Positions 1 to 64,000 of a stretch of DNA of 64,000 nt are shown piece after piece. How positions within the stretch are numbered: position 1 is the first letter of the stretch; each line of letters opens with the position of its first letter. The stretch is taken from the IMG/VR virus record IMGVR_UViG_3300044731_002337, positions 124,001 to 188,000 of that record; one strand, given 5' to 3'. The notes below the pieces were generated by a model. The model was not told where the DNA came from and made no database searches. It was given only the letters and a program-made list of their open reading frames with translations. The position numbers were made by a program, and so were the translations under genes.

Positions 1-744
1 GAAGATACCATTGACTACCCCATCTCAAATTGCCATTACTATGAACCGTGAATTGGGGTACTGTCTCTTGACAACATTGTAAAAACGGCGATGTATTACT
101 ATCTTGGGCTAGGCGAATGCATGGTGAAACCCGTGAAGCAGTGGTATGAGTAAATAAATCCAAGACAGGTTTATCATAATACGAATGGAATATATGGGAT
201 CCATCACCTGTTACACGATAGGTAGAGGCTTGATTACACATTAAATTTACAAAACAACCATTCAAAGGATCAATTTGTGTTTCGGTGGTTAAAGTGAGCA
301 TAGATGTATTTCTGAGTTCGGTTGCAAATGATTTGAGAAAGATGAATGGTGAAGATAAACTATGTTCGATACGTAAAGTAGGGTCCTTTGTGGAGAAGGA
401 TAGTATTGTATCGCCAATGGATAAGGATTCCTTCAAGTCTATGGAGTTGTATTGAATGCTATCTTTATCTAAATCAATACGTAAATCGATAGGTACGACT
501 TGAAAGGCAGCATTCACACCTAATAGACGGTTACCATGTGTTGTGTTGAGAGTAAGGTTAGAGGTAGTAATCGATTTAAATGCGACATTATCTGTTGAAC
601 TTAGGAATTGATCTGATTGGCGAAGTATTTCAAATTGTTTGTGTGTAAGGTCTTGTGTAGTATTGGGTCTGAAAAAATTCCATGATACCATAGTTGCTGC
701 ATAAATAGCTATAATGGCTACAATAAATAAAGAATATTTATCAT
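1..744 (-). CDS. Hypothetical protein with N-terminal hydrophobic anchor; runs off the window edge
   Basis: Manual translation from ATG at 744 (MINILYLLLAIIAIYAATMVSWNFF...) stays open to position 1; absent from the ORF track because no stop lies in the window. Confidence 0.6.
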
Positions 745-791
745 ACATTTAGTTTTGTTTTCTATCTCTTTTTTTTTTATTTGTGATTGGT

Positions 792-1829
792 TTAAATAAA
801 TTCTCCAAGGTCGTGAATGATTGTGGTTGTATTTTCGGATTCGTTTTTTAATTGGGCGTAATCAGTTTCCTTCTTCTCAAAAAAGTTGGTTTTCCCAAGC
901 AGTCCAATGCTCTTCATAAAGTCGAAGCGGTTTGAGGCATGAGGGTATAATATGGGAGCACCTATTGCGACTAAGAGGGTATTGGCTACACATTGAATGT
1001 ATTCGCACACATGGCGAAAGGGCAGTTGTGGAATGGGATCATCCGAATCCAATAGATGTTGAGCAAATTCACATTCAAATTCAACAAAGTCATGACAAAT
1101 AGCGTGAACTAGTGGGACTGTAAGTTTTTGATGAATTTCTTGGTAGATGAGAATCCAATTGACACAATGTTTGCCTTCATCCGCCATAATGTATTCGTTA
1201 CCTTCGACGAGGCCGTGGCATTTATTGTAAACGTAGCGAACCATGCATAGGTTGAGAAAGGAGGAAGAGAATAGGATACCTTCAGTGAAGAGCATGATGA
1301 CAACGCGAACAGGGAAAGGAGTCTTGTGAGTACAGAATTGTTGGGCCCAATTAAATTTCGGTTGAATGATGGGATCATGATAGACAGAGGAAAATAATAA
1401 TTCTCGTTCTTCAGGATCAGTTACTAATGTTTGAATGACTTGATTGTAGGTTTCAATATGTACCAACTCCATGGTAGCTGCATATTGAAGCATGAATCGT
1501 ATTTCGGGTACTTGAATGTCTTGTACTAGTTCATCAGCTAGACTTTCCAATACCAGGTTATCTGCATTAGCAAAGAAAGCCAAGGTTTTGAGAAGCATAC
1601 GTTGCACATTTTTGGGTAATGTAACAAAGTCTTGGCGATCAGAGGTATAATGAATCATATCTGCTCGCCATACAGATCGTTCTTGTGCCTTGTATTGATC
1701 CCATGCTTTAGGGTATTGAATAGGAAATAATTGGTAACGCTTTGCATGTAATAATGGTTCCAATTCTGGGTTAAAACGAAATGGATCAATGGGGGGTAAA
1801 GAATGGTTTTTGCGCTGATAGGAAAACAT
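792..1829 (-). CDS. nrdB: Ribonucleotide reductase small (beta/R2) subunit
   Basis: Ferritin-like R2 motifs: FFANADNLVLE, ELVHIETY, FTEGILFSSSF, DEGKH, C-terminal KTNFFEKKETDY. Confidence 0.95.
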   Translation of the reverse strand: MFSYQRKNHSLPPIDPFRFNPELEPLLHAKRYQLFPIQYPKAWDQYKAQERSVWRADMIHYTSDRQDFVTLPKNVQRMLLKTLAFFANADNLVLESLADELVQDIQVPEIRFMLQYAATMELVHIETYNQVIQTLVTDPEERELLFSSVYHDPIIQPKFNWAQQFCTHKTPFPVRVVIMLFTEGILFSSSFLNLCMVRYVYNKCHGLVEGNEYIMADEGKHCVNWILIYQEIHQKLTVPLVHAICHDFVEFECEFAQHLLDSDDPIPQLPFRHVCEYIQCVANTLLVAIGAPILYPHASNRFDFMKSIGLLGKTNFFEKKETDYAQLKNESENTTTIIHDLGEFI

Positions 1830-1895
1830 GCCGTGTCTGTTTTTTTTCTTATGTTATGAGATATGACAAAAAAAAATTGGGATCGGAAATATTTT

Positions 1896-1929
1896 GCTTC
1901 TCATTACCCATGGCAGTATAACAGGTTAA
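1896..1929 (+). mobile_element. Right-end remnant of the TTAA-flanked MITE-like element
   Basis: gcttctcattacccatggcagtataacagg-ttaa resembles the right ends at 4444 and 46437 (gcttctcattacccctggcggtttagaagg-ttaa); the TTAA contains the stop of ORF 1926..2420. Confidence 0.55.
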
Positions 1930-2420
1930 TGGGCATGATGTTCTATAAGGAGTTTCCTGCGTGATTTTTTGGTGGTTGGAGGTTTAATGGGTATCACGCC
2001 TTTATTGAGTCGTTTATGTTGATGATTGACGCGATAAAGTTTATATTTTTCGATATCATCCACTTTGGTAACACGGAAGCGATGTTGAGCGGTGGGGACT
2101 TGATATTCCATCATGACATCGAATTGCTTTTGGGCCATTTGTAAAACTTCTTCATCGGGTAGATCTGGATGGCAATCACGCCAGAATCGTAAGAGGTAAT
2201 TCATGAGATTGAGACGTGTCAGGTTAGGTGTACGTTGAATGAGTTCATGGGTAACCACATAATTATTGGTAATGGGTAATAAATCACCTGGCTGTTTTCC
2301 AAGGAATTCAATCATATCATTCACATTATAGGCTTTTAATTCACTTCGAAGCTTTGATAATTCGGTACGTAAGCAGTGCATATCATATTGAATTTGTGCA
2401 AATCGTTGGTGGGGTTCCAT
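1926..2420 (-). CDS. Hypothetical protein
   Basis: 164 aa ORF with an A-rich upstream run typical of this genome. Confidence 0.65.
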   Translation of the reverse strand: MEPHQRFAQIQYDMHCLRTELSKLRSELKAYNVNDMIEFLGKQPGDLLPITNNYVVTHELIQRTPNLTRLNLMNYLLRFWRDCHPDLPDEEVLQMAQKQFDVMMEYQVPTAQHRFRVTKVDDIEKYKLYRVNHQHKRLNKGVIPIKPPTTKKSRRKLLIEHHAH

Positions 2421-2554
2421 TTTTTTTATTGTTTTTCTTTAGTAGTCATTTGGTTAACTCTTCTAAAACTCGTTTTCTATGTTTTATGATGGCGTATGAG
2501 TCATAAAATTCATGGTTCTGAGAGGGGCAAATAGAATAAAAGAAAAAAAAAAGA

Positions 2555-3865
2555 ATGTGTGATCATGTAGTTAGACGTGTATTGCAGGGTTTGAATGATC
2601 GCCCTGCAGTGAGAGCAGATGGTACATATGATGCAGTGTTACCTTCCATGTTATTTACGAATGATATAGATTGTAATGGTGGGTTGTATAATGAGAATAT
2701 GTTAGAATCTACAGGTATAAAAGCAATAAGAGATGATGATGGTGTGGGTAAAAGTTATGATACATATAAATCATGGATTGGTAGGTCAGTTGATTCGGCG
2801 AATCTTGATATAGCGTATGTGAATACAAATTATCATCAGAAGAGTTATTATTTACCACGAAATAGTCTAGAGTATAGACATGAAGTAGTCTATGCATTTA
2901 ACTCTATGATTTTTCCACCACAGTGTATCGAGATTGAGATAGAAGGATATACGGGGGGTATTACAACCGACCGAGGATTACGACTTCGAAGAAAGATGAG
3001 AGGTCCAACCATCATACATAATACAAGAGCGGTGAAATATGACGAAATGTATAAATTTGGGTCAACTGGTTATGTACCTTTACCTATGTATTACTCGTCA
3101 AGTTCCCAAAGTAGTTTATTGACCTTGGCTAGTGATGATTTGAGAAAAATGGACCACTATGATGCAAATGGTACTTGTTCGGTGCAGCATCGCATCAATA
3201 TAGTGCAAGCCAAGGATGTAGAAGCAATGATTCGAGATTCGTGTATGGGTGATTTACTCTATTATGGAGGATACCTGATAGAGCGTTATGTACCACAAGG
3301 TCCATTTTGTGATGGTTACATGCGACAATATTGTAATCGTAAGGTGAAGGAGGAAGACACGCTGAATATGGACAAGGATATTTGTTCATGTTTCCGTGAA
3401 GAAGCATCGATGATTACCAAGTCGATTACGGCAAAAGTCGAATTACCAGTAGTGTGTAATGGTGTTGATTGTATGGGTAAAAAGAGTTATAAGACTTTGG
3501 CGATGAAGCAGTTACCATGTCGTCGTATGTTGTGTAAACAAGAAATTCAAGGGATAAGGGAAGCTGGAGAGAATGTGATTACTTGTAATGGAACTTATTT
3601 CCACCATGATGCCCAGGTAAGAATTATACAAGAGTATTATGATAAAGCGGCAGAGATGGAAAATATGTCGAAAGAAGAGGTAGTTTATGAATCTAAAGTT
3701 GGTAATGATCGTTTGGAATCTAGTCTTCCTGCTCAGCCAGTGTATGTATGGGTATGTTTGGGTATATCTTATTTATTGATTTTGATTTTTTCATTTATTT
3801 ACTTATTTCCTCCGAGTTTTTTCTCGTTACTGGAAGACAAAGTGAATGAGCAAAAAGTTGAATAG
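2555..3865 (+). CDS. Cys-rich membrane protein resembling the poxvirus G9/A16/J5 entry-fusion family
   Basis: Pattern CDGYMRQYC...ICSCF...PVVCNGVDC..KSYK...PC..LCKQEI followed by a C-terminal TM (VWVCLGISYLLILIFSFIYLF). Confidence 0.6.
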   Translation: MCDHVVRRVLQGLNDRPAVRADGTYDAVLPSMLFTNDIDCNGGLYNENMLESTGIKAIRDDDGVGKSYDTYKSWIGRSVDSANLDIAYVNTNYHQKSYYLPRNSLEYRHEVVYAFNSMIFPPQCIEIEIEGYTGGITTDRGLRLRRKMRGPTIIHNTRAVKYDEMYKFGSTGYVPLPMYYSSSSQSSLLTLASDDLRKMDHYDANGTCSVQHRINIVQAKDVEAMIRDSCMGDLLYYGGYLIERYVPQGPFCDGYMRQYCNRKVKEEDTLNMDKDICSCFREEASMITKSITAKVELPVVCNGVDCMGKKSYKTLAMKQLPCRRMLCKQEIQGIREAGENVITCNGTYFHHDAQVRIIQEYYDKAAEMENMSKEEVVYESKVGNDRLESSLPAQPVYVWVCLGISYLLILIFSFIYLFPPSFFSLLEDKVNEQKVE

Positions 3866-4316
3866 GATTGAAAGGGCAACATGGCAACGGATTCATGTCA
3901 TTAGCTCATCTGATGATGACAATACATATCGAATCTTGGGGACACAGGGAAATGAATACAAGGTCACCATTGACGAGTCGAATTGGAAACATAGTACTTG
4001 TTCATGTCCGGATTTTACTCGACGTCGACGATTATGTAAACATGTTTATTATGTCTTGATTAAGGTGAAGCGAATGACACAAGAACAATTAGAAGGAGGA
4101 GAAGGAAGTAGTAAGGCTATTGAATTCTACAAACCGAATGAGGGTGATGAATGCGCCATTTGTTATGATGGATATAAGGAGAATGAAAAAGCAACATCGT
4201 GTGAAAAGTGTGCAAAACCATTTCATGTGACATGTATTAAGGCCTGGAAGTCACATTGTGAAAAGACCAGAGTCAAAGTAACATGTCCATTATGTAGACA
4301 TAAATTGACTATTTAA
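3846..4316 (+). CDS. SWIM zinc finger plus RING finger protein
   Basis: SWIM CSCPDF...LCKHVYYV; RING CAICYD...CEKCAKPFHVTCIKAW...CPLCR. Confidence 0.9.
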   Translation: MSKKLNRIERATWQRIHVISSSDDDNTYRILGTQGNEYKVTIDESNWKHSTCSCPDFTRRRRLCKHVYYVLIKVKRMTQEQLEGGEGSSKAIEFYKPNEGDECAICYDGYKENEKATSCEKCAKPFHVTCIKAWKSHCEKTRVKVTCPLCRHKLTI

Positions 4317-4444
4317 CCTTTTAGGTTGTACCGAAAAACCGCCAGATTTTATTACGGAATAATAAGTTCTGCATTGCAGTGTTCAAACATAATATTTTTC
4401 GATAAATTCCAAGGGCTTCTTATTACCCCTGGCAGTTTAGAAGG
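4317..4444 (+). mobile_element. piggyBac-like MITE, copy 1 (128 bp), flanked by TTAA
   Basis: TTAA at 4313-4316 and 4445-4448; termini CCTTTTA...TAGAAGG form a short imperfect inverted repeat; near-identical copy at 46289..46437. Confidence 0.7.
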
Positions 4445-4756
4445 TTAATCCAAACGAATAAGGATACCTCCAAGTCCTGTAATAAAGTTCATTTGTTTGG
4501 GGGTAGTAATGTGGGGGATGAGGATATGCTCATGAGGTGGAAAGGAATGGATATCTTGTTCCAGTTGTTGAAAGATGAGATCATGGTCAATTTGTTCTTG
4601 GATAAAAGTAGATCGTTCTTGATCTGAGAGAGGTTGATCGTCAATGAGATTGTGTAAATAATCTTCGGGTAGTAGCATATGGAAACCAAGCTTTTCGAAT
4701 TCGAGGGCTTTGGTCATGCGTGAAATTGGAGTGGCATCCGTTAGACCGACAATCAT
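4445..4756 (-). pseudogene. Degenerate or truncated dNMP-kinase-like protein
   Basis: Starts MIVGLT and ends LIPHITTPKQMNFITGLGGILIRLD (compare V(I/S)DVRFxNE..I...GG.IIRI); P-loop GKS/T is lost; the stop coincides with the MITE TTAA. Confidence 0.35.
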
Positions 4757-4841
4757 GGTTGGGAGAGTTTACGGTCAATGAACATAATAAGAAAGCTTGT
4801 CATCGGATGTTGTTAAAAAAAATAGATACAAAAAAAAAATC

Positions 4842-6653
4842 ATGTTATTATGGGTAACCAATTGGAGTGATGAGAAGTGTCAAGACGAATCCTATATGGT
4901 ACAAGAAGGAAATAAATATAGATTGGAATTTTATGAAGATACCAATGTCTTGGATGTATGGAGACATTATGAAGGATTTCCATGGCGAGCGTATAGTAAA
5001 TATCGTGATGGCTGTGATGTATTTGGTTCAAGGTATGCTGATATTTTAGGGTCAACTGTGAAATTACCCGTAGTAGTGACAGAAGATCAATTTGATATGA
5101 TGTTATATCCTAAGCCTAAACTGAGGAATAGGAAAAGGGTATCTTTAGTGCGGTGTGAGCATGAAAGGAGACAATTAGAAGTGTTTTTAATGTTTCATCA
5201 GCAGGTGCCTGTTGATAGAGCGATTGGGATAGTGGATAATGTGACCAAACAGTTTACATCTCCTTTTGCATTACGAATGAATTTTGGGGCACAACGTTTA
5301 ACTGGGGGTGTAATTATAGGTGATTATTGTAGTTACACTTCATCAACTGTGATTGGTTTCTTTGCCCAAAGTACTGTTGCCTCCATGTTAGCCATTGTAA
5401 AAGATACGGATTATTATACGGTAAGTAAATTGAAGCAAGATTATCCAGATATCTCCGTGTGGTGGGAAGCCAAAGATGTGGATAAAACATCAAGAAAGGT
5501 GGTTATGAATTATAATTTATGGCAAACGTGTGGTCATGAAGTAGTACAAAGGCGATGGCATAACGTGATTATTGATGAATGTCCTATTACGGATCGATTT
5601 TTGACGTCGAGTTTATGGGTAATTGATATAGGGTTTGATCGACAGGATGTATGTAGGTGGCTTGAATTGTTTCAGTGGCATGAATTATTTGGTATGGAGC
5701 AAGTGGATAGTGATGTGGAGGATATGTTTTTATTTTACAATGTTGTACACAATAAACCTGTAGATGTGACTTTACCTAAGATTCAAGTGTCTCATAAGTT
5801 TATGAAGTTTACAGAGGATTATCCGTTCAAGTGGATGTATCGAGCGTTACAAAATGGGCATAGTCGTCCAGTAGAATTATGTAAGCGCCTATTACATATG
5901 GAGATATATGATCAATTTGATGTTTTATTTTTCACAATGATCTTGTCTGATGGTGAGGTATCATCTATGTTGCCATTTGAAGAGTTGCCACATATGGAGA
6001 GAGAAGGGGATTATTCATGTGTAGTATGTCAAGATGAAGAGGCCAAAGGTTTTGTGAGAAATCAAGTGTGCGAACATGTATTGTGTTATAGTTGTATGTA
6101 TCAAGTGAATGTATTGCATCAGAAATGTCCATTGTGTCGAAGAGATTATGGTGGAGAGTTTTATAGATCGATGGTGAATTTTGGGTGGGAGCAAGTGAGA
6201 ATTCCAGAATTATGGAAGAGACCGACATCAGGTAGGATGCAAGAGTTGGTACATTTAGTGGAGGAGTTTATGAATGAGGGGAAGATTGTGATTACTTCAG
6301 GTATAGGTATTCGGTATTTGAGAATGATTGGTCAAGCTTTACAGAAAATGTTTGAGGATAAGTATGTGGTGATATGCCAGGAGTTTAAGTTGATGGATGT
6401 GAATATGGCGGATATTGTATTATTGACTCATGATGATTTATGGTATGTGAGACATCATCCTGGGATACATACATTGATTACATTAGATATAGATTTCAAT
6501 CGAATAGTGAATAAGTGTATTTATTATTATTTTAGGGAGTGTAAGAATAAGTTTGTGGTGGCACCAGCGCAAGGTATGACTGAAGTATTGGCCAATGATG
6601 TACAATGGAGTAACGAGAGAAAACTATTACAACAAATGTTGGACAAGTTTTGA
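4842..6653 (+). CDS. RING-finger protein in a degenerate Rad5/16-like SNF2 scaffold
   Basis: RING CVVCQD...CEHVLCYSC...CPLCR sits between eroded SNF2 motifs (GGVIIGD, VIIDEC, SGRMQELVHLV...KIVITS); no GKT Walker A; likely start ATG 4842. Confidence 0.6.
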   Translation: MLLWVTNWSDEKCQDESYMVQEGNKYRLEFYEDTNVLDVWRHYEGFPWRAYSKYRDGCDVFGSRYADILGSTVKLPVVVTEDQFDMMLYPKPKLRNRKRVSLVRCEHERRQLEVFLMFHQQVPVDRAIGIVDNVTKQFTSPFALRMNFGAQRLTGGVIIGDYCSYTSSTVIGFFAQSTVASMLAIVKDTDYYTVSKLKQDYPDISVWWEAKDVDKTSRKVVMNYNLWQTCGHEVVQRRWHNVIIDECPITDRFLTSSLWVIDIGFDRQDVCRWLELFQWHELFGMEQVDSDVEDMFLFYNVVHNKPVDVTLPKIQVSHKFMKFTEDYPFKWMYRALQNGHSRPVELCKRLLHMEIYDQFDVLFFTMILSDGEVSSMLPFEELPHMEREGDYSCVVCQDEEAKGFVRNQVCEHVLCYSCMYQVNVLHQKCPLCRRDYGGEFYRSMVNFGWEQVRIPELWKRPTSGRMQELVHLVEEFMNEGKIVITSGIGIRYLRMIGQALQKMFEDKYVVICQEFKLMDVNMADIVLLTHDDLWYVRHHPGIHTLITLDIDFNRIVNKCIYYYFRECKNKFVVAPAQGMTEVLANDVQWSNERKLLQQMLDKF

Positions 6654-6674
6654 GGTTGTTTAAAGAGGTTATAA

Positions 6675-7676
6675 GTGAGGTTGAGAGAGTATTCCGATAG
6701 AGGATTTATGGGTTATAAAAAAGATAGAAAGTCGAATTTGTTGAAGAAGATGAGTAAAGTGATGGTAGCGCGAACGATTCCGTCGATATTGGCGGCAGTG
6801 AAAGGGGGGGCAAAGTTGGAGGTGGTGTCGAATACCAAGACGTGGACAGCTGGTGGTGTAAAAGGATCCAAGACATGGGGTGTATTGCATATTGATGGGA
6901 AGGAAACGCCTATAGAGTTTCATGATGTGAGATGTCCTAGAGGATTGCATACCAAGACATTTGATAATAAGTTGTCCGTTTCTTTGAGTGCTTATTGGTC
7001 GGTAGATCAGTTGGCGGAGATACAAGAGTTGGAGAATTTGATTGTGCGTGAGGGTGTATTTGTAACGTATAGATCAAAGCTAACTCAGTTTGAAAAGCCG
7101 GAAGAGTTTCAAAAGTACAAATGGACTGGAGCAGCTCCACCAGCGCAACCTGTCAAGGATAAGAGTGGACTCATCAAGGAGGGGGAATTTTATCCTCGTA
7201 GTTCATATATTGATTGTCCTTTTAGCAAGACCAAAGATGATGGGCATGCACCCAATTTTGAATTGAAGAATGTAGATGGAACTGACGTGGAAATTTGGGG
7301 CAAGTTGGAAGGCTCCAAATTGAATGTAAAGCGCATGTTTGTCTCTTATGAGATTGTAGTGCCTCCAAATGGGGATAAAAATTTCAAGGTGAAGTTGATA
7401 TGTAGGGGAATTACATTGAATGAAGGGGGCAATGTGACAGTGTTGAGTGAATCACAATTGGAAAATAATGCCACCTCGAGTAATAAGAGGGTTATGAGTG
7501 AAGCATCTTCAGAACCGGATAACAAACGAAGAAGAGTGGGCGAATCATCATCATCATCAACTACTACATCTGCACCATCATCAAGCACTACGGAATCGGT
7601 CAAGGCTTCTTCTACTCCTTCTTCTGTTTCTACAGGAACGAAAGAAGCTCTCCCGACTAGAGTTGCTGTCAAGTAA
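6675..7676 (+). CDS. Hypothetical protein with Ser/Thr-rich tail; possibly NCLDV OB-fold ssDNA-binding protein
   Basis: 333 aa ORF; beta-rich core then a low-complexity tail containing NKRRR; the SSB assignment is only a loose resemblance. Confidence 0.55.
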   Translation: MRLREYSDRGFMGYKKDRKSNLLKKMSKVMVARTIPSILAAVKGGAKLEVVSNTKTWTAGGVKGSKTWGVLHIDGKETPIEFHDVRCPRGLHTKTFDNKLSVSLSAYWSVDQLAEIQELENLIVREGVFVTYRSKLTQFEKPEEFQKYKWTGAAPPAQPVKDKSGLIKEGEFYPRSSYIDCPFSKTKDDGHAPNFELKNVDGTDVEIWGKLEGSKLNVKRMFVSYEIVVPPNGDKNFKVKLICRGITLNEGGNVTVLSESQLENNATSSNKRVMSEASSEPDNKRRRVGESSSSSTTTSAPSSSTTESVKASSTPSSVSTGTKEALPTRVAVK

Positions 7677-7812
7677 TTTTTGTTTCCATTGACGGGCATC
7701 ATGAAGTAATTGTTGGTATTCATTACGAATAAACGTCTTGTGTGGTTTATGCTTTTTGACTTTGAATTTATTACTTTTGCGGGATGTTTTGGGTGGATCA
7801 TCAAAAAAAGAA

Positions 7813-8103
7813 ATGGCGTCGATGAGTCCGTACATGATTGCAGGCATAACTATTGCTTGTATTTTCTTTACAGTGTTTGTAGTAATGTGGTATAAGCGCC
7901 GGCTCATTTTCAAAGCAGTCGAGGCCAAGATTGATTTTAGTGATATTAGTTCTAAAGAGGAAGATATTTATCCAGATCGAGCTAAAGGTATGGTTCTACT
8001 CTTTGCAGGTATTGCATGCATGTGTGGATTTTTCATCTTTTTCGTCGTACAACAAAAGAGTGGTTTTATTAATGGTAACAATAAGAGTTCTTTAGAATTT
8101 TAA
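7813..8103 (+). CDS. Small two-TM membrane protein
   Basis: MASMSPYMIAGITIACIFFTVFVVMW and a second hydrophobic segment; A-rich ATG context at 7813. Confidence 0.6.
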   Translation: MASMSPYMIAGITIACIFFTVFVVMWYKRRLIFKAVEAKIDFSDISSKEEDIYPDRAKGMVLLFAGIACMCGFFIFFVVQQKSGFINGNNKSSLEF

Positions 8104-10004
8104 TCGAACATGGTGGTCACATCGAGTGCTTCTTTGGAGGAGGCAGCTAATGTTTTGACTTTTTGGAATATTCGTTCGTCGGATGTACCTTGAGATAAGA
8201 GTACATAATAGTGGACAGGACGTGTTTGGCCGATGCGATAAGTACGGTAGATACCTTGTTCCATAGGCGACCAACAATACCAAGGTTGAATAAAGATGAC
8301 GTGATTGGCTTCCGTCAAGTTGAGACCACGATTACCTAACGCTAGAGTACTAAATAGCATAAATACATTGGGATCCGTTCTAAATTGGCTATAATAAGGT
8401 TCTCGTCGATCAGGTGGTACTTCACCATAAATAAAACGATACTTGTCTTGAAATTCATTGGGTAACGCCTTGATAGCGAGTTGTAGTGGTTTGACTTTAT
8501 TGCCAAATATAATACATTTTTCATTGGCGGCACGAATAGAGGTAATAATGGATACCAATGCAGTTAATTTGCTGGATTTGATTCCTGCTTCACCATTCAC
8601 ATCCGCGAGCCAACTGTTGAATTCAAAACTAAATTGAATAGGGGATAAACCAATGAGAGTTCGATCTTGGCTAGTATCATTAGAGGTGTGATCATCGTCA
8701 CGGTGGATTAAGTGGGCCGCGACACAAAATGATAATTCAGCGTCAACCGTTTGTTTGAGGCGTTCAACGTAGGTTTGGTGGACTTTACCATAGGTGGTAT
8801 GTAATTGCTGTACATTGAATTCGTGTGTTTTCATGATTTGGGAGTGAAGTTGGGCTTCCATGGGATGAAGTGGGATAATGACGATATGTTCATGCTTGGT
8901 TGGGAGTAGACTAGCATCTAGGCATGAATAGTCGCGTAGAACTAGGTGGGGAGCTAGATATTGTTGGAAAAATGGGACACTAATATGTTTGGAAACTTTA
9001 ATGTCATCAGGAAGAATAAAGCCGCAGAAGAGGAGTTGATGGTAGACGTCACGCAAGTGGTTATGAATAGGTGTTCCTGTCATGCAGATTCTACGACTAC
9101 ATTGGAGTCTCATTACACTGCGAAAGTTGAGTGTCTTATCATTACGAATATCATGACTTTCATCTAGAATGGTTCGATACCAGAGTTGTGGAGTAAGAAT
9201 GCAAGCTGGATTTTTCATGTGGTTGGAGAGCATAGCATAACTAATGATGATGACATCGAATTGTTGTATGTCCTTTGAAGTGAGTAACCTGAAGGATTGT
9301 CCTTCCCAATAGCCGGGATGATAGATGGCAACGTTGAGTTGGTGACCAAAGAATTTTTTGAATTCTCGGTGGACAGTACCTACTAGATTGGCAGGACATA
9401 CATAGAGAGTGGGGCATTGTAATGATCGTTGTTCTTTTAACGTGAGCATTGTTAAGTATGCGATGACTAGTGTCTTTCCTAATCCCATGAGCATGGCAAT
9501 GATCCCACCAGAGACGCCTGGAGTGAAATAAGGTACAGCAAGAGGGTTCAGTTCACGTTGATATAGCCAATACACTAATTCTAATTGGTAAGGGTAAATC
9601 GTATAAGGTTTGACAAGTTGAATGTTTTGGGCATCAGGGGGCATAAGTTCATAGATTATATCCGGATCATGGAAAGGTGATGGTGCAGGTGTAGTCTCTG
9701 GTTTGAGTTGGATATACCCTTTATGATGACGTTGATTTGCACGATTGAAACTAATATTTTTGAACATGGAGAGGTCATGACGTGGAATTTTGGAAGGTGG
9801 CGGAAGTGAATCTTGTTGACATGATAAAAACTCTTCGACTTGAGTAGAGAGTTCAGACTCTTCAAATGAGTTGAGTGTATCTCCAGGTTCAGGAATTTTG
9901 AAATCTTCTGGTTCGCTGGAGAGTTCATGATGCTTGCGCTTGGTTATGACGACATCTTCATCGCCCATATCAGTAAAAAGAGGAAATCGGTCGTAAATGG
10001 ACAT
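8100..10004 (-). CDS. SNF2-family helicase/ATPase
   Basis: GGIIAMLMGLGKT, ILDESH, MTGTPIHN, GLNLTEANHVIF, QGIYRTYRIGQTRPV. Confidence 0.93.
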   Translation of the reverse strand: MSIYDRFPLFTDMGDEDVVITKRKHHELSSEPEDFKIPEPGDTLNSFEESELSTQVEEFLSCQQDSLPPPSKIPRHDLSMFKNISFNRANQRHHKGYIQLKPETTPAPSPFHDPDIIYELMPPDAQNIQLVKPYTIYPYQLELVYWLYQRELNPLAVPYFTPGVSGGIIAMLMGLGKTLVIAYLTMLTLKEQRSLQCPTLYVCPANLVGTVHREFKKFFGHQLNVAIYHPGYWEGQSFRLLTSKDIQQFDVIIISYAMLSNHMKNPACILTPQLWYRTILDESHDIRNDKTLNFRSVMRLQCSRRICMTGTPIHNHLRDVYHQLLFCGFILPDDIKVSKHISVPFFQQYLAPHLVLRDYSCLDASLLPTKHEHIVIIPLHPMEAQLHSQIMKTHEFNVQQLHTTYGKVHQTYVERLKQTVDAELSFCVAAHLIHRDDDHTSNDTSQDRTLIGLSPIQFSFEFNSWLADVNGEAGIKSSKLTALVSIITSIRAANEKCIIFGNKVKPLQLAIKALPNEFQDKYRFIYGEVPPDRREPYYSQFRTDPNVFMLFSTLALGNRGLNLTEANHVIFIQPWYCWSPMEQGIYRTYRIGQTRPVHYYVLLSQGTSDERIFQKVKTLAASSKEALDVTTMFD

Positions 10005-10560
10005 TTCTTTATTTTTATGTTATTGGGTGATATGGTTGTTCCACTTGCGTACCTATGTGCAATTCTTACATTTAAATGAAACCAGTTCTAATCTAGTGGC
10101 TATTTATGATCGAGTATTTCAAAAGTTACCTTTGATGGATGCTCAACTCTACATCACCTTTGTCATGGTACTCTTTTATGGGTGTGCGATATATGATATT
10201 TACAAACACAAGGAAAATTGGATAGTCGTATCAGATCACTATTTTTTATTAATTTCAATACGTATGATCATGATGAGCCTATTACCATTGAAGGCTTCGG
10301 ATCAGATGATCAGAGCAAGTGATGTATGGGATGTGTATACAGGGGCCTTGGTGAACGATTTATTCTTTTCTGGCCACGTAAGTTTAATTGCCTTGTTTTA
10401 TTTCCAGTTTGGGGAGCATTGGTATGGTTATTTGGTAATGGGAGTCGCAGTATCCATGGCCATGCTATTATGTCGTATGCATTATACCATTGATATCCTG
10501 GTAGCACCATTTATTAGTTTTGGGGTGGTGCATCTGCGAAAGTCTTGTTTTGGAGCATAG
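9997..10560 (+). CDS. Sphingomyelin/IPC-synthase-like PAP2_C membrane enzyme
   Basis: DLFFSGH and RMHYTIDILVA match the D3 and D4 catalytic motifs (H, H, D triad); multiple TM segments. Confidence 0.8.
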   Translation: MDISLFLCYWVIWLFHLRTYVQFLHLNETSSNLVAIYDRVFQKLPLMDAQLYITFVMVLFYGCAIYDIYKHKENWIVVSDHYFLLISIRMIMMSLLPLKASDQMIRASDVWDVYTGALVNDLFFSGHVSLIALFYFQFGEHWYGYLVMGVAVSMAMLLCRMHYTIDILVAPFISFGVVHLRKSCFGA

Positions 10561-13500
10561 ATAATGATTCAAGTGTATTCAAATCACTAGCGAATATTGC
10601 AAGTTTCTTATCCAAGTGAAGTTTGTTCTTCGTATCAATGGGTGGGAGGCATAAATTGAGGAATTGAGTGAATGCGGAAGTGGATAAATGTGCAGATAAA
10701 CCACAGCCTTTGATGCGTGAATCTTGATAGAGGTTTTGGATGTTGGAACTACTAAAATCTTTGACGACCCAGTTCATGATGTAAAAGTGAATGTGATTGG
10801 GGAGGTATGGGGAGCCAAATTGGAGGTGAATAAGGTAGTCTTTTGTAGCTACGGCGAGAAGATGACATGCCTTGTAAGTATCTTCTATGGTTGTGATGGT
10901 ATCTGAATCATAGGTACGATTTTGTCCTTCATAAAGTGAAAATTGTTTAAGAGGGATTTGTAAGGTCTTTTCAAGTAGTGTCTTGTGTTGAGAAATGAGG
11001 TTGATGATTTTGGCCATGACAACATTTGAATCCATGCCTACGACCACAGTGAGTACATGAGGTACCGTGTGAATCGTTACATGTCGTTGAAAGTTTCGTA
11101 TAGCTGTTTGCTCATCATCATCTTTAATGGGTGCAGTCACATCAACTTTGGGCTTATTATTGGTGATGGATTTTTCTAAGCTTTCTAAACGTTTTTGGAG
11201 AGCAGTTTGACCATTTCGTTGCGCATCAGCTAGGTCCTTCACATTTAAAGGTTCTTTGAGACCAGAAGTTTGTAATAATCGTGTGCTACGCTGTAAACTT
11301 GAATCATAAAGTTCTTGTAGATGAATGATTCGATCACGCTGATTACGTAATTGAATGGATTCATCTTTGACTTGTGCATTTATTTTATCTAAACGATCAC
11401 GTGTAATTTGATTGATCAGTTCATCGTCTTCAGCTTCATTGTCAAGTTGGATAACGATGGCCGGTGCTTTGGTGTCTAGATTTTCTTTCACTTGGGCTGC
11501 AGGGGCAATATCTTGTGTCTTTTGTATGAGGTCAACTTGGGTTAGGAGTGAATTGTGTCGATCTTTGAGTTCATCAATATCCTTGGGTGGATCCTTGGCA
11601 TGGATGAGTTCCTTAATTTGGTCCTGTGATTGACGAAGTTCTTTGACAATTGGTTTTAACCCATTCTCGGTTGTCGCTTCAGGTGCCTTGAGTTTTGCTG
11701 CTAATTTATCTTGTTGATCTCGAATTTGTTTGGGTTGTGGTGGTAGCATGAGTGAGTTGATACGTTCACGGGCGTCATTATATTTCAATGTGCATGCATC
11801 GATGGTGGTTTGGATGATAGTCGACGCCTTGGTTGGGTTTAATTCAAGATCATGGATACCCAACTCTTTGGCGGATCGAAGTTGGAGTAGAGTTTGAGTG
11901 ACAATGTGTTTCATTTGTTCACGAGCCCATTGACGATCAGTCTCTTTTGGGAAACGTTTAGGTAATTGAGAATCCAATAATTTACCCGTATCTTTTAATT
12001 GTTTCTCAATGAGTACAACCGCATCATTCAATTTATTCACCAATTCAGGTTCCTTTTTATTAACTTGTGATTCCAGTTCTTTTATTTTATTCTGTAATTG
12101 ATCTGTTTCCTTTTCATTGGACAAGAAACGATCCTGATACTTACGAAAGATTTGTAATTGTTCACCTTCTAGGGCACGTTTATCCTTAATGGCTTGATAA
12201 TCTGCTACTAAAATATTGTGCTGTTTTTGAGAAGCGATAATACGTTCTTCCAATTGTTTATTGAGAGCCAAAGCTTTCTCTAATTGATCTTGCCTGGATT
12301 CAGCGACTTGTTGGCGTTGTTCTAAATTGAGTACATGTTGTGCTTGACTAGCTGATTTCTTGTGACATGAATCTAGTTCATCGCGTATGGCTAAAATCTC
12401 TTGGTTCATTTGTTCGACATTGTCTGCTGATTTACAATGTTTAATTTTTTGTTTGTATTCCTGAAGCTCGTTTTCTAATTGTGACCGTTCTGCAGCGAGC
12501 ACTTTGGCCGTTTCTAATTGTTTAGCGACCTCGGCTTGAAGTTGCTTCGTAACGGTTTCACAAGTCATGGACGCCTCTTTGAGTTTTTGATTATCGGTTG
12601 CCATGGTCTTGAGACGTTCCAGCTCCAAACTTTGATTCTCAAACATGGCCTTTTTCATGTTGTACTCACTTTCCAATAGTTGATATTTGGTAGGGTCAGA
12701 GTGTGATACAAGTCGTTTGGTGAGTGTCTCGAGTTCTCGTTTTGCCTCCTTAAGTTGTGATTCCATTTCCTTCTTTTCGTTGGTGAGCTGTACAATAACC
12801 TGTGTAATCTTGGTGGTCTCTGGTTTGGTGGATTTCACAGGTGAAGTTGGATCAGTCAGTTTGGCCCGTAATTCTTCTAGACGTGAAATAGTCTCTGTTA
12901 TGGGTACTAACATGGGTTCATCTGCACGAATCGCCTTGACCTGTTCTGCTAATGAATGAATATGTTTCAGAAAGGCTCCATTTTTAGCGACACATGAAGT
13001 ACTGATATCATGGGCGAATCCAACGCGTTGTTCTACTTGTTGGTATTGAGTGTTCAGTTCATTCCAGCGTTTCTCCCAATCTGCTTCTTTCGCTTTCCAC
13101 GCCTTTTCATTGGCATCTTTCTCAGCAAGGATTCGTTTGACAGAAGAGTCTTTATCATCGATAAGCTTGGCAATAGAGGATTCCTTATCCGTCAAGATTT
13201 TTCGCAAGGTAACTTCTTTATCCTCGATAAGTTTCTTAATGGTTGAATCTTTGGAAAGGTTGGAAGCTTGATATTCGTCAGTTAGCTTTTTTATGGTGGA
13301 TTCACGTTCTTTGTGCACTTGATGTAGTTCTTGAGTAAGCTGTTTGATGCGTTGTTCTAATGTATAATATTGGGATTTAGCGTTTGCCAAGTTTTGTTTA
13401 TCAATAGGGGCATCATTGGTTAGGGTGGTAATCAATTCTAAAAGTGATGTCGTATCCTCATAAATGGTTTGTAATGATTGATGTTGGTCAATATAGGCAT

Positions 13501-13888
13501 TGTTTTGGTCCTTCAATTGATCATAAACTAGTTGAAGACGTGCAAGCTTAGTCTGATTATAATTAAATCGGTCAGTAACACGTGTTAGTTCAGCAGCGAC
13601 TTGATCACCTTGTTGAATAAATGTATTGATTTGAGTTTGTGTCTTGGATTTACAATCATCATTGGTACATGCAGCTAGTTCTTTGGTAAGACGATCACGT
13701 TGTTCTTGAAGTTGAAGACGTTGTTTGGTTAGGTCTTGACTTTGTAATTTCGCCTGGTTCATATCTTGGGTTAATTCATCTAATAGTTCTTTATAGTGTT
13801 GAATGATTTGTGTATTGGTTTCTGAACGGCTACGTAAAGAGGTATTATGTTGATTCAACTTTTCACGAATTCGTGTAAGTTCATTCAT
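10514..13888 (-). CDS. Large coiled-coil protein (about 1124 aa)
   Basis: Long heptad-rich Q/E/K/L sequence; likely start MNELTRI at 13888 after an A-run. Confidence 0.75.
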   Translation of the reverse strand: MNELTRIREKLNQHNTSLRSRSETNTQIIQHYKELLDELTQDMNQAKLQSQDLTKQRLQLQEQRDRLTKELAACTNDDCKSKTQTQINTFIQQGDQVAAELTRVTDRFNYNQTKLARLQLVYDQLKDQNNAYIDQHQSLQTIYEDTTSLLELITTLTNDAPIDKQNLANAKSQYYTLEQRIKQLTQELHQVHKERESTIKKLTDEYQASNLSKDSTIKKLIEDKEVTLRKILTDKESSIAKLIDDKDSSVKRILAEKDANEKAWKAKEADWEKRWNELNTQYQQVEQRVGFAHDISTSCVAKNGAFLKHIHSLAEQVKAIRADEPMLVPITETISRLEELRAKLTDPTSPVKSTKPETTKITQVIVQLTNEKKEMESQLKEAKRELETLTKRLVSHSDPTKYQLLESEYNMKKAMFENQSLELERLKTMATDNQKLKEASMTCETVTKQLQAEVAKQLETAKVLAAERSQLENELQEYKQKIKHCKSADNVEQMNQEILAIRDELDSCHKKSASQAQHVLNLEQRQQVAESRQDQLEKALALNKQLEERIIASQKQHNILVADYQAIKDKRALEGEQLQIFRKYQDRFLSNEKETDQLQNKIKELESQVNKKEPELVNKLNDAVVLIEKQLKDTGKLLDSQLPKRFPKETDRQWAREQMKHIVTQTLLQLRSAKELGIHDLELNPTKASTIIQTTIDACTLKYNDARERINSLMLPPQPKQIRDQQDKLAAKLKAPEATTENGLKPIVKELRQSQDQIKELIHAKDPPKDIDELKDRHNSLLTQVDLIQKTQDIAPAAQVKENLDTKAPAIVIQLDNEAEDDELINQITRDRLDKINAQVKDESIQLRNQRDRIIHLQELYDSSLQRSTRLLQTSGLKEPLNVKDLADAQRNGQTALQKRLESLEKSITNNKPKVDVTAPIKDDDEQTAIRNFQRHVTIHTVPHVLTVVVGMDSNVVMAKIINLISQHKTLLEKTLQIPLKQFSLYEGQNRTYDSDTITTIEDTYKACHLLAVATKDYLIHLQFGSPYLPNHIHFYIMNWVVKDFSSSNIQNLYQDSRIKGCGLSAHLSTSAFTQFLNLCLPPIDTKNKLHLDKKLAIFASDLNTLESLSMLQNKTFADAPPQN

Positions 13889-13933
13889 TTGCTCCTTTTT
13901 TTTTTTATTTATGACAGATAAAAGTAAAAAAAA

Positions 13934-14992
13934 ATGAAACATAGAGAGTTAACCCTTGTAACAGAAATCGATACTTTACATGATGTAATCTCACAAGGCG
14001 AAAAATCATGGATGGATCAATTGTCTAAGAAAGTAATCAATCCGCCTAAACTATGGCATAGAGTATATTATTATAAGCGTTTTTATCAACGATTTGCTGA
14101 AGCTCGTTATCGTTTTAATCATTTAATTTTACCAGTATTAGTGTGTAAATATCCTGATGCAACTAGACAAGTTCAATCGCTAGCTACTGCATTAGACATT
14201 TGGTATACGAATCCACAAGAGGACCGTTTCATATGTGATTTGATTCGAGCGATCAAGGTATGGTTACATGAAACACAAAAGAAGAGTGATGAGTATTTGC
14301 CAGTATTTCGAGAGTTGCGGAGGCAATTTGTGGTGGAAATATTGGTGAATAGGGATGTGATGATGGTAAAAAATAATATACATGAATTGATGATGTATTC
14401 TACTTTATTATGGTGTTCTCGAGGAGAGTCTCAATCTGAGATGGAATATAATCGTGGATTACCACATGAAGAGATGGCATCTGATGTACAAGATATATTG
14501 CGCCAGGTAAGGGAATATTGTCGAAAGTTAAGGTTCAAGAGGCCTCAAGAAGGGATTGCTATAAAGCATATGAGTCCATGTGAGCAATGGCATGAATTGG
14601 TATTGTATATCATGTCCTTATTTGAAATGAATCATATCATTGGTAAAGATGCATATGTCACAAGATATGAAAATGTGGATTGGATTTATATGAAGGATTG
14701 TAAAGAGATTGAATCGATTATTGAACATCCAAGTTTTTGGTTGAAGAAAAAGTTTGATATGTCATCTCCCATTGAGTTAAAGTTTAATTATTCGCAATGG
14801 TTACAGTCGAATAAGAATACGGGTTCATTGGATACTTTACCTATTCCATCTTCATTTTCTTATCATGTTAAAAATGATTGGACGGTTCAAGCACAAAAAG
14901 ATTCCCATTTGATTATAACGTCTCTGGCGATAGGCATGTGGATAGTTTACCGATTGAACCATTGGGTTATTGCTCACAGTATTCAACTATAA
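13934..14992 (+). CDS. Hypothetical protein with possible C-terminal TM
   Basis: 352 aa ORF. Confidence 0.7.
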   Translation: MKHRELTLVTEIDTLHDVISQGEKSWMDQLSKKVINPPKLWHRVYYYKRFYQRFAEARYRFNHLILPVLVCKYPDATRQVQSLATALDIWYTNPQEDRFICDLIRAIKVWLHETQKKSDEYLPVFRELRRQFVVEILVNRDVMMVKNNIHELMMYSTLLWCSRGESQSEMEYNRGLPHEEMASDVQDILRQVREYCRKLRFKRPQEGIAIKHMSPCEQWHELVLYIMSLFEMNHIIGKDAYVTRYENVDWIYMKDCKEIESIIEHPSFWLKKKFDMSSPIELKFNYSQWLQSNKNTGSLDTLPIPSSFSYHVKNDWTVQAQKDSHLIITSLAIGMWIVYRLNHWVIAHSIQL

Positions 14993-16414
14993 ATGAGTCA
15001 AGACGATCCTATGACAGCTTGGTTATTAGGAAAGACTTCACCCAAATCTTCTCCATCGCCACCACCAAGGAAACAAGCTTCCATCAAGGAAATGTTTTCG
15101 GTCAAAGCTCCAGAGCCAATTAAGAATATGTCTTCTATAGACGACTTATTCCCATTGACACGATTGACACCACAAGATGAATTTGATAAGATGCAAGTCG
15201 AGGTCCAGGAAAGAAGGGAAGAAAGGAAGAGTTCATTTGGTGTAAGGATAGGTGGAGTGAAATCGTTGGTGAGTAGTGGAGTCAAGTCAAAGCCTTATGA
15301 GATGCCACCACATTATGTGAATGAAGGACACATCAAGAAGGTCAAGGCATGGATCTTGAATACGGAGAGAACATGTCCATTAGCTTGGATTTGTGGTCCT
15401 TGTGGATGCGGAAAGACGTATATTGCTCAAAAAGCGTTGCAAGGAATTACGATCATTTCATTGGACGTTGATAGTGATATGTATACGTTGGAATATTTGC
15501 GAGAGTTATCGAATACTCGTGAATCAGTGGTCTTTGTATTGGACAATGTATCCTTTTCTGAATCTTCGGTGATGACCTTGTTGAAATTAGTAGTGCAACT
15601 ATGGGGTATCAAGAAGGATAAGAAGCAAAAGAGGCCAAAAGGACGATATGTGCCTTTGGTGTTGATTACAGAGGAGACTTATCATGCCAAGTTTAATGAA
15701 CATGTGGCGAATCTGGTGAATCACCTGAAAGTTACGGTAACACTTCCCAGTGAAACCCAAACTGAGGATATGATCAAAAAGTTGAGTTTGTCTCAAGTCA
15801 CGGCGAAGGATGTAGGATGTAATTGGCACAAGTTACGTATTCAAAAAGAGTCTGGAATTCATTATGGCATCATGTATTTGGGTAATTCGATCTTTGAGCA
15901 GTTTAAAATGTTATTCACATTAGCGAATCTGGAGAAATGGTATTACTTGTGGAGACTAGATGAGGAACAATGGATAAACATGATGTGGGAAAATATACCA
16001 AGTCGAGTATCTATTTCTCAATGGAGCAATATCACAGAATCGTTATCAGCCAATGCGATCATGTATTTGAATATTAGGGAAGAAATTGGTCGGTTTATTT
16101 GCCATGAGTTGAAACAGTATACTGAATACGTGTCTTTGCCATCCAAGGTGTATTTTCCAGCTGTGGCTTATGTGGAACGAGAATTGGTCAAGATATTACA
16201 ATTATTGAATAAGGCGGAACTGGATGAATTGATGAAGACGGAAAAGAAGAAGCGTAAAAAGATGGATACAAGTACAATGATTGAGAGACGGATACATCCT
16301 ATCGCAGCATGGAGAGGCGATTGTGATCCAGAAAAGTATGCTCGATTAGTCTTTGAAAATCCATGTCCAGACATTGTGCAAAGATATACCAGTTTATTAA
16401 AATGTACATTATAA
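14993..16414 (+). CDS. AAA+ ATPase, replication factor C large-subunit-like
   Basis: Walker A GPCGCGKT, Walker-B-like FVLDNV, PLVLITEE; TAAATG start context. Confidence 0.7.
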   Translation: MSQDDPMTAWLLGKTSPKSSPSPPPRKQASIKEMFSVKAPEPIKNMSSIDDLFPLTRLTPQDEFDKMQVEVQERREERKSSFGVRIGGVKSLVSSGVKSKPYEMPPHYVNEGHIKKVKAWILNTERTCPLAWICGPCGCGKTYIAQKALQGITIISLDVDSDMYTLEYLRELSNTRESVVFVLDNVSFSESSVMTLLKLVVQLWGIKKDKKQKRPKGRYVPLVLITEETYHAKFNEHVANLVNHLKVTVTLPSETQTEDMIKKLSLSQVTAKDVGCNWHKLRIQKESGIHYGIMYLGNSIFEQFKMLFTLANLEKWYYLWRLDEEQWINMMWENIPSRVSISQWSNITESLSANAIMYLNIREEIGRFICHELKQYTEYVSLPSKVYFPAVAYVERELVKILQLLNKAELDELMKTEKKKRKKMDTSTMIERRIHPIAAWRGDCDPEKYARLVFENPCPDIVQRYTSLLKCTL

Positions 16415-16466
16415 CGTCGTCATGCAAACTTGCGGTAACTTTTGGTTTATTCGAAGAGGTCACATT
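16413..16466 (+). repeat. Solo copy of the dispersed GGTAAC-family repeat
   Basis: 47 of 54 nt identical to 51456..51509; begins at the stop codon of the RFC-like gene. Confidence 0.8.
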
Positions 16467-16527
16467 AAGAATGAATTGTCCGATGAAAGTTGATGGATGA
16501 TTTATAATTTTTTCATTTATGTGAGAA

Positions 16528-17163
16528 ATGTATTTGGTGGGTCTAGATATTAGTTTGCGAAGTCCTGGATGGGTTGTGATTGATGAGGTGAAGAAGGTTA
16601 TACATTTATTTGGGTTACGGCAGAGAGTGAGTGATCCTTTAGGAATGTTTTGTGGGCTATGTAAAGAAGGATATACATTCAAGTTTACCCTACTATTTCA
16701 TCCATCGTTTCATTTATCCTCGGATACGGTGGCCAATCGAACCACTATCTATCAGTACATTAGTATGGCCATCATGTCAAGTTTAGTGTTAGCTATGCCA
16801 GAGCACAAAGTGAGGCCTGTTCATGTTTTGATTGAGAATTATGTGTATGGGGCTGTAGGGAGTCAAGCTATTCATTTATTATGTGAATTGGGCGGTCTAA
16901 TTCGAACCCATATTCATGCTACATTTCCTCAAGCTGTATGGGTTGAAAAGATGGCAGTATCGATTAAGAAATCGTTTACGGGATCAGGAAGAGCTAAGAA
17001 GAAGGATATGATTAATGAGTATCATCGACGGGGTTATCCTGAACTACCAAGTTCGTCTCATCCTTGGGAGGACATGGTGGACGCTTTAGCAATGGCTCTA
17101 TGTTTACGTGATAACTTGGTCAAACCTGCAATCTCATTCACATCGCAATCAAAATTGGGATAA
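16528..17163 (+). CDS. RuvC-like (poxvirus A22-type) Holliday junction resolvase
   Basis: VGLDISLRSPG, VLIENY, KKSFTGSGRAKKKDM, DMVDALAM. Confidence 0.88.
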   Translation: MYLVGLDISLRSPGWVVIDEVKKVIHLFGLRQRVSDPLGMFCGLCKEGYTFKFTLLFHPSFHLSSDTVANRTTIYQYISMAIMSSLVLAMPEHKVRPVHVLIENYVYGAVGSQAIHLLCELGGLIRTHIHATFPQAVWVEKMAVSIKKSFTGSGRAKKKDMINEYHRRGYPELPSSSHPWEDMVDALAMALCLRDNLVKPAISFTSQSKLG

Positions 17164-17525
17164 GCTGCAATGACAGTTTCCATGAAGCTTTGAGTAATAT
17201 GATCATGATAATCATTAATTTGTTTACGTAATGTTTGAAGTTTATGTTCTCCTGTCAGTCCTAAACGACTTTCAGCTTGAAGTGGCCCATTATGACGACG
17301 AACTAACTCATCCATGATAATTTTGGATTCCACTATACCCTGTAATTTGAACATGGGGTGTGATGTATTTGCAGACTCGAGTAATAAACGTGCAGCTTCT
17401 TGTACACGTTCTTGATCAAGTGCAATATCATCACGTTTGCAGCGATAGTTCTCGTGGGCCTGAAAGCTAAGTACGACAACGAGAAGGGCAAAGATGAAAA
17501 AGGCGATGGCGGTAGCAGAGGCCAT
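17058..17525 (-). CDS. Hypothetical protein with N-terminal signal/TM
   Basis: MASATAIAFFIFALLVVVLSF; the 3' end overlaps the resolvase gene. Confidence 0.6.
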   Translation of the reverse strand: MASATAIAFFIFALLVVVLSFQAHENYRCKRDDIALDQERVQEAARLLLESANTSHPMFKLQGIVESKIIMDELVRRHNGPLQAESRLGLTGEHKLQTLRKQINDYHDHITQSFMETVIAAYPNFDCDVNEIAGLTKLSRKHRAIAKASTMSSQG

Positions 17526-17549
17526 TTTAGTTTCTTTTTTTTTTTATTA

Positions 17550-18311
17550 TTAGAATGGTGAAATAGTTATTTTGTTCTCGTCTCGCAGATCCATGACCCA
17601 GTTTTGGGGTGGTAGGTCAAAATGTTTGGCAATGGTAAAATACTCGTGTGCAGGATCAGTTGGCATCATAATGCGAACTCCATTCTTGAAATTCACCGCC
17701 TGATTTTTATCTGAGGTCATTACGATCATAGGTTGTTCATGTAGAAGCCCTTGAGTAATGGGGAGACATCGTTGTAAACAAAGTAATAATTGTCGAATAA
17801 AATGTTTTTCATTATCAATTTCTTTGCTGAATGTATTGTATCCGCCAATATAATGTAACTGTGATCCATTCCAAAAAATAAGGGGATAAGTTCCAAAATA
17901 ATTAGGTATGCGGTCAATGATTCGGTAGTTACCAATGAGGGAATTGAGTTGATTGATTTTTGAATAATGGGTATGATGATACTGGGGATATTTTTTCGAG
18001 GGTAAAGGTTGGTTGAGTAGTGATTTGGCGGCATTCGAGTAGCCGCAAGTGGAAAGGCCTAATCCAAGGAATCCATGTGGAGCTGATTCAAGGATGGATG
18101 GTGGAACAAAATAATTGTAAAAATGACGCATAGCAACAAGGCAATCACCATCTGTATTGTAATCTAGCCAATTTTCCGTGTTCGGTTTACGTAAACGATG
18201 GAGTACACGTTGTTGGGGATCGACGTGACGTGTATTTACGAAATGAGACAAATCACTCAATTGGGATAAGAATGTAGGGTTATGTTCACGTGTTGTCCAA
18301 TTAAGGTTCAT
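17550..18311 (-). CDS. Hypothetical protein
   Basis: 253 aa ORF with an A-run before the ATG. Confidence 0.65.
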   Translation of the reverse strand: MNLNWTTREHNPTFLSQLSDLSHFVNTRHVDPQQRVLHRLRKPNTENWLDYNTDGDCLVAMRHFYNYFVPPSILESAPHGFLGLGLSTCGYSNAAKSLLNQPLPSKKYPQYHHTHYSKINQLNSLIGNYRIIDRIPNYFGTYPLIFWNGSQLHYIGGYNTFSKEIDNEKHFIRQLLLCLQRCLPITQGLLHEQPMIVMTSDKNQAVNFKNGVRIMMPTDPAHEYFTIAKHFDLPPQNWVMDLRDENKITISPF

Positions 18312-18346
18312 TTTTTTTTATAAATAGGGGTATAAAAAAACATCAA

Positions 18347-19777
18347 ATGGCAGCTACTTCTTCTTGGACATCACTGGAGATAGATGATAAGTCCAAAGAC
18401 ATATTTACTAATGCAACCAAGTTCAAAATACTTTTACGTTATGTATACATTCATACGTCAGGATCCACTCCAAGTTTTGAGGATGTAAAAACGGCATTGA
18501 AAACAGTTCACAAGAATAACATTTACCCAATCATGGGGGATACACCAGTTTCAACAGAGAGACCATGGCGTGAAGGTCATATTTATCTCAGTCCAACCTC
18601 AGATTTACCTGATGCCCAAATCGAGGAGATCATTGTGAGTGAATCGGTGTTAAGTGGATTTGTGACCAGAACAAGTACGGTTGCGAATTTAGTTAGCAAG
18701 TTATCATCATTTGTACCTAATGTAGATGGGAGCTTATATATGTTTATTGTACAGAACATGAATCTGAATGGGGTACCTATACCACTGTTGGATACCCATA
18801 GTGAAACAGCTTCGGCTATGATCTCGAGATTTGGATTTGTCTCCTCACAGACATTAAATATCAGTGGTATTGAAAATCCATATCCTTCCTTTAATTCTGG
18901 ATACAAGACGATTTTACATGCATTGGGTCATATGTTGGGACTTCCACATCCGTTCAAGCATGAAGATTGTGGAGCTACATTTACGGATTCATTGAATACA
19001 AATTATTCGGGTCGAACATTGAGCCGTGTACATGATGAGTTGTATGCGGACAAGCAAAAATATGATAATATGTTTGTTACGTTGGATGCTAATGGTCAAG
19101 TCGAGGGAACCAATTCATTTCGGATCAGTAATTTAATTGGAACCAAACCATTGGATATGTTTACTAATTTTCAAAATGCGGCGTTCGATTATACATGTGT
19201 CTCCAAAACAGCCCCACTTCGAGAAGGAGCTAAACGTATGATGGATGTGTCACCGGATGATGTTCGTTTAGGTTTTACAAATGATAATGTGGTATTAATG
19301 CGTCGAAACTTAATGAATTACGACAAGTCAAAGTCGGTTTCTGGGGCTAGTGGAATATTTGGGGTTACATTGGAAAAGGGTACTACAGGTCGAGTACCGG
19401 ATACAAAATGTGATAACGACGCATGTAAGCCTCCCAAACCAACAACACCTCCTCCTGGGACAAATACTGGACTAACAACGGTGAAGACTTCATCCAAACT
19501 GAGTGTAGGGGCCATTATTGGTATTGTATTAGGGGTACTAGCTTTCTTACTCATTGTTGGATATTTTGGCTATCGATATCGTAAAAATAAAATGAAACCC
19601 AAGACGCCATTATTACCTGCAACGAAAGGAGTTGTACCTGCAGCTAATGTAGCACCTGAACTCTATCAAGGTCCTGCTGCAAATCTTGAAATCCTAAAAC
19701 CTATGGAACCTTTAGCTAAGCCAGATCCTAAAGCCAAACCAGTAGAAGGCGAACGTATCGATTGGGATAATATTTAA
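18347..19777 (+). CDS. Pappalysin/M43-like metzincin, probably inactive, type-I membrane protein
   Basis: HALGHMLGLPH (HExxHxxGxxH with Glu replaced by Ala), AAFDY at the NxMDY Met-turn position, C-terminal TM AIIGIVLGVLAFLLIVGYFGY. Confidence 0.75.
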   Translation: MAATSSWTSLEIDDKSKDIFTNATKFKILLRYVYIHTSGSTPSFEDVKTALKTVHKNNIYPIMGDTPVSTERPWREGHIYLSPTSDLPDAQIEEIIVSESVLSGFVTRTSTVANLVSKLSSFVPNVDGSLYMFIVQNMNLNGVPIPLLDTHSETASAMISRFGFVSSQTLNISGIENPYPSFNSGYKTILHALGHMLGLPHPFKHEDCGATFTDSLNTNYSGRTLSRVHDELYADKQKYDNMFVTLDANGQVEGTNSFRISNLIGTKPLDMFTNFQNAAFDYTCVSKTAPLREGAKRMMDVSPDDVRLGFTNDNVVLMRRNLMNYDKSKSVSGASGIFGVTLEKGTTGRVPDTKCDNDACKPPKPTTPPPGTNTGLTTVKTSSKLSVGAIIGIVLGVLAFLLIVGYFGYRYRKNKMKPKTPLLPATKGVVPAANVAPELYQGPAANLEILKPMEPLAKPDPKAKPVEGERIDWDNI

Positions 19778-19975
19778 CCTTGACTAATAAATATGGATCA
19801 TTTTCTAATTTTTTTTTTGGTTCTATTGTTTGGAAAAAAAAAAGGTGGAGTCCAACACCTGACAAAGTGATTAGATTAGAACATGTGTGTACATACATTA
19901 TACATCATAACATCTTACCCATTAAGCTACGCACCAAACACGGCATAATATTGGGGGTACTTAATCCATCCACCT

Positions 19976-20635
19976 TTTTTCCAATTGAAAAACATTTTGT
20001 ACTTCTTTTATCGCCGTGAAAAAATATTTTATTCAAATTGAAAAGACATCGTTACTTCTTCTATTGAGATGGAAAAACATTTTTACTTCTTCGATTTACA
20101 TGGAAAGAGATTTTTATCACCTCGAAATACTTTTGTTCCTAATGAAAAACATTTTTACCTCTTCTATTGCCATGAAAAAATATTTTCAACACCTCGAGAA
20201 ACTTTTTTCTAAATGGAAAAACATTTTTATTCCAGTTGAAAACATTTTTACTTCTTTTATCACCGTGAAAAAACATTTTATTCCAATTGAAAAACATTTT
20301 TTACTTCTTTTATCCAAATGGAAAAATATTTTCTATCACCTCGAAAGGTATTTTACTTCTTTTATCCAAATGCAAAAACATTTTTATTCCAATTGAAAAA
20401 CATTTTTTTACTTCTTCTATTGCCATGAAAAAACATTTTTAACACCTTGAACAACTTTTATTCCAATTGAAAACATTTTTACTTCTATTATCGCCGTGAA
20501 AAACATTTTATTCCAATTGAAAACATTTTTACTCCTTTTATTGCTATGGAAAAACATTTTATTCCAAAGTGAAAACATTTTTTACTTCTTGTATCACCTC
20601 GAAATACTTTTATTCCTGATGAAAAACATTTATTC
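19976..20635. repeat. AT-rich interspersed repeat array with core (T/G)GAAAAA(C/T)ATTTT
   Basis: About 20 cores counted by eye, alternating with TTCCAATT and TACTTCTTTTATC(G/A)CCG linkers; non-coding interval between convergent genes. Confidence 0.9.
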
Positions 20636-20649
20636 GAATGAATAAGAAG

Positions 20650-21015
20650 TTACGTGTCAGAGTCTTCTGTGAGAAAAAGGGCTTGCATAATTTGTTTGGC
20701 GTACCAGTGACAATGGAAACGGTCCAGCATTGTGACTAATGCGGATTCGACGCCACCCAGAGTTCGGTTCCAATCGTTTCGATAGAGAAAGAATACGGCC
20801 TTGTGTTGAAAAGATTTGTGTTCATCATCGTCATCATGCCATGTAATTGTATACATGAGTGTATTGCTATTATGTACTTCGAAACAGCCAAAGAAAATAT
20901 GCCACATCCAATTTTCATCTTTATCATCCATGGAAAAGGGTAATTCAGAACCGATTGCCTTGGAACGAATAAAATCACAAAACTCATCAATCATACTTGG
21001 TACAAAACATGCCAT
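20650..21015 (-). CDS. Hypothetical protein
   Basis: 121 aa ORF. Confidence 0.55.
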   Translation of the reverse strand: MACFVPSMIDEFCDFIRSKAIGSELPFSMDDKDENWMWHIFFGCFEVHNSNTLMYTITWHDDDDEHKSFQHKAVFFLYRNDWNRTLGGVESALVTMLDRFHCHWYAKQIMQALFLTEDSDT

Positions 21016-21097
21016 TCTCCTTATATAGGTTTTTTTTTACCTTCCTATCATGTTATTGTATGTTGTTTTGAGGTTATACGTGAGAAATAAAATAGTT

Positions 21098-21742
21098 TTA
21101 TGAATATGGTTTGATTCTGTACTCCTTATCCATGACCCAATGAGAAACATAAGGTATCATGGCATTAAGGGTTGGATAATTATGAATGATGAGGACATGT
21201 TGGTTCAACGCCTCATGTTGAAGTGTCTCTGCAAGTGTGTATGGATTCATTTCCGGTTTGAGGACATAGAGAGACAAGTCCTTGTAAGAGATATTGAATT
21301 CAAATAGAGAACATTGGACGAGATGAATTTGTCCATCAGGGGGTGAGTTGAGGACCGAGCTAAATGATGGTTTGCTGGGAACAATTTGTCCATGTTCATT
21401 GTATTCATGTGAGGATGAATTCCAAGGTCCAGACACACAAGGTCCATTAAGAAATTCGGGTAAATTCACACTCGCATCATATCGTTTTACAACCAAGTGA
21501 GGAAAGACAAAACTCCATCGTAAAGTTGAATAAATGTATCCAGCATTGATAGGTTTCTCAAATAAGAGTAACACATCAAAGTAAAAAAAGTCCTGATTCG
21601 GTGGATGGACTTGTTTGATCCACCATTCATGAAAAGACTGTTCACGGGACTCTTGTCTTCGGTATTTGAATAACCATGACAATAAAGTTTCAATTGTACT
21701 CTCATCACATCGAGGAACCCGCGCATACCAACAAGAAGACAT
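21098..21742 (-). CDS. Hypothetical protein with faint resemblance to an HUH Rep N-terminus
   Basis: YARVPRCDESTIETLLSWL resembles Rep motif I (FLTYPxC); catalytic HUH and YxxK are not retained. Confidence 0.5.
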   Translation of the reverse strand: MSSCWYARVPRCDESTIETLLSWLFKYRRQESREQSFHEWWIKQVHPPNQDFFYFDVLLLFEKPINAGYIYSTLRWSFVFPHLVVKRYDASVNLPEFLNGPCVSGPWNSSSHEYNEHGQIVPSKPSFSSVLNSPPDGQIHLVQCSLFEFNISYKDLSLYVLKPEMNPYTLAETLQHEALNQHVLIIHNYPTLNAMIPYVSHWVMDKEYRIKPYS

Positions 21743-21822
21743 GAATAAATTTGACTATGTACTGATTCACCATTCTTGGCGGAAAATCCAATAAAAAAAG
21801 ATTCTTCATATGGAAAAAAAAA

Positions 21823-22191
21823 ATGTGGCTTATTATTTTGGTAAGTGTCATTGTGTTATTAGTATTGGATTTGATGTATTTAATGATTATTAAGCATCAT
21901 TTTAATGACCAGGTGAAACGAGTGCAAGGAGAAAATATCCGGTTAAATTATTATGGAGCTGCTATATGTTATATGATTTTATTATTTGGTTTGCATTACT
22001 TTATCTTGTATCCAGAAAAAGGGGCATTTGAAGCCTTACTATTGGGATTGGTGATTTATGGAGTTTATGAATCTACAAATATGGCTATATTCAAGGACTG
22101 GACATGGTATATCTTTATGGTCGATACATTGTGGGGTGGAGTTTTATTGGCGAGCACTACAATTATTGTTCAACGTATAATCCCCCCATAA
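21823..22191 (+). CDS. DUF2177-family membrane protein
   Basis: LLGLVIYGVYESTNMAIFKDW...VDTLWGGVL signature. Confidence 0.85.
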   Translation: MWLIILVSVIVLLVLDLMYLMIIKHHFNDQVKRVQGENIRLNYYGAAICYMILLFGLHYFILYPEKGAFEALLLGLVIYGVYESTNMAIFKDWTWYIFMVDTLWGGVLLASTTIIVQRIIPP

Positions 22192-22708
22192 AAGCGGTAT
22201 GAGGTAAAAGTTTAATGTGTGAATGTTGATCCACATTGTTTTGTTCATAGAGCCAGACATATGGATCACTATGATGCTCTGGGGGGATATGTTGAATAGG
22301 AACATACACATGATAACGGTGGAAAAAGTAGAAATGAGTTGTAGATTTGGCAAATGGAAAAGGTATCACATTAGGGCCCATATTTGAAAAATAGACTTGA
22401 ATGTTTTCCTCTTGAGGTATTGAAAAATGAATGATGGACTTGCCAACAATGCTTACGTAAGATTGATCTTTCATTTGACATAGAAGACTATTAGGTCCTT
22501 TAGAATGCCACTCTTCTTGACATACTCGATCTTTACAATGACAATGTCCATGAAAGATATGTTGCGCTGTGAAATAAAATAAGAATTCACCCTTTTCTTC
22601 TTCTTCAGTCTCTTCATCAAAGTTAATATCATAGACTTTAACTTGCATATGTTCAATCTCCACCCAATAGATCAAATTACCAAAATCAACAATGGGTACA
22701 ATCTGCAT
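22163..22708 (-). CDS. Hypothetical protein of a type seen in large DNA viruses
   Basis: GPNSLL...YVSIVGKSIIHFS...YFSNMGPNVIPFPFA pattern. Confidence 0.6.
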   Translation of the reverse strand: MQIVPIVDFGNLIYWVEIEHMQVKVYDINFDEETEEEEKGEFLFYFTAQHIFHGHCHCKDRVCQEEWHSKGPNSLLCQMKDQSYVSIVGKSIIHFSIPQEENIQVYFSNMGPNVIPFPFAKSTTHFYFFHRYHVYVPIQHIPPEHHSDPYVWLYEQNNVDQHSHIKLLPHTAFMGGLYVEQ

Positions 22709-22779
22709 GGATAATAAATAGAATAGATCACATAAGGAACAAATCGGAATACCTAAATAAATTGTTGTTTATTATTGGT

Positions 22780-25700
22780 TTATGATGAGCAAGTATTGCA
22801 AACAACTGGTGTAGTAAAATTGAATTTGGTGGGCTTATCAATGGTGCGGAAATAGTAGCTGGCTGTTTTGAGGCCAAGATTCCAAGCAAAGCACCAGTAC
22901 TTGACAACTTCGATCGCCATATTCTCTCCACGTTTCATGTAGACATTGAGACTGATACTTTGGTCGACAAAACGAGAGCGATCGGCAGCCATGAGAGTAA
23001 TTTGGGCAAGTGGGATATCTACAATGGATCGGTAACGTTTCTTAATGTAATCCGGAATGGAAGCAATGTCGGTGAGTGATCCATTATTCGCTAGAATTTC
23101 ATCGTGAACAGGAATGGTAGATTTGGCATCAAATTTCCAAAGACCTGCTTCTTTGAGATCTCGTACCAGGTATTTGTTGAAGACATTGTATTCTCCAGTG
23201 TTCATGTATCGTTTGAAGCTACAGGCCAGGGCAGGTTCAAAGCATTCAAAGTTTCCTAAAATGATGGAAGTACCTGCAGTGGGCATATGAGCCATTAACA
23301 GGGAGTTGAGCATTTTGTTGGGTTTGGTCTTGATATCATGACGTAATTGGTCCCAGTTCCATCCGACACTTGTAGTAATATAGTCATGATGGGGTCTCTT
23401 TTCATAAATCTTTTGAGCCTGATTGTATTTGTCCCATAAATCTTGTTGTAAAATACCGGATTCAATGGGTGATCCAGCGATACTAGGATAATTGCCCCGT
23501 TCTTGAGCCAGGTCATGGGAACCTTTTAGGGCGGCATAATACATGGTTTCAGCGATTTGATAATTGAGACGTTGTGCTTCTTTTGAATCAAAGTCGAGTT
23601 TGAGGATCATAAACACATCTGCGAGTCCTTGAATGCCAATGCCAATAGGTCGATGTCTCATGTTGGAACGCCTTGTAGATTCCAGGGGATAAAAATTGAG
23701 GTCAATGACTTGGTTCATATGGTACACTAGATTATATACCACTTCATACAATTCTTGAAAATCGTATTGATCATCATGGATAAATGCCTTGAGGGAAACG
23801 GAGCACAAATTACAAACCGCGGTTTCTTCTGGTGAAGAGTATTCAATGATTTCTGTGCATAGATTAGATGATTTGATGGTACCGAGATTTTTTTGGTTGG
23901 ATTTGTGGTTACAGTGATCTTTGAATAGGATGTAAGGTCCGCCGGATTCGACTTGTGATTTGACAATGGCGAGGACAAACTCTCGAATGGGAACTTGTGC
24001 TTCATAGAGCCCTTGTGATTCATACTGGAGGTAGAGTTGTTCAAAAGCTTCACCATGCACGTCATCTAGCCCTCGACACTTTTGAGGGTTCATGAGGGAC
24101 CATACTTGTGGTTGATTGTGTTGATAATCTAGAATGATACGTTTCATGAACAAGTCGTTAACCCATAGAGCATAGAATAGGTCAGTAGCTGAAATGGTAT
24201 TGGCGGTCAAGGGGGATTTCAATTCTAAGAATTCCAAAACATCTGCATGCCATGGTTCTAGATAGACTGCAATGCTTCCTTTACGTTTACCACCACCATT
24301 ATGAGCGACCATACAGGATGTGACATAGGATGGGTCGGAGGACCTTTCCATTTCCAGGTCGAAGCAGTCATCAATGGTGGGTGGGCTGTGAATTACATTG
24401 TGAATAGGTAGACAGAGGTAGTTTTGGACTTGTATGCATGGTGTGAGGCGGCGACCATCTTGATCCTTGGGTGGCCATATCATACGGTATTCATTAGGAT
24501 AAATCTCCTCAATCAGAGCAAAAGAATATCCAAGTCGGTTAGCACAATATTCCAACGAATGCTTCTTTTGGGGGGAAACATTCTTTAACGTGGGACCTTG
24601 AAGTTCAAGACCTTCCATGAAATCGGCGACTTGGTCTAAGGGGGCGAATAGAATGGAGGCAGGAATGTCTTGTCGATTACATTGAAGTAGACCCATTAAT
24701 TGACCTTCAGGGATAATGATTTCCGTAGTGGAAAGACAGCGAACAGATACAATGGAAGATAACCAGGTTCGATCAATGTCTGGGCTTAGGAGGTGAAAGG
24801 TGATGAGTCCTTCTTGACATTGCCAGTTCATATCTGCGGTGATGAGGCCCAAGAGTTTTAAGAGATTTGAGTCGACATCAGGGATTCGTTTTTGGAGTTC
24901 AATGGTGTTGCAAATAGCGAGCCAGTGTTTGCGGGGATCGATTTCGTGGATGGTGGTGTAAAAGGGGAGAGCTCTTGATCCAAAGGTGTTGTCAATGACG
25001 AGAATAGGGTGAGAATCGGTGATGCCATGTGATACACGGTGATTAGGGAAAACTAAATGGTGGAATTGGAGTGATTTCTTGGTGGAAATAATTTTCTGAA
25101 TATGGTGAAAGTCTCCAAAACGGTTCATGACAAGATCATTGACTTGTAAGGATTGAATTTTGCGCCAACCAGTGGAAGTCATGACCCGGGTATCACCTTG
25201 AAAGCATTGGTCGACATAGCATGCTACAGAGTTATACACTTTGAGCATGGGTCCTACACCTCCAGTGACTCCATTAGTACCCTTGATATACGAATTCTTG
25301 CTACGGGTATTGTGGATGTTGATGCCAATGCCACCCGAGTGTTTGGAGATGATGCTACATTGCTTCCATCGATCAGCAATACCTTCAATGGAATCATCCC
25401 CAGCATATAAGAGAAAACATGAACTCATTTGGGGATGCATGGTTCCCGCGTTAAAGAGAGTAGGTGTAGCCATGATACATTTGCCCAGAGATAAATAATG
25501 ATACAACTGTATAGCTCTCTTGGTATTCATAGGGTTCAGGGCAATCGCTATTCTCATCCACATAAATTGTGGTTCCTCCAAAGGTACTGACACCATGATA
25601 TGCTGCCCATTATGTTCTACTCGCTTGTAAGTGTTGAGAAGGTATTTGCCATTAATAAGTTGGGTAATCGCCGCACAGTCAAATATAATGTTTCGATCAT

Positions 25701-26124
25701 GGTCAATTGTGGCTTCAATGAGGTCCATGTCAGGAATGTGTTCAAATGATTCGTGTAAGAGTGGTGACAACTCTCCCGTGCGTGGATTCACATTAGCGCG
25801 TGCTAGTCGAACATATTCTTTAAACGAATTTGGGGTGGATTTCTGGAGATTGGAGACTATAATTTGGCCGGCAAAGAGGTTATTGTCTGCAAAATAAGTA
25901 TCATGGGCGGCAACATTCGCAGATATAGTATCGAGTTCAGAGGTGGAAATGCCATCTGTAATTTGGTCAACTGTAGCACGGCATATTTTGAAAATTGACA
26001 CATCAATGGGACGTTTTAAGATACGGGTCATATGATCACGTATCGAGTTAAGACGTGCAGTAATTCGTTGAGGATCAATGGGTTCTTTTGTTCCATCACG
26101 GGTAGTAACACATCGAGGTTCCAT
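22780..26124 (-). CDS. nrdA: Ribonucleotide reductase large (alpha/R1) subunit, class Ia, containing an intein
   Basis: N-terminal ATP cone, ATPTLFNAG, MSSCFLL, GGIG, KGTNG, YVDQ/GGGKRKG, LEPWH, SNLCTEI, RPIGIGIQG, MPTAGTS, DQSIS, C-terminal CxxC. Confidence 0.97.
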   Translation of the reverse strand: MEPRCVTTRDGTKEPIDPQRITARLNSIRDHMTRILKRPIDVSIFKICRATVDQITDGISTSELDTISANVAAHDTYFADNNLFAGQIIVSNLQKSTPNSFKEYVRLARANVNPRTGELSPLLHESFEHIPDMDLIEATIDHDRNIIFDCAAITQLINGKYLLNTYKRVEHNGQHIMVSVPLEEPQFMWMRIAIALNPMNTKRAIQLYHYLSLGKCIMATPTLFNAGTMHPQMSSCFLLYAGDDSIEGIADRWKQCSIISKHSGGIGINIHNTRSKNSYIKGTNGVTGGVGPMLKVYNSVACYVDQCFQGDTRVMTSTGWRKIQSLQVNDLVMNRFGDFHHIQKIISTKKSLQFHHLVFPNHRVSHGITDSHPILVIDNTFGSRALPFYTTIHEIDPRKHWLAICNTIELQKRIPDVDSNLLKLLGLITADMNWQCQEGLITFHLLSPDIDRTWLSSIVSVRCLSTTEIIIPEGQLMGLLQCNRQDIPASILFAPLDQVADFMEGLELQGPTLKNVSPQKKHSLEYCANRLGYSFALIEEIYPNEYRMIWPPKDQDGRRLTPCIQVQNYLCLPIHNVIHSPPTIDDCFDLEMERSSDPSYVTSCMVAHNGGGKRKGSIAVYLEPWHADVLEFLELKSPLTANTISATDLFYALWVNDLFMKRIILDYQHNQPQVWSLMNPQKCRGLDDVHGEAFEQLYLQYESQGLYEAQVPIREFVLAIVKSQVESGGPYILFKDHCNHKSNQKNLGTIKSSNLCTEIIEYSSPEETAVCNLCSVSLKAFIHDDQYDFQELYEVVYNLVYHMNQVIDLNFYPLESTRRSNMRHRPIGIGIQGLADVFMILKLDFDSKEAQRLNYQIAETMYYAALKGSHDLAQERGNYPSIAGSPIESGILQQDLWDKYNQAQKIYEKRPHHDYITTSVGWNWDQLRHDIKTKPNKMLNSLLMAHMPTAGTSIILGNFECFEPALACSFKRYMNTGEYNVFNKYLVRDLKEAGLWKFDAKSTIPVHDEILANNGSLTDIASIPDYIKKRYRSIVDIPLAQITLMAADRSRFVDQSISLNVYMKRGENMAIEVVKYWCFAWNLGLKTASYYFRTIDKPTKFNFTTPVVCNTCSS
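24298..25206 (-). mobile_element. Intein (303 aa) with degenerate LAGLIDADG domain; C-extein +1 residue is Gly
   Basis: Starts CFQGDTRVMT, ends CFDLEM...CMVAHN; removal gives seamless YVDQ-GGGKRKGS; blocks LLGLITADM and FMEGLELQG are eroded LAGLIDADG motifs. Confidence 0.92.
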
Positions 26125-26141
26125 AATTTCTCTTTTTATTA

Positions 26142-27770
26142 TTACGGGTTATTTGGTCTCGGAACTTTAGAACCACGTTTTATAGAATTATTTCCGCGCA
26201 CCTTGGCTCGAAGTACTTCCAAACGTTTAATTCTTTCTTTCGTATCCTCTTCACTTTCCTTGGCGAGTTTCTCACTTTCCACGAATTGTTGTTGAACCTC
26301 TTTGAATGTACTGGCAACACCTTGGTTTTGAGTGACAATATCATGAATCAAAGGGAAAAGTTTGGTGTTATTGACTTTCACAATCTCATCCGAAAGTTCA
26401 AAGACGTTGGACATGAGAATGCATGTAATAAAACGTTCATACATGGGCTGCGTAATATTCCATGAGGATTCCCACGCTTTTTGAGATTCATCAAACATAT
26501 GTTTAAAAAAACCAAGAAATTCCTTCTTTTCTTTATCGTTGGGGATATCATTAAACATACGGTTGATAAATGTAACACCATACGTTTTTCGATCATAGTA
26601 GTCCATGGCATCAATATAGGTCATTTCTTGTTGAATCACTCGATGAAGGACTAATTTATGGAAACCATTGCTAGAACAGAGTGATTTGAAATCAATAGCA
26701 TTTTCGTGATAGTCTACGATTCCAGGAAACTTTTTTGGAATGTTATTGGCCAAGTATTGTAGAGAGAGATAGATGAGAGTCTTGATAATGATGGTGAATG
26801 ATTCTACGGGATTGTCTTTTTGGTAATCTTTCAAGTTGGAAGCATTCATGAGATTAATGAAATGTTCCTTGTGAAAAATATAGAGTTCCATGAATAGGAT
26901 AGTCATAAAACGTACAAATTGAACGATGGTAGCGATTAAGATGAGACGTTTATAATAGTGGGTCCCAGGGACTTTATCACTATACCATGTAATATATGTC
27001 TTTTCATTGGCTTCTTTTTCCAACTCAGGCTTACGTGCAAATGTCTGAAAATCGTGAGCGAGGTAAGTGGAAATGTCATCGGGTAGATAACGGTGTAGAA
27101 AATAAATGTGCATGTATTGAGGTACTGTTCTTCGGTCTTCAATCGAGTCAAAATATGCGTGATCGCGTCGAAATTGTTGACGAACACTTGGCATTTTGAT
27201 GGTAACATAATGGGTGCGAAGAATATCATGATGTTCTTGGAGGAAACGGTGAAATGGTCGACAACAAACAGTGAGGCCCATGTAAAAAGGCATGGATCGA
27301 GGATTGGTACATGAATCTAAAAGTCCTGCTTGTTCTTCACATGCAAATACTCTTTTATACTTTTCAGAAGAAAAAGTCACAGGTAATTTATCGATTTGAT
27401 TGGGGTTTAAAAGTGAGACTTGACGTTTTTCAATGGTTTTACTTTGTAACTGACTAAGACCAGCTGAGATGCTAACATTAAATTTCATAAGATCTTCCTT
27501 CTCGATATCAGACATGATCATTAGTGTTACAAGTGCATCTCCATAATCCTGTTTCATCAATGCATCGTTATATTTGAGTTCAATCAATTGTTGAATTCGA
27601 GTATATTGTTCTTTGGTTTTGGTAAGATCTTGTTTGACTATATTGTTTTGGTCTTGCATGGTATTCTTATCATTGGTGATTAAGCTTACCAGCTGATTGA
27701 CTGCATTTACACTTTCAGCTGAGAAACCAGTATATTGATTGGGTATTGGAGCTGGTTGTAATTGGGACAT
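26142..27770 (-). CDS. Hypothetical protein
   Basis: 542 aa ORF with coiled-coil termini. Confidence 0.7.
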   Translation of the reverse strand: MSQLQPAPIPNQYTGFSAESVNAVNQLVSLITNDKNTMQDQNNIVKQDLTKTKEQYTRIQQLIELKYNDALMKQDYGDALVTLMIMSDIEKEDLMKFNVSISAGLSQLQSKTIEKRQVSLLNPNQIDKLPVTFSSEKYKRVFACEEQAGLLDSCTNPRSMPFYMGLTVCCRPFHRFLQEHHDILRTHYVTIKMPSVRQQFRRDHAYFDSIEDRRTVPQYMHIYFLHRYLPDDISTYLAHDFQTFARKPELEKEANEKTYITWYSDKVPGTHYYKRLILIATIVQFVRFMTILFMELYIFHKEHFINLMNASNLKDYQKDNPVESFTIIIKTLIYLSLQYLANNIPKKFPGIVDYHENAIDFKSLCSSNGFHKLVLHRVIQQEMTYIDAMDYYDRKTYGVTFINRMFNDIPNDKEKKEFLGFFKHMFDESQKAWESSWNITQPMYERFITCILMSNVFELSDEIVKVNNTKLFPLIHDIVTQNQGVASTFKEVQQQFVESEKLAKESEEDTKERIKRLEVLRAKVRGNNSIKRGSKVPRPNNP

Positions 27771-27838
27771 GTATTTCTTTTTTTTGAGGTGATAATTTTA
27801 ATAAATTTACAGACATGGGAGGAAAATGATGTTTGGTT

Positions 27839-28441
27839 TTATGTGGTCATGGCTTTCATGGCTTGTCGTAGTTTCATGTAGCAGTGGCCTTGATAGATGG
27901 CGTCTGATAGTGCGTGGTGAATTTCTTCGTGAAGTCGTTTACCCCCTAATCGTTGCATAATGGTGGAGACATTAGTTCGATGCATTCTAGCGTATCCTCG
28001 AGCTAAGGAGATGAGACATTGACATGAAAAGCCTAGTTCAGTCTTATTGGGTGGGCCATACGCTTGAAAGTAGCATTTGAAAAACATCCAGTCGAAGCAA
28101 GCAGGGGAAGCAACCCATGTAATATGATGGAAAGGTGTGAAGAGCTTAAGCCAAGAGTCAATGGCGTTCATGGCTATATGGGGATCAAGTTGATTGATGC
28201 ATACTTCAGTGTAGAGTTTGGGATGTTTTAACCAGAAGTTGGACATACATTTAGGGTCTGCTACTTTGCCTTGTTGTGGTTTTACATTTTGGTAAAAAGT
28301 AGATACAATATGTCCATGTGAGTTGAAAAGTGCGATACCAATGGATAACATGTTGTGTTGTAATGGATTATCCCCATCCGCCTCAATGTCTAACGAGGCA
28401 TACAGTGGTGTCTTGTACATATTTTTATTTGCATTAAACAA
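27839..28441 (-). CDS. DEDDh 3'-5' exoribonuclease (RNase AS/Rv2179c-like)
   Basis: SLDIEADG, MLSIGIA, PACFDWMF, HHALSDAIYQ. Confidence 0.85.
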   Translation of the reverse strand: MFNANKNMYKTPLYASLDIEADGDNPLQHNMLSIGIALFNSHGHIVSTFYQNVKPQQGKVADPKCMSNFWLKHPKLYTEVCINQLDPHIAMNAIDSWLKLFTPFHHITWVASPACFDWMFFKCYFQAYGPPNKTELGFSCQCLISLARGYARMHRTNVSTIMQRLGGKRLHEEIHHALSDAIYQGHCYMKLRQAMKAMTT

Positions 28442-28461
28442 TAAATAAAAAAAGAAAAGAA

Positions 28462-29145
28462 ATGATGAATGTAACCGAAAGAGTGTTAGTAGCGATACTA
28501 GTTCCCGCGATAGCAGGACTATTATTATTACTCGGAATATATTTATATCGTCGTCGAGCCATTATCGCGGAAAGTAAAAATCAAAAGGAGGGTGAACAAC
28601 CATCTAACACAACACAAGTGGGTTTTATGACGGAAGCGAATCAACAGGGTATGGGTCCATGGCAGGATAAGTATTCCATAGAAAAACTAAAAGAGAAGAG
28701 AGATGAAGTGATTAAACTAATACAAGCTTATCAAACGACATTGGGTGAAATTCAAGGAAGTGTACATACTATTACAGCTGAAAATAGGCGAAGAACAGGT
28801 TGGGAAATGACTTTGAATAAGACATCAGCTGGATTGGGTGTAGGGGTTACAAAATCGATAGCCTTTGCATCGAATGCATTTGAAGAACGTAACAAAAAAG
28901 CTCAGAAATGGTTGAAGAAAGTGGATGAAACAGGATGGGACAGCGATTTATTTAGGAAAAGAAAAGATGCATGGGAGACATTACATAAACTAGGGAAGGA
29001 AATTGAGGGGGCTGATAAGGGTTTATTCGCCGAAAAATTAGCCCTAGCTGGATTTGCTGCAGCTGAAAAAGAAAATGCTGATAAATTAGGTCAGGAAATG
29101 AAAGTGTGGTTAGAGTCTCAAGGTAAAAAGCCAACCAATGAATAA
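28462..29145 (+). CDS. Membrane-anchored hypothetical protein
   Basis: N-terminal TM VLVAILVPAIAGLLLLLGIYLY followed by RRR. Confidence 0.65.
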   Translation: MMNVTERVLVAILVPAIAGLLLLLGIYLYRRRAIIAESKNQKEGEQPSNTTQVGFMTEANQQGMGPWQDKYSIEKLKEKRDEVIKLIQAYQTTLGEIQGSVHTITAENRRRTGWEMTLNKTSAGLGVGVTKSIAFASNAFEERNKKAQKWLKKVDETGWDSDLFRKRKDAWETLHKLGKEIEGADKGLFAEKLALAGFAAAEKENADKLGQEMKVWLESQGKKPTNE

Positions 29146-29172
29146 ATAAAAAGAAAAAAAGGGAAAAAAGAA

Positions 29173-29415
29173 ATGTCATGGTTAGAAAGTGCCAAGACTC
29201 AATGTTATGATTTTGTATTTGCAAGACCTATGAAACAAATTAGTGAAAAGACTGGATATCTGAAATGGATGATGATCTTTTGTATTTTAACTTCAGTCAC
29301 TTCATTATTTGTGTGTTGTTATATGTATCACAATGTTAAAGGGATGAAGCAACATATAGTATACCATCGAAACCCTGCTTATACATCAATGAAAAATTAT
29401 CAGCAGCCTACATAG
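29173..29415 (+). CDS. Small single-TM protein
   Basis: 80 aa with a central hydrophobic segment; A-rich start context. Confidence 0.55.
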   Translation: MSWLESAKTQCYDFVFARPMKQISEKTGYLKWMMIFCILTSVTSLFVCCYMYHNVKGMKQHIVYHRNPAYTSMKNYQQPT

Positions 29416-29436
29416 AAAAAACAAGAGTATAAAAAA

Positions 29437-30582
29437 ATGTCGGATTATTGTTCGACGCCACAGCCAAGCCATGAAGAGGTCGTGGCTAAGAATACACCGG
29501 ATTATTTTCGCACATTAGAGCAACATCGTACGAATGATACGATCTATGTAGCAGTGAAATATGTATTTATTCAGCAGCATCCAACTGAGCAATTACCATT
29601 ATATCTAGTGCAAGCGAATCATGATCAATTGAATCAGAGTTTTTTGGGTAAGAATGTGCAGGAGATAGATACTTTACCGAATACGAGTAAACAGCCATGG
29701 AAGGATCTAGTAGCAGTAGCGAATATTCAATTTTTACCGTTGAAGAGTAGTGAAGTGACATTGGAGGTATTGACTACGAATAAGGTATTGGATAATCAGA
29801 ATCCATTGAATGATTGTGTGGAGATAGCGTGTAGTCATGATAATATAATTAATGTGTATTTTGCCAAGTTGAGTGGGCAGACGAGTACGTTGGGAATAGC
29901 GAGGTTAGCGTCCAATATTATATTTTGTGATATGCGAACTGTGGGGAGTATAGCTGTCCCAGGAATGATGACTGGATATAGTCTGGGTAAAGTATTGGTA
30001 CATGAAATGGGGCATGCATTAGGGTTGTATCATACATTTTCGGATGCGACTAATCGTTGTGATAATCATAAACGGTATCCGGACATTCCAGAGCAATTGA
30101 GTCCAAATTTTGTAGCATCGGTGGAATACCGTGGTGGTCAATGGGTTCAAGTGAATGATAACCGTGATCGTGAACTCGCCGGTGAATCAGATATTCGCTC
30201 ATGTGCAAAAGTTGTTGGACAAATTGATGGCCAGTTAAGTGAACAAGCAGTCAATTATATGGATTATGCACGCGATCCAGATTCACGAATGTTTACTCAA
30301 AGTCAAGTTGATGTTATGCGAGCCCATTTAGTGAAGCATTCCAATTATACTCGAGAATCTGGTGTGACCACTACGAATACCACTGCAGCACAATCCGCCA
30401 TTCCCGAAGATTGTCATGATGATACCAGTGACTCGAGTGGACTATCAACTGCTGCCATTGTTGGCATTGTCATTGCTGCGGCGACTCTATTAGTTATCAT
30501 CATTGGATTCTTGATATGGAGAAATTATTATCAAGCTCCGATTCGAGAAGAGTTGAGAAATGTAAAACAACAAGAAAGATGA
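29437..30582 (+). CDS. Pappalysin/M43-family zinc metalloprotease, type-I membrane protein
   Basis: HEMGHALGLYHTF, Met-turn NYMDY, MFTQSQVDVMR, C-terminal TM. Confidence 0.9.
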   Translation: MSDYCSTPQPSHEEVVAKNTPDYFRTLEQHRTNDTIYVAVKYVFIQQHPTEQLPLYLVQANHDQLNQSFLGKNVQEIDTLPNTSKQPWKDLVAVANIQFLPLKSSEVTLEVLTTNKVLDNQNPLNDCVEIACSHDNIINVYFAKLSGQTSTLGIARLASNIIFCDMRTVGSIAVPGMMTGYSLGKVLVHEMGHALGLYHTFSDATNRCDNHKRYPDIPEQLSPNFVASVEYRGGQWVQVNDNRDRELAGESDIRSCAKVVGQIDGQLSEQAVNYMDYARDPDSRMFTQSQVDVMRAHLVKHSNYTRESGVTTTNTTAAQSAIPEDCHDDTSDSSGLSTAAIVGIVIAAATLLVIIIGFLIWRNYYQAPIREELRNVKQQER

Positions 30583-31623
30583 GTTGTAATGCATCTCAGA
30601 CATTGGTCCATGCGTGTCGATTCATGGAATGTTTAATGGAAAAAAATGGTGTTAGTAAACAAGAGGTGAAGCATATGTACTCATCTGGACAAGAATGTGC
30701 ATTCTTATATCATCCCAAGATTAGTGTGATATTGTTTCGCCCTGATGATCCTACAACAACAACTTATTTAAAAATGAGTGTGTTAGATCCAGTATTCATT
30801 CCTACCGATACAGTGATTGAACAAGGGAAGAAGAAAACAGAAATACAAACCTCCAACTTAACTGAATCAGTGTGGAAACATTTTAGGGTATTTATTCTTT
30901 TTTTTTTGTCTTTCTCTTGTTTGTTTGTTTAATGTTATGATAGGCTACGTATCCTCTTGTGAAACGATGGATTATGGTCTCCTCAGACATTAATACATTT
31001 ACCAATACTCTATTACTAGAACTAATGTGGATGTCTGAATCAATGTCTATGCAACACTTTAAGTACATTGAATTGGGAGATCCTCGAATTATTACTGAAC
31101 ACAAGTTTCAACCATTGAGTGTGGAAAGAGTGGATAAGGCTCCAACTGAAAACTGTCGACAAATTCTAGTGCATGATATCTTTGCACGATTTTATGGAGC
31201 ACAAGTAGGGCATGTATTGAAATGTCAAGGTATCCATAGACAATCTGGTGAACAAACAGATTATTTACAGGTATATTTTTTTTCGTTTACATGTACTTTA
31301 CAGCTTATACTATGTTTTAGGTATCTTATATTCATTACATTAAAGGAAATAAGTTGAAACCAGCAAAACTTCCAGAACAAGCAAAACAGGAAAGTATTGT
31401 GTTGGAAGAAGAGGAAGAGGAGGATGAGGAACTGGAAGAAGAAGAAGAAGAAGAGGAGGAAGATGAAATAGAGGAAGTACAAGTAGAGGAAGAAACATCA
31501 GAGTCTGAAACTGAATCGGAAGAGGAATCGGAATCCGAGTCTGAGGATGAAGAGGAAGATGAAGATGATTCTGAATCGGATGAGGAGGACGAAGAGGATG
31601 ATGATGATGATGATGAGCAATAA
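30579..31623 (+). CDS. rpb5: RNA polymerase subunit RPB5 homolog with acidic C-terminal tail; three exons join(30579..30887,30944..31270,31321..31623)
   Basis: RPB5 C-domain ITEHKFQP...QILVHDIFARFYGAQVGHVLKC...YLQV; three track ORFs join in frame (939 nt) after removing two GT-AG introns. Confidence 0.8.
30888..30943 (+). other. Spliceosomal-type intron 1 of RPB5 (56 nt, phase 0)
   Basis: AGG|GTATTT...T-rich...TTTAAT...GATAG|GCT; splicing joins WKHFR to ATYPLVKRWIM in the frame of ORF 30959. Confidence 0.8.
31271..31320 (+). other. Spliceosomal-type intron 2 of RPB5 (50 nt, phase 0)
   Basis: CAG|GTATAT...TTTTAG|GTA; joins DYLQ to VSYIHYIKGNKLKPAK in the frame of acidic ORF 31354. Confidence 0.7.
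31405..31616 (+). repeat. Poly-Glu/Asp low-complexity coding repeat
   Basis: GAA/GAG/GAT runs. Confidence 0.9.
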
Positions 31624-31629
31624 ACACAT

Positions 31630-33669
31630 TTATGATAAAGAAGGTGGTTCTGGTGGTTGAGGTGGTGAAATGGAAGGTGAAGTGGGTAAGGAAGCTGGTA
31701 GTATATCTCGCGGTAATGAATCAAATGGAGGTAGATTTGATATCATAGTAATACGTTCATTGATACGTCGTTTCCATTGATCTGTAAAAGGTTGTTGTTC
31801 CAGGTCATCTACCAATGTAACGAAAAAGGGAATAGAAGCCCAGTTAGCTGACGTATGTTGTAAAGCACTTCGTAACGCATCATAAGGTTCTTCTAAAGGA
31901 TATTTCTGTAAAGCATAATTGAAAAAAGTGGATAGTAAATTAGGATTAGGTGGTAGTTCAGTCAGATTTACATAGAGTATTTGTCCATCGAGAGTTGTAG
32001 CTTGTTGAGTGAGCAAGTTGTACTGCATGACTTGTGGACTATAATCAAAAAACTTACGAATGGTAGCAAACACTTGATTGGCTTGTTGGCGAGTAAGTTC
32101 ACCTCGAATATCTAATTGCCGTTGTGGGTTAAGTTGTTTTCGCAAATACTCCCGTTTACTTAATCGATTAAATGCAGACCTAAATTCAATAGCACTTGAA
32201 AGTTTCATGGATGGGAAATGGTTAGCGTCATTATTAGTCGACATCATCTCTAGTTGAGAAGGATCTTGTTCGCGGCGTTGTACAACTTCATAAATAGGGG
32301 TTTTCAATAATTCATTCAATGTATGTGTATTTCTTTCATGTAATTCTTTGGCCTTGTCACGAACATCTGCTCGAGCTGGAATGACTGCAACGACGGGTTG
32401 GGCAGCGACTTCAGCCACATTATCTTTTTGAATGAGATTTCCTAGGCAAGTAGTAAATTGTTTAATGGCATCATAATTATCAATTTGAATATTGGCGGAT
32501 GCAGCCTTTCGATCATCATCTGGTGGCGTTGGAGCCGGATGTTTCATAAAATAAAGCAACATATCAAACATGGTCGTCAATAAATAATTCGCATTTGCCG
32601 CATCGAGTTCATATTCCTCAGTAAGAATTTGAAATAGATTGATTTGGGGATCACATGCATATTGATTGTCACCAAACAGGAAATTGGCTACATCATCTTC
32701 ATTTTGAGTGTACTTGCGAAATACATCTATAACATTCTTCCTAGTTTTGCATTTGAGTGTTATGTTATTACGGCGATATAAGGATAAGGCTGCAGTGCGC
32801 CAGGAAATGAGAAACTCGCATGCATATTGATGGTTTAGAATTTGACTACGATCTTCAGGAAAGCTGTAGGTTACGTGTGTGAATACATGGGAGAAAATAT
32901 TGGCAAAGTTGGAGGAGCTTTGATTGGTATGTCTCCAGAATAAGTTGAAAGGTGATTGTTTGAATTCAAATACCTTTTTGTTGTTCAAAGCTCGTGGTTT
33001 CAAGTGTTTGATGGGGCATGATTTATGTTTGTAGAGTCCACCTTGTTTATCTTGTGTGGATAAAGGTTCATGGCAAGCGGGGCACTGAATAGGTTTTTGG
33101 AAACATTCATGACAGACAGCATGTTCTTCTACGCCTTGATTATGAGTGTCGCAAACATAGTTCGTTTTGCAATAAAAACATGGGGCTATATTGGTGCGTG
33201 ATTGACATTCGTAGCATGTGATGGGGCATTTATGGTTGAATTCTTGTATGCCGCAAATGGGGCACTTTTGGATGGTGATGGTTGTACCTCCATATTCGGT
33301 GAGAACTGGGGAGCCATTATCTAATAGGGTGGATTTGAGACGATGAATGCGTAGCCAAGTGATGGTAATAGGATCGACATCCGTTTTGGGTAAGTACCAT
33401 TCTTTGGAGACGTCATAATAGGTATCTGTCTTATTTTGGAAGCGCATGAAATCGTACCATACGAGATCACCACGGACATGTCTACGCCAATAGACTTGAT
33501 GTTGACCTAATGAGAGGGATGGACAATGACGAATATCATCAGGTGGAATAACTTGGGGTAATGTTTTGGGTAAAGAATAAGGAGGCATCAATGGTCGAAG
33601 ATATTGTTCTTGAAAACATCTTATAAATGGTATTTCATTCTCATGATAACAAGAAGGTAAATGAATCAT
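31630..33669 (-). CDS. Hypothetical protein with multiple CxxC zinc-binding motifs
   Basis: CPICG, CYEC, CFYC, CHEC, CPACH. Confidence 0.7.
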   Translation of the reverse strand: MIHLPSCYHENEIPFIRCFQEQYLRPLMPPYSLPKTLPQVIPPDDIRHCPSLSLGQHQVYWRRHVRGDLVWYDFMRFQNKTDTYYDVSKEWYLPKTDVDPITITWLRIHRLKSTLLDNGSPVLTEYGGTTITIQKCPICGIQEFNHKCPITCYECQSRTNIAPCFYCKTNYVCDTHNQGVEEHAVCHECFQKPIQCPACHEPLSTQDKQGGLYKHKSCPIKHLKPRALNNKKVFEFKQSPFNLFWRHTNQSSSNFANIFSHVFTHVTYSFPEDRSQILNHQYACEFLISWRTAALSLYRRNNITLKCKTRKNVIDVFRKYTQNEDDVANFLFGDNQYACDPQINLFQILTEEYELDAANANYLLTTMFDMLLYFMKHPAPTPPDDDRKAASANIQIDNYDAIKQFTTCLGNLIQKDNVAEVAAQPVVAVIPARADVRDKAKELHERNTHTLNELLKTPIYEVVQRREQDPSQLEMMSTNNDANHFPSMKLSSAIEFRSAFNRLSKREYLRKQLNPQRQLDIRGELTRQQANQVFATIRKFFDYSPQVMQYNLLTQQATTLDGQILYVNLTELPPNPNLLSTFFNYALQKYPLEEPYDALRSALQHTSANWASIPFFVTLVDDLEQQPFTDQWKRRINERITMISNLPPFDSLPRDILPASLPTSPSISPPQPPEPPSLS

Positions 33670-33696
33670 GTTTGTTTTTTTTTTCTTGTTTTTTTT

Positions 33697-34272
33697 TTAT
33701 TTTGTGACTGAATAAATTTTTGGTGTTGTAATACTCCATTCACTTAAGTTTTCTTTCGATTTCTCATAAGTCTGTTGTAACCAGGAGATTAATGATTCGT
33801 TACTATTGGTAAATTGAATATCTGATTTTTTCATGACGACCAATGTGGCCGCGAAAGCCGCTAACGTATGCCATATAGAATGCCACAATTCATATTTGAA
33901 CGTAGTAACACTGGTATCTTCACGTGATCCATGAGTAAGGTAGGCAACGAATGCGGTAATACCCGTGCTGAAAATGGCCAATACACGCCAATGGAAGAAT
34001 CCGAGTTCAGCAGTTAATCGTAGGCCTAGAACTAGGATCACCATGACGGTAAGGCTAGCCCAAATTTCATCCGAGGTTGCGTGTCTGCATTCATTGGACA
34101 AGTGATACAGTGTAGAGAAGATGGCAGCCATAAAGAGGATGACAGATATGGCAACAGGTTGAGTGTAAAGAGAGATAAGGGCAGGGACAAACATAAGGGT
34201 GGAGGATACTTTTAAATACACTCTCATGTTCGAGTCATAATTGTTGTTGCTGTGATGATAATGATGATTCAT
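33697..34272 (-). CDS. CREST-superfamily multi-TM protein (TMEM8, ceramidase or PAQR-like)
   Basis: FSTLYH (SxxxH), a conserved Asp (SDEIW), HSIWH (HxxxH), several TM segments. Confidence 0.7.
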   Translation of the reverse strand: MNHHYHHSNNNYDSNMRVYLKVSSTLMFVPALISLYTQPVAISVILFMAAIFSTLYHLSNECRHATSDEIWASLTVMVILVLGLRLTAELGFFHWRVLAIFSTGITAFVAYLTHGSREDTSVTTFKYELWHSIWHTLAAFAATLVVMKKSDIQFTNSNESLISWLQQTYEKSKENLSEWSITTPKIYSVTK

Positions 34273-34805
34273 GATAATGTTGTTTTTTTATGATTTGTGA
34301 TTTTCTTTGTATGGTCATGACAGAGAATAATTCCCAATATAGAAGGCGTTCCCTGAAATCCACATCGACATGGTAGATATTTACAATGGAGTTCTCGATC
34401 CACACAATATTCGCACATGTCATCATTGTGTTGAAAATAATTCCAACAACAGTTATTGCAAAAAAAGTTGATAGGCCATGCTTGAGCCCATAATTGTTTC
34501 CAAGATACTTCTGCTTCTTTACACCATAGCCACCAATAATATCGAACACTTGTCCAAGGTAAGGAATAAGGTACATAGCCTTCACGTCGTAAAAAACTTC
34601 GCAAATCATTACCCTTTAAGTTGGTGGAAAGAGCATATTCAATCATTCGTTTTACAAGAATAGGCCATAAAGCAGTTAATTCTTCTATATTGATAAATGG
34701 GGCGGTTTTACGTAATGTATTCGGTGTCACCCAAGAACATAATTCAAGTAGAACAGTACGATTCATTTTTAATTGTGGATTTCTAAATGGGTATCGGAAG
34801 AACAA
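34269..34805 (-). CDS. Hypothetical Cys-rich protein
   Basis: 178 aa with CNNCC, CEYC and CRCG motifs. Confidence 0.6.
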   Translation of the reverse strand: MFFRYPFRNPQLKMNRTVLLELCSWVTPNTLRKTAPFINIEELTALWPILVKRMIEYALSTNLKGNDLRSFLRREGYVPYSLPWTSVRYYWWLWCKEAEVSWKQLWAQAWPINFFCNNCCWNYFQHNDDMCEYCVDRELHCKYLPCRCGFQGTPSILGIILCHDHTKKITNHKKTTLS

Positions 34806-34813
34806 AAGTAAAA

Positions 34814-35914
34814 CTATAAAAGTTTCCTGGCTTGATTCTTGACTGCTGAACTGAATTGTAAAACTTTACCTCCTGCATGTAATAAGATGGGTGCCCTGAG
34901 TGCAATGAAAATTTGATAGAAAATCAAGAGAAAGACAACGCCCACAATGACCATGACAAGGCTTGGTACTTGTTCAACAATTCTAGATAAAAGTTTGAAT
35001 ACCGTTACACCAATGAGAACTGTGTTATCGATGAATTCAGTTAAGGAGGATTGTAGTTCGATAACTTTGGATTTGGTTTTATAATCAATGGCTACCATCA
35101 TACGTGATTGTGTAATGTGTGATGAAACGAGTGTACTGTACATGGCAAGAGAAAGACGTTGTGTCACATTTTGAAGAAGTACAGAAGTTGAGCCAGGTTC
35201 AATGGTAACGCCTTGCATAATAATGGCTTGGCTTTTAATGGATTGTAAAGTAGAGGAAGTGATTATGTTTCGAATGGAATCCACCATGGACACACTAAAC
35301 CTATCAATTTCATTATCAGATTCAAGTTTAGTCCCCATTTGTTTCAATTTATCACGGTTTCTTTCCACTTCAATTTTGGCTTGGTTTTTCATACCGAATA
35401 CAAAGGCTTTTTGGAATTGGTTTGACGTGACATCGCATTCCAGGGTCATGGTGGCACTAAGTTCTTGGTTTAGGTTGACAACGAGACATTGGGAGCATAC
35501 ATAGTTGCATGTAGCTCGTAAATCTTGTAATTGCTGTGCAGTAAACTCTTGTGGAGTATATTGTGATTCAGGTAAAGATGCAGCCAAAGATTCTAATGAG
35601 ATGCGATCTTGGATAACTCGTTCAATTTGGGTTCGACAATAAGTGCAATTGGGATTTGTGCTTACACGTGTACCCATATCTGCATCACATGAGATATTCA
35701 CAGATTGACGTATATAAGAACCTTGGTCACATAGAGTAGTTGCATACATTAATCCATAAGCGATGATATTCGAGATGACCGTATTGGCAGTACTACCTAC
35801 CAGTCCAGTGACTTGATCTGCTTTGTAAAATGTAGCAATGTGATCTGCACCTGGAGTGTTATTGACCCCAACACAGTTTAGTCCTGTTTGAGTCTCCCAA
35901 TCACGCGAACACAT
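34814..35914 (-). CDS. Putative virion membrane protein, L1R/F9L-like
   Basis: Cys pattern QSVNISC...CTYC...CNYVCSQCLVVNLNQ...LEC and a C-terminal TM; no N-terminal myristoyl Gly. Confidence 0.45.
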   Translation of the reverse strand: MCSRDWETQTGLNCVGVNNTPGADHIATFYKADQVTGLVGSTANTVISNIIAYGLMYATTLCDQGSYIRQSVNISCDADMGTRVSTNPNCTYCRTQIERVIQDRISLESLAASLPESQYTPQEFTAQQLQDLRATCNYVCSQCLVVNLNQELSATMTLECDVTSNQFQKAFVFGMKNQAKIEVERNRDKLKQMGTKLESDNEIDRFSVSMVDSIRNIITSSTLQSIKSQAIIMQGVTIEPGSTSVLLQNVTQRLSLAMYSTLVSSHITQSRMMVAIDYKTKSKVIELQSSLTEFIDNTVLIGVTVFKLLSRIVEQVPSLVMVIVGVVFLLIFYQIFIALRAPILLHAGGKVLQFSSAVKNQARKLL

Positions 35915-35941
35915 GTTTTTCTTTTTTTTTCTTATATAAAA

Positions 35942-36502
35942 ATGTCATCATTGACCTTGTTAAAAGGTATTGGTAAAAAGAGAAGTGAAGAGTTTGAGTC
36001 ACAAGGTATCTATACAATAGAACAATTATCACAAGCTACTAAACTGACTCCTACCCAAGAAAAGTATCAAAAAGCAGCTATTGAATACTTACAATCAAAA
36101 GGAATTACAACTGTATCAACGACGACGACTCATAATACTTCAAGTGAAGAAGTAGACGAGACAAGTGAAAATGTGTGTATGAATTATGTATTTGATAAGC
36201 ATACATGGTTAGGTAAACAGGTTAAAATACCAGTTGGCGCGAATAATGTTATTCATAACGCTATCATTAAGGAATTATTATTAGAACATGGTGAACGATT
36301 AGTCATTTTATGTAAAGATATGGTGACTAAGAAAACATCCTTTTGGCAAATTCCTACATTGGCTACATTGAACTTTGAATTACCCCCTTTACGTATTACT
36401 CTTAGTGAAGCAGACATGGAATTGATTCAACATAATCTGGAATATATTTTGAGCACTCTTTGGCAAAGTGATTATATTCGTAGTTGTATTCAACCAGAGT
36501 AA
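35942..36502 (+). CDS. Protein with N-terminal helix-hairpin-helix DNA-binding motif
   Basis: LTLLKGIGKKRSEEFESQGIYTIEQL; start ATG 35942. Confidence 0.7.
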   Translation: MSSLTLLKGIGKKRSEEFESQGIYTIEQLSQATKLTPTQEKYQKAAIEYLQSKGITTVSTTTTHNTSSEEVDETSENVCMNYVFDKHTWLGKQVKIPVGANNVIHNAIIKELLLEHGERLVILCKDMVTKKTSFWQIPTLATLNFELPPLRITLSEADMELIQHNLEYILSTLWQSDYIRSCIQPE

Positions 36503-36507
36503 CTTCT

Positions 36508-37830
36508 TTAGGAATATAAATCCGGAAGTATTGGAATCGTATTGTACAAAGTAATAAAAAGTGCAAAGGTAAATAGTGTAGTTACTATAATCGTAAACCC
36601 ATTTGAATTGGTTTTTTCTGCTTCTGCTTCTTCTTGTGTTGATGATAAAAGTGAGGAAGTTATAGTTTTCAATTCATGTAGTATTTCATCGCATCGATGG
36701 GCTACCTCTTCGATTGAACAAGAAGTTACCTGCTCATTGATAGTTGTATTTATGGTATCCATACAGGTATTGTGAAGAGTGAGTATGACTCCATGTTGCG
36801 CCTTGAGACATTGTGTCAGTTCATTGTAGTGACGGGTACATTGGGCTAATATAGTTTGCTGTAATGCGTCAATGTGTCGTTGTTGTATTTGATTATTGTC
36901 TTGAAGATCCATTTGCCCCATAATTCGTTGAACAGTATTGTCATGATATAAAGTCATTTGTTGTTGCAACTCTGAACTAATGAAATGTTGGAGTTCTTGA
37001 TAATCTTTTTCGAGTCCATCGCAAAGACGTGTACCCAATTCCTCAGTTGTATTCTGCATAGCTGTGATAATATCCTCCTTACATGTAACACCATGATCCA
37101 TAAACGTATTGTGGAGCTTATCACTCTCTAACATAAATGTATTCTGAAGCAAAGTCGTCACATGATGGTGAAATTTGTCAAGTTGTCGTTTGTCATGTAA
37201 AAACCATTCTTCCTTGGAAGGTAAATGGGCAAATAATTCTTCCTTCGAAGGTAAATGGGTAAACAATTCTTCCTTGGTGGGTAAGCTGCGTGACAGATCA
37301 TCTTTAGAAGGTAAATGGCGAAATATTTCATCACGATAGGGTAATTGGCGAATCACATCTTCCTTTGTGGGCAGGTGTTTTACAATATCTTGTTTGGTTG
37401 GTAAACGGTTTTGTATTGTTGCTTCTGTTTTGGATAAGAATTCTTCCTTGGTTGGTAATAGGTGGTGAGAGGGAAGGTGAGCCATTATTTCATCCCGTGT
37501 TGGAAAATGATTAAGAATTTCTTGCTTCATTGGTAGTTGACTCACTAGCTCTTCCTTGGAGGGTAATCGATTAAGTATCTCTTCTCTGGTAGGTAAATGA
37601 GAGGTGAATTCTAGCTTGGAGGGTAATCGATTAAGTATCTCTTCTCTGGTAGGTAAACGTTGTAATAACTCTTCCTTGGTAGGTTCATCTTTGGAAAGGT
37701 GGTGTTTCTTAGGCTTGGGATGTTTCTTATGTTCATGGCAAGGATGTTGAGAGAGACAAGAGGTTGGACTAGGTAGAATAAATGATTCATTCGTACCATG
37801 GTTGTTAGGTAGTTGCTTGTGTTTATTCAT
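36508..37830 (-). CDS. Membrane-anchored protein with tandem 11-aa LP(T/S)KEE repeats
   Basis: More than a dozen LP(T/S)(K/R)(E/D)E-type units; C-terminal TM FTIIVTTLFTFALFITLY. Confidence 0.75.
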   Translation of the reverse strand: MNKHKQLPNNHGTNESFILPSPTSCLSQHPCHEHKKHPKPKKHHLSKDEPTKEELLQRLPTREEILNRLPSKLEFTSHLPTREEILNRLPSKEELVSQLPMKQEILNHFPTRDEIMAHLPSHHLLPTKEEFLSKTEATIQNRLPTKQDIVKHLPTKEDVIRQLPYRDEIFRHLPSKDDLSRSLPTKEELFTHLPSKEELFAHLPSKEEWFLHDKRQLDKFHHHVTTLLQNTFMLESDKLHNTFMDHGVTCKEDIITAMQNTTEELGTRLCDGLEKDYQELQHFISSELQQQMTLYHDNTVQRIMGQMDLQDNNQIQQRHIDALQQTILAQCTRHYNELTQCLKAQHGVILTLHNTCMDTINTTINEQVTSCSIEEVAHRCDEILHELKTITSSLLSSTQEEAEAEKTNSNGFTIIVTTLFTFALFITLYNTIPILPDLYS

Positions 37831-37883
37831 TGGCCTTTTTTATACACTTATTTCTGTTACGAGACCAATGCGACTAAACACGA

Positions 37884-37965
37884 GTTACCTCTCCAAATGA
37901 ACCTAAATGTTACCTCTCCAAATGAACCTAAATGTTACCTCTCCAAATGAACCTAAATGTTACCT
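37884..37965 (-). repeat. 25-bp tandem repeat (3 copies plus a partial), GGTAAC family in reverse orientation
   Basis: (gttacctctccaaatgaacctaaat) x3; reverse complement ggtaacatttaggttcatttggagaggtaac matches ggtaacttctggttcattcgaagaggtaac at 51.4 kb. Confidence 0.9.
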
Positions 37966-38028
37966 AAAGTGTGCATGATAATGGCTTGACAATAGTTCTT
38001 TTTGCATAAAAATGTGACTAATTTTATT

Positions 38029-38980
38029 TCATTGGATTACGGGAAAGGGAAGTAGTTCATTCACAGAAATATTTTCAGCAATGGCGATAATGGTGTCTGT
38101 AACTTGTTTCCATGTAAAAGGTAGTGATTGTGAGGGACCAGAAATGATCCATTGTGCATCACGGTATTCGCATGCCACAACAGCATTCTTGGGGAGAGGA
38201 TAAGGACAAATAGCGGCCGAAATGATGACATTATCTTTGGATTTGAGTAGATAGTCGCCTTGATAGAAGCGGTAGTATTGTACTGTCGAAGGAGTTCCAT
38301 CAGGCCAAGGTAATTCTCGAATCGATTCAAATGGTTGAATAGTACAATAAATGCGATGTGATCGTAATCGTAATTGGGGTATTACTTTAGATCCGTATGA
38401 TGATGAAGAAGAAGAAGAAGAAGATAATGCTTCAGATGAAGTATCCATGAAATCCAAGGCTTCAATAGGTAGCATGTAGGTAAATTTTAGAATATGACTC
38501 ATTTCCACTAGTGGTTTGACATGAAGTCCAAAGGGAATTTCAGGATGATGCACTACCTTATTATACAATGTGGGGTAAAGTGATGATTTCACTACGCAAG
38601 GGGATACAGAGATGGAGGTAGTTGAAGCAGTAGGACATTTCGAGATCATTTGAATGGCTTGAATGGCTAATTCCCATCGTTGATCGTACCTGAGATGTTT
38701 GGCAGGGTTTCCACACATCATATAACAATCCATAATCGTAAAGCAAAATCCTTGGTCGTTAAGTTGAACCATTTCTCCATCGAGTACGGTTCCAGCAAAT
38801 AATGGGATAGGTAGTTTGGAAGGCATATGTTTCAGTTTGGTGGTCTTCTTTTGTTGATCCATGAGAAAGAGTTGTATGCAGTTCTTGTATGTGGTGAATA
38901 ATAATAGCCCGCGGATACCATTTAAGTAAGGTACCATGACATAACGTTGAGGTTGGAATTCGAGTTTCTTGGGTCGAAAG
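38029..38980 (-). other. Degenerate mRNA-capping guanylyltransferase plus OB domain fused to RPB1
   Basis: YVMVPYLNGIR (motif I KxDG changed to YLNG), TVLDGEMV (III), FTIMDCYMMCG (IIIa), YDQRW, VVACEY...W, TIIAIAENISVNELL. Confidence 0.75.
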
Positions 38981-41900
38981 GGGATTACATCTTGAATCAT
39001 TTGAAAGTGATAGCCACTACCAAGACCCATATTCTTATTGCACATGGCAGCAGCTGCAATAGTATTCCCTGGATCCCACCTTCCCATATCTACATTTTCC
39101 ATAACGTGTCTAGATGACTCTTCAAACGAGGCTTGCTGCATAGGTGCAATACGTTTGGCAGCTTCATTCTTCTTGTATCCTTCATGTATACCAGTCATGG
39201 TCATGTATCGAGCCATGAGTTCCAAGTGTCGTGCATCAGTAGAATCTCCCATGACTAACACGAATTCATGGGTCAACACTTGGGTTGTGGCATAAACGCC
39301 CATAAACTTTTGGGTATCGCCGGTATGAGTGCTGTACGATTGCTGAACATCGACTAATGGGTGCGTATTCCAAATTGAAAAATCAGATTGGTCCGTAATG
39401 CATACCCAGCGATTTGAAGCTTGTTGTTCAATAATATACTTGGAGATGCCATCCAATTTACCCCTCACAATGGTTTGGTGAAAGATATTGTAAGCGACGC
39501 CGTACAGGGCATGTGTGGTTGGATTCTTGACCTTGCACTTGATTTGTCTCAAGGCGAAAGTCCAAATGCCCACGGAAGGTGTTAAACGAATACAAAATAG
39601 GGTCTTGTCTACTTTGTGAATCGCGGAAATGGGAATTTGGATGGTATGGTGTAATGCGAGAATGATATTGTAGTCTTGTACCAAATAATATGCTTTGAGC
39701 TTCGGGTCAATATGGAGGCGGATAGTCATACTTGATTCATCAATCTTAGGGTAGTCAGAGAGGATTTCAGAGAGATATACAGTTCTCCAGGTCATGGCCG
39801 TATAATGGACTTCAGCTTCCGTGACATGAGGTAGAAAGACAATATTCATCATGGCTAGGCTATTATTGGCATCAATCAAGTTATTCAATTTGTTGACTCC
39901 TGTAACTTGCGTATTCTTTTTCCCAGAGGAGTGAGGCGACTTTAAATTACCTTGTGTGTATACTTCTCCCACACTATGAGTCGCATTCATTCCAATAGCT
40001 TCTCCTGGCAAAATGGTTCTTCTTTGTATCGTATGGTAAATCAATCGAAGTAACTTGTACCAGGCAACACTAGACAACTTCCATACCACCAATACATTAT
40101 GAGGGCAGCACCACACACGTAATAAAACATGAAGCTTGTGGTGTTGGGCAGGAACAAGTCTCTCCTTGACCATACTTTGCCAGATATAGGTAAACGACGT
40201 AATGATTTCGGTTTCCATAAGATCAGGTGATGAAGTATAAGTGGTGGCTTGTTGAAAGAGATGCTTGATATGAAAGGGAGATTTGAATGTCAAGTCTTGA
40301 TCCTTGATTTTATCCCAAAGTAACCATGACTCACGATAGAATACATGATGATGATGATTAGGCCAAAGTTCTAGAGTTGGCGGTGTAATTGTTTCCCATA
40401 CCAAGTATTGAGGGTCAAGAGAATCACCTCCATAAGTAAACCAAACGGTTGGACCAGGTTTATGGATATCTTCTTTGCGAAAGGCATGTTGTCTTCGATT
40501 GCCAGAATAACTGTCTACTGCATGGCCAAAAGTGTCTGCAATAATACCCATATTACAATAGGCCATCTTCTTCTCCAAGTAGCCTGATTGTGAAGTACCC
40601 TTGATCTTGTTGATCACTGATTCCGTGGTAGGTTGTGCTTGGGTCATTAGATCATGAAAAGTGAGACCCATAGCATAAGGATGTTTGATAAAGCCATGCG
40701 CTACAAGTGATTTGTCGTGAGGGTGGAAATGGCTAGTCACATTAGGAATTCGTTCATGTGTGAGATACGCTTGTCCCACAACACCCATCATTTGAGATAA
40801 GGATGCCCAATTTGCCTTGGTGCCACTTTGAATCATAGCCAAGTATCCATTGTGTAACGTATTTCGATCCCTTGCTGTTACCAACTCTTCAATCCGATCT
40901 TGAATCGACTTGGTGTAAAACTGAATGTGCTGTCCAACTACATCTTCAGGTTGCTCCTGCATATTTTGAAGCTTGTGATAATTGGGACATGAATCCGCAT
41001 CTTCCCAATACATTTGGTGATAGCTACAAGAGTGTCCACGCATGTCTAGATATTCTTGGGTGATTAGATAGCCTTCATACAGGAAATCCATGGCTTCATC
41101 GAGGGAATGGTACATGATGATATCTCTAAGGACGCCATTGAGAACTTTTTCCGTAAACACGGTATGAATGTGAATGGAGCTAGGTAGGATACAATGCATC
41201 ACTTGTCTCCCGGTCCATAATTGGCGAGGTTTCCAAACTGCAGGTGGAGGTATGGTGATGAACCGAGTCACATGTCCTAGTAACACCGAGACTTGATCCT
41301 TGGTCAAAAATGTATCTTCATGGGTCAATAAAAAAGCGCCAATCACTGGATTTTGACTGAATTTAATCCATAGTCCTCCATCTTTCATGGTGTGAAACTT
41401 GACCGCCATAATCTCCATCACCTCTGCCCGAGCTTCAATGGTTTGAGGAATGTGTACACTTAGTTCATCGCCATCACAATCCGCATTAAAAGGTAAAAAA
41501 ACACTCACGTGAAGATTAATGACAAACGAATTGGGAATCACTTTGACTTTGAATCCCATAGTCGATCCACGATGGAGTGTTGGTGCTCGATTCACAATCA
41601 CCCAATCATCCTCCAAAATGTGACGACGAACATAAGCCACGTCATGCACGTTAATGTCGCGACGGTTATCATAGTATTCCAAATCAATGGTGCGTCCATC
41701 CTTCATTTGCATGGAATTGGCGCCAGGATAGTGATGTGGGCCATTCAAAATCCATTTGTGAGCTTGGTTCATGTTGAAGGAAGATACGGGGACGTTAATG
41801 GTCAGTCCCATACATGTGGATTGCGGGAGGCCACAGTAAGTAGGGTGAATCCATGTACAACCTTCCAATACAAGTCGTGCATAATGATATTTTCGCCACG

Positions 41901-43109
41901 CCACAATAAAGCCTTGCATACGGCTACTTTGTTTCGATTTGCTAGTCTTCTTAAACTTGGTATCCACTGAATTGGGGGTTTTACCATATTGGGCATTCTT
42001 GGGGATTAGTTTGCGATACTTTTCAAAGTGGAATGCAGAGATTTGGTTTTGGAGGTTTCGCCAGGCACATTGATTGGTCACGTTGCCACAAGACGCTTCA
42101 TTGGAAAGTTTACATTTGCTCAGTTTCTGGTTAATGAGTTGAAGCTGGGCCCGGTATTGTTGCCGTTGTTGAATATTGAGTTGTTTTCGTTCTTCGCTGG
42201 TTAAGGATTCTTTTTGAAAGCAAACTTTAAAATCTGGATGAATGAATCCCTTGTATAGATATTGGGAAAGAATAATGGGGTCCTTGGATTGTTGCAATTT
42301 CATTTCGAGTAAAAGTTTGCTTTGGAGGACATTTTTGAGCATCTTGGTCCAATCATTGGGGTATTGTTTAGAGCCATTTTTGGTAGGGAAAGTACTATTA
42401 GGTCTAGTGGTGAGTGCCGGGACAGCTAGAGCCGAAAACATTCGAGCCTTGGGTAAGTTGTATTGTCCAAGTCCCATAATATGCATCATTTGTTCATTCT
42501 TCGAAATGTCCTCCAAGAGTTTTTGAATTTCAAATGGACCAAACGAAATGGGCTTCCATGATGGATTGGATTGGTAAAGTTGAAAATCAGTCTTGGAAAG
42601 TGTTACAACTCCCCGTATAATATTATCATGACCCGATTCTGTTGTCCATTTGATATAGGATTTACCACATTCACATGCCCTGAAGAAACGAGTATATTTA
42701 AGTAACGTATTGAGTCGTTTTTCAGAGGGTAGTTGAAGAACTTTCTCGCACATATGGGAAGTAATGCGGAGGCGTTGACAATAAAAGCAAACTAGATTGA
42801 GTATTTTCAAAAGGGTTGACATGGCGCCTACATGGAAACAGGGAATAGGTAATTCCATATGTCCAGTATGTCCAGGACAATTATGGGTTGTCTCTCCACA
42901 TTGCTCACATAATGAATCCCATGATTTACATCCCAAAACACCTACAAGAAGAAAAGTAAAGAAAGATCAAAGGGCGAAAAAAAAAATGTACCTGAAGTAA
43001 GATCTGTATTGGTTTTGATTTCTAATACACTTTGTTTACGAACACGATCCGAGTCAATAAGGAAACATTGTAATGCATCTACTTCACGTAATGGTGGAAG
43101 TGAATCCAT
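38029..43109 (-). CDS. rpb1: RNA polymerase largest subunit (RPB1) with fused C-terminal guanylyltransferase-like domain; exons complement(join(38029..42941,42992..43109))
   Basis: CEQC...CPGHTGH, CFYC, NRAPTLH, FNADCDGDE, GTSQSGYLEKK, PGEAIG, EVYTQGNLKSPHSSG, LGSGYHF; exon 1 supplies RVRKQSVLEI; spliced length 5031 nt is in frame; an upstream in-frame ATG at 43178 is possible. Confidence 0.93.
42942..42991 (-). other. Spliceosomal-type intron in RPB1 (50 nt, phase 1)
   Basis: CAG|GTACAT...polypyrimidine...TTGTAG|GTG; joins TDLTSG to VLGCKSWDSLCEQC. Confidence 0.85.
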
Positions 43110-43161
43110 TGTGATTACATTACTTTTATTATGTTGGTTTTTTTCGGATCGGAATCTTGAG

Positions 43162-43419
43162 TTATTTGGTAATGACAACTGTAGTGCGTGGTGATTTGGT
43201 GAACCAATCTTTGATAGAGGTAAGAATTTGTACGGAATATTTGATGAGGATAAAGGCTACACGAACAAAGATGAGAAAGGATAGTAGGGCAATAATGACG
43301 ATCAGATATGTTTTGTAATTGGTTTCAGGGGGTGTTGGATTTGGATTGGTTGAAAGGTTTTGTAAAAAGGCTTCATCTAGTTTAGCTAATTCTTCTGGCG
43401 TTGGAGATTTCAAAGACAT
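43162..43419 (-). CDS. Small single-TM protein
   Basis: 85 aa with a TM (YLIVIIALLSFLIFVRVAFILI). Confidence 0.6.
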   Translation of the reverse strand: MSLKSPTPEELAKLDEAFLQNLSTNPNPTPPETNYKTYLIVIIALLSFLIFVRVAFILIKYSVQILTSIKDWFTKSPRTTVVITK

Positions 43420-43485
43420 TTCTCTTTTTTTTTTATTTTACTTTGCTTATGGTTTTTTTTTTCTCCGATAGGGGATAGAATCATA

Positions 43486-44259
43486 ATGTGGGAAAAAAAA
43501 GTTTTGGTACTTATTATGGAAGGTCAATGGGCATTGGCCAATGAAGCGACTTATGGCTTTTGGGTACATATGATGGTTCTAGGACCAGACAATTCGAAAG
43601 GTCAATCATTTTTCAGTTACGAACAAGTCCATGAGGGTTTATTTGTGGTGATTGATTTCTTAGCATGTATCAATACGCTATCATTAAGACCATTTTTTCA
43701 TGAGGAGTGGAAGGAGATTATGGTGAACATTCAAACGTTGATGTGCTATTGGTTCCCCGATTGTGTGGTGAAGAGATCAGAGGGTAAAGAAGTGCCCAAG
43801 TTATTGCCCAAGTCGAAAGGGATATGGATTCCTGATCATGTCATCTACAAATTCATGCATCGTTTATGGACATCACATCGAGTGGAAATTGCAAATGTGA
43901 TTAAAAAATCAAAAACCTTGGCAAGTCCACCGAAAAAGTTTGATACGTTGGAAAAAGTGTACAAGAATCATTGGTTACAATTGTGTCGAACTACCTTTTT
44001 CGCTGTACAACAGTCCAAAGAAATAGAGGCAAAGAATACCATGTTTGGACCCTTTTTTTCACATGTCATGAACATCAATGAACAAGGCAAGATGCAGATG
44101 GATAAATTACGTAAGAGTACAAAGAGGAAAACTATGTCAACCACTACTTTGTCAAGTCCTTCTCCAATGAATGCATGTTTATTATCATTTCCGGAGGAAC
44201 CTTTACGATATGTTCACCAATTACCCTTTCCATCCATGAGAAGACGATTATCCTGTTAG
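43486..44259 (+). CDS. Hypothetical protein
   Basis: 257 aa ORF. Confidence 0.6.
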   Translation: MWEKKVLVLIMEGQWALANEATYGFWVHMMVLGPDNSKGQSFFSYEQVHEGLFVVIDFLACINTLSLRPFFHEEWKEIMVNIQTLMCYWFPDCVVKRSEGKEVPKLLPKSKGIWIPDHVIYKFMHRLWTSHRVEIANVIKKSKTLASPPKKFDTLEKVYKNHWLQLCRTTFFAVQQSKEIEAKNTMFGPFFSHVMNINEQGKMQMDKLRKSTKRKTMSTTTLSSPSPMNACLLSFPEEPLRYVHQLPFPSMRRRLSC

Positions 44260-44262
44260 TCT

Positions 44263-45915
44263 TTATGTGGTTTGTTGTTCTGATTCGTCTTGGTTCTTTT
44301 TTTGTCTACTGTAATCTTTAAATTTTGGGACGTCTATACGGAAGAGGCGTTGCACATTTTCGCGTAAACTTTGCTTTAGCATTTCACAATTACTTTCTTC
44401 AAGTGCAGTGGGTAGTTGGCCCTCAATAAAAAATCGATAGTAAGCATACATCTGCACATGATTTTTTGAAAACTTTTCTTTTTCCATATATTTACCATTC
44501 AAAAACTGTGTTTGGTATTCTCCAAATTCGTCAGCATGTTTTGTAAGGTACATTTGATGCAAGGTATACTTACCGTCTTCTTTTTCTTTTTCGTCACCTA
44601 ACAATTCAAGTTGCGATAAACCATTTTTGAAAACATCTTGAAGAATAGTGACATCCGATCCATTTTTGTATTTGTAATCTGCGTTAAAATATTCACGTAA
44701 GGATGCAAGGTACACTCGAACTCGATTTTTGATTCGGAGATATTGCTCAGGCGAAAAGTGTTGGTCAGGATTCTGTTGTTTCTGTTCTTTTAGATATTGG
44801 CCAATGTTTTGAAGGCATGTTGCGAATAGAGCTTTAGGTGATGGAATTGCACCGGTAATGCCTAGGTTTTCATATTCACCAGTTTGGTTCAACTTGGCAT
44901 AAGGAAACAACTTGTTTATAAAGTATTGTTCAATTTCATCCTTACCGATGGAAAGGGAAGACCAGTTGATCTCGATTTCTCTAGCCCAATATTGATCTTC
45001 AAACAAATAGTTTGCCATTTTTCTGGCGTGTTTATAGTGGTTCGCAGCAAGTTCTTCATGACTCTTAGCATTTTCGCCGCCGCCTTTTGGTTTTTTATCA
45101 TCAAAGCGTTCGATTTTTTGTTCGAATGTTAGGAAATTCTTATCCCAACTCCGGTAAGTGTAGCCAAGCGTGAAGCCACCTCGTAATGACGCAATACCCA
45201 ACCCAACAGCAGAGATGACTATAGATAAGATCCATAATGCATTGGTTTGAAACAAGCTACCATATTGAACGGAAAAGATGAGAAAGGTAATCGTAACAAA
45301 AAACACGTGTAAAGGGATGATGGTAAACAGACCATCACTCCAGCTATAGTGAGTACCATATTTCCGGTTGATGAAGAAGTAGAGAAACAAGGGGATAAAA
45401 ATTAGGATGAATAAAGTTGAATACATCATACCTTCTGTGCTACTTGAGTTCATACTTACAATGAAAAAAATACCTGCTAAATAGAATAGTGGCATAGCAA
45501 GCCATAACTCTTTCCCTCCACCAGGCCAGCTTAACATCCATGTCGATGCAGACCATACCTTCGCTCTGAAACTCTTTTTTGTTGCCTTTTCTTTGTAGAG
45601 AAGAGGTTTCTCTTCTGATGTAGTTTGTCCGTCGTCTGGTTTGTCTGTGACTGGTACTTCATTTGGTTGTGGAGGTAGTGCTGGAGGTACTGCTGGAGGT
45701 AGTTTTGAACGTATTGCTGGAGTCTCTGTCATTGGTACTACAGTTCTCTTAGTCAATGGTGATTTTGATGCTGTTCGTGGAGCCGCGCCGAATGTGAAAG
45801 GGATTGCTGGAGTCTCTGTCATTGGTACTACAGTTCTCTTAGTCAATGGTGATTTTGATGCTGTTCGTGGAGCCGCGCCGAATGTGAAAGGGATTGCTGT
45901 TTCGGGAGTGTCCAT
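44263..45915 (-). CDS. Multi-TM membrane protein with duplicated Pro-rich N-terminus
   Basis: Start MDTPETA at 45915; four hydrophobic segments; 30-aa duplication. Confidence 0.7.
   Translation of the reverse strand: MDTPETAIPFTFGAAPRTASKSPLTKRTVVPMTETPAIPFTFGAAPRTASKSPLTKRTVVPMTETPAIRSKLPPAVPPALPPQPNEVPVTDKPDDGQTTSEEKPLLYKEKATKKSFRAKVWSASTWMLSWPGGGKELWLAMPLFYLAGIFFIVSMNSSSTEGMMYSTLFILIFIPLFLYFFINRKYGTHYSWSDGLFTIIPLHVFFVTITFLIFSVQYGSLFQTNALWILSIVISAVGLGIASLRGGFTLGYTYRSWDKNFLTFEQKIERFDDKKPKGGGENAKSHEELAANHYKHARKMANYLFEDQYWAREIEINWSSLSIGKDEIEQYFINKLFPYAKLNQTGEYENLGITGAIPSPKALFATCLQNIGQYLKEQKQQNPDQHFSPEQYLRIKNRVRVYLASLREYFNADYKYKNGSDVTILQDVFKNGLSQLELLGDEKEKEDGKYTLHQMYLTKHADEFGEYQTQFLNGKYMEKEKFSKNHVQMYAYYRFFIEGQLPTALEESNCEMLKQSLRENVQRLFRIDVPKFKDYSRQKKNQDESEQQTT
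45713..45899. repeat. Exact 90-bp tandem duplication within the CDS
   Basis: AIPFTFGAAPRTASKSPLTKRTVVPMTETP occurs twice; DNA offset is 90 (45713 and 45803). Confidence 0.92.
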
Positions 45916-45982
45916 TTTCTCTTTTTTATTAATATGATTTTTTTTCAGGGGGAAAGGAAAAAAGAATTGTGGGTGATAAGAA

Positions 45983-46288
45983 ATGAGGTATGGATATCGT
46001 GAAGAACGGAAGTATATTGAAGAAACTAGGCCCAATTCTTATCTAGAACTTTCCCCGCCACCAGTGAATCAAGGTACAGCTGAAGTAAAATGGTGGCGCA
46101 TCAGTGATATTTCATCATTTCTCGTATGGTATAAACGTCCATGTAAATATATAATTCATGAGGTGTTAAATGAGGGGGAGGTTCAGACGCCGCCATGGAA
46201 AGATGATTATGTAAACTTTATCAAACTGGCAGACAGAAAGTCAATGTATGAGTATTATTATGTTATGACCAATAAAGGATATATTTAA
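45983..46288 (+). CDS. Hypothetical protein
   Basis: 101 aa; the stop codon lies in the MITE left TTAA. Confidence 0.55.
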   Translation: MRYGYREERKYIEETRPNSYLELSPPPVNQGTAEVKWWRISDISSFLVWYKRPCKYIIHEVLNEGEVQTPPWKDDYVNFIKLADRKSMYEYYYVMTNKGYI

Positions 46289-46437
46289 CCTTTTAGGTTG
46301 TACCGAAAAACCGCCAGATTTTATTACGGAATACAAAAAAATCGTAGGATCATAATAAGTTCTGCGTTGCAGAGTTCAAACATAATAATTTTTAATAAAT
46401 TCCAAGGGCTTCTCATTACCCCTGGCGGTTTAGAAGG
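46289..46437 (+). mobile_element. piggyBac-like MITE, copy 2 (149 bp), flanked by TTAA
   Basis: TTAA at 46285-46288 and 46438-46441; nearly identical to 4317..4444 apart from an internal insert of about 21 bp. Confidence 0.7.
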
Positions 46438-46490
46438 TTAATAAACTATTTTTTTTTTATTTTTATTGTGAATCACACACATGTATTTGT

Positions 46491-48245
46491 TTAGTAGGCA
46501 AAGTAGTTGAGGTTAAGTCCAGGGGTCATGGCGCGGTTATCAGCATTACCTTGGAAGTTCAGAAGGTTACTGGCGGCACTTCCAACACCTGAGCTGAGGA
46601 AGATGGCAGGTGCATTTTCGTAAGTGGTGAGGCCGACACATGATCCAACGGTATTGAGGAGGCCATCATTCATGTAGAGACTACTGTAGGCCACGGTTGT
46701 TTCACCAGTCACATAGGCGTACATGGGTAGGTTTTGGTAGCGTGTCTCAGTTTCATCACTGGCGACTTGGAATAAAACTCCCCATTCACCTGTAGTTTGA
46801 ACGGAGGCAGCGAAAGTACCATTACACTTGTATTTGAGGGTCTTGACATTGGCGCTAGGGAAGGAAATGACACCTGCCGTATTGAGCGAGTAGCAGTATT
46901 CCAACTTACCAGAAGTAGCATTTTGCCAAACTGCGACCAATTGGCTGGGTGAGACGTGCAACAGAGCAAAGTCAGAATAATTGGTAGCATCCACGGTAGT
47001 TGCTGGTGCCACATCAATCTTAGTGAAGGTAGGGGTCACTAAATCAGCAGAGGCGGATAGATAAGCGACACCAGTATTATTGGAAGTTCCAGCTACGGTA
47101 AAGCTAACCGCCAATCGTTTGGTTCCATCTGGATGAGTGAATGGGGTTAGGTTAAGGGATCGAGAGTTAGCAGCAAGAGCAGAGAGACCTCCAGAGGCAG
47201 AAGTGATGACATTGACTGGGGTACCAAATGTGAAGGTGGAAACATTGGGATCAGAAGAGCTCACAGTAGGAGTTCCTACGACAATCTTGACCTTGTACAC
47301 AGGATCTGAATTCACTACTAGATATCCAATGACAACCTTACCATCAAATTCGCACATGGCCAAAGTACCAGCCACAAAGCCAGTACCAGCATTCACTAAC
47401 GAGTCTGTGGTATCAATATTATTGAAAGCACAGTCAGCTTCAGCCGAAGACAAGGCGCTGTGGAGACGTCTAAACTTAATTTGTGTAGCACTGGCATTAG
47501 GATCAACCCAGGCTAATGCTGCATGCTCAGCAAGGGAACAAACCGCGAAATCGAAAGGGTAACCATACTTGGTGGCACTGCTAACCGTCCTGTTATATTG
47601 GGTAATCATTTGGGGTAGAATCCACGAGTGAGTTAAAGGGGAATAGAAAGTGTACATAAGACTGGAATTTCTAGTAGTGGACAAAGTTAAGTCGCCACCA
47701 GCAGTATAGTCGGTGTAATACATGCAGCATAATCCATTTACCTTGTCAGAAGCATTCACGGTAGCAGTAGAGGAAATGGATAAGGTGACAGGTGCAGCCT
47801 TGATTTGATTTCGGTGATGACGGTGATCAGCGCGGGAGGTAGAGATAGTAAAGGTATCAGTTACACCACTCGCAGACAAGACTTTTGTTTGTTTACCACC
47901 AGCTTCCCAATCCGGTTGTAATTGGACCACAGCCTTGGTACTGGTTAATTCTCGAATGGAAGTAGGTCGAACATATCCATCTAGAGTGCTTCGTGATTCT
48001 AAGAGAAAGAAAGGGTTGGCCGTATGAGGCTTAGTAAAAGTTAATTCGTAATCATTGGGTAATGACAAGGTGTCAGGTGTGGGAACATGTTTAGACACAG
48101 CTTCTTGCTCTCTCACTGGGGGAGGAACGGAGCCAAGCTTATTAGCCTTGTTGTTGTAGTTGTGAATACCTAATCCCATACCAGCGACACCACAAGCCAC
48201 TGCACAAAGGAGTACAAACCAAAGAACCATGTGAGTTACTTCCAT
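46491..48245 (-). CDS. Putative virion surface or fibre protein with N-terminal TM and beta-rich body
   Basis: Start MEVTHMVLWFVLLCAVACGVAGMGLGI at 48245; A/S/T/G-rich beta-strand sequence. Confidence 0.65.
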   Translation of the reverse strand: MEVTHMVLWFVLLCAVACGVAGMGLGIHNYNNKANKLGSVPPPVREQEAVSKHVPTPDTLSLPNDYELTFTKPHTANPFFLLESRSTLDGYVRPTSIRELTSTKAVVQLQPDWEAGGKQTKVLSASGVTDTFTISTSRADHRHHRNQIKAAPVTLSISSTATVNASDKVNGLCCMYYTDYTAGGDLTLSTTRNSSLMYTFYSPLTHSWILPQMITQYNRTVSSATKYGYPFDFAVCSLAEHAALAWVDPNASATQIKFRRLHSALSSAEADCAFNNIDTTDSLVNAGTGFVAGTLAMCEFDGKVVIGYLVVNSDPVYKVKIVVGTPTVSSSDPNVSTFTFGTPVNVITSASGGLSALAANSRSLNLTPFTHPDGTKRLAVSFTVAGTSNNTGVAYLSASADLVTPTFTKIDVAPATTVDATNYSDFALLHVSPSQLVAVWQNATSGKLEYCYSLNTAGVISFPSANVKTLKYKCNGTFAASVQTTGEWGVLFQVASDETETRYQNLPMYAYVTGETTVAYSSLYMNDGLLNTVGSCVGLTTYENAPAIFLSSGVGSAASNLLNFQGNADNRAMTPGLNLNYFAY

Positions 48246-48343
48246 TTTTTTTCGGTAAGTCTTCTTTTTGTTTTTTTTTATGCAGTGTGTAAAAAAATTT
48301 TTCAAGGACTCAAGAACATGTAGATAAAAAAAAAAGATTATGT

Positions 48344-48790
48344 TTATTGTCCATTTACCCATTCTAAAACTCCTTGGCTTGAACCATCGCCATCAGGGCG
48401 TCGTACACGCGTTGATAATTTAAGATTGCGCTTTTCCCCTCTCTTTTTCTCTTCTCGATAACGTTCGACCATTTGTTCTGCGGACAATTGTTCATTTCTT
48501 CGCCATGAATCGATAAAGGAGGAAAATAAACGTACTAAATCTTCTTCTTTTAATGTGGGTTCAGATTTGTGTTTATCTACCGTAATCCATGGACCAGCAC
48601 CTTGACCGGAGATATCGATACACGACTTATTAAAACCTCTCAACATGACTTCAATAATTTCCTTTTCATACTTGTCAATAGTTGTCTTTTTTTCTTTGAC
48701 ACCACTATTAATGGATTCAATTTCAGACTTACCTTGTCGGTATGCAGAGTACTTTTCTACTAGTATCTGTTTCGCTTGTTCTGAATTCAT
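48344..48790 (-). CDS. Hypothetical coiled-coil protein (DUF5760-like)
   Basis: KEKKTTIDKYEKEIIEVM pattern; TAAATG start. Confidence 0.55.
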   Translation of the reverse strand: MNSEQAKQILVEKYSAYRQGKSEIESINSGVKEKKTTIDKYEKEIIEVMLRGFNKSCIDISGQGAGPWITVDKHKSEPTLKEEDLVRLFSSFIDSWRRNEQLSAEQMVERYREEKKRGEKRNLKLSTRVRRPDGDGSSQGVLEWVNGQ

Positions 48791-48871
48791 TTATATATAC
48801 TTTTTTTTTTCTAATATTTGTGACTGGATCTTTTTTTATTTCGCGTTTGTTCCGATCTGGAGGGGACATAG

Positions 48872-49798
48872 TTGGAAGGAAACAATTTGATCATGCATCA
48901 TTTATGGAAGCAGTTAATGATGAGCAAGGTATATATGACGGATGTGTTTAAAGTTTGGAAGTTTGAGATGTATATCAAGGATCGTCGACCAATTACATCA
49001 GTTCATTTGGCAAAGAATTCGCAAGGTGCCTGGTGTGTGTTCAAGACGATTAATGTGGGCCGTTGTATGTCCATGTTTGTTGAAGTCTTGGTGTTACGTG
49101 TCATGCAAAATACGCCGGGAATAGTACGTATGGAAGAGTGGGCATACAATGTGGCACATGATGTAGTGATTATTCAATTTCCTCGAATGGTGATGGATTT
49201 GCAGCAGTTCATGTATAAGTGGCGTCATCATGCAAGGGTACGTCGAAAATATATGTTGGCCAATGTAGCGGGTCTATTGGAGACATTGGTGGAAGTGCAT
49301 CGCCATGGTATTGTTCATCGAGATCTCAAGCCCGCCAACATTTTATTGGATGACAAGGAATATTGGTTTTTGCATGATTTTGGAAATTCGATATGGGAGC
49401 ATAAGCCGGGACAAGAGTATGCTACAGACATGGCAAATACAGTAACACACCGTCCTCCGGAATGTATGGGTAAAGATCGAATGGTAGCCTATGATCAAAA
49501 GATTGACGTTTGGGCTTTGGGAATCATATGTTATGAATTGTGGTTTGGATCATTACCTATTGAAAGCTACGAGTACAATGTGATTCGTGATTTCTATCTA
49601 CTAAATCCTGTGGAAACATGGGCAACTTTATGGTCCTTACCTGAACCATGGATGAACTTTTTTTACAAGTGTCTCCAATCCAACCCTCAACATCGATTTT
49701 CAGCATATCAACTCATGGCATTACCTTTATTCAAGGAGGTCTTACCTGGTAATGCCAAGAATTCCCGATCTCCTATCGCCATTCCATTACATACCTGA
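48872..49798 (+). CDS. Ser/Thr protein kinase
   Basis: VFK, HRDLKPANIL, DFG, THRPPE, DVWALG; no canonical Gly-rich loop. Confidence 0.92.
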   Translation: MEGNNLIMHHLWKQLMMSKVYMTDVFKVWKFEMYIKDRRPITSVHLAKNSQGAWCVFKTINVGRCMSMFVEVLVLRVMQNTPGIVRMEEWAYNVAHDVVIIQFPRMVMDLQQFMYKWRHHARVRRKYMLANVAGLLETLVEVHRHGIVHRDLKPANILLDDKEYWFLHDFGNSIWEHKPGQEYATDMANTVTHRPPECMGKDRMVAYDQKIDVWALGIICYELWFGSLPIESYEYNVIRDFYLLNPVETWATLWSLPEPWMNFFYKCLQSNPQHRFSAYQLMALPLFKEVLPGNAKNSRSPIAIPLHT

Positions 49799-49804
49799 CG
49801 AGTG

Positions 49805-51783
49805 ATGGATAACAATATATGTCCTGTTTGTTCAATTCAATGTGCCAATGTCGAGTCATTTCGTGACCATGTAGCCCATGAACATGAAGACTATAAACAT
49901 TTTGCATGTGAATTGCATATTGCGGAACAACCTTGCAAGGCTAGATACAAGTATAAGAAGGATCTACTCATTCATCAAAAGAAAGTGATTCATGATCAAG
50001 TGAGGCAATATGTATCTCCAGCGTATCATCAACTAAGATTAAGGACAAAACATGCTACGTCATGGGTGCATTGGACCTCATTGTATGTTCAATATAAATC
50101 TCCCAGTGATCCGGTATTGTCGAATGAGCAAAAAATGTCAGTGGAGCAGTTGATGAGTAGGCTGAAGCAGGAGGAGATGTGGGTGGAAGAAGCAGTTTAT
50201 GATTCATGGCAATTTGAAGAAATGGTGGAGCAATTGGAGAATTATTGGAATCAGGCCAAGACAATTGGAAATCAATTACGTCTATTATTTTGGCATGTCC
50301 TGTATAAGTTCTGTGTGGATCCTTTACTTTCGGATTCGGTGGTTCATTTTTTACACAAGAGGTCCAGTAAATATTTTATCAAGGCGACCAAAATTGTGCA
50401 AGGATCATTAGGTGTACAAATCATGGACCCTTATCAAATGGTGGAACTACGTTATCGAATCTTGGTAGAACTTCAAAAGCAACAGCAAGAAGTATTGGAT
50501 CCATTTATTCTTCAATACTATCGTGAGAGATCATCTAAGATGCCATTACTCGAGTTTGGATTGAAATTAAGGTGTTGGATAGATTTGATGATTCGGTTTA
50601 CCAATATTCCTATGAGAATTCAAGCGACCAAGGAACTTCATTTAGGGTATCCGTTTCGAAAGACGGATGTGGCCGAACATCATGTGGCAAGATTATTATA
50701 TGAGAATGGTGTCTTTACCCGTTTATTCATGTTTGATAAAGTGGGCAAAACAGGTAAGCATTAATGATTTTTTTGTTTGTTTGTTTGTTGTTAACTATGC
50801 ACAAAAAAGGTGCTCATCGTCCAATTCGATGTCCTTTACCAGGATTTATAACTCCTTACTTATTATTCTACATTAAGTATTGTCGACCAACGGAAAAGGA
50901 GAATTCCTTGGTATTTCTCAATGCGACGGGCAGTGCATGGAAACAAGCATCAAGGGATATTAAGATGTATATGCAAGATGTATTGGACATTCAAGTGAAT
51001 GCATTAGATCCTTCAGGTCGTTTTGTTCATGGGTCAAGGTCTATCATGTTGGCGAATTATGCATTGCGTGTACGATTTGATCCATTGAAGTTACAACAAT
51101 TTGCTACCTTGATGAGACATTCGTTTGCGACGATGAATTCTTATTACTTGTTATGGACGGATTGGGCGACAGCGAGACTTGCCATGTCCGACTTTAATCA
51201 AGCGTTTGGTTTATCTGCCCCCGAAGAAAAACCATGTGATTTTTCAGCCTTTGATGTCCATTTTTCTTTCACTCAGGGTATAATGGAAGAAAAAGAAGTA
51301 TCGCCACAGATTGAAACATTATCATGTAAACCTGCAGTAAATTCTCGTTCATTCGAAGAGGTAACATCGTCATTCGAAGAGGTAACTTCTGGTTCATTTG
51401 AAGGGGTAACATCGTCATGCAAACCTTTGGTAACTTCTGGTTCATTTGAAGGGGTAACATCGTCATGCAAACCTTTGGTAACTTCTGGTTCATTCGAAGA
51501 GGTAACATTGTCATGCAAACCTGCGGAAACATCGTCATGCAAACCTGCGGTACAAGAGCAAAAGAGTGGAAATGGTTGTGACAAGTGTGGTAAAGTAATG
51601 ACGATTTATGGTCCTTATGGGAAGAGGAAGCATGTGAAGCAATATGGATGTTATTGGTATGAATGTAAGGATTGTGAGTTGAAGAAATGGATACCATTAG
51701 GATATATGACGGAATATAGTCATTCACGAAAATCCAAGAATCACGATAAGATTATGGCATTTATTAAAGCTTCTTTGAAATAA
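49805..51783 (+). CDS. C2H2 zinc finger plus tyrosine-recombinase-like protein; exons join(49805..50753,50810..51783)
   Basis: N-terminal CPVC...HVAHEH and C...HQKKVIH; TNIPMR, DK, HGSR, MRH and SYY give the R-K-H-R-H-Y set; two track ORFs join in frame (1923 nt). Confidence 0.7.
50754..50809 (+). other. Spliceosomal-type intron (56 nt, phase 1)
   Basis: CAG|GTAAGC...TTAAC branch-like...AAAAG|GTG; the spliced product DKVGKTGAHRPIRCPL aligns with the intronless paralog DDKNMNSHLPIIVPV. Confidence 0.85.
51314..51550 (+). repeat. Tandem array of 48-bp GGTAAC-family units and sub-units inside the CDS
   Basis: VTSGSFEGVTSSCKPL repeats with degenerate flanking copies. Confidence 0.9.
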
Positions 51784-51792
51784 TAGATCTTG

Positions 51793-52263
51793 TTACTTGA
51801 CAAGGTACATGTTGGCTTCGGTTCCAGCGTGTAAAAGTTGCCAATTAGGGTGAACGGGTTATTGTGGTTTCACTGGAATTTGACCTAGTAGACCAACAAT
51901 AACCCATTCAGGTCGTTGAGATCTGGGGACATACACTTTAGAGGCATCAAATGTAGGGTTCAAGCGATCTCGTGTAATGGTATTGGTCACAGGATTGGTG
52001 GGAATGATTTTGCTCTTGAGTTCTGCGGTAAGGATGGTTACGCGAGCATTGGTGACCAAGGAGTTGAAGGATGTATTTTCGGGTGTAACAACTACGTCAT
52101 AGTTAGGAATGGTTGGGTTGGTTGTAGTTTCAAATTGATGAAATGCTCCGGCTTCATCACGCCATGATACAACTTGAATTTGTTCGGTCAAGGTATTACC
52201 AAATGGCCCTTTAATATATTTACCTTTCCATTTATTCCATTGCGAATTACCTACAAGAGCTGC
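51793..52263 (-). pseudogene. Peptidase_G2/IMC (fibre autocleavage chaperone) C-terminal fragment with an in-frame stop
   Basis: ALVGNSQWNKWKGKYIKGPFG...YVPRSQRPEWVIVGLLGQIPVKPQ*PVHPNWQLLHAGTEANMYLVK*; no in-frame ATG upstream. Confidence 0.7.
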
Positions 52264-52363
52264 AAAAAAAAAGTATCATACTACCACCAATCATTTTGAT
52301 GTTTGTGGCGTGTTATTCCTTGTCGTGATGCATGGTGGGTTTTTTTTTGTAGAGATGGATAGT

Positions 52364-53404
52364 TTATCTGTCCCGTTTAAGGACTAGACTTTTGAGTTGT
52401 TGAACATTGAGGTCTATTGCCGGGTTAAATTGGATGCGATGATTAGGGAAGCAAGCGGTGAGTGATTCTTGCAGAGTAGTATCCGTTTTAGGTGGTAATT
52501 CTGGGAAGTGTTGAAATAAAGGGTGAGAGTCGAATAAGAGTGTACATCGAGATAATGTTTCGATGGGGATGACATGAGTGGTTACTGTGGTACCCCATTG
52601 AAAGTTACCTTGTCGAATAGCTTGACCCATATCTTCCCAACTTTGTAAAGTGGATCGATTGGAAGGGTATAAGAGTTTTACATTTTCATGTTGATTATAG
52701 GATTGGTGATCGTAGAGTGAAGTAGATACTTGACCCCATTTTGTACCTGTAGCATATCGTTCTTGTTGCATTTGGTGTGTATGTCGCATTACTAAACTCA
52801 CATCATGCATAATGGATTGATTAAAATTGGTAACGACTCCAATGGTATCTGCTATAATATGGCGCATGTTATGGAGTAAACGTGGTCGAATAATTCGTTC
52901 GAGTTTCAAGTGTGTGGCTATAAACGTCTTGACATCTGAGGCGATACGTGTCCAAGGTGTGGCGCCATGAAATAGGTAAGGTCCAGGGGCTCGTAAATGG
53001 AGAATATAATATGCTAAATAATAGGATAATGTATCTCCAACAGGTACAATGATAGGTAGATGACTATTCATATTTTTATCATCGTACCAAATGCGATGAA
53101 AGCGTTTATTACGAAATATAAGTTTGCTTGTATAGGGTACATGATGTAGGGATCCTTGTTCTTCCCAAATCAAATGTTCAGAGGCTTGACTACGATGAGG
53201 TACATTAGTCACACGTAATGCTAGGTCAATCCAACATTTGAAAAACATTTCTTTATTGGGTATACCATCTATTCGGCTTGGATGATTCGTCATAAACAGT
53301 TCCATATCAGGTTGCCATTTTGCAAGTTCATGTACAATGACATTACGAAGAATATAACGATCAAAAGCAGTCAAATCTTCTACAGCAGGCATTTGTAAGT
53401 TCAT
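52364..53404 (-). CDS. Tyrosine-recombinase-like protein, paralog of 49805..51783
   Basis: TNVPHR, DDK, LHNMRH, VMRHT, QERY. Confidence 0.7.
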   Translation of the reverse strand: MNLQMPAVEDLTAFDRYILRNVIVHELAKWQPDMELFMTNHPSRIDGIPNKEMFFKCWIDLALRVTNVPHRSQASEHLIWEEQGSLHHVPYTSKLIFRNKRFHRIWYDDKNMNSHLPIIVPVGDTLSYYLAYYILHLRAPGPYLFHGATPWTRIASDVKTFIATHLKLERIIRPRLLHNMRHIIADTIGVVTNFNQSIMHDVSLVMRHTHQMQQERYATGTKWGQVSTSLYDHQSYNQHENVKLLYPSNRSTLQSWEDMGQAIRQGNFQWGTTVTTHVIPIETLSRCTLLFDSHPLFQHFPELPPKTDTTLQESLTACFPNHRIQFNPAIDLNVQQLKSLVLKRDR

Positions 53405-53447
53405 CTTGTTATTATTTTTTCTTCTTCAACAGGATATGGAAAAAAAA

Positions 53448-53951
53448 TTATAGATAACGTTTTTCGGTTATGCGCCACGGTCGATGTAATGTATCCAAGG
53501 TTTTACATTCCTCGAATAAAGATAATATGTAATTATCCTTGGTCTTGTCATGTCCTTGATTCATAACAATGAGTACTACGGATTCCATAAGACTATACAC
53601 TCGAAAACAATCAATATCCAATTGATCTTTTCTGTCTTCTGTAAAATGCAAGTAAAACCAATTCATCATTTGCTCATCGACTGTTAGATCAAGGGGTTTA
53701 TCCAAATTATGAGTAGTCATAAATGTCTTGAGCCTTTCTCGTACATAAGCTCCCATTGATCCTTCTCTTGTGGAAGGGATAGTTGTGGATTGGCTATACG
53801 TCTTGCAACATGGCATTTTAAGTTTATTCCATAACGTTAGCATAGCTATATTATGTCTTGTGCAATACTCCATAGCTTGGCGAAAATGAGTAGCCCATTC
53901 ATCAGTACTCATGTTGTACTCTTTTGTTTTATCTACTCGAATCTTACTCAT
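53448..53951 (-). CDS. Hypothetical protein
   Basis: 167 aa ORF. Confidence 0.6.
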   Translation of the reverse strand: MSKIRVDKTKEYNMSTDEWATHFRQAMEYCTRHNIAMLTLWNKLKMPCCKTYSQSTTIPSTREGSMGAYVRERLKTFMTTHNLDKPLDLTVDEQMMNWFYLHFTEDRKDQLDIDCFRVYSLMESVVLIVMNQGHDKTKDNYILSLFEECKTLDTLHRPWRITEKRYL

Positions 53952-54107
53952 CTACTAACTAATAAAAAAAAATAGAAAAAAATGTGTTTATATCCTTGAT
54001 CTCATTTGGGAAATGTCGTGTAATAAAAATGGCTAGTCCCATTACTCGAGTTAACTTGTCTACTGTTCCCTTTCCTGAAGAAGTATTTCCATCAGGGGGA
54101 TTCGGCT

Positions 54108-54497
54108 GTGTTTGTAGGTGCATGGATGTGTGTGGAAGATGCCAATGCATTTGTAACCAAAGTGAATAATACTGACAAGGCTCGAGAGTATCCATCAGCA
54201 CGTATGTATATTCTCAATGAGCATATGAATCAAGAGGGTATTGAAAAGTTGGCTTTGGTGTATTTCAATTGTGTATTGTCATTATTTTGTTATATGATGG
54301 AATTGCATGCAGGTTCAACACAACATTTGAGGGTTGATGGAATGGATGGATGGTTTCATTTGTATCGTAAATATGTGGAAGAATGGTTATCTTATGAAGG
54401 TGAACCAAGACAATGGTTGAAAGAAATGAATGTTAATGCAAACTGGTCTGTATGGGCATATAATGAACATCTAACCACGGATGATAATGGTCATTGA
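54108..54497 (+). CDS. Hypothetical protein, start uncertain
   Basis: 129 aa ORF overlapping a short upstream ORF in another frame. Confidence 0.5.
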   Translation: MFVGAWMCVEDANAFVTKVNNTDKAREYPSARMYILNEHMNQEGIEKLALVYFNCVLSLFCYMMELHAGSTQHLRVDGMDGWFHLYRKYVEEWLSYEGEPRQWLKEMNVNANWSVWAYNEHLTTDDNGH

Positions 54498-54573
54498 CAT
54501 ACCCGTACAATTGAATTCGTTGAACTCGATCATTAACTTTAGATGATAAGAATAAAAATAAAAAGATTGTGTA

Positions 54574-55254
54574 ATGACGTCTTTGGTTTTGTTGCAGGCA
54601 AAGTTTTTGTTTCAGAAATTCAAGTTGTATGATATGAATAGTGTACAGAGAGCTTTATGGTATTATAAGGATACAATGAAGGGGGAAAGTAAAATGACAA
54701 CTCGAAAGTTTTTACATGCGATGTATAAATTGATACCTCATCATTTGCAGTGGGTAGGAGAGGCGAGTAAAATAGATAGTATAGTACATCGATTTATGAA
54801 TTATCAGAACCGTTTGCCTCGATGTGGGGTAATTTTATTATGTCAGAATAAGGTATTGGTGTTGAGGTCATTGTATGGGAGGAATTTGATGTTTCCAATG
54901 GGGAAGCAATTGAGGAATGAATCAAGTCACAAGTGTGCTGAAAGGGAATGTGTAGAAGAAACTGGATTGCAAGTTTATTTGGGGGAACATAGTGAACGGG
55001 TTGAGTTAAAGATGAATGGTCATACACCACGATACTTATATATTTACAAATTAGAATGTAATATTAATTTATTAAGGATTTCACCGCAGACACATTATGA
55101 AGTAAGTAATTATCGTTGGGTAGATTGGGAATGGTTTAATGAAGACAAACCATTTCGTGGATTTACAGGTCAAGGTTGGAAGTGGCTTATTCACTATCTT
55201 CATCATCGAATATATCCTCCCCTTTTGCTAACGCATGTTCCACCAGTACTGTGA
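54574..55254 (+). CDS. Nudix hydrolase, Dcp2-like mRNA decapping enzyme
   Basis: YQNRLPRCGVILL (Dcp2-like) and Nudix box FPMGKQ...CAERECVEETGL. Confidence 0.85.
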   Translation: MTSLVLLQAKFLFQKFKLYDMNSVQRALWYYKDTMKGESKMTTRKFLHAMYKLIPHHLQWVGEASKIDSIVHRFMNYQNRLPRCGVILLCQNKVLVLRSLYGRNLMFPMGKQLRNESSHKCAERECVEETGLQVYLGEHSERVELKMNGHTPRYLYIYKLECNINLLRISPQTHYEVSNYRWVDWEWFNEDKPFRGFTGQGWKWLIHYLHHRIYPPLLLTHVPPVL

Positions 55255-55409
55255 GTCTAGCACAATATTCATTCATCAAACGTAATTGATTGGTTACTGT
55301 ATCCATTTGTTCAATGATACTATCAAGACGGGTTAAAACATCTGTGGGTGGAGTGGACATGATTGAGTTTTCTTTTTTGCGAATTTGAAAAAAAAAAGAA
55401 TGGATAGGT

Positions 55410-55670
55410 GTGAGTATACGAATAAGAAGTAGAAAAAAAAAAGCAAGGAAGAGAAATTTTTGGATGAAAGAGCAAAGGTGTTGGTATTGGGTATCAGTAT
55501 TAATTCAGATAACAATAGTCATTTGGTTTATTATTATATTCTTCCGTATGAAACATTTTGAAGCAATGGCATTAACATGTAAGAATTTGTGTCATGAAAA
55601 CTTTGAGCGATTACAAAAAATAAATGGGAAAGTGGGAAACTCTATGGCACCAAACATTACCTCAACGTGA
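55410..55670 (+). CDS. Small single-TM protein
   Basis: WYWVSVLIQITIVIWFIIIFF; the true start is probably the internal ATG (MKEQR). Confidence 0.45.
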   Translation: MSIRIRSRKKKARKRNFWMKEQRCWYWVSVLIQITIVIWFIIIFFRMKHFEAMALTCKNLCHENFERLQKINGKVGNSMAPNITST

Positions 55671-56337
55671 AATATCTCGGCGCATACAGGAGCAGATTGA
55701 GCAATTTCGAGACTCATATGAATTGACTGAAGCCTATATTGAGAGAGTGTTCAAGTATATTGATCGTGTATGGGGTGATGATATTTTATTGGGAGATTGT
55801 AAAGTGGTGATGGAGTACAAGGTATACCATGTTGGGGTTCCAGATGATTTAAGGGCAGCAGCAGCATGGGTCGCTGGAAACTTATTATGTGTAAATGCTG
55901 AATTACTGAATCAATTGTTCGTGACTGAAAAGTATTATTATGTAGGCGGGATTCAATTATGTGATGTGTTTAGTGTGTTGATGCATGTTCTGTTACATGA
56001 GTATGTCCATGTATTTATGCACTATGCGAGAAGGTGTGGAATGTATGATTGGCGAGATGTACATGGGCCGGAATTTATGAAACGAATTCAATTATGGTAT
56101 GGTCACACTGATCACCAGCATAGTTTAATCCCTGGATTTCAAGAGAATCGAATTATGCGTCAAGCCGAAGTAGGACAAAAAGTAAGAATCTTTGTGGATC
56201 GAGATCATTATGTGCTAGGTCATATTGTTGAACGAACGGGTAATGAAATTAAGGTGAAAGGATGTTTATGCCCTTCTGATCGAGCAATTCAAGGTGTTGT
56301 CACGCATGTTGGAAGAATTATTTGTATTATTAACTAA
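55624..56337 (+). CDS. SprT-like zinc metalloprotease
   Basis: VLLHEYVH...HGPEF. Confidence 0.85.
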   Translation: MGKWETLWHQTLPQREISRRIQEQIEQFRDSYELTEAYIERVFKYIDRVWGDDILLGDCKVVMEYKVYHVGVPDDLRAAAAWVAGNLLCVNAELLNQLFVTEKYYYVGGIQLCDVFSVLMHVLLHEYVHVFMHYARRCGMYDWRDVHGPEFMKRIQLWYGHTDHQHSLIPGFQENRIMRQAEVGQKVRIFVDRDHYVLGHIVERTGNEIKVKGCLCPSDRAIQGVVTHVGRIICIIN

Positions 56338-56340
56338 TGT

Positions 56341-57012
56341 TTACGTATTCTTGGCCTTGAGATAGGATAACGCATCTACGGTATGGGGCGTCATGGTATG
56401 TAGGTCGATATAATTCGCTTTGATGGTCACTATATTATCCACAAGATTAGTGAGGGATAAGTTTTCAAGTGAATCGACAAAGACGGATCGAACATATTTG
56501 TGACCATCAATAATGGCGCGACCTGTCTTTTGTTGAGGATCAATGGTAATGACAAAAGGAATTAATTGTTTCAAAAGACGATCACCATTCCATCTCATTA
56601 ATAGAGTTGTGTCATCAATTTTAGTTGTGGTAACACCGTAAGCAACTTGTGTTTCTAATAGAGAGAGTTCGACGCGGTCATGAAGTTTACCTGCATCTCG
56701 ACTACGTTTACGGTAAGGTTCTGAGAGTTCAAGCCAATAAGGTTCAATAGTAAATGATTGATCTGGTTTTTGAATCAGTTCATAGACTACAATGTTTTCA
56801 TTTTTGCTTCGATAAACAATGAAAATAACAGAGGGATGAATTCGTTGTATATCACTTAGGAGTTTATCTTTGGAAAATTGTACATTGTGTTCTGGATTTT
56901 CAAAGCTCTTTACCGTAGTTGATTTTTTAGGACTAAGAAGATCAGAAACAATACGAAACATAATTTGTTCTTCTTCTTCTTTTTTTTTTAGTTTCTTTTT
57001 TTTCCCCGACAT
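56341..57012 (-). CDS. DUF4833-like protein
   Basis: FIVYRSKNENIVVYE...PYW...ELSLLE..AYG. Confidence 0.65.
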   Translation of the reverse strand: MSGKKKKLKKKEEEEQIMFRIVSDLLSPKKSTTVKSFENPEHNVQFSKDKLLSDIQRIHPSVIFIVYRSKNENIVVYELIQKPDQSFTIEPYWLELSEPYRKRSRDAGKLHDRVELSLLETQVAYGVTTTKIDDTTLLMRWNGDRLLKQLIPFVITIDPQQKTGRAIIDGHKYVRSVFVDSLENLSLTNLVDNIVTIKANYIDLHTMTPHTVDALSYLKAKNT

Positions 57013-57039
57013 GATGAGTGGGTATGAGTTTTGTGATTT

Positions 57040-57531
57040 GTGAGAATGACATCATGTGTGGTGAAGGAATGTGATGAAGATGGAATTTATTGCGAGGCTT
57101 GCTGTAAGACATGTGGATGTTATTTTCATTTGAATGTATGCAAGAAGCAAGTTTGCCAATTGTGCAATGCGGGATATGAACCATGGAAGGAAGATTCTCA
57201 TTTGTGTACATCCTGTGATGGGTTAAAGGAGGTTCGACTTCAATGTGCTTTTGAACAGTGCAAGGCTGTATTTGGAATTCAACGTGTACATTGTTGTGAA
57301 AGTTATTTCTGCAATGAGCATTACAAGTATCAAGATTGGCGCAAGTGTTGTTCGGCATGTACGAGGAATAGTACATTATGTATTGTGTGTGTCAAAACTA
57401 AGAATTGTCCATGTGGATTTCAACCCTGTGTGGAATGTGAACGATTTTTTCACAAGGATCAATTGGATGAAGAAGGACAATGTTTATTATGTTTCCATTC
57501 ACCTTACTATCATATGAATGTGGAACCATGA
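57040..57531 (+). CDS. Cys-rich zinc-binding protein
   Basis: More than 25 Cys in CxxC pairs. Confidence 0.65.
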   Translation: MRMTSCVVKECDEDGIYCEACCKTCGCYFHLNVCKKQVCQLCNAGYEPWKEDSHLCTSCDGLKEVRLQCAFEQCKAVFGIQRVHCCESYFCNEHYKYQDWRKCCSACTRNSTLCIVCVKTKNCPCGFQPCVECERFFHKDQLDEEGQCLLCFHSPYYHMNVEP

Positions 57532-58158
57532 TCCAAGTGAATACAGTGAATCCCAAAGGACGCAATTGTGTGATCTTGTTTGTTGTGTGAATATGGTTTG
57601 TGGGGTTTGGGTGGATAGAGGGATTGGAGGGGAATGCCATACACCAGGTAAGATAGCAAGACCTTGTGGATCACCGGGTTCTTGGTTGAAAATGAGTGCT
57701 GAGATTAGGGTGGTATCTAAAGGTCCAGGTGGGGCGAGTAGCATTAGGTAAGGATTCCGTGGTTGCTGGTGAAAAAAATGTTGACTACTATCCGGGTGAT
57801 AATTTAGTTCGCGAAGGAAAAGGTCAGAGGTGCGATGTAAAAGGGCGACACGATAAGGTTTCGAATTGACAGCATGATTTTTGGCCATGAGGTATTGAAT
57901 GTGTGAAGAATAAGATTTGTACTCCAGTGTGAAATTACCAGATGATATAGTGGGATCACATAGTACAGTGTCTCCTGAAGCTAATATCATGGGTTTGGTA
58001 ATGGTTTGATTTGGAGTAATAGGCCAATGAGTCTTGTAAAGCGGTTGTACATAATTAGAGCAAACCGATAAGGAAGCAGATGTACATGGAATTGTCAAAC
58101 GTTGGTGTAATGGAAATTGGCGGGTCACTGAAAACTTGGCATAGCCACTAATTGACAT
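57499..58158 (-). CDS. Ureidoglycolate lyase (AllA)-like cupin
   Basis: LNYHPDSSQHFF (compare ERHxxxSQAF), MLLAPPG, QGLAILPGVWH. Confidence 0.7.
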   Translation of the reverse strand: MSISGYAKFSVTRQFPLHQRLTIPCTSASLSVCSNYVQPLYKTHWPITPNQTITKPMILASGDTVLCDPTISSGNFTLEYKSYSSHIQYLMAKNHAVNSKPYRVALLHRTSDLFLRELNYHPDSSQHFFHQQPRNPYLMLLAPPGPLDTTLISALIFNQEPGDPQGLAILPGVWHSPPIPLSTQTPQTIFTQQTRSHNCVLWDSLYSLGSWFHIHMIVR

Positions 58159-58255
58159 TCTTTTTTTTATCTTGATTATTTTATATTGTGATTTTATAGT
58201 TGTGATCGGGATTTAGACATGTTCCGATATAGTGAGACAGGTTTGAGTGTAGAAA

Positions 58256-58870
58256 ATGGAACTGTCAAGTAGAATACAAACTATTTCGGATTGGTATGAA
58301 TGGGCAAATCAATTATCATTGAGGGATGCGTTATACATTTTACGAAAGCATGAGAGTGAATGGGTGGTAATGGATCAACGTTTTTATGGGATTTTGTATC
58401 CTTTGGGGTTATCCTTATTTCATTATCAACCCATGATTGAAATGTTTCAAAACAACCTGTCCTTATGGTGTGAATCGATTGTCCGGGTAACGTTTCATGT
58501 TCCTTTTGATGACATGGATGTAAAGTTGATTCGAATTTTGAGTGGATTAGTACCGAAGCAAGTCATGGTGAATGAGGTGTTGAGTAATTGTGGGAAGCCA
58601 TTTTTGGAATGTTTTCAATGTTTGTTGTTGCAAGGGTTTTCCATTGAGGATTTGGTACCTATCATTAAGAGGGCATGCAATCAAAGAGATACACGGTTAT
58701 TATGGTGGTTGGTGAATTCTGGGTATGATTGGATTTGTGTACGCGAGGCAAGTGATCAAGATTATATGGGTACAATATTGGGTATACGAAACTTGGAATG
58801 GTGTAAACAGAATTATTGTCTTGGTGGAGATGTTCATCTATGGTCATGCGTTTCCAAGTTTATTTACTAG
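58256..58870 (+). CDS. Hypothetical protein
   Basis: 204 aa ORF. Confidence 0.55.
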   Translation: MELSSRIQTISDWYEWANQLSLRDALYILRKHESEWVVMDQRFYGILYPLGLSLFHYQPMIEMFQNNLSLWCESIVRVTFHVPFDDMDVKLIRILSGLVPKQVMVNEVLSNCGKPFLECFQCLLLQGFSIEDLVPIIKRACNQRDTRLLWWLVNSGYDWICVREASDQDYMGTILGIRNLEWCKQNYCLGGDVHLWSCVSKFIY

Positions 58871-58916
58871 GTTGGAAAAAAAAAGAATAAGTGTGAGAAA
58901 AAAAAAAGTAATAAGC

Positions 58917-59207
58917 ATGGATAACTTGTCACAAAAAGCTAAGGACGAAATTGAGAAATTTATTGCGAGTAAATTACAACAACAACCAAAAGGTGAACCT
59001 CATGAATATACTGAATTTGTGAGCGAAACATTATCAGTTACCCAAAAATTACCCAAACAATGCCGTGGAGATGCGGTGCAATACATTTATCAAAAAGTAT
59101 CTGCGGACCAATCGAATGGATTTAAACCGGATTATGATATTACAACATTGATTAACATGATGTCTGAAATCAGAGCTATGGGATGTAAATGTGGGTTTAT
59201 GAAATAA
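58917..59207 (+). CDS. Hypothetical protein
   Basis: MDNLSQKAK..., ATG 58917 after an A-run; the track ORF over-extends upstream. Confidence 0.55.
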   Translation: MDNLSQKAKDEIEKFIASKLQQQPKGEPHEYTEFVSETLSVTQKLPKQCRGDAVQYIYQKVSADQSNGFKPDYDITTLINMMSEIRAMGCKCGFMK

Positions 59208-59326
59208 AAAAATGGTTATGCTTTGGGGTGCATTGTAGTCATTTGAAATTGATATAAATGAAAGTTAGGGGAAAAGTTCCGATAGGGGGTTATTAGGGTT
59301 TACTTTTTATCTGTTGTTTGGTGATT

Positions 59327-62300
59327 ATGGATGAGGAACAGTGCCATATATTGCGTAAGGAGTTGTTGCAATTATGGATTCAAAAGATAGGATTTCAAAC
59401 TGATGAAGCACAAAATTATGATTCGGGGCTTGAATCTGTGTTGGAAATGTTGAAGGAGTTGTTGGTGGTATCTGAAGTGCACAATGGGGAGAAGCATGAA
59501 ATTAAGTTGGCAAATTGTTATTTTGTACGCCCATATGAGAATGGTGTAGGATTGGATACGCCATTAAAAGCCTTGTTACATGGAAGTTATGATGCGTTGA
59601 TAAAGGGTGATTTCTTGTATTCCAAGTATGGTGAAGGAGGACAATTATTATTTCAAAACAAGATTACGGGATATACGATATGTGAATTTCCAGTCATGTT
59701 GGGGTCAGTGTTGGATCATCAATCTACAGGGTTGACTTCAGCGCAAATCTATCACAAGCGTTATCTCAAGTCATCATGTTTCATAAGCAACATGCATGTA
59801 CGAATATTCCCAGCAGAAGAGTTTATTGTGAATAACCGGATATTGCATCGGCCGGCAAATGGATCTGAAGTGAGATCGACGTTTTTCTTTGGGGAGAGAC
59901 GATACCGTACGAATAGTACATTGCAAATAGGCTGGAAACTCAAGAATAACAAGGGTATTAAGTGGTGGCGAGAATATCCTAGATTGGAGATTAAGGTGCC
60001 GTACGAAAATCCTCCCATATTTATTTCCTTGATGGTGGTGGTGATGGGCTTAGGATATATAGTGGAGGAGTTTGTGGAATGGATTGCTCGGTTTCGACGT
60101 GTACCTGCTTCGACCAAGACACTCTCCTTACAACAAGTCGTTTTATCTGATGTCTGTGGATGCCAAAATTCGTATGATGCCTTGCTATTGATTGCCAAGT
60201 TGTTCAAGAGGACACATAAGATTAATTTGGACCAGGACAAGGCAGAGTCAGCCAAGGAAATCTTGAGACGGGAGATATTACCGCATTTAACGCACTATTC
60301 TCAAAGTACCAATGAAGCGGTATTGTTATGGGAAAGACGACGCAAGATGGTGATGTTCGCTATGATTGTGGCTGATATATTTGATCGTATGGATGGAAAG
60401 AGTTCGAATGTGAATAGCCGAAGTTACAAGTTTATTCGGTTCAAAACACCTATTCAATTCATGTTGGAGTTGATGAGGAAGAATGTGAAGAATGCTTGTA
60501 CGGTAGCCAAGGCGAAATTGCAGCATATGTTGAATAACAAGTTGCCCATTTTGTTGCATTACATGTTGCAGCCATCGATGTTTGAATTGACAACGGCGAT
60601 TAAGAATGGTAATTTTAATCCTTCGGGGAGGAAGAATACCAAGTCGAGTACGCACAATACGGGCAAGACGGATGTTATTACGTTGGGATATTGTTCTGAT
60701 TCCTATCCGGAGCAAACTGGCAAGATTATTAAGAAGCCAACGCAACAGTGTCATGATTTGAAGGCGAATGTATCTGATCCGTCGCAAGTAGGGTATGTTT
60801 GTATGTACATGACCCCTCAAAGTAAGCATTGTGGTGTATTTCGTCACAAGGCTATGGGAGCTCGATTTTCCCCAAATGTGAATATGATCAAACTGCAACA
60901 ACAATTGGAGCGTTTGGTTGGAGAATGGATTGTTGACGACTATGTTCATGGTGCCTGTGTCATGTATGACGTCTTTGGTGGATTCATGGGCTGGATATTG
61001 AATCCTCGAGAGTTTTGTGGTTACCTGATTGAAAAGAGACGACAAGGTTTATGGTATCGTCATGGAAATATTGAGTATATTGAGGAGGAGAACCAGATAT
61101 GGTGTAATGTAGGGGGTGATCGATTGGTACGGCCATTGATTGTTGCTTCAGCTTGGCCCAAGTTATGTCATGGTTTGGATCGATATCGTTTACAATTTTC
61201 CTTGTTGCAACAAGAGGGGATTATTGAATGGTTGGATCCGAATGAGGAGCAATGTGGATTGGTCAAGGTGGCAGCTACATTTGAGGAAATTATGGATCCA
61301 TTAGGTGGATATACTCATATTGAGATTCATGTATCATTGGTATTGGCAGTGAATATGACTCGAGCGTTTTTCAATTACAATTCGGGTCCACGAGAATTAT
61401 ATACTGGATTAATGAATACCAAAGCGTTATCCACCAAGTTACCAGACATTGGGGCTACCAAGTCTCATATGGTGTATGGTCAGCAATTCCCTTTAATGTC
61501 TGATCCTGTGACGGAGGCGTTAGGGAATCGAGCGCGTGAGCCAAACGGGACGAATGTGACAATTGCAATCATGCCTGCCCATGGGAATATGGAGGATTCA
61601 GTAGAGTTTTCTCAAGGATGTGTGGATTTAGGGATGTTCATGTCGGTGCAACATAACATGGAGCTGGTGGTGAGGAATGAAGAGTGTGAGATTCGCAAAC
61701 CGGATGCTCGATGTGAGTTGAAGAGTAGTGAACATGCGTATCGACATTTGGATGATAATGGCATTGTGAAGATTGGATCCCAGTTGGAAGTTGGTGATGC
61801 GATTGTAGGGATGGTGAATATGAAGAAGCGTAAAAGGTTACGATGTGTAAGTCAATTTCTAACCTCTGGAACGGGTGGTCGAGTTACGGATATCAAGACT
61901 TATATGGATGATAAGAAAAAGATCAAAATAGTGCATGTGACGTATGTATCAGCTCACAATCCAACGGTAGGGGACAAGTTTTTCATTGGACATGGACAAA
62001 AATTTACGGTGGCTCGAATGGTGAGACGAGAAGATATGCCATTTAATCCTATGACGGGGATGAGTCCAGATTTGTTATTCAATCCTCATAGTTTAACTCG
62101 ATCCACTATGGGGATGTTATTGGATATACTTTTCAGCAAAGGGAGGACATTGGAGCCAGAGTTGATTGATGCGTTTGATACGGTGATGTTACATCCGGAG
62201 TTGCATAAGAAGAAGTTACGGAAGGTGGAGGAAGTGTTATTGCGTCATGGATTTTCGATAAGTGGTACAGAGATGATGTGTAATGGGAAAACGGGTGAGA

Positions 62301-62758
62301 TGATGGAATGTCCAATCTTGATGGGTCCAGTGTATGTACACGTGTTGAATCATATCGCCAAGCAAAAATGTCGTCATCGTGATACGGGTCCTATGGCGGA
62401 TGGTACGCATGATCCTCAACTAGGAATGAGGCATGGTGCAATGGAAGGATGGAATTTATTAAGTCAAGGATGTACTGAAGTATTCAAAAGCACCAATCGT
62501 GAAGAAGGAGATAAGTTTCAAGATTTTTTCTGGTGTGAGAAACATGAAATGCCTGCTAATGGATCTATCGCATTGAAAGTATTCCATTGTCAAGCGTGTG
62601 GCAATGCAGATCATGTAGTTCGGTTACAATTACCTTACAAGTTTATATTGATTATGCAAGAGACATTTGCAGCTCATATGGGTCATTCATTACATATCAA
62701 ACCAGGAGATGTACCATTTGTGCATGATCCAACTTTGAATTTTTGGAATCAATCATGA
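59327..62758 (+). CDS. rpb2: RNA polymerase second-largest subunit (RPB2), highly divergent
   Basis: EFPVMLGS, GYVCMYMTPQSKHCG, RLVRPL, GNMEDS, GDKFFIGHGQK, PDLLFNPHS, LMGPVYVHVLNH, C-terminal zinc ribbon CQAC and LPYKFILIMQE. Confidence 0.93.
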   Translation: MDEEQCHILRKELLQLWIQKIGFQTDEAQNYDSGLESVLEMLKELLVVSEVHNGEKHEIKLANCYFVRPYENGVGLDTPLKALLHGSYDALIKGDFLYSKYGEGGQLLFQNKITGYTICEFPVMLGSVLDHQSTGLTSAQIYHKRYLKSSCFISNMHVRIFPAEEFIVNNRILHRPANGSEVRSTFFFGERRYRTNSTLQIGWKLKNNKGIKWWREYPRLEIKVPYENPPIFISLMVVVMGLGYIVEEFVEWIARFRRVPASTKTLSLQQVVLSDVCGCQNSYDALLLIAKLFKRTHKINLDQDKAESAKEILRREILPHLTHYSQSTNEAVLLWERRRKMVMFAMIVADIFDRMDGKSSNVNSRSYKFIRFKTPIQFMLELMRKNVKNACTVAKAKLQHMLNNKLPILLHYMLQPSMFELTTAIKNGNFNPSGRKNTKSSTHNTGKTDVITLGYCSDSYPEQTGKIIKKPTQQCHDLKANVSDPSQVGYVCMYMTPQSKHCGVFRHKAMGARFSPNVNMIKLQQQLERLVGEWIVDDYVHGACVMYDVFGGFMGWILNPREFCGYLIEKRRQGLWYRHGNIEYIEEENQIWCNVGGDRLVRPLIVASAWPKLCHGLDRYRLQFSLLQQEGIIEWLDPNEEQCGLVKVAATFEEIMDPLGGYTHIEIHVSLVLAVNMTRAFFNYNSGPRELYTGLMNTKALSTKLPDIGATKSHMVYGQQFPLMSDPVTEALGNRAREPNGTNVTIAIMPAHGNMEDSVEFSQGCVDLGMFMSVQHNMELVVRNEECEIRKPDARCELKSSEHAYRHLDDNGIVKIGSQLEVGDAIVGMVNMKKRKRLRCVSQFLTSGTGGRVTDIKTYMDDKKKIKIVHVTYVSAHNPTVGDKFFIGHGQKFTVARMVRREDMPFNPMTGMSPDLLFNPHSLTRSTMGMLLDILFSKGRTLEPELIDAFDTVMLHPELHKKKLRKVEEVLLRHGFSISGTEMMCNGKTGEMMECPILMGPVYVHVLNHIAKQKCRHRDTGPMADGTHDPQLGMRHGAMEGWNLLSQGCTEVFKSTNREEGDKFQDFFWCEKHEMPANGSIALKVFHCQACGNADHVVRLQLPYKFILIMQETFAAHMGHSLHIKPGDVPFVHDPTLNFWNQS

Positions 62759-63144
62759 AAAGAAAAAAAGGCATGAAGTTGATTCGTCAAGTTACGAAAA
62801 AGGATCGTATTGATAAAACAGATGGTGTATGTGAACCTATTGATAATTCACAGTATCGATGGATGAAGTGGTGTTATCGTGTTGTCATTATGCAAACATT
62901 TATTGGATGTCTAGTAGCTTATAGTATGGCAGACATGTCAAAAACTTCCAAATGGTTAGGTTTTGCAATATCACTTGCAATAGGTAATGTATTGATGTTA
63001 ATGTTTACCTTGAATACATCATTAAGTGAAATGGGTACACATCAATATACGAATGTTGAACCGAATAAGCCATGGAATCAAGAGTTTCGAGATCGAATAA
63101 AACAAATTATTGGACCAGGGTATGAAAAATATGTATTAGAATAG
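62743..63144 (+). CDS. Two-TM membrane protein
   Basis: Two hydrophobic segments. Confidence 0.55.
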   Translation: MESIMKRKKGMKLIRQVTKKDRIDKTDGVCEPIDNSQYRWMKWCYRVVIMQTFIGCLVAYSMADMSKTSKWLGFAISLAIGNVLMLMFTLNTSLSEMGTHQYTNVEPNKPWNQEFRDRIKQIIGPGYEKYVLE

Positions 63145-63155
63145 AAAAAAAAAAG

Positions 63156-63371
63156 ATGATGAATAGTCGAGTAAGTACACCTTTATCACCACCTGGTATG
63201 TCTTCAACTCCCCCAAGACCTAAACGTTTATCTGGAAATTATGATCCACAAGCAAATGATATTGATGTCTCATTAGTTAAGATTGTTATGCATCCATCCG
63301 CAGAACATGCCATACTACATCATGCTTTAACAATGATCAAATTAAAGAATATTCGTCCATCATCTACATGA
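63156..63371 (+). CDS. Small hypothetical protein
   Basis: 71 aa with an A-run before the ATG. Confidence 0.4.
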   Translation: MMNSRVSTPLSPPGMSSTPPRPKRLSGNYDPQANDIDVSLVKIVMHPSAEHAILHHALTMIKLKNIRPSST

Positions 63372-63433
63372 TGAAAAGAAGACCTTCCGATGTGTAAAAA
63401 ATGGGGGTTTGAAAGAAGGAAATTCATTTACTA

Positions 63434-64000
63434 ATGTCGCAAGCCTTGTCACCATTCGTAGTGGATCGTGGATCAATAAATGGCCATGATAATTATCAAG
63501 GATCAAGAGATTTGTCTCAGCAGCAACAACAACAACAACAACAGCAACAATTGACAGCGCCTCTAATGTTAATGATGCAAGTACTACAAGAAATGTTAAA
63601 GTTGATGCAATGTATGAGGGAAGAAGTTATGTTACGATTACCAAAGAAACGACTTTTGGAAGAAGAAGAAGAGGAAGAATTGGAAGATGAACTAAAGGAG
63701 AGGAAGAAGAAGAAGAAGAAACCTAAACTAATGAAAAAGGTGGAAGGTGATGTCCAGTGTCGAGTTTTTAATTATGAATTGGTATTGATATCGACATTCT
63801 TGATGACCAGAGTTGGATTGGAAAGTGTTTGTATGTTGGAGTTTAATAAGACGTGGGCAGTGGCTGTGAATTCGACTGTCTTGTCTAAAAAATTGGCCGA
63901 ATTGATGAAAAAGAATGGGATGTTATCTCATGTGGAAAGGAGGCAAATGAATAAGAATGGAACAAAACCTTTACGAACATTTTCCAAGGCGAGTTTGAAA
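63434..64000 (+). CDS. Hypothetical protein with poly-Q, poly-E and poly-K tracts; runs off the window edge
   Basis: Manual translation MSQALSPFVVDRGS...LSQQQQQQQQQQQLTAP...EEEEEELEDELKERKKKKKK is open to 64000. Confidence 0.6.
   Translation, partial: MSQALSPFVVDRGSINGHDNYQGSRDLSQQQQQQQQQQQLTAPLMLMMQVLQEMLKLMQCMREEVMLRLPKKRLLEEEEEEELEDELKERKKKKKKPKLMKKVEGDVQCRVFNYELVLISTFLMTRVGLESVCMLEFNKTWAVAVNSTVLSKKLAELMKKNGMLSHVERRQMNKNGTKPLRTFSKASLK

What the first reader, a model, noticed from the sequence alone, without database searches (positions are those of the whole stretch)
42942..42991. Intron hides the true N-terminus of RPB1
The track RPB1 starts at a TTG lacking the conserved N-terminal segment. 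ORF 42942..43178 supplies it (DSDRVRKQSVLEI, compare SPEEIRKMSVxEI) and then runs into a poly-pyrimidine tract. Removing the 50-nt GT-AG segment gives ...TSG-VLGCKSWDSLCEQC...CPGHTGH in frame. This is the strongest homology-supported intron in the window.
Basis: partly seen in the sequence, partly recalled or inferred. Interest (0 to 1): 0.7.

Follow-up and report, generated by a model that had tools for sequence, protein, structure and literature searches.

The report
Short intron splits giant-virus RPB1 gene
A 50-base GT...AG intron interrupts the gene for the largest RNA polymerase subunit of an uncultured lake giant virus, so automatic annotation lost the first 41 amino acids; introns of this type are already known from other giant viruses.

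Summary
On the minus strand, exon 1 (43109..42992, ATG to ...TCA G) and exon 2 (42941..38029) are separated by exactly 50 nt (42991..42942). This segment starts GTACAT, is 80% pyrimidine and ends TTGTAG. Removing it gives a 1676-aa RPB1.

- **Orthologues:** the N-terminus is gap-free collinear with three intron-less orthologues (about 72% identical over the full length).
- **Distant profile:** it also aligns to a profile built only from distant relatives. The score rises by 54 bits, and exon 1 alone scores 32 bits.
- **Real DNA:** the 50 nt are present in other lake metagenomes. A diverged strain has 2 SNPs in the intron, while coding SNPs are 20 synonymous to 2 non-synonymous.
- **Alternatives excluded:** stops in both frames rule out read-through or slippage at the T-run. 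The region has no RNA structure and no Rfam hit.
- **More introns:** the same genome holds at least six more of this class (44-56 nt, GT...TAG). Two are in an Rpb5 homologue inside the window and four in a clamp-loader gene.

The most likely mechanism is host spliceosomal splicing, which implies a nuclear step in making the virus's own polymerase. This is a new member of a known kind (pandoraviruses, molliviruses, chloroviruses, mirusviruses).

The parts
42992..43109 (-). RPB1 exon 1: ATG 43109..43107, 39 codons plus the first base of the split Gly codon (MDSLPPLREV...TDLTSG)
   Evidence: Sequence and translation. 83% identical to residues 1-42 of intron-less orthologue P0004 by tblastn. Scores 32 bits on positions 6-44 of the distant-family profile. 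The strain SNP at 43098 is synonymous in this frame.
42942..42991 (-). Intron: 50 nt, phase 1, GTACAT...TTGTAG, 80% pyrimidine, T10 run at 42977..42986
   Evidence: Clean 50-nt insertion relative to L001 and L002; absent in L008. Present without gaps in contigs from other lake metagenomes (X3 record 42922..43302, X6 record 42776..43011). No intron-less DNA form seen.
38029..42941 (-). RPB1 exon 2, from the last two bases of the split Gly codon to the stop: Pfam Rpb1 domains 1 (from profile position 51) to 5, plus a C-terminal capping-enzyme-like domain
   Evidence: Pfam. 72% identity to P0004 residues 37-1662 in one HSP. 19 of 21 strain SNPs are synonymous.
42986..42994 (-). 5' splice site CAG|GTACAT
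   Evidence: Sequence. Same pattern (AG|GTAYWT followed by a T run) in the other validated introns.
42956..42961 (-). Candidate branch-point motif CTTTAC (A at 42957, 15 nt before the 3' splice site); a second candidate is TTGAT with A at 42967
   Evidence: Sequence only. YTNAY-like motifs occur in all validated introns, but are expected by chance in T-rich sequence, so this is inferred and not tested.
42942..42944 (-). TAG: both the 3' splice-site trinucleotide and the in-frame stop that ends read-through from exon 1
   Evidence: Translation. All 7 validated introns end in TAG.
42967..42969 (-). TGA stop in the exon-2 frame inside the intron, downstream of the T10 run
   Evidence: It rules out joining the two frames by polymerase or ribosome slippage on the T run.
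38644..38949 (-). C-terminal mRNA-capping-enzyme (guanylyltransferase)-like domain fused to RPB1, residues about 1330-1431 of the ORF
   Evidence: Weak Pfam PF01331 hit. The domain is shared by about 20 metagenomic relatives. The KxDG motif is replaced by YLNG here.
30579..31623 (+). Rpb5 (RPABC1) homologue with three exons (30579..30887, 30944..31270, 31321..31623) and two introns of the same class (30888..30943, 56 nt; 31271..31320, 50 nt; both phase 0)
   Evidence: Gap-free collinearity at both junctions with the intron-less orthologues L001:21522-22490(-) and L002:12456-13469(-) and with P0127 and P0128. For a model of the L001 orthologue, the 15 best Foldseek hits are Rpb5 chains of Pol I-V and the ASFV polymerase. 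Weak Pfam Rpb5_C hit.

Best explanation
The 50 nt at 42991..42942 (minus strand) are a short U2-type (GT-AG) spliceosomal intron in the RPB1 gene of an uncultured giant dsDNA virus from lake water.

Proposed mechanism:
- The primary transcript starts upstream of ATG 43109.
- The host spliceosome pairs with CAG|GTACAT, uses a branch A in the T/C-rich tract (probably CTTTAC, 15 nt upstream of the acceptor) and joins to TTGTAG|GT.
- The spliced mRNA encodes a 1676-aa RPB1 whose first 40 residues come from exon 1.
- Unspliced RNA can only give a 55-aa peptide, or an RPB1 lacking its N-terminus.

So production of the virus's own polymerase depends on splicing, and therefore on access to the host nucleus, at least for these genes.

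The intron belongs to a small class in this genome (44-56 nt, GT...TAG, T-rich). The class is also found in the Rpb5 homologue and a clamp-loader gene. The RPB1 and Rpb5 introns are absent from the nearest relatives, so they are lineage-specific (most simply gained here; loss in the relatives is not excluded).

Shown: the sequence anatomy, collinearity, presence in DNA of several samples, and purifying selection. Inferred: actual removal from RNA, the spliceosome as the agent, and the nuclear step.
For: 1. Precise 50-nt insertion relative to three intron-less orthologues, with frame restoration.
2. The spliced protein gains 54 bits against a profile of distant relatives and aligns through the junction without a gap. 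The Pfam domain-1 start moves from profile position 51 to about 11 by transitivity with P0004.
3. Canonical GT...AG, an exon context of AG|G at both ends, a pyrimidine tract and no internal AG.
4. Six more introns with the same signature are validated by orthologues or by restored conserved motifs. Two are in Rpb5. Four are in the clamp loader, restoring GPPGTGKTS, NASDENGID and LDEADG and aligning contiguously to a homologue in L065.
5. It is not an artefact or decay. The intron is present in contigs of independent metagenomes, including a diverged strain. SNPs are 20 synonymous to 2 non-synonymous in the spliced frame.
6. No fold (z = +1.65) and no Rfam family, so it is not a self-splicing intron.
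7. Stops in both frames inside the intron exclude read-through and T-run slippage.
8. Precedent: spliceosomal introns in pandoraviruses, Mollivirus, chloroviruses, mirusviruses and punuivirus, where they are tied to nuclear expression (PMC5995976, PMC4801854, PMC12768974, bioRxiv 10.64898/2026.10.09.758095).
Against: - No RNA evidence: no RNA run holding the sequence was listed, so splicing itself is unobserved.
- The virus encodes its own multisubunit polymerase with a fused capping-enzyme-like domain, which is usually read as a sign of cytoplasmic transcription, where no spliceosome is available.
- The branch-point motif is not statistically distinguishable from chance.
- Genome-wide counts of GT...AG or T-rich candidates are not enriched over control motifs. 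The class is defined by a handful of validated cases, not by a statistical signal.
- The host is unknown, so its intron signature cannot be compared.
Confidence: 0.85

Rival explanations
1. The record is an endogenised or latent giant-virus element inside a protist genome, and the introns are host-type introns acquired after integration. The intron would still be real, but it would reflect a host-like or latent expression programme, or incipient assimilation, rather than a lytic virus.
For: Introns in endogenous nucleocytoviruses are documented, and in punuivirus they mark host-transcribed latency genes (bioRxiv 10.64898/2026.10.09.758095; PMC12768974 discussion). CheckV rates the record only 55% complete and finds no end repeats.
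Against: Coding density is 89% with intact long ORFs. SNPs are 20 synonymous to 2 non-synonymous. The 295-kb contig has a uniform, unusual GC skew throughout. The intron-bearing genes are core polymerase and replication genes, not accessory ones. No eukaryotic flanks were seen, although the ends were not examined gene by gene.
Confidence: 0.1
2. There is no splicing: the gene is split or damaged. RPB1 is made from an internal start in exon 2 (TTG 42936 or ATG 42858), and the upstream ORF is a separate small peptide or a relic.
For: Public gene calls model it this way (P0002, 1635 aa). Split largest subunits exist in archaea and cyanobacteria (background knowledge).
Against: The break falls inside Rpb1 domain 1. 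The first ATG of exon 2 lies after the CxxC...CPGH zinc motif. Exon 1 remains conserved, and its only SNP is synonymous. The same GT...TAG segments separate clamp-loader exons of only 53-83 nt, which cannot be independent polypeptides.
Confidence: 0.04
3. Ribosomes bypass the 50 nt by translational hopping, as in phage T4 gene 60. Peptidyl-tRNA-Gly would take off from GGT 42992..42990 and land on GGT 42942..42940, exactly 50 nt downstream, giving the same protein.
For: Matched GGT codons lie 50 nt apart, the same gap length as in T4 gene 60 (sequence; T4 facts from background knowledge).
Against: - No stop codon follows the take-off codon; the next codon is ACA.
- There is no stem-loop (z = +1.65).
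- The matched codons are a by-product of the AG|GT...AG|GT splice-site context.
- Hopping fails for Rpb5 intron 1: landing on the matching AGG would enter the wrong frame compared with the orthologues.
- It is implausible for four successive gaps in one clamp-loader gene.
Confidence: 0.01
4. The 50 nt are an assembly or sequencing artefact.
For: The sequence is low-complexity and T-rich, with a T10 run.
Against: The whole intron is present, without gaps, in contigs of other runs and studies. X2 covers 46 nt of it. X3 covers it with two SNPs. X6 covers it in full. X4 begins inside it. No joined form was seen in 8 runs.
Confidence: 0.01

Closest known systems
Spliceosomal introns of Pandoraviridae and Mollivirus sibericum (PMC5995976, PMC4801854)
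   Same: GT-AG introns in protein-coding genes of giant viruses that also encode their own multisubunit RNA polymerase. There are few introns per gene. They are taken as evidence that some transcripts are processed in the host nucleus.
   Different: Those introns are validated by RNA-seq, affect 4-13% of genes and occur in 60% GC genomes of Acanthamoeba viruses. Here there is no RNA evidence, the genome is 38% GC and from an isolated uncultured lineage, the introns are only 44-56 nt and always end in TAG, and at least 7 are validated in 295 kb.
Intron-poor mirusviruses (Demutovirales) and the 'evolutionary trap' model (PMC12768974)
   Same: Low intron density: at least 0.024 per kb here, against 0.042 per kb there. 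GT-AG introns sit in a virus that keeps its own replication and transcription genes. The introns lie in presumably early, informational genes.
   Different: Mirusviruses belong to Duplodnaviria (HK97 capsid). This genome has an A32-type packaging ATPase. Mirusvirus intron lengths peak near 80 nt. No intron-encoded genes are possible in 50 nt.
Punuivirus (Chlamydomonas endogenous giant virus) intron-bearing latency genes (bioRxiv 10.64898/2026.10.09.758095)
   Same: Viral genes carry host-type spliceosomal introns whose features mirror those of the host's introns.
   Different: The mean intron is 176 nt, the virus is integrated and the introns are enriched in latency genes. Here they are in polymerase and clamp-loader genes, and integration is not shown.
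Group I self-splicing introns in RPB1/RPB2 of Pithovirus and mimiviruses (PMC4801854)
   Same: The same gene, the largest RNA polymerase subunit, is interrupted.
   Different: Those are ribozymes hundreds of nt long. This segment is 50 nt, unstructured and has no Rfam match.
T4 gene 60 translational bypass
   Same: A 50-nt coding gap between matched Gly codons.
   Different: There is no stop after the take-off codon, no hairpin, and it does not generalise to the other gaps in this genome. See the rival explanations.

Membership tests
U2-type (GT-AG) spliceosomal intron | GT at the 5' end and AG at the 3' end of the removed segment | tested here: met
   GTACAT...TTGTAG. All 7 validated introns in the genome are GT...TAG.
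U2-type (GT-AG) spliceosomal intron | Precise removal restores one continuous reading frame collinear with intron-less homologues | tested here: met
U2-type (GT-AG) spliceosomal intron | Polypyrimidine tract before the 3' splice site | tested here: met
   80% pyrimidine overall; the last 30 nt are almost all T or C.
U2-type (GT-AG) spliceosomal intron | Branch-point sequence 10-40 nt upstream of the acceptor | tested here: inconclusive
   CTTTAC at -15 and TTGAT at -25. YTNAY-like motifs are present in all the introns, but are expected by chance in such a composition.
U2-type (GT-AG) spliceosomal intron | Absent from mature mRNA | not testable with these tools
   No RNA run was listed. Only DNA contigs could be laid.
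U2-type (GT-AG) spliceosomal intron | Not a self-splicing ribozyme (group I/II) or bulge-helix-bulge intron | tested here: met
   50 nt long. MFE -11.2 kcal/mol against a shuffle mean of -15.4 (z = +1.65). No Rfam intron family at E <= 1.
Introner / transposon-generated intron family | Several near-identical intron copies in one genome | tested here: not met
   blastn-short of each intron against the genome finds only itself plus T-run matches of 22 nt or less. The AGGT repeat at both ends equals the splice-site consensus.
Programmed translational bypass (T4 gene 60 type) | Matched take-off and landing codons, a stop directly after take-off, and a stem-loop at the take-off site | tested here: not met
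   Matched GGT codons are present, but the next codon is ACA and no structure is predicted. The model fails for Rpb5 intron 1.
RPB1 (largest subunit of multisubunit RNA polymerase) | Rpb1 domains 1-5 in order, and the catalytic NADFDGD-type motif | tested here: met
   Pfam domains 1-5. NADCDGDE is present, and ADCDGDE is conserved across the family.
RPB1 (largest subunit of multisubunit RNA polymerase) | Complete N-terminal segment of domain 1 | tested here: met
   Met only after splicing: family profile positions 6-44 are covered by exon 1. Orthologue P0004 matches the Pfam profile from position 11.

The most novel reading that the evidence does not exclude
One member of a deep-branching, uncultured giant-virus clade has recently acquired a set of ultra-short (44-56 nt, GT...TAG) host-type introns in its core information genes (RPB1, Rpb5, clamp loader). 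In this clade RPB1 carries a capping-enzyme domain in place of a CTD. Its three closest sampled relatives lack the RPB1 and Rpb5 introns; the clamp-loader introns could not be checked in them. If so, the virus can no longer make its own polymerase without the host spliceosome. That would be the 'evolutionary trap' toward nuclear dependence caught at an early stage in a nucleocytovirus-like lineage, and the intron signature could be used to identify the unknown host.
Probability: 0.4. Interest if true: 0.6.

Novelty: new member of a known kind. Interest (0 to 1): 0.5.

Why it matters
- **Annotation.** Prokaryote-style gene callers truncate or fragment the intron-bearing genes of this virus. Public entries P0002, P0129 and P0130 are such fragments. 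RPB1 is a standard phylogenetic marker for giant viruses, so the error propagates.
- **Biology.** Introns in the genes for the virus's own polymerase subunits and clamp loader imply that these mRNAs need the host spliceosome. A nuclear phase is therefore likely, despite a self-encoded transcription apparatus.
- **Evolution.** Relatives about 72% identical in RPB1 lack the RPB1 and Rpb5 introns. This gives a clean presence/absence contrast in a virus, most simply explained by recent gain.
- **Host prediction.** The narrow length range and the GT...TAG signature should mirror the host's introns, offering a handle on the host of an uncultured lineage.

Tried and rejected
- **RNA evidence:** a search for RNA runs listed none. 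Both read-laying runs could therefore use only DNA contigs.
- **Genome-wide intron finding without homology failed:**
  - GT...AG pyrimidine-rich ORF-joining candidates were not enriched over control dinucleotide pairs.
  - The donor-motif plus T-richness count was not above that for reversed sequence.
  - A codon-usage log-odds scan did not discriminate and missed the validated introns.
- **ORF-poor gaps:** listing them gave useful leads, such as the clamp loader, but also false ones. The candidate at genome 251952..251998 is a separate 86-aa HNH endonuclease ORF in front of a 1798-aa gene.
- **Unverified candidates, not counted** (all minus strand except the last):
  - genome 62355..62406
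  - genome 43467..43508
  - genome 43809..43849
  - window 7952..7999
  - genome 24616..24665 (+)
- **Searches for relatives:**
  - The search for related loci with the single RPB1 protein found nothing. The alignment query was needed to reach L008.
  - The record behind L008 is not held for the genome search.
  - The metagenome scan added no new close relative.
- **Virus classification:**
  - Capsid_NCLDV, Capsid_N and VLTF3 profiles found nothing.
  - PolB has only 5 unnamed homologues.
- **Rpb5 label:**
  - Pfam on the orthologues gave no Rpb5 hit, and the PDB sequence search found nothing.
  - Only the fold search supported the label, using a model of modest confidence (pLDDT 60).
- **Introner hypothesis:** rejected.
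- **T-run slippage:** rejected.
- **Alternative genetic code:** not indicated. TAA, TGA and TAG all end long ORFs (155, 59 and 24 times).

Full report
**What is there**

The gene lies on the minus strand. The table-11 ORF 38029..42936 starts at TTG and encodes an RPB1 of 1635 aa. Pfam finds Rpb1 domains 1-5, but domain 1 matches only from profile position 51 of 312. There is also a weak C-terminal mRNA-capping-enzyme hit.

Upstream, in another frame, ORF 42942..43178 contains an ATG at 43109 followed by MDSLPPLREVDALQCFLIDSDRVRKQSVLEIKTNTDLTSG. It then reads 16 F/S/L-rich codons and stops at TAG 42944..42942.

Between the two coding parts lie exactly 50 nt (42991..42942). They start GTACAT, then a T10 run, and end TTGTAG. 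Composition is 60% T and 20% C, and the only AG is the terminal one. Removing them joins TCA G|GT GTT in phase 1 and gives a 5031-nt CDS, 1676 aa with one terminal stop. The only correction is that exon 1 begins at ATG 43109.

**Homology test**

The window comes from a 294,773-nt IMG/VR virus record from lake water. A protein search found about 25 metagenomic relatives, most of which also carry the C-terminal capping-enzyme domain.

- The three closest relatives have an uninterrupted N-terminus. They are P0004 and P0003 on NCBI metagenome contigs (loci L001, L002) and IMG/VR locus L008. P0004 begins MESLPPLREVDALQCFLVDSERVRRQSVLEIKTNADLTSGILGCKTWDSLCEKC, collinear residue for residue with the spliced product.
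- The nucleotide alignment shows a single 50-column gap in both relatives.
- tblastn with the orthologues gives two HSPs in different frames that meet at the junction.
- A profile built only from 20 distant relatives (at most 36% identity) aligns the spliced protein from its residue 2 to profile position 6, with no gap at the junction.
  - The score rises from 1102.9 bits (TTG ORF) or 1061.7 bits (first ATG of exon 2) to 1157.3 bits.
  - Exon 1 alone scores 32 bits on positions 6-44.
- In P0004, Pfam domain 1 starts at profile position 11 with residue 17, which is the part supplied here by exon 1.

**Real DNA under selection**

Contigs from eight public lake or freshwater metagenome runs were laid on the region.

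- X1, probably the source, spans it identically.
- X2 reaches 46 nt into the intron from exon 2, and X4 starts inside it.
- An X3 contig (42922..43302) and an X6 contig (42776..43011) each contain the whole intron without gaps. Neither has the tool's 31 flanking letters on both sides: each has 20 nt on one side and more than 160 nt on the other.
- No intron-less joint was seen.

The X3/X6 strain differs by SNPs.

| Region | Variation seen |
|---|---|
| Intron | 2 SNPs |
| Spliced reading frame | 20 synonymous, 2 non-synonymous, including a synonymous change in exon 1 |
| Upstream of the ATG | Indels only |

These results exclude an assembly artefact and argue against a decaying pseudogene.

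**Other mechanisms**

- Read-through is blocked by TAG in the exon-1 frame.
- The exon-2 frame has a TGA at 42969..42967, downstream of the T10 run, so slippage on the run cannot connect the frames.
- The region is less structured than shuffled controls (z = +1.65). It matches no Rfam family, and 50 nt is too short for a ribozyme intron.
- A T4-gene-60-like hop is formally possible, because GGT codons sit exactly 50 nt apart. But it lacks the stop and the hairpin, and it does not work for the other gaps described below.
- Each intron is unique in the genome, so this is not an introner family.
- TAA, TGA and TAG all terminate long ORFs, so the standard code applies.

**A class of introns in this genome**

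- *Rpb5 homologue (inside the window).*
  - A gene at 30579..31623 (+) is split by 56 nt (30888..30943) and 50 nt (31271..31320). Both segments are GTAT...TAG and T-rich.
  - The spliced product is collinear at both junctions with the intron-less syntenic orthologues in L001 and L002, and with P0127 and P0128.
  - Public gene calls P0129 and P0130 are this genome's own fragments, reading into the introns.
  - A structure model of the orthologue has modest confidence (pLDDT 60, pTM 0.58). Its 15 best PDB matches are Rpb5 chains of Pol I-V and of the ASFV polymerase. Exon 2 gives a weak Pfam Rpb5_C hit.
- *Clamp-loader small subunit (outside the window).*
  - This gene, at genome 61862..60938 (minus), has four introns of 44-48 nt.
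  - Removing them restores GPPGTGKTS, NASDENGID and LDEADG.
  - The product aligns contiguously to a homologue in an unrelated giant-virus contig at E = 2e-22. Small alignment gaps lie close to two of the four junctions.

All seven introns start with GT, end with TAG and are 44-56 nt long. Most have AG|GTA at the donor followed by a T run. Further candidates remain unverified, and one proved false.

No other split gene was seen in the roughly 25 kb of the window that is syntenic with L001 and L002. RPB2 (59327..62758) appears complete.

**Interpretation**

The best explanation is a host-spliceosome intron (confidence about 0.85). The RPB1 and Rpb5 introns are missing in the nearest relatives, and the RPB1 site is uninterrupted in the more distant family members too. 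They are therefore lineage-specific, most simply a recent gain.

The interrupted genes encode the virus's own polymerase subunits and a replication factor. Their mRNAs must therefore reach a spliceosome. This implies a nuclear phase like that proposed for pandoraviruses, Mollivirus, intron-poor mirusviruses and punuivirus (PMC5995976, PMC4801854, PMC12768974, bioRxiv 10.64898/2026.10.09.758095).

Whether the record is a free virus or a latent or integrated element cannot be settled here. The high coding density (89%) and purifying selection favour an active virus.

**Lineage**

An A32-type ATPase, PolB, RPB1, RPB2, ribonucleotide reductase and an SNF2 helicase are present. No NCLDV capsid or VLTF3 profile match was found in this 55%-complete record. 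PolB has only five unnamed homologues. It is an isolated, uncultured giant-virus lineage.

**Verdict**

The phenomenon is known in giant viruses, so this is a new member of a known kind. Extra interest comes from the tiny uniform introns, their location in core transcription and replication genes, and their absence from close relatives.

Noticed in passing
window 30579..31623 (+): An Rpb5 (RPABC1) homologue with an acidic C-terminal tail is split by two introns of the same class (30888..30943, 56 nt; 31271..31320, 50 nt). Public gene calls fragment it (P0129, P0130).
   Followed up: yes
L003:938-1862 (-) = genome 60938..61862, outside the window: A clamp-loader (RFC small subunit-like) gene has four introns of 44-48 nt. 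Its internal exons are only 53-83 nt long. At 247 aa the product is short, so a further 3' exon may have been missed.
   Followed up: partly
L003:2355-2406 (-); L005:1467-1508 and 1809-1849 (-); L168:1616-1665 (+); window 7952..7999 (-): Further GT...TAG, T-rich segments of 41-52 nt join open frames in ORF-poor gaps. No homologues were available to validate them.
   Followed up: partly
window 38644..38949 (-), C-terminus of RPB1: RPB1 is fused to an mRNA-capping-enzyme (guanylyltransferase)-like domain where cellular RPB1 has its CTD. About 20 metagenomic relatives share this and keep the catalytic KxDG motif. This virus and its two closest relatives have YLNG, CFNG or YFNG instead, which suggests loss of the catalytic lysine.
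   Followed up: partly
whole record G000 (window = 124001..188000): The plus strand is strongly G-rich (GC skew about +0.2) across about 283 kb, regardless of gene orientation (+0.21 in plus-strand genes, +0.16 in minus-strand genes). The sign flips to about -0.2 in the last ~11 kb. No terminal inverted repeat was detected by blastn.
   Followed up: partly
window 22780..26124 (-): The ribonucleotide reductase large subunit (1114 aa) has a weak Hint-domain hit at residues 307-354, so it possibly contains an intein.
   Followed up: no
window 36508..37830 (-): A 440-aa ORF with an HNH 'homing endonuclease associated repeat' lies directly downstream of RPB1. The ORFs at that position in L001 and L002 gave no tblastn match to this genome, so this may be a mobile insertion.
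   Followed up: no
window 49805..51783 (+): Two ORFs overlap by one base (49805..50764 and 50764..51783). Together they correspond to a single 507-aa ORF in relative L001, while the N-terminal part of the first ORF matches a separate 62-aa ORF there. This points to gene fusion or fission, or a frameshift, in one of the genomes.
   Followed up: no
L167:5999-6256 (-) = genome 251999..252256: An 86-aa HNH endonuclease ORF sits just upstream of a 1798-aa ORF. It looked like an upstream exon but is probably a separate gene.
   Followed up: partly
window 43425..43462: An A/T homopolymer-rich intergenic stretch attracts unrelated metagenome contigs, seen as a depth spike and loose ends in read laying. 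This is a low-complexity artefact, not a feature.
   Followed up: no

What the first reader, a model, noticed from the sequence alone, without database searches (positions are those of the whole stretch)
50754..50809. Intron present in one tyrosine-recombinase paralog and absent in the other
The spliced sequence FTRLFMFDKVGKTGAHRPIRCPLPGFITPYLLFYIKYCR is colinear with the intronless neighbour FHRIWYDDKNMNSHLPIIVPVGDTLSYYLAYYILHLR. This is internal, database-free support for splicing and indicates intron gain or loss after duplication. The donor GTAAGC and branch-like TTAAC are the most canonical of the four introns.
Basis: seen in the sequence. Interest (0 to 1): 0.6.

Follow-up and report, generated by a model that had tools for sequence, protein, structure and literature searches.

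The report
Short intron in giant-virus recombinase gene
A 56-base GT...AG intron really does split one of two neighbouring recombinase-like genes of an uncultured giant virus; related viruses carry the same intron or lack it cleanly, a good example of a known phenomenon rather than a new one.

Summary
Confirmed. Window 50754-50809 is a 56-nt GT...AG interruption. It sits in phase 1 inside a Gly codon, between two open frames. Removing it gives one 640-aa protein (49805-50753 + 50810-51783). Unspliced, translation stops after 319 aa, before four of the six conserved recombinase-motif positions.

The window is part of a 295-kb giant-virus contig that encodes its own RNA polymerase. Four related viruses have an interruption at exactly this codon. 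Lengths are 46, 39, 44 and 43 nt, all GT...AG, with sequence similarity no better than shuffled controls. Four other relatives have no interruption and read exactly the predicted junction, ...DKVGKTG-AHRPIR...

The tree fits one gain in this gene lineage followed by one or two precise losses. The neighbouring paralogue (52364-53404, minus strand) is uninterrupted in every relative and aligns across the junction without needing intron-encoded residues.

Predicted structures place both proteins in the tyrosine recombinase / topoisomerase IB fold (Z 10.5-12.8), although no Pfam or PDB sequence search finds them. The virus's own Rpb1 gene has a second verified intron (42942-42991, minus strand).

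Spliceosomal-type introns with variable positions are already described in pandoraviruses, chloroviruses and mirusviruses. This is therefore a new member of a known kind. No transcript evidence was available.

The parts
49805..50753 (+). TR1 exon 1 (316 codons plus the first base of a split Gly codon). It holds an N-terminal C2H2-type zinc-finger region, a helical core-binding-like domain, and the first part of the catalytic domain with the conserved Arg (NIPMR) and the DK(VG) motif.
   Evidence: ORF and translation. Weak zinc-finger hit and C2H2 hits in family members. Conserved columns. The model of the intronless orthologue aligns to Cre over both domains.
50754..50809 (+). 56-nt GT...AG intron in phase 1. 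Donor is GTAAGC; TTAAC lies 14 nt from the 3' end; GC is 25% against 39% in the exons; there is an in-frame TAA at 50762-50764.
   Evidence: Orthologous interruptions at the same codon: L003:5953-5998 (46 nt), L006:1750-1788 (39 nt), L012:1061-1104 (44 nt), L013:162-204 (43 nt). Absent in L004, L005, L011 and L014.
50810..51783 (+). TR1 exon 2. It starts with the last two bases of the Gly codon, then the rest of the catalytic domain (HGSR, MRHS, YY motifs), a variable linker with a 48-nt in-frame tandem repeat (51315-51530), and a C-terminal four-Cys GRF-like zinc ribbon. The stop codon is at 51781-51783.
   Evidence: Weak GRF-like zinc-ribbon hit in a family member.
52364..53404 (-). TR2, the uninterrupted paralogue (346 aa). 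It has the catalytic core only, without the zinc-finger region or the zinc ribbon, and lies tail-to-tail with TR1.
   Evidence: The predicted structure matches XerH (Z 10.5), variola topoisomerase IB (Z 10.3) and Cre (Z 10.3).
42942..42991 (-). A second verified intron of the same type: 50 nt, GT...AG, phase 1, in the virus's own RNA polymerase largest-subunit gene. Exon 1 is 43109-42992 and exon 2 is 42941-38029.
   Evidence: The orthologue in L004 is continuous and reads ...DLTSG-ILGCK... across the same point.

Best explanation
The 56 bases are a spliceosomal-type (GT-AG) intron in a giant-virus gene. The virus must pass this transcript, and that of its own Rpb1, through the host's nuclear splicing machinery. 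Splicing joins the two halves of the catalytic domain: Arg and Lys from exon 1, and His-Arg, His and Tyr from exon 2. The product is a 640-aa protein with the tyrosine-recombinase fold. Without splicing, only a 319-aa fragment that cannot be catalytic is made. The intron arose in this gene lineage after it separated from its neighbour paralogue and from the lineage of a more distant virus. It was inherited by at least five sampled viruses while its sequence and length drifted freely, and it was removed precisely once or twice. The sequence pattern, the junction, the orthologue states and the fold are shown. Actual splicing, the spliceosome as the agent, the mechanism of loss and recombinase activity are inferred.
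For: The GT...AG ends, phase 1 and in-frame stop are read directly from the sequence. All nine orthologues read MFDKVGKT-G-AHRPIRCP once the interruption is taken out. Four of them have no interruption in their DNA, including a 40-kb contig that keeps a different intron elsewhere in the same gene. Interruption lengths are 56, 46, 39, 44 and 43 nt (2, 1, 0, 2, 1 modulo 3), so no single frameshift rule works; only removal does. Intron cores are no more alike than shuffled controls (0.44-0.62), except the sister pair L006/L013 (0.69). The 60-nt exon flanks are 73-95% identical. Introns have 22-34% GC against 39% in the exons, and most carry a YTAAY motif 10-16 nt before the 3' end. No Rfam family matches and the junction regions fold no better than shuffles, z about 0. 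Other GT...AG interruptions in the same clade are removable in frame: window Rpb1, L004:7771-7814, L015:9169-9258 and L015:9474-9523. In the tree, intron-bearing lineages are basal and paraphyletic and intronless ones are nested, giving a minimum of one gain plus two losses. Literature: spliceosomal introns with variable positions occur in mirusviruses and in some nucleocytoviruses (PMC12768974).
Against: No transcript or spliced cDNA was seen; everything rests on comparative DNA. The host and its splice signals are unknown. The branch-point-like motif is weak evidence in AT-rich sequence. Three of the four intronless contigs (L005, L011, L014) are short, and I could not verify that they are DNA rather than assembled transcripts. 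The phylum of the virus was not settled. The tree node that separates the two intronless groups is only moderately supported (87/83; AU p = 0.03).
Confidence: 0.8

Rival explanations
1. The intron was not inherited. Unrelated introns inserted independently at the same AG|GT proto-splice site in several virus lineages (parallel gain), and the intronless copies are simply ancestral.
For: The intron sequences of window, L003 and L012 show no detectable similarity to each other. The site is a perfect proto-splice site, CAG|GT. The mirusvirus study reports unrelated introns occupying the same splice position in different genomes (PMC12768974, Extended Data legend). The more distant L015 copy and all remote family members lack an intron here.
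Against: It needs at least four gains at one codon, against one gain plus one or two losses. The sister pair L006/L013 shares recognisable intron sequence, so inheritance does occur. Short unconstrained AT-rich introns are expected to lose similarity at the exon divergence seen here. None of the introns has a second copy in the available sequence, as a mobile introner would.
Confidence: 0.12
2. The intronless relatives L005, L011 and L014 are assembled transcripts (cDNA). On this view part of the presence/absence polymorphism is an artefact of mixing RNA and DNA assemblies.
For: These three contigs are short (3.4, 11 and 1.7 kb), and I could not check the library type of their samples.
Against: L004 (40-kb contig, GCA_013558295.1) is intronless at this site yet keeps another 44-nt interruption in the same gene, so it is unspliced DNA. 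L011 and L014 are about 90% identical to it. The contigs carry genes on both strands. None matches an intron-bearing genome closely enough to be its transcript. If true, this rival would itself be direct proof of splicing.
Confidence: 0.07
3. The gene is broken. The 56 bases are an insertion in a decaying pseudogene, or the two ORFs are separate genes.
For: Prokaryote-style gene callers report two ORFs. In the window an in-frame ATG at 50764 could start the second ORF.
Against: Both halves are conserved at 73-95% nucleotide identity right up to the junction in five lineages. The split would separate the Arg/Lys motifs from the His-Arg-His-Tyr motifs of one domain. The ATG inside the intron is not conserved in the relatives. 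Every interruption is GT...AG.
Confidence: 0.03
4. The gap is skipped during translation (ribosome bypassing of the phage T4 gene 60 kind, or programmed frameshifting) rather than removed from the RNA.
For: Because the context is AG|GT...AG|GT, a GGT codon sits at both edges in the window and a stop follows soon after the first, superficially like a take-off/landing pair.
Against: In L003 the two edge codons differ (GGT and GGA). No stable hairpin is predicted in any of the five. Gap lengths range from 39 to 56 nt. Other interruptions in the clade are phase 0 with different edge codons. From general knowledge, bypassing is not known for cytoplasmic translation in eukaryotes.
Confidence: 0.01

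Closest known systems
Spliceosomal introns of giant viruses (pandoraviruses, a few chloroviruses, endogenous giant-virus elements) and of intron-rich mirusviruses (PMC12768974)
   Same: Short GT-AG introns sit in viral protein-coding genes, including core genes. Their positions vary between closely related genomes. They imply that viral transcripts are processed in the host nucleus.
   Different: These introns are shorter (39-56 nt here, one of 90 nt) than the roughly 80-nt peak reported for mirusviruses. The lineage encodes its own RNA polymerase, and its Rpb1 gene is itself interrupted. None of the introns encodes a homing endonuclease or is repeated. The phylum of this virus was not determined.
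Phaeovirus / Ectocarpus endogenous-virus integrase, a tyrosine recombinase (PMC13236599)
   Same: It is a giant-virus protein with the tyrosine-recombinase fold and conserved catalytic-type residues. Its best structural match is the same as here, XerH (PDB 5JJV).
   Different: No sequence similarity was shown here. This family has an N-terminal C2H2 region and a C-terminal GRF-like zinc ribbon. It comes as a conserved TR1/TR2 pair in the middle of the contig, next to a kinase and a Nudix gene. Integration, attachment sites and terminal position were not examined.
Cre / XerH / lambda-Int type tyrosine recombinases and type IB topoisomerases
   Same: The two-domain architecture and the catalytic-domain fold match (XerH Z 12.8; Cre Z 11.8 over 266 residues; bacterial topoisomerase IB Z 11.9). 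The order of conserved R, K, HxxR, H and Y is the same.
   Different: Identity is 6-15%. There is no hit to Pfam Phage_integrase above noise. The fold alone does not separate recombinase from topoisomerase IB or telomere resolvase.
Introners (transposon-derived introns; PMC12130899, PMC12166617)
   Same: Both involve presence/absence of introns between close relatives. One neighbouring case (L004:7771-7814) is flanked by a 6-bp direct repeat.
   Different: The intron studied here has no second copy in any sequence at hand and no terminal repeats.

Membership tests
Spliceosomal (U2-type, GT-AG) intron | GT at the 5' end and AG at the 3' end | tested here: met
   Window 50754-50809, four orthologous interruptions and four other interruptions in the clade: nine of nine are GT...AG.
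Spliceosomal (U2-type, GT-AG) intron | Removal restores one conserved reading frame, and retention truncates the protein | tested here: met
   The spliced CDS is 640 aa with one terminal stop; the unspliced reading stops at residue 319.
Spliceosomal (U2-type, GT-AG) intron | Intronless homologues carry exactly the predicted exon-exon junction | tested here: met
   L004, L005, L011 and L014 read ...DKVGKTGAHRPIR... from uninterrupted DNA. The paralogue TR2 is colinear across the junction.
Spliceosomal (U2-type, GT-AG) intron | The interior is free of coding constraint | tested here: met
   Lengths are 39-56 nt and not congruent modulo 3. Identity is at the level of shuffled controls while the flanks are 73-95% identical. 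GC is lower than in the exons.
Spliceosomal (U2-type, GT-AG) intron | Branch-point-like YTRAY motif and a T-rich tract upstream of the 3' splice site | tested here: inconclusive
   TTAAC, CTAAT or TTAAT lies 10-16 nt from the 3' end in most of the nine, and T content is 36-60%. Such motifs are common in AT-rich sequence and no chance expectation was computed.
Spliceosomal (U2-type, GT-AG) intron | A spliced transcript is observed | not testable with these tools
   No transcript data could be queried. The length filter of the protein search would also have hidden a 640-aa cDNA-derived product.
Self-splicing or structured intron (group I/II, bulge-helix-bulge) | Conserved RNA structure or a match to a known RNA family | tested here: not met
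   No Rfam hit anywhere in the window. The five junction regions fold no better than shuffles, z from -0.04 to -0.33. At 39-56 nt the element is far too small for group I or group II.
Introner / transposon-derived intron | Multiple similar copies in the genome | tested here: not met
   blastn of all nine introns against the window and the related loci finds only self-hits. Only about 64 kb plus flanks of the 295-kb contig was available.
Tyrosine recombinase / topoisomerase IB superfamily | Catalytic-domain fold | tested here: met
   TR2 model (pLDDT 69): the top 33 rows are all of this superfamily, best Z 10.5. TR1-orthologue model (pLDDT 84): the top 23 rows are all of this superfamily, XerH Z 12.8 with rmsd 3.6 over 185 residues. 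Foldseek gives probability 0.99 but E 0.04.
Tyrosine recombinase / topoisomerase IB superfamily | Conserved Arg, Lys, His-x-x-Arg, His/Trp and Tyr in canonical order | tested here: met
   Invariant or near-invariant R (NIPxR), DK, HxxR, RH and Y across TR1, TR2 and 77 family members. The assignment to catalytic roles is by order and spacing, not by superposition of side chains.
Tyrosine recombinase / topoisomerase IB superfamily | Recognised by curated sequence models (Pfam Phage_integrase and relatives) or by PDB sequences | tested here: not met
   There is no Pfam hit for TR1, TR2 or close relatives even at E up to 10. One remote member hits PF00589 at E 0.06. The PDB profile search gives nothing relevant.
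Tyrosine recombinase / topoisomerase IB superfamily | Site-specific recombination or integration activity with defined target sites | not testable with these tools
   No attachment sites, termini or integrated copies were examined.

The most novel reading that the evidence does not exclude
The window belongs to an undescribed lineage of giant viruses that encode their own RNA polymerase but depend on host nuclear splicing even for the polymerase's largest subunit. This lineage carries a conserved pair of a previously unrecognised tyrosine-recombinase family: one member with C2H2 and GRF-like zinc modules, the other fused to a chromodomain in some relatives. These proteins would act as chromatin-targeted integrases for a latent, integrated phase. 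The clean intron losses between close relatives would then report ongoing cDNA-mediated or recombination-mediated intron removal in viral genomes.
Probability: 0.2. Interest if true: 0.6.

Novelty: new member of a known kind. Interest (0 to 1): 0.4.

Why it matters
The finding gives a clean, database-independent example of an intron in a giant-virus gene. It is fixed by orthologues with and without it and can be placed on a tree as a gain followed by precise loss.

Together with the intron in the virus's own Rpb1 gene, it indicates that this polymerase-encoding virus has a nuclear step in its cycle. It also shows that prokaryote-style gene calling splits such genes in public databases: both halves are deposited as separate hypothetical proteins.

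The interrupted gene and its neighbour belong to a family of about 166 sequence clusters. The family has a tyrosine-recombinase fold that no curated model recognises, and in the cases checked it sits in contigs with giant-virus transcription genes. That makes it a candidate integrase family worth testing. The intron itself fits what has already been reported for pandoraviruses, chloroviruses and mirusviruses.

Tried and rejected
- **Pfam and PDB sequence searches.** Scans of both recombinase-like genes and of 30 family members, and a PDB sequence-profile search, gave no recombinase hit. The fold had to be tested by structure prediction.
- **Foldseek alone.** It was weak (best E 0.29 for TR2 and 0.04 for TR1). 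The exhaustive structural alignment gave the clear result.
- **Naming the virus or host.**
  - Literature searches for the assembly and WGS accessions found nothing.
  - Cluster look-ups gave no accessions or organism names.
  - The Rpb2 protein search found only three close relatives.
  - Rpb2 against PDB was equally distant from archaeal and eukaryotic polymerases.
  - Walking about 9 kb beyond each end of the window found Erv1/Alr, PP2C, a fatty-acid hydroxylase and a Peptidase_S74 domain, but no capsid gene.
  - The phylum (Nucleocytoviricota versus Mirusviricota) therefore stays open, although the gene set looks nucleocytovirus-like.
- **Wider search for relatives.** The metagenome and viral-contig scans with a family alignment returned only contigs already in hand.
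- **Structured or mobile intron.** Both were considered and rejected.
- **Mechanical scan for further introns in the window.** It gave mostly noise. Only three candidates have the CAG|GT...YAG|GT look, and one of these (31271-31320) could not be verified.
- **Bacterial promoter/terminator scan.** It was uninformative.
- **Complex prediction.** None was run, because no binding claim is made.

Full report
**What the window is.** The window has about 38% GC and is densely packed with ORFs on both strands. It encodes:
- RNA polymerase subunits Rpb1 (38029-42936, minus) and Rpb2 (59318-62758, plus);
- both ribonucleotide reductase subunits, the large one carrying a weak, sub-threshold Hint-domain match (a possible intein);
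- an SNF2-type helicase, a Ser/Thr kinase and a Dcp2-like Nudix hydrolase.

It is identical to part of IMGVR_UViG_3300044731_002337, a 294,773-bp viral contig. So the sequence is an uncultured giant DNA virus, not a cellular eukaryote. About 9 kb on each side of the window adds Erv1/Alr, PP2C and a fatty-acid hydroxylase but no capsid gene. I could not decide between Nucleocytoviricota and an RNA-polymerase-encoding mirusvirus. The gene set looks more like the former.

**The observation.** Positions 50754-50809 read GTAAGC...TTAAC...AAAAAG.
- The upstream ORF (start ATG at 49805) runs into a TAA three codons past 50753.
- The downstream ORF is in the frame expected if 56 nt are removed.
- Joining 50753 to 50810 makes a Gly codon (phase 1) and a single 640-aa ORF. 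Without removal the product ends at residue 319.

The neighbour on the minus strand (52364-53404, 346 aa) aligns to exon 1 up to four residues before the junction and to exon 2 from its first residue. In a multiple alignment with orthologues, the two paralogues share the motif DKVG just before the junction.

**Comparative test.** The gene family is rare: nine proteins in the 5.8-billion-sequence search. I recovered the DNA of eight orthologues.

| State at the junction codon | Loci |
|---|---|
| GT...AG interruption present | L003 (46 nt), L006 (39 nt), L012 (44 nt), L013 (43 nt) |
| No interruption, DNA reads ...ACAGGYGCTCAT... | L004, L005, L011, L014 |

- After removal, all nine genes give the same 17 residues around the junction.
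- The lengths are not congruent modulo 3, so only excision restores the frame.
- Intron interiors are as dissimilar as shuffled sequence, except in the sister pair L006/L013. The 60-nt exon flanks are 73-95% identical.
- The introns are AT-rich, unique in the sequence available, and mostly have a YTAAY motif 10-16 nt from the 3' end.
- There is no Rfam match and no stable structure across the junctions.
- L004 is intronless at this site but has a different 44-nt GT...AG interruption upstream in the same gene (L004:7771-7814). It is therefore genomic DNA, not cDNA.

**Polarity.** A more distant virus (L015/L017) keeps the gene order kinase, TR1, TR2, Nudix. So the two paralogues predate that split. 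Its TR1 is continuous at our site but has two other GT...AG interruptions. Removing these gives an intact 620-aa ORF.
- In maximum-likelihood trees rooted on remote family members, the nine orthologues form a clade (100/100). Window and L003, both with the intron, branch first, and the intronless copies are nested.
- The fewest changes are one gain and two precise losses.
- Forcing the four intronless copies into one clade costs 9.9 log-likelihood units (AU p = 0.03), so one loss is not firmly excluded.
- Parallel insertion at the CAG|GT site is the main rival. I give it about 0.12.

**A second intron.** The Rpb1 ORF starts at Pfam domain position 48. Upstream there is a 118-nt first exon and a 50-nt GT...AG interruption (42991-42942, minus strand, phase 1, CAG|GT context). 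The spliced product is 1676 aa. The L004 orthologue is continuous and reads the predicted junction. The virus therefore needs splicing for its own polymerase subunit, which points to a nuclear step. This inference matches what has been argued for pandoraviruses and mirusviruses (PMC12768974).

**What the genes are.** Neither protein hits Pfam or PDB by sequence. A profile search of 1.84 billion representatives found 166 clusters. Most are 550-700 aa with an N-terminal C2H2 finger and a C-terminal four-Cys ribbon.
- The AlphaFold model of TR2 (pLDDT 69) matches only tyrosine recombinases, type IB topoisomerases, protelomerases and Ndc10 in its top 33 rows (Z up to 10.5).
- The model of the intronless TR1 orthologue P0005 (pLDDT 84, 77-sequence alignment) matches XerH at Z 12.8 and Cre at Z 11.8 over 266 residues, covering both domains.
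- Conserved R, DK, HxxR, RH and Y occur in the canonical order.
- The intron falls in the loop just after the DK motif, so exon 1 alone lacks His-Arg-His-Tyr.
- Among viral models, the best matches are uncharacterised or integrase-annotated proteins of algal and amoebal giant viruses.
- Two remote members that I checked lie beside a viral Rpb1 or near TFIIS and XPG genes.
- In L003 the TR2 orthologue ends in a chromodomain.

An integrase role, as shown for phaeoviruses (PMC13236599), is a reasonable guess. It was not tested here, and the fold alone does not exclude a topoisomerase-like or telomere-resolving role.

**Verdict.** The observation and its interpretation stand. The intron is real by every test available short of RNA. 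It is a further case of a phenomenon already documented in giant viruses, so I rate it a new member of a known kind, with moderate interest. The more original by-products are the unrecognised recombinase-fold family and the evidence for rapid intron turnover in this virus clade.

Noticed in passing
window 42942-42991 (minus strand): There is a 50-nt GT...AG phase-1 intron in the virus's own RNA polymerase largest-subunit gene. The first exon is 43109-42992. The orthologue in L004 is intronless and reads the predicted junction.
   Followed up: yes
window 31271-31320 (plus strand): A third intron-like element: 50 nt, T-rich, cag|GTATAT...TTTTAG|gt. It follows a sequence that looked to me like an Rpb5 C-terminus (my reading of the translation; no search was run) and would join it to a highly acidic tail. 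No homologue evidence was obtained, so it may not be an intron.
   Followed up: partly
L004:7771-7814; L015:9169-9258; L015:9474-9523: Relatives carry GT...AG interruptions at other positions of the same recombinase gene, where the window copy is continuous. The L004 interruption is flanked by a 6-bp direct repeat (GATTTG), as seen at some newly gained introns.
   Followed up: partly
L003:6886-8256 (minus strand); protein P0011: The TR2 orthologue of a related virus ends in a chromodomain (PF00385, E 1.7e-9) that the window copy lacks. A remote family member (P0138) has one too. This suggests chromatin targeting.
   Followed up: partly
window 51315-51530: A 48-nt in-frame tandem repeat (4.6 copies, 84% matches) sits in the linker of TR1 exon 2. 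The linker differs in length and sequence in every orthologue. The long minus-strand ORFs here (51269-51727 and 51273-51584) overlap this repeat inside the TR1 coding sequence and are probably not genes.
   Followed up: partly
window 1-64000: GC skew is positive in every 2-kb bin (0.01 to 0.37) even though genes lie on both strands. This is a strand asymmetry not tied to transcription direction.
   Followed up: no
window 22780-26124 (minus strand): The ribonucleotide reductase large subunit (1114 aa) has a weak Hint-domain match (E 6e-4, 20.7 bits, below Pfam's 28.4-bit cutoff) between its N-terminal and barrel domains. It is a possible intein.
   Followed up: no
L004:9529-10981; L006:2554-5231; L013:955-3695: In several relatives, two to four genes sit between TR1 and TR2. 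One has a weak DUF829 match and another a faint Hydrolase_4 match. In the window only about 580 nt separate TR1 and TR2.
   Followed up: no
window 9997-10560; L102:15033-16494: Lipid-related genes are present: a PAP2_C (sphingomyelin-synthase-like) gene inside the window and a fatty-acid hydroxylase just outside it. An Erv1/Alr thiol oxidase also lies just outside. From general knowledge, Erv1/Alr is a usual nucleocytovirus core gene.
   Followed up: no
proteins P0001 and P0067 (database entries): Public protein collections hold the two exons of this gene as separate hypothetical proteins, because prokaryote-style gene callers do not model the intron.
   Followed up: partly

What the first reader, a model, noticed from the sequence alone, without database searches (positions are those of the whole stretch)
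49805..53404. Convergent pair of tyrosine-recombinase-like genes with intact catalytic sets, flanking a fibre-chaperone pseudogene
Both proteins show R (PMR or PHR), K, HxxR (HGSR or HNMR), H (MRH) and a terminal Tyr with tyrosine-recombinase spacing. One adds N-terminal C2H2 fingers and a C-terminal CxxC ribbon. Inference: these may be a XerC/D-like heteropair for genome resolution, or an integrase or invertase. An integration function would be relevant if the locus is endogenous.
Basis: partly seen in the sequence, partly recalled or inferred. Interest (0 to 1): 0.6.

Follow-up and report, generated by a model that had tools for sequence, protein, structure and literature searches.

The report
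Paired tyrosine recombinases in a giant virus
A giant virus from lake water carries two facing genes for DNA cut-and-rejoin enzymes of the tyrosine-recombinase type, from a family that standard databases do not recognise; one gene is interrupted by a short cell-type intron.

Summary
The window is part of a 295-kb giant-virus record (RNA polymerase subunits, A32-like ATPase). Gene B (52364-53404, minus strand, 346 aa) and gene A (49805-51783, plus strand) are paralogs.

Pfam, NCBIfam and PDB sequence searches find nothing. An AlphaFold model of B built on a 98-sequence alignment (pLDDT 81) matches only tyrosine recombinases, type IB topoisomerases and protelomerases in its top 28 structural hits (Cre Z 11.8, XerH 11.7).

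R, D-K, R and Y are invariant or nearly so in 98 family members. The H of HxxR is kept in 85 of 98 and the later H in 83 of 98.

Gene A is not one open frame. A 56-nt GT..AG intron (50754-50809) splits it. Two relatives have an intron at the same codon (46 and 39 nt), and an intronless relative reads straight through.

Gene A (640 codons) has two N-terminal C2H2 fingers and a C-terminal four-Cys ribbon. This architecture is widespread, only in unnamed metagenomic giant-virus contigs, and often occurs without a B gene. The A/B pair is syntenic in four to six related viruses.

The DNA between the two genes varies among relatives. Here it holds a truncated phage-type appendage-chaperone fragment.

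The biological role is not settled: integration, genome resolution or something else. No recombination site or junction was found.

The parts
49805..50753 (+). Gene A, exon 1 (316 full codons plus the first base of a Gly codon). It holds two N-terminal zinc fingers, a roughly 200-aa linker region and the first half of the catalytic domain, with R271 (50615-50617) and K312 (50738-50740).
   Evidence: The R and the D-K motif are invariant in the family.
49820..49885 (+). First C2H2 zinc finger of gene A (C-x2-C-x12-H-x4-H).
   Evidence: Pfam hits are weak (Zn_SUZ12 E 0.0017, zf-C2H2_4 E 0.065). C4, C7, H20 and H25 are invariant in 25 full-length relatives, which also carry a second finger.
50754..50809 (+). 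Spliceosomal-type intron, 56 nt, phase 1 inside a Gly codon. It starts GTAAGC, has a T-rich tract and a TTAAC branch-like motif, and ends AAG.
   Evidence: Removing it restores the frame and the colinearity with paralog B. L004 (46 nt) and L005 (39 nt) have GT..AG introns at the same codon with unrelated sequence. Ortholog L008 has no intron there and reads ...FDKVGKTGAHRPIRCP... without a break. No RNA data were available.
50810..51783 (+). Gene A, exon 2 (stop included). It holds the second half of the catalytic domain with H390 (51028-51030), R393 (51037-51039), H420 (51118-51120) and Y429 (51145-51147), then a repeat linker and a Cys ribbon.
51315..51552 (+). In-frame tandem repeat (24/48-nt units, about 4.6 copies) in the linker of gene A. 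Copies of the same unit are dispersed over the viral genome.
   Evidence: Contig depth is about 10-fold there and assemblies break there. The linker differs in relatives.
51577..51675 (+). C-terminal Cys ribbon of gene A (C-x2-C ... C-x4-C-x2-C).
   Evidence: Four Cys are invariant in 25 relatives.
51859..52272 (-). Truncated Peptidase_G2 / intramolecular-chaperone domain fragment. It is an open frame of 137 codons with no ATG, in the variable slot between the two recombinase genes.
   Evidence: Pfam E 2.9e-15, profile positions 93-179 of 228. It is single-copy in the genome. It is 32% identical to the Synechococcus phage S-SM2 pre-neck appendage protein, with a short match to phi29 gp12. It is absent from L004 and L008, where A and B lie 18 and 8 nt apart.
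52364..53404 (-). Gene B, 346 aa, an intact single ORF. The catalytic domain is residues about 7-237 (52694-53386), followed by a conserved C-terminal region of about 110 aa. Catalytic residues: R71 (53192-53194), K110 (53075-53077), H178 (52871-52873), R181 (52862-52864), H208 (52781-52783), Y217 (52754-52756).

Best explanation
Genes A and B encode two paralogous, probably active enzymes of the tyrosine-recombinase (DNA breaking-rejoining) fold. They belong to a sequence family that Pfam and PDB sequence searches do not see.

Shown: the fold of B; the ordered, conserved catalytic set R...D-K...H-x-x-R...H...Y in both proteins; the paralogy; the intron in A; the conserved synteny of the pair in related lake giant viruses; and the wide stand-alone occurrence of the A type.

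Inferred: each protein cleaves DNA through a covalent 3'-phosphotyrosine link (Y429 in A, Y217 in B) and rejoins it, as site-specific recombinases do. A would be the ancestral recombinase of these viruses and would find its site with its two C2H2 fingers and its C-terminal Cys ribbon. B has no N-terminal clamp domain and carries its own C-terminal domain. It would be a clade-specific second recombinase or partner subunit.

The biological reaction is not established. I rank integration into and excision from host chromatin first, resolution of replication products second, and other rearrangements of the viral genome third. The intron implies that the gene A transcript meets the host spliceosome, so the virus would have a nuclear phase.
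For: Fold. The AlphaFold2 model of B on a 98-sequence alignment has pLDDT 81 and pTM 0.79. An exhaustive structural search gives only tyrosine recombinases, type IB topoisomerases and protelomerases in ranks 1-28: Cre Z 11.8 over 183 residues at 3.1 A, XerH 11.7, XerA 11.6, bacterial topoisomerase IB 11.1, variola topoisomerase 10.6. Next come the recombinase-derived Ndc10 (5.8) and QRICH1 (4.8), and unrelated folds score 4.6 or less. Foldseek against PDB ranks the same families first at weak E-values. BFVD gives giant-virus proteins, including a 'Tyr recombinase domain' protein of Heterosigma akashiwo virus (E 3e-4). ESM Atlas shape hits include Phage_integrase clusters.

Residues. R71, K110, R181 and Y217 are 98/98, D109 is 97/98, H178 is 85/98 and H208 is 83/98. 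hhalign to XerD aligns K110 with K172, H178/R181 with H244/R247, H208 with H270 and Y217 with Y279. Those XerD positions are invariant in the Xer/Fim alignment.

Paralogy.

Synteny. The order Nudix - B - A - kinase, between the RNA polymerase subunits, is kept in L004, L005 and L008/L009.

Architecture. The A type architecture is invariant in 25 relatives, and the A type stands alone in L025, L026 and the P0280 contig.

Role hints. One B ortholog carries a chromodomain (E 1.7e-9).
Against: No sequence-level membership in Phage_integrase: 0 of 98 members hit it. The hhalign probability is only 27-30%.

No recombination site, inverted-repeat core or recombination junction was found near the genes or in contigs from four lake samples.

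Activity is untested, and clustering of the residues in 3D could not be measured here.

B lacks the N-terminal core-binding domain that typical recombinases use.

Fold scores do not separate recombinase from type IB topoisomerase (Z 11.8 versus 11.1).
Confidence: 0.78

Rival explanations
1. Integrase role. A, with or without B, inserts a circular form of the viral genome into host chromatin and excises it again, as phaeovirus tyrosine recombinases are proposed to do.
For: The chromodomain on B ortholog P0002 is the kind of module that targets integrases to chromatin. The intron implies nuclear processing. In phaeoviruses a tyrosine recombinase is a universal gene and insertions occur at CC dinucleotides (PMC13236599). 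The nearest viral structural relatives include proteins of virophages and polinton-like viruses, which integrate.
Against: There is no host flank on the 295-kb record and no host-virus junction in contigs from four samples. No att-like repeat was found. Only one of six B orthologs has the chromodomain. The virus encodes its own RNA polymerase.
Confidence: 0.35
2. Xer-like resolution. A and B form a heterotetramer that resolves genome dimers or concatemers at a single site after replication.
For: Two intact paralogs sit side by side and are co-conserved in at least four viruses. Both keep all catalytic residues. The genome shows a strong replichore-like GC skew that flips at about 282.5 kb, as expected for ordered replication with a defined terminus or origin. 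No A22-type resolvase or Pfam-recognisable topoisomerase lies in the 295 kb held, but the record is only about 55% complete and the A22 control search rang nowhere.
Against: The A type occurs without B in more distant viruses, so B is not generally required. A and B do not share an architecture, unlike XerC and XerD. In the tree B is a separate old clade, not a recent twin of A. No dif-like site was found.
Confidence: 0.2
3. Topoisomerase or telomere-resolvase role. One or both proteins relax supercoils like poxvirus type IB topoisomerase, or make hairpin ends like protelomerases, rather than recombine.
For: Type IB topoisomerases score almost as high as recombinases (Z 11.1 and 10.6). B is about the size of poxvirus topoisomerase. 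No Pfam Topoisom_I or topoisomerase II gene lies in the 295 kb held.
Against: The family has H-x-x-R (85/98), whereas type IB topoisomerases have K-x-x-R; only 4/98 members have K. The R-to-H-to-Y spacing of 27 and 9 residues is that of recombinases (established knowledge of vaccinia topoisomerase R223, H265, Y274). Protelomerases score lower (Z 6.3-6.6). The zinc fingers suggest sequence-specific binding. The record is incomplete, so topoisomerases may lie elsewhere.
Confidence: 0.1
4. Selfish-element reading. The pair is a Crypton-like transposon or other mobile element lodged in the virus, of no use to it.
For: Tyrosine recombinases drive Cryptons, DIRS elements and Starships in eukaryotes (PMC11244446 and PMC13236599 reference lists). 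The DNA between the genes varies among relatives.
Against: The position between the same flanking genes is fixed across viruses whose B proteins are only 36-60% identical. There are no terminal repeats. The genome holds a single active copy of each gene plus one degenerate paralog elsewhere. Catalytic residues are under strong purifying conservation.
Confidence: 0.05

Closest known systems
Bacterial, archaeal and phage tyrosine recombinases (Cre, XerC/D, XerH, XerA, lambda Int; Pfam Phage_integrase PF00589)
   Same: Same catalytic-domain fold (Z 11.6-11.8). Same ordered catalytic set with recombinase-type H-x-x-R and the same spacing.
   Different: No Pfam or HMM match. There is no SAM-like core-binding domain: A has C2H2 fingers and a Cys ribbon instead, and B starts directly with the catalytic domain. 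The genes are eukaryotic-virus genes, one of them with an intron.
Phaeovirus integrase (EsV-1, FsV-158 and Ectocarpus endogenous viruses)
   Same: A giant-virus tyrosine recombinase that is conserved across the group, modelled against XerH, with intact catalytic residues (PMC13236599). A 620-aa Feldmannia virus protein is a weak structural hit (E 0.022).
   Different: Phaeoviruses lack their own RNA polymerase (my knowledge). There the gene sits near the end of the integrated genome and att sites are known. Here no site or junction is known, and there are two paralogs.
XerC/XerD and FimB/FimE (adjacent or cooperating recombinase paralogs)
   Same: Two paralogous recombinases, both with complete active sites, kept together.
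   Different: XerC and XerD share one architecture and are both needed. Here the architectures differ and A occurs alone in other viruses.
Poxvirus and bacterial type IB topoisomerases
   Same: Same superfamily fold (Z 10.6-11.1). B is of similar size.
   Different: The family has H-x-x-R rather than K-x-x-R, shorter spacing before the last His, and no Topoisom_I match.
Spliceosomal introns of giant viruses (pandoraviruses, some chloroviruses, mirusviruses)
   Same: Short GT..AG introns with variable positions even among close relatives (PMC12768974).
   Different: Here the intron lies in an NCLDV-like virus that has its own RNA polymerase and an A32-like ATPase. It is seen in a recombinase gene, and three positions are used in different relatives.

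Membership tests
Tyrosine recombinase / type IB topoisomerase superfamily (DNA breaking-rejoining fold) | Catalytic-domain fold | tested here: met
   The model of B has pLDDT 81. Ranks 1-28 of an exhaustive structural search are all members of this superfamily, Z 5.8-11.8, covering residues 7-237.
Tyrosine recombinase / type IB topoisomerase superfamily (DNA breaking-rejoining fold) | Ordered catalytic residues R, K, H/K-x-x-R, H/W, Y, conserved | tested here: met
   Both A and B carry them. Counts in 98 members: 98/98, 98/98, 85/98, 98/98, 83/98 and 98/98. They align to XerD K172, H244, R247, H270 and Y279.
Tyrosine recombinase / type IB topoisomerase superfamily (DNA breaking-rejoining fold) | Catalytic residues cluster in one pocket in 3D | not testable with these tools
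   Model coordinates cannot be read out here. Only ranges and scores are returned.
Tyrosine recombinase / type IB topoisomerase superfamily (DNA breaking-rejoining fold) | Covalent 3'-phosphotyrosyl-DNA intermediate | not testable with these tools
   This needs a biochemical assay.
Pfam Phage_integrase (PF00589) | Score above the family's gathering threshold | tested here: not met
   No hit for A or B, for any of 98 members at E up to 1, or in the six-frame genome search. hhalign to Xer/Fim profiles gives only 27-30% probability.
XerC/XerD-type heteropair | Two paralogs kept together, both catalytically intact | tested here: met
XerC/XerD-type heteropair | Both partners always present, with the same architecture | tested here: not met
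   The A type stands alone in L025, L026 and the P0280 contig. A has zinc modules and B does not.
XerC/XerD-type heteropair | A dif-like core site (two inverted arms around a short spacer) | tested here: inconclusive
   None was found within 48000-55500. The rest of the genome was not scanned, and half of it is missing.
Type IB topoisomerase | K-x-x-R in place of H-x-x-R, and a Topoisom_I profile match | tested here: not met
   The position is H in 85/98 and K in 4/98 members. PF01028 is absent.
Protelomerase (TelK, TelA, ResT) | Closest structural similarity to telomere resolvases | tested here: not met
   Z is 6.3-6.6 and 4.5, well below the recombinases.
Phaeovirus-type viral integrase | Host-virus junctions and att sites next to the gene | tested here: inconclusive
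   No junctions appear in contigs of four runs and no flanking repeats were found. Contigs cannot show rare forms.
Spliceosomal intron (for 50754-50809) | GT..AG ends; removal restores the frame and the homology | tested here: met
   Exons of 949 and 971 nt give 640 codons.
Spliceosomal intron (for 50754-50809) | Same position in relatives with diverged intron sequence, and an intronless ortholog that reads through | tested here: met
   L004 has 46 nt and L005 has 39 nt at the same Gly codon. L008 is continuous there.
Spliceosomal intron (for 50754-50809) | Spliced RNA observed | not testable with these tools
   No RNA run holds the stretch.
Peptidase_G2 / intramolecular chaperone domain (for 51859-52272) | Complete domain attached to a fibre or spike protein | tested here: not met
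   Only profile positions 93-179 of 228 are covered. There is no ATG and no upstream fibre part.

The most novel reading that the evidence does not exclude
The convergent recombinase pair marks a gene-capture slot. The DNA between the 3' ends of A and B differs among otherwise syntenic relatives. It holds nothing, a phage-type appendage-chaperone fragment, or two, three, or four or more genes. One whole gene is gained or lost exactly after B's stop codon between two viruses that are 80-85% identical. If the recombinases insert or remove this cargo, this would be an integron-like platform in a giant virus.
Probability: 0.07. Interest if true: 0.85.

Novelty: new variant of a known kind. Interest (0 to 1): 0.55.

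Why it matters
Giant viruses are increasingly found integrated in protist and algal genomes, yet the enzymes responsible are known only for phaeoviruses.

This family is widespread: 165 clusters at 50% identity, all metagenomic, none named, invisible to Pfam. It has the recombinase fold with zinc DNA-binding modules. It is therefore a concrete candidate for the integrase or genome-resolution enzyme of a whole group of freshwater giant viruses.

The conserved intron adds evidence that a virus with its own RNA polymerase still passes transcripts through the host spliceosome. The family could also yield new site-specific recombinases as tools.

Tried and rejected
- Pfam and NCBIfam scans of A, B and 98 relatives gave no recombinase hit.
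- Profile searches of PDB sequences with 7- and 98-sequence alignments gave nothing.
- The first AlphaFold run, on the 7-sequence alignment, was useless (pLDDT 34).
- Foldseek against PDB gave only weak E-values (0.2 or worse), although the right families came first.
- The word search with E. coli XerD returned only near-identical XerD proteins, so the Xer profile stayed shallow. hhalign stayed at 27-30% probability. Cre alone gave no alignment.
- Searching the records behind L004, L005 and L008, and using a locus as the centre for relatives, was not possible.
- The repeat scan around the pair found no lox-, dif- or att-like site and no terminal repeats.
- Laying contigs of four lake metagenomes gave no excision, inversion or intron-less DNA form. 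The only joint lies in the dispersed repeat. No RNA run was available.
- Junction sequences of the gene gain or loss between L024 and L005 show only A-rich leaders and no repeated core.
- Lineage placement failed. There is no Capsid_NCLDV or VLTF3 hit, and Rpb2 is equally distant from all solved polymerases.
- Reading the frame break in A as a sequencing frameshift or a real pseudogene was rejected. The break coincides with GT..AG, it recurs with other lengths in two relatives, and the source contig covers it with no differences.
- The joined (spliced) protein of gene A was deliberately not built, searched or folded. Its exons were handled separately by reference. For the same reason no complex prediction of A with B was sent.
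Full report
**Setting**

The window is bases 124001-188000 of a 294,773-base virus record that CheckV rates about 55% complete. It encodes:
- RNA polymerase subunits Rpb1 and Rpb2
- a ribonucleotide reductase with a Hint (intein) hit
- an SNF2 helicase
- a Ser/Thr kinase
- a Dcp2-like Nudix protein

An A32-like packaging ATPase lies elsewhere on the record. The same DNA is held by lake-water metagenomes from seven studies. I treat it as an uncultivated NCLDV-like giant virus of an unknown freshwater host. I found no sign of a host flank or of an endogenous state.

**The observation**

Gene B is one intact ORF on the minus strand, 52364-53404, 346 aa. Gene A lies on the plus strand and appears as two ORFs, 49802-50764 and 50764-51783.

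A search of the record with B finds both ORFs in order. B residues 14-110 match the end of the first ORF. B residues 113-233 match the start of the second (BLASTP E 1e-8 and 5e-8). So A and B are paralogs, and A's catalytic domain is split between two frames.

**The intron**

At the break the DNA reads ...ACA G|GTAAGC...(T-rich tract)...TTAAC...AAAAAG|GT GCT.... Removing 50754-50809 (56 nt) rebuilds a Gly codon. It joins ...FDKVGKT-G-AHRPIRCP..., which aligns without a gap to B's ...DDKNMNSHLPIIVP.... The two exons, 949 and 971 nt, give exactly 640 codons.

Comparison with relatives supports this:
- L004 and L005 break at the same Gly codon, with GT..AG segments of 46 and 39 nt. Their sequences are unrelated, while both flanks are conserved.
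- The more distant L008 has no break there and reads FDKVGKTGAHRPIRCP straight through.
- L008 carries two other GT..AG introns further down the same gene, 90 and 50 nt.
- All five segments have a TAAC- or TAAT-like motif 10-18 nt before the AG (read directly).
- Many database ORFs of the family start or stop in the middle of the domain, as split genes would.

The source contig covers the intron with no differences, and no intron-less DNA form was seen. There is no RNA evidence, because no RNA run holds the stretch.

The exons were always handled separately by reference.

**What the proteins are**

Pfam, NCBIfam and PDB sequence profiles give nothing. The word search found six close relatives of B. 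A model built on them failed (pLDDT 34).

A profile search of 1.84 billion representatives, using B-type sequences plus the separate exon pieces of A, found 165 proteins. On a 98-sequence domain alignment, AlphaFold2 gave pLDDT 81 and pTM 0.79 for B.

The exhaustive structural comparison put only tyrosine recombinases, type IB topoisomerases and protelomerases in ranks 1-28:

| Match | Z | Detail |
|---|---|---|
| Cre | 11.8 | 183 residues, 3.1 A, model residues 7-236 |
| XerH | 11.7 | |
| XerA | 11.6 | |
| Deinococcus topoisomerase IB | 11.1 | |
| Variola topoisomerase | 10.6 | |
| Ndc10 (recombinase-derived) | 5.8 | |
| QRICH1 (recombinase-derived) | 4.8 | |
| Unrelated folds | 4.6 or less | |

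Foldseek and the ESM Atlas agree at weaker scores. The viral structure library returns giant-virus proteins first. These include two Hyperionvirus proteins and a 'Tyr recombinase domain' protein of Heterosigma akashiwo virus.

**Catalytic residues**

Conservation in 98 members:

| Residue in B | Count |
|---|---|
| R71 | 98/98 |
| D109 | 97/98 |
| K110 | 98/98 |
| H178 | 85/98 (K in 4) |
| R181 | 98/98 |
| H208 | 83/98 (N in 10) |
| Y217 | 98/98 |

Gene A has the same set: R271, K312, H390, R393, H420 and Y429, with the same 27- and 9-residue spacings at the end.

hhalign to E. coli XerD and to a small Xer/Fim profile is weak (probability 27-30%). Even so, it pairs K110 with K172, H178/R181 with H244/R247, H208 with H270 and Y217 with Y279. 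These are the known XerD active-site residues, and they are invariant in the reference alignment.

The H-x-x-R form and the short spacing are those of recombinases rather than type IB topoisomerases. I could not measure whether the residues cluster in the model.

**Family structure**

A tree of the 98 domains gives three groups.

- **A type** (68 rows, support 96). About 600 aa, with two C2H2 fingers at the very N terminus, a linker of about 200 aa, the catalytic domain and a four-Cys ribbon. All of these are invariant in 25 full-length members.
- **B type** (7 rows, support 99). The catalytic domain starts at the N terminus, and a conserved C-terminal region of about 110 aa follows. One member adds a chromodomain.
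- **Third type.** The domain is near the N terminus of proteins of 650-990 aa.

B is not nested within A, so the duplication is old. No member has a name in NCBI or UniRef. One JGI record calls its protein an 'uncharacterized C2H2 Zn-finger protein'.

**Genomic context**

The order Rpb2 ... Nudix - B - A - kinase ... Rpb1 is kept in L004, L005 and L008/L009. Their B proteins are 36-60% identical to the window's. L024 and the P0003 contig keep the Nudix - B part.

In more distant giant-virus-like contigs the A type stands alone and has no intron. Those contigs carry ankyrin proteins, rhodopsins, a DNA ligase and an AEP-type primase.

The record also holds a third, degenerate paralog outside the window, in which the catalytic Arg is replaced.

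**The slot between the genes**

The DNA between the two stop codons differs among relatives:

| Virus | Content of the slot |
|---|---|
| L004 | 18 nt |
| L008 | 8 nt |
| This window | 580 nt |
| P0003 contig | two genes |
| L005 | three genes |
| L024 | four or more genes |

L024 differs from L005 (80-85% identical) by one whole 241-aa gene placed exactly after B's stop. The junctions show no repeated core.

In the window the slot holds a 137-codon open frame without an ATG (51859-52272, minus strand). It matches Peptidase_G2/IMC at E 2.9e-15 but only over profile positions 93-179 of 228. It is single-copy. Its nearest phage matches are the C-terminal parts of pre-neck appendage proteins. 'Truncated fragment, probably a pseudogene' is a fair description.

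On the minus strand a T-run followed by CAG lies directly upstream of this frame, and a short ATG lies 25 nt before it. I do not claim an intron there.

**Mechanism and role**

The enzyme-level reading is well supported for B: two DNA breaking-rejoining enzymes that use a tyrosine nucleophile. It carries over to A by homology.

The role is open.

- *For integration:* the chromodomain on one B ortholog, the nuclear processing implied by the introns, the phaeovirus precedent (PMC13236599), and structural nearness to recombinases of virophages and polinton-like viruses.
- *For genome resolution:* the co-conserved pair, its fixed position among core genes, and the strong strand asymmetry of the whole record, which flips at about 282.5 kb.
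- *Against an obligate Xer-like pair:* A occurs alone elsewhere, and the two architectures differ.
- *Unresolved:* no site and no junction were found.

**Novelty**

Tyrosine recombinases are known in giant viruses, virophages and eukaryotic transposons, and spliceosomal introns are known in some giant viruses and in mirusviruses (PMC12768974). The new elements here are:
- a large unannotated family that Pfam does not detect, with a zinc-finger, recombinase and ribbon architecture
- a conserved two-paralog arrangement around a variable slot
- comparative proof of shifting intron positions in this gene

I rate it a new variant of a known kind, of moderate interest.

Noticed in passing
Whole record G000 (window = 124001-188000); flip at G000 position about 282,536: The plus strand has a GC skew of about +0.2 over 282 kb, under genes of both orientations (+0.24 and +0.16). 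It then flips to -0.1 to -0.35 for the last 12 kb. This looks like a replication-related strand asymmetry with one switch point, which is unusual for a giant virus.
   Followed up: partly
G000:C1:103963-105453 (+), = L015:1048-2538, outside the window: A third member of the same recombinase family (496 aa, profile E 1.5e-9). The catalytic Arg is replaced (VPWS) and no H-x-x-R is recognisable, so it is probably an inactive paralog.
   Followed up: partly
window 51315-51552: The in-frame 24/48-nt tandem repeat in gene A belongs to a repeat family dispersed over at least 12 other places of the record. Metagenome assemblies break there, and contig depth is about 10-fold.
   Followed up: partly
L008:12052-12101 and 12317-12406 (minus strand): In a more distant relative, gene A lacks the window's intron but has two other GT..AG introns (50 and 90 nt) further downstream. 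Intron positions therefore turn over within this one gene.
   Followed up: yes
window 51784-52363; L004:11363-11380; L008:11564-11571; L005:11225-13871; L024:2348-5649: The DNA between the two convergent recombinase genes ranges from 8 nt to four or more genes in otherwise syntenic relatives. One 241-aa gene is gained or lost exactly after B's stop codon between two close relatives.
   Followed up: partly
window 52262-52300 (minus strand): A T-run followed by CAG sits directly upstream of the chaperone-fragment frame. A short ATG-led stretch ending in G|GT lies 25 nt before it. This could be an acceptor-like site or chance; 25 nt would be very short for an intron.
   Followed up: no
L008:1-1890 (Rpb1 gene of a relative): The relative's Rpb1 product (1828 aa) carries an mRNA_cap_enzyme Pfam hit in addition to the Rpb1 domains. 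This would be a polymerase-capping enzyme fusion.
   Followed up: no
window 22780-26124 (-): The ribonucleotide reductase large subunit (1114 aa) has a weak Hint-domain hit at residues 307-354 and a split barrel match, which suggests an intein.
   Followed up: no
Whole record G000: The 295 kb held gives no Pfam hit for the NCLDV major capsid protein, VLTF3, topoisomerase IB, topoisomerase II or A22 resolvase. The record is about 55% complete, and some control searches rang nowhere, so this does not show absence.
   Followed up: partly
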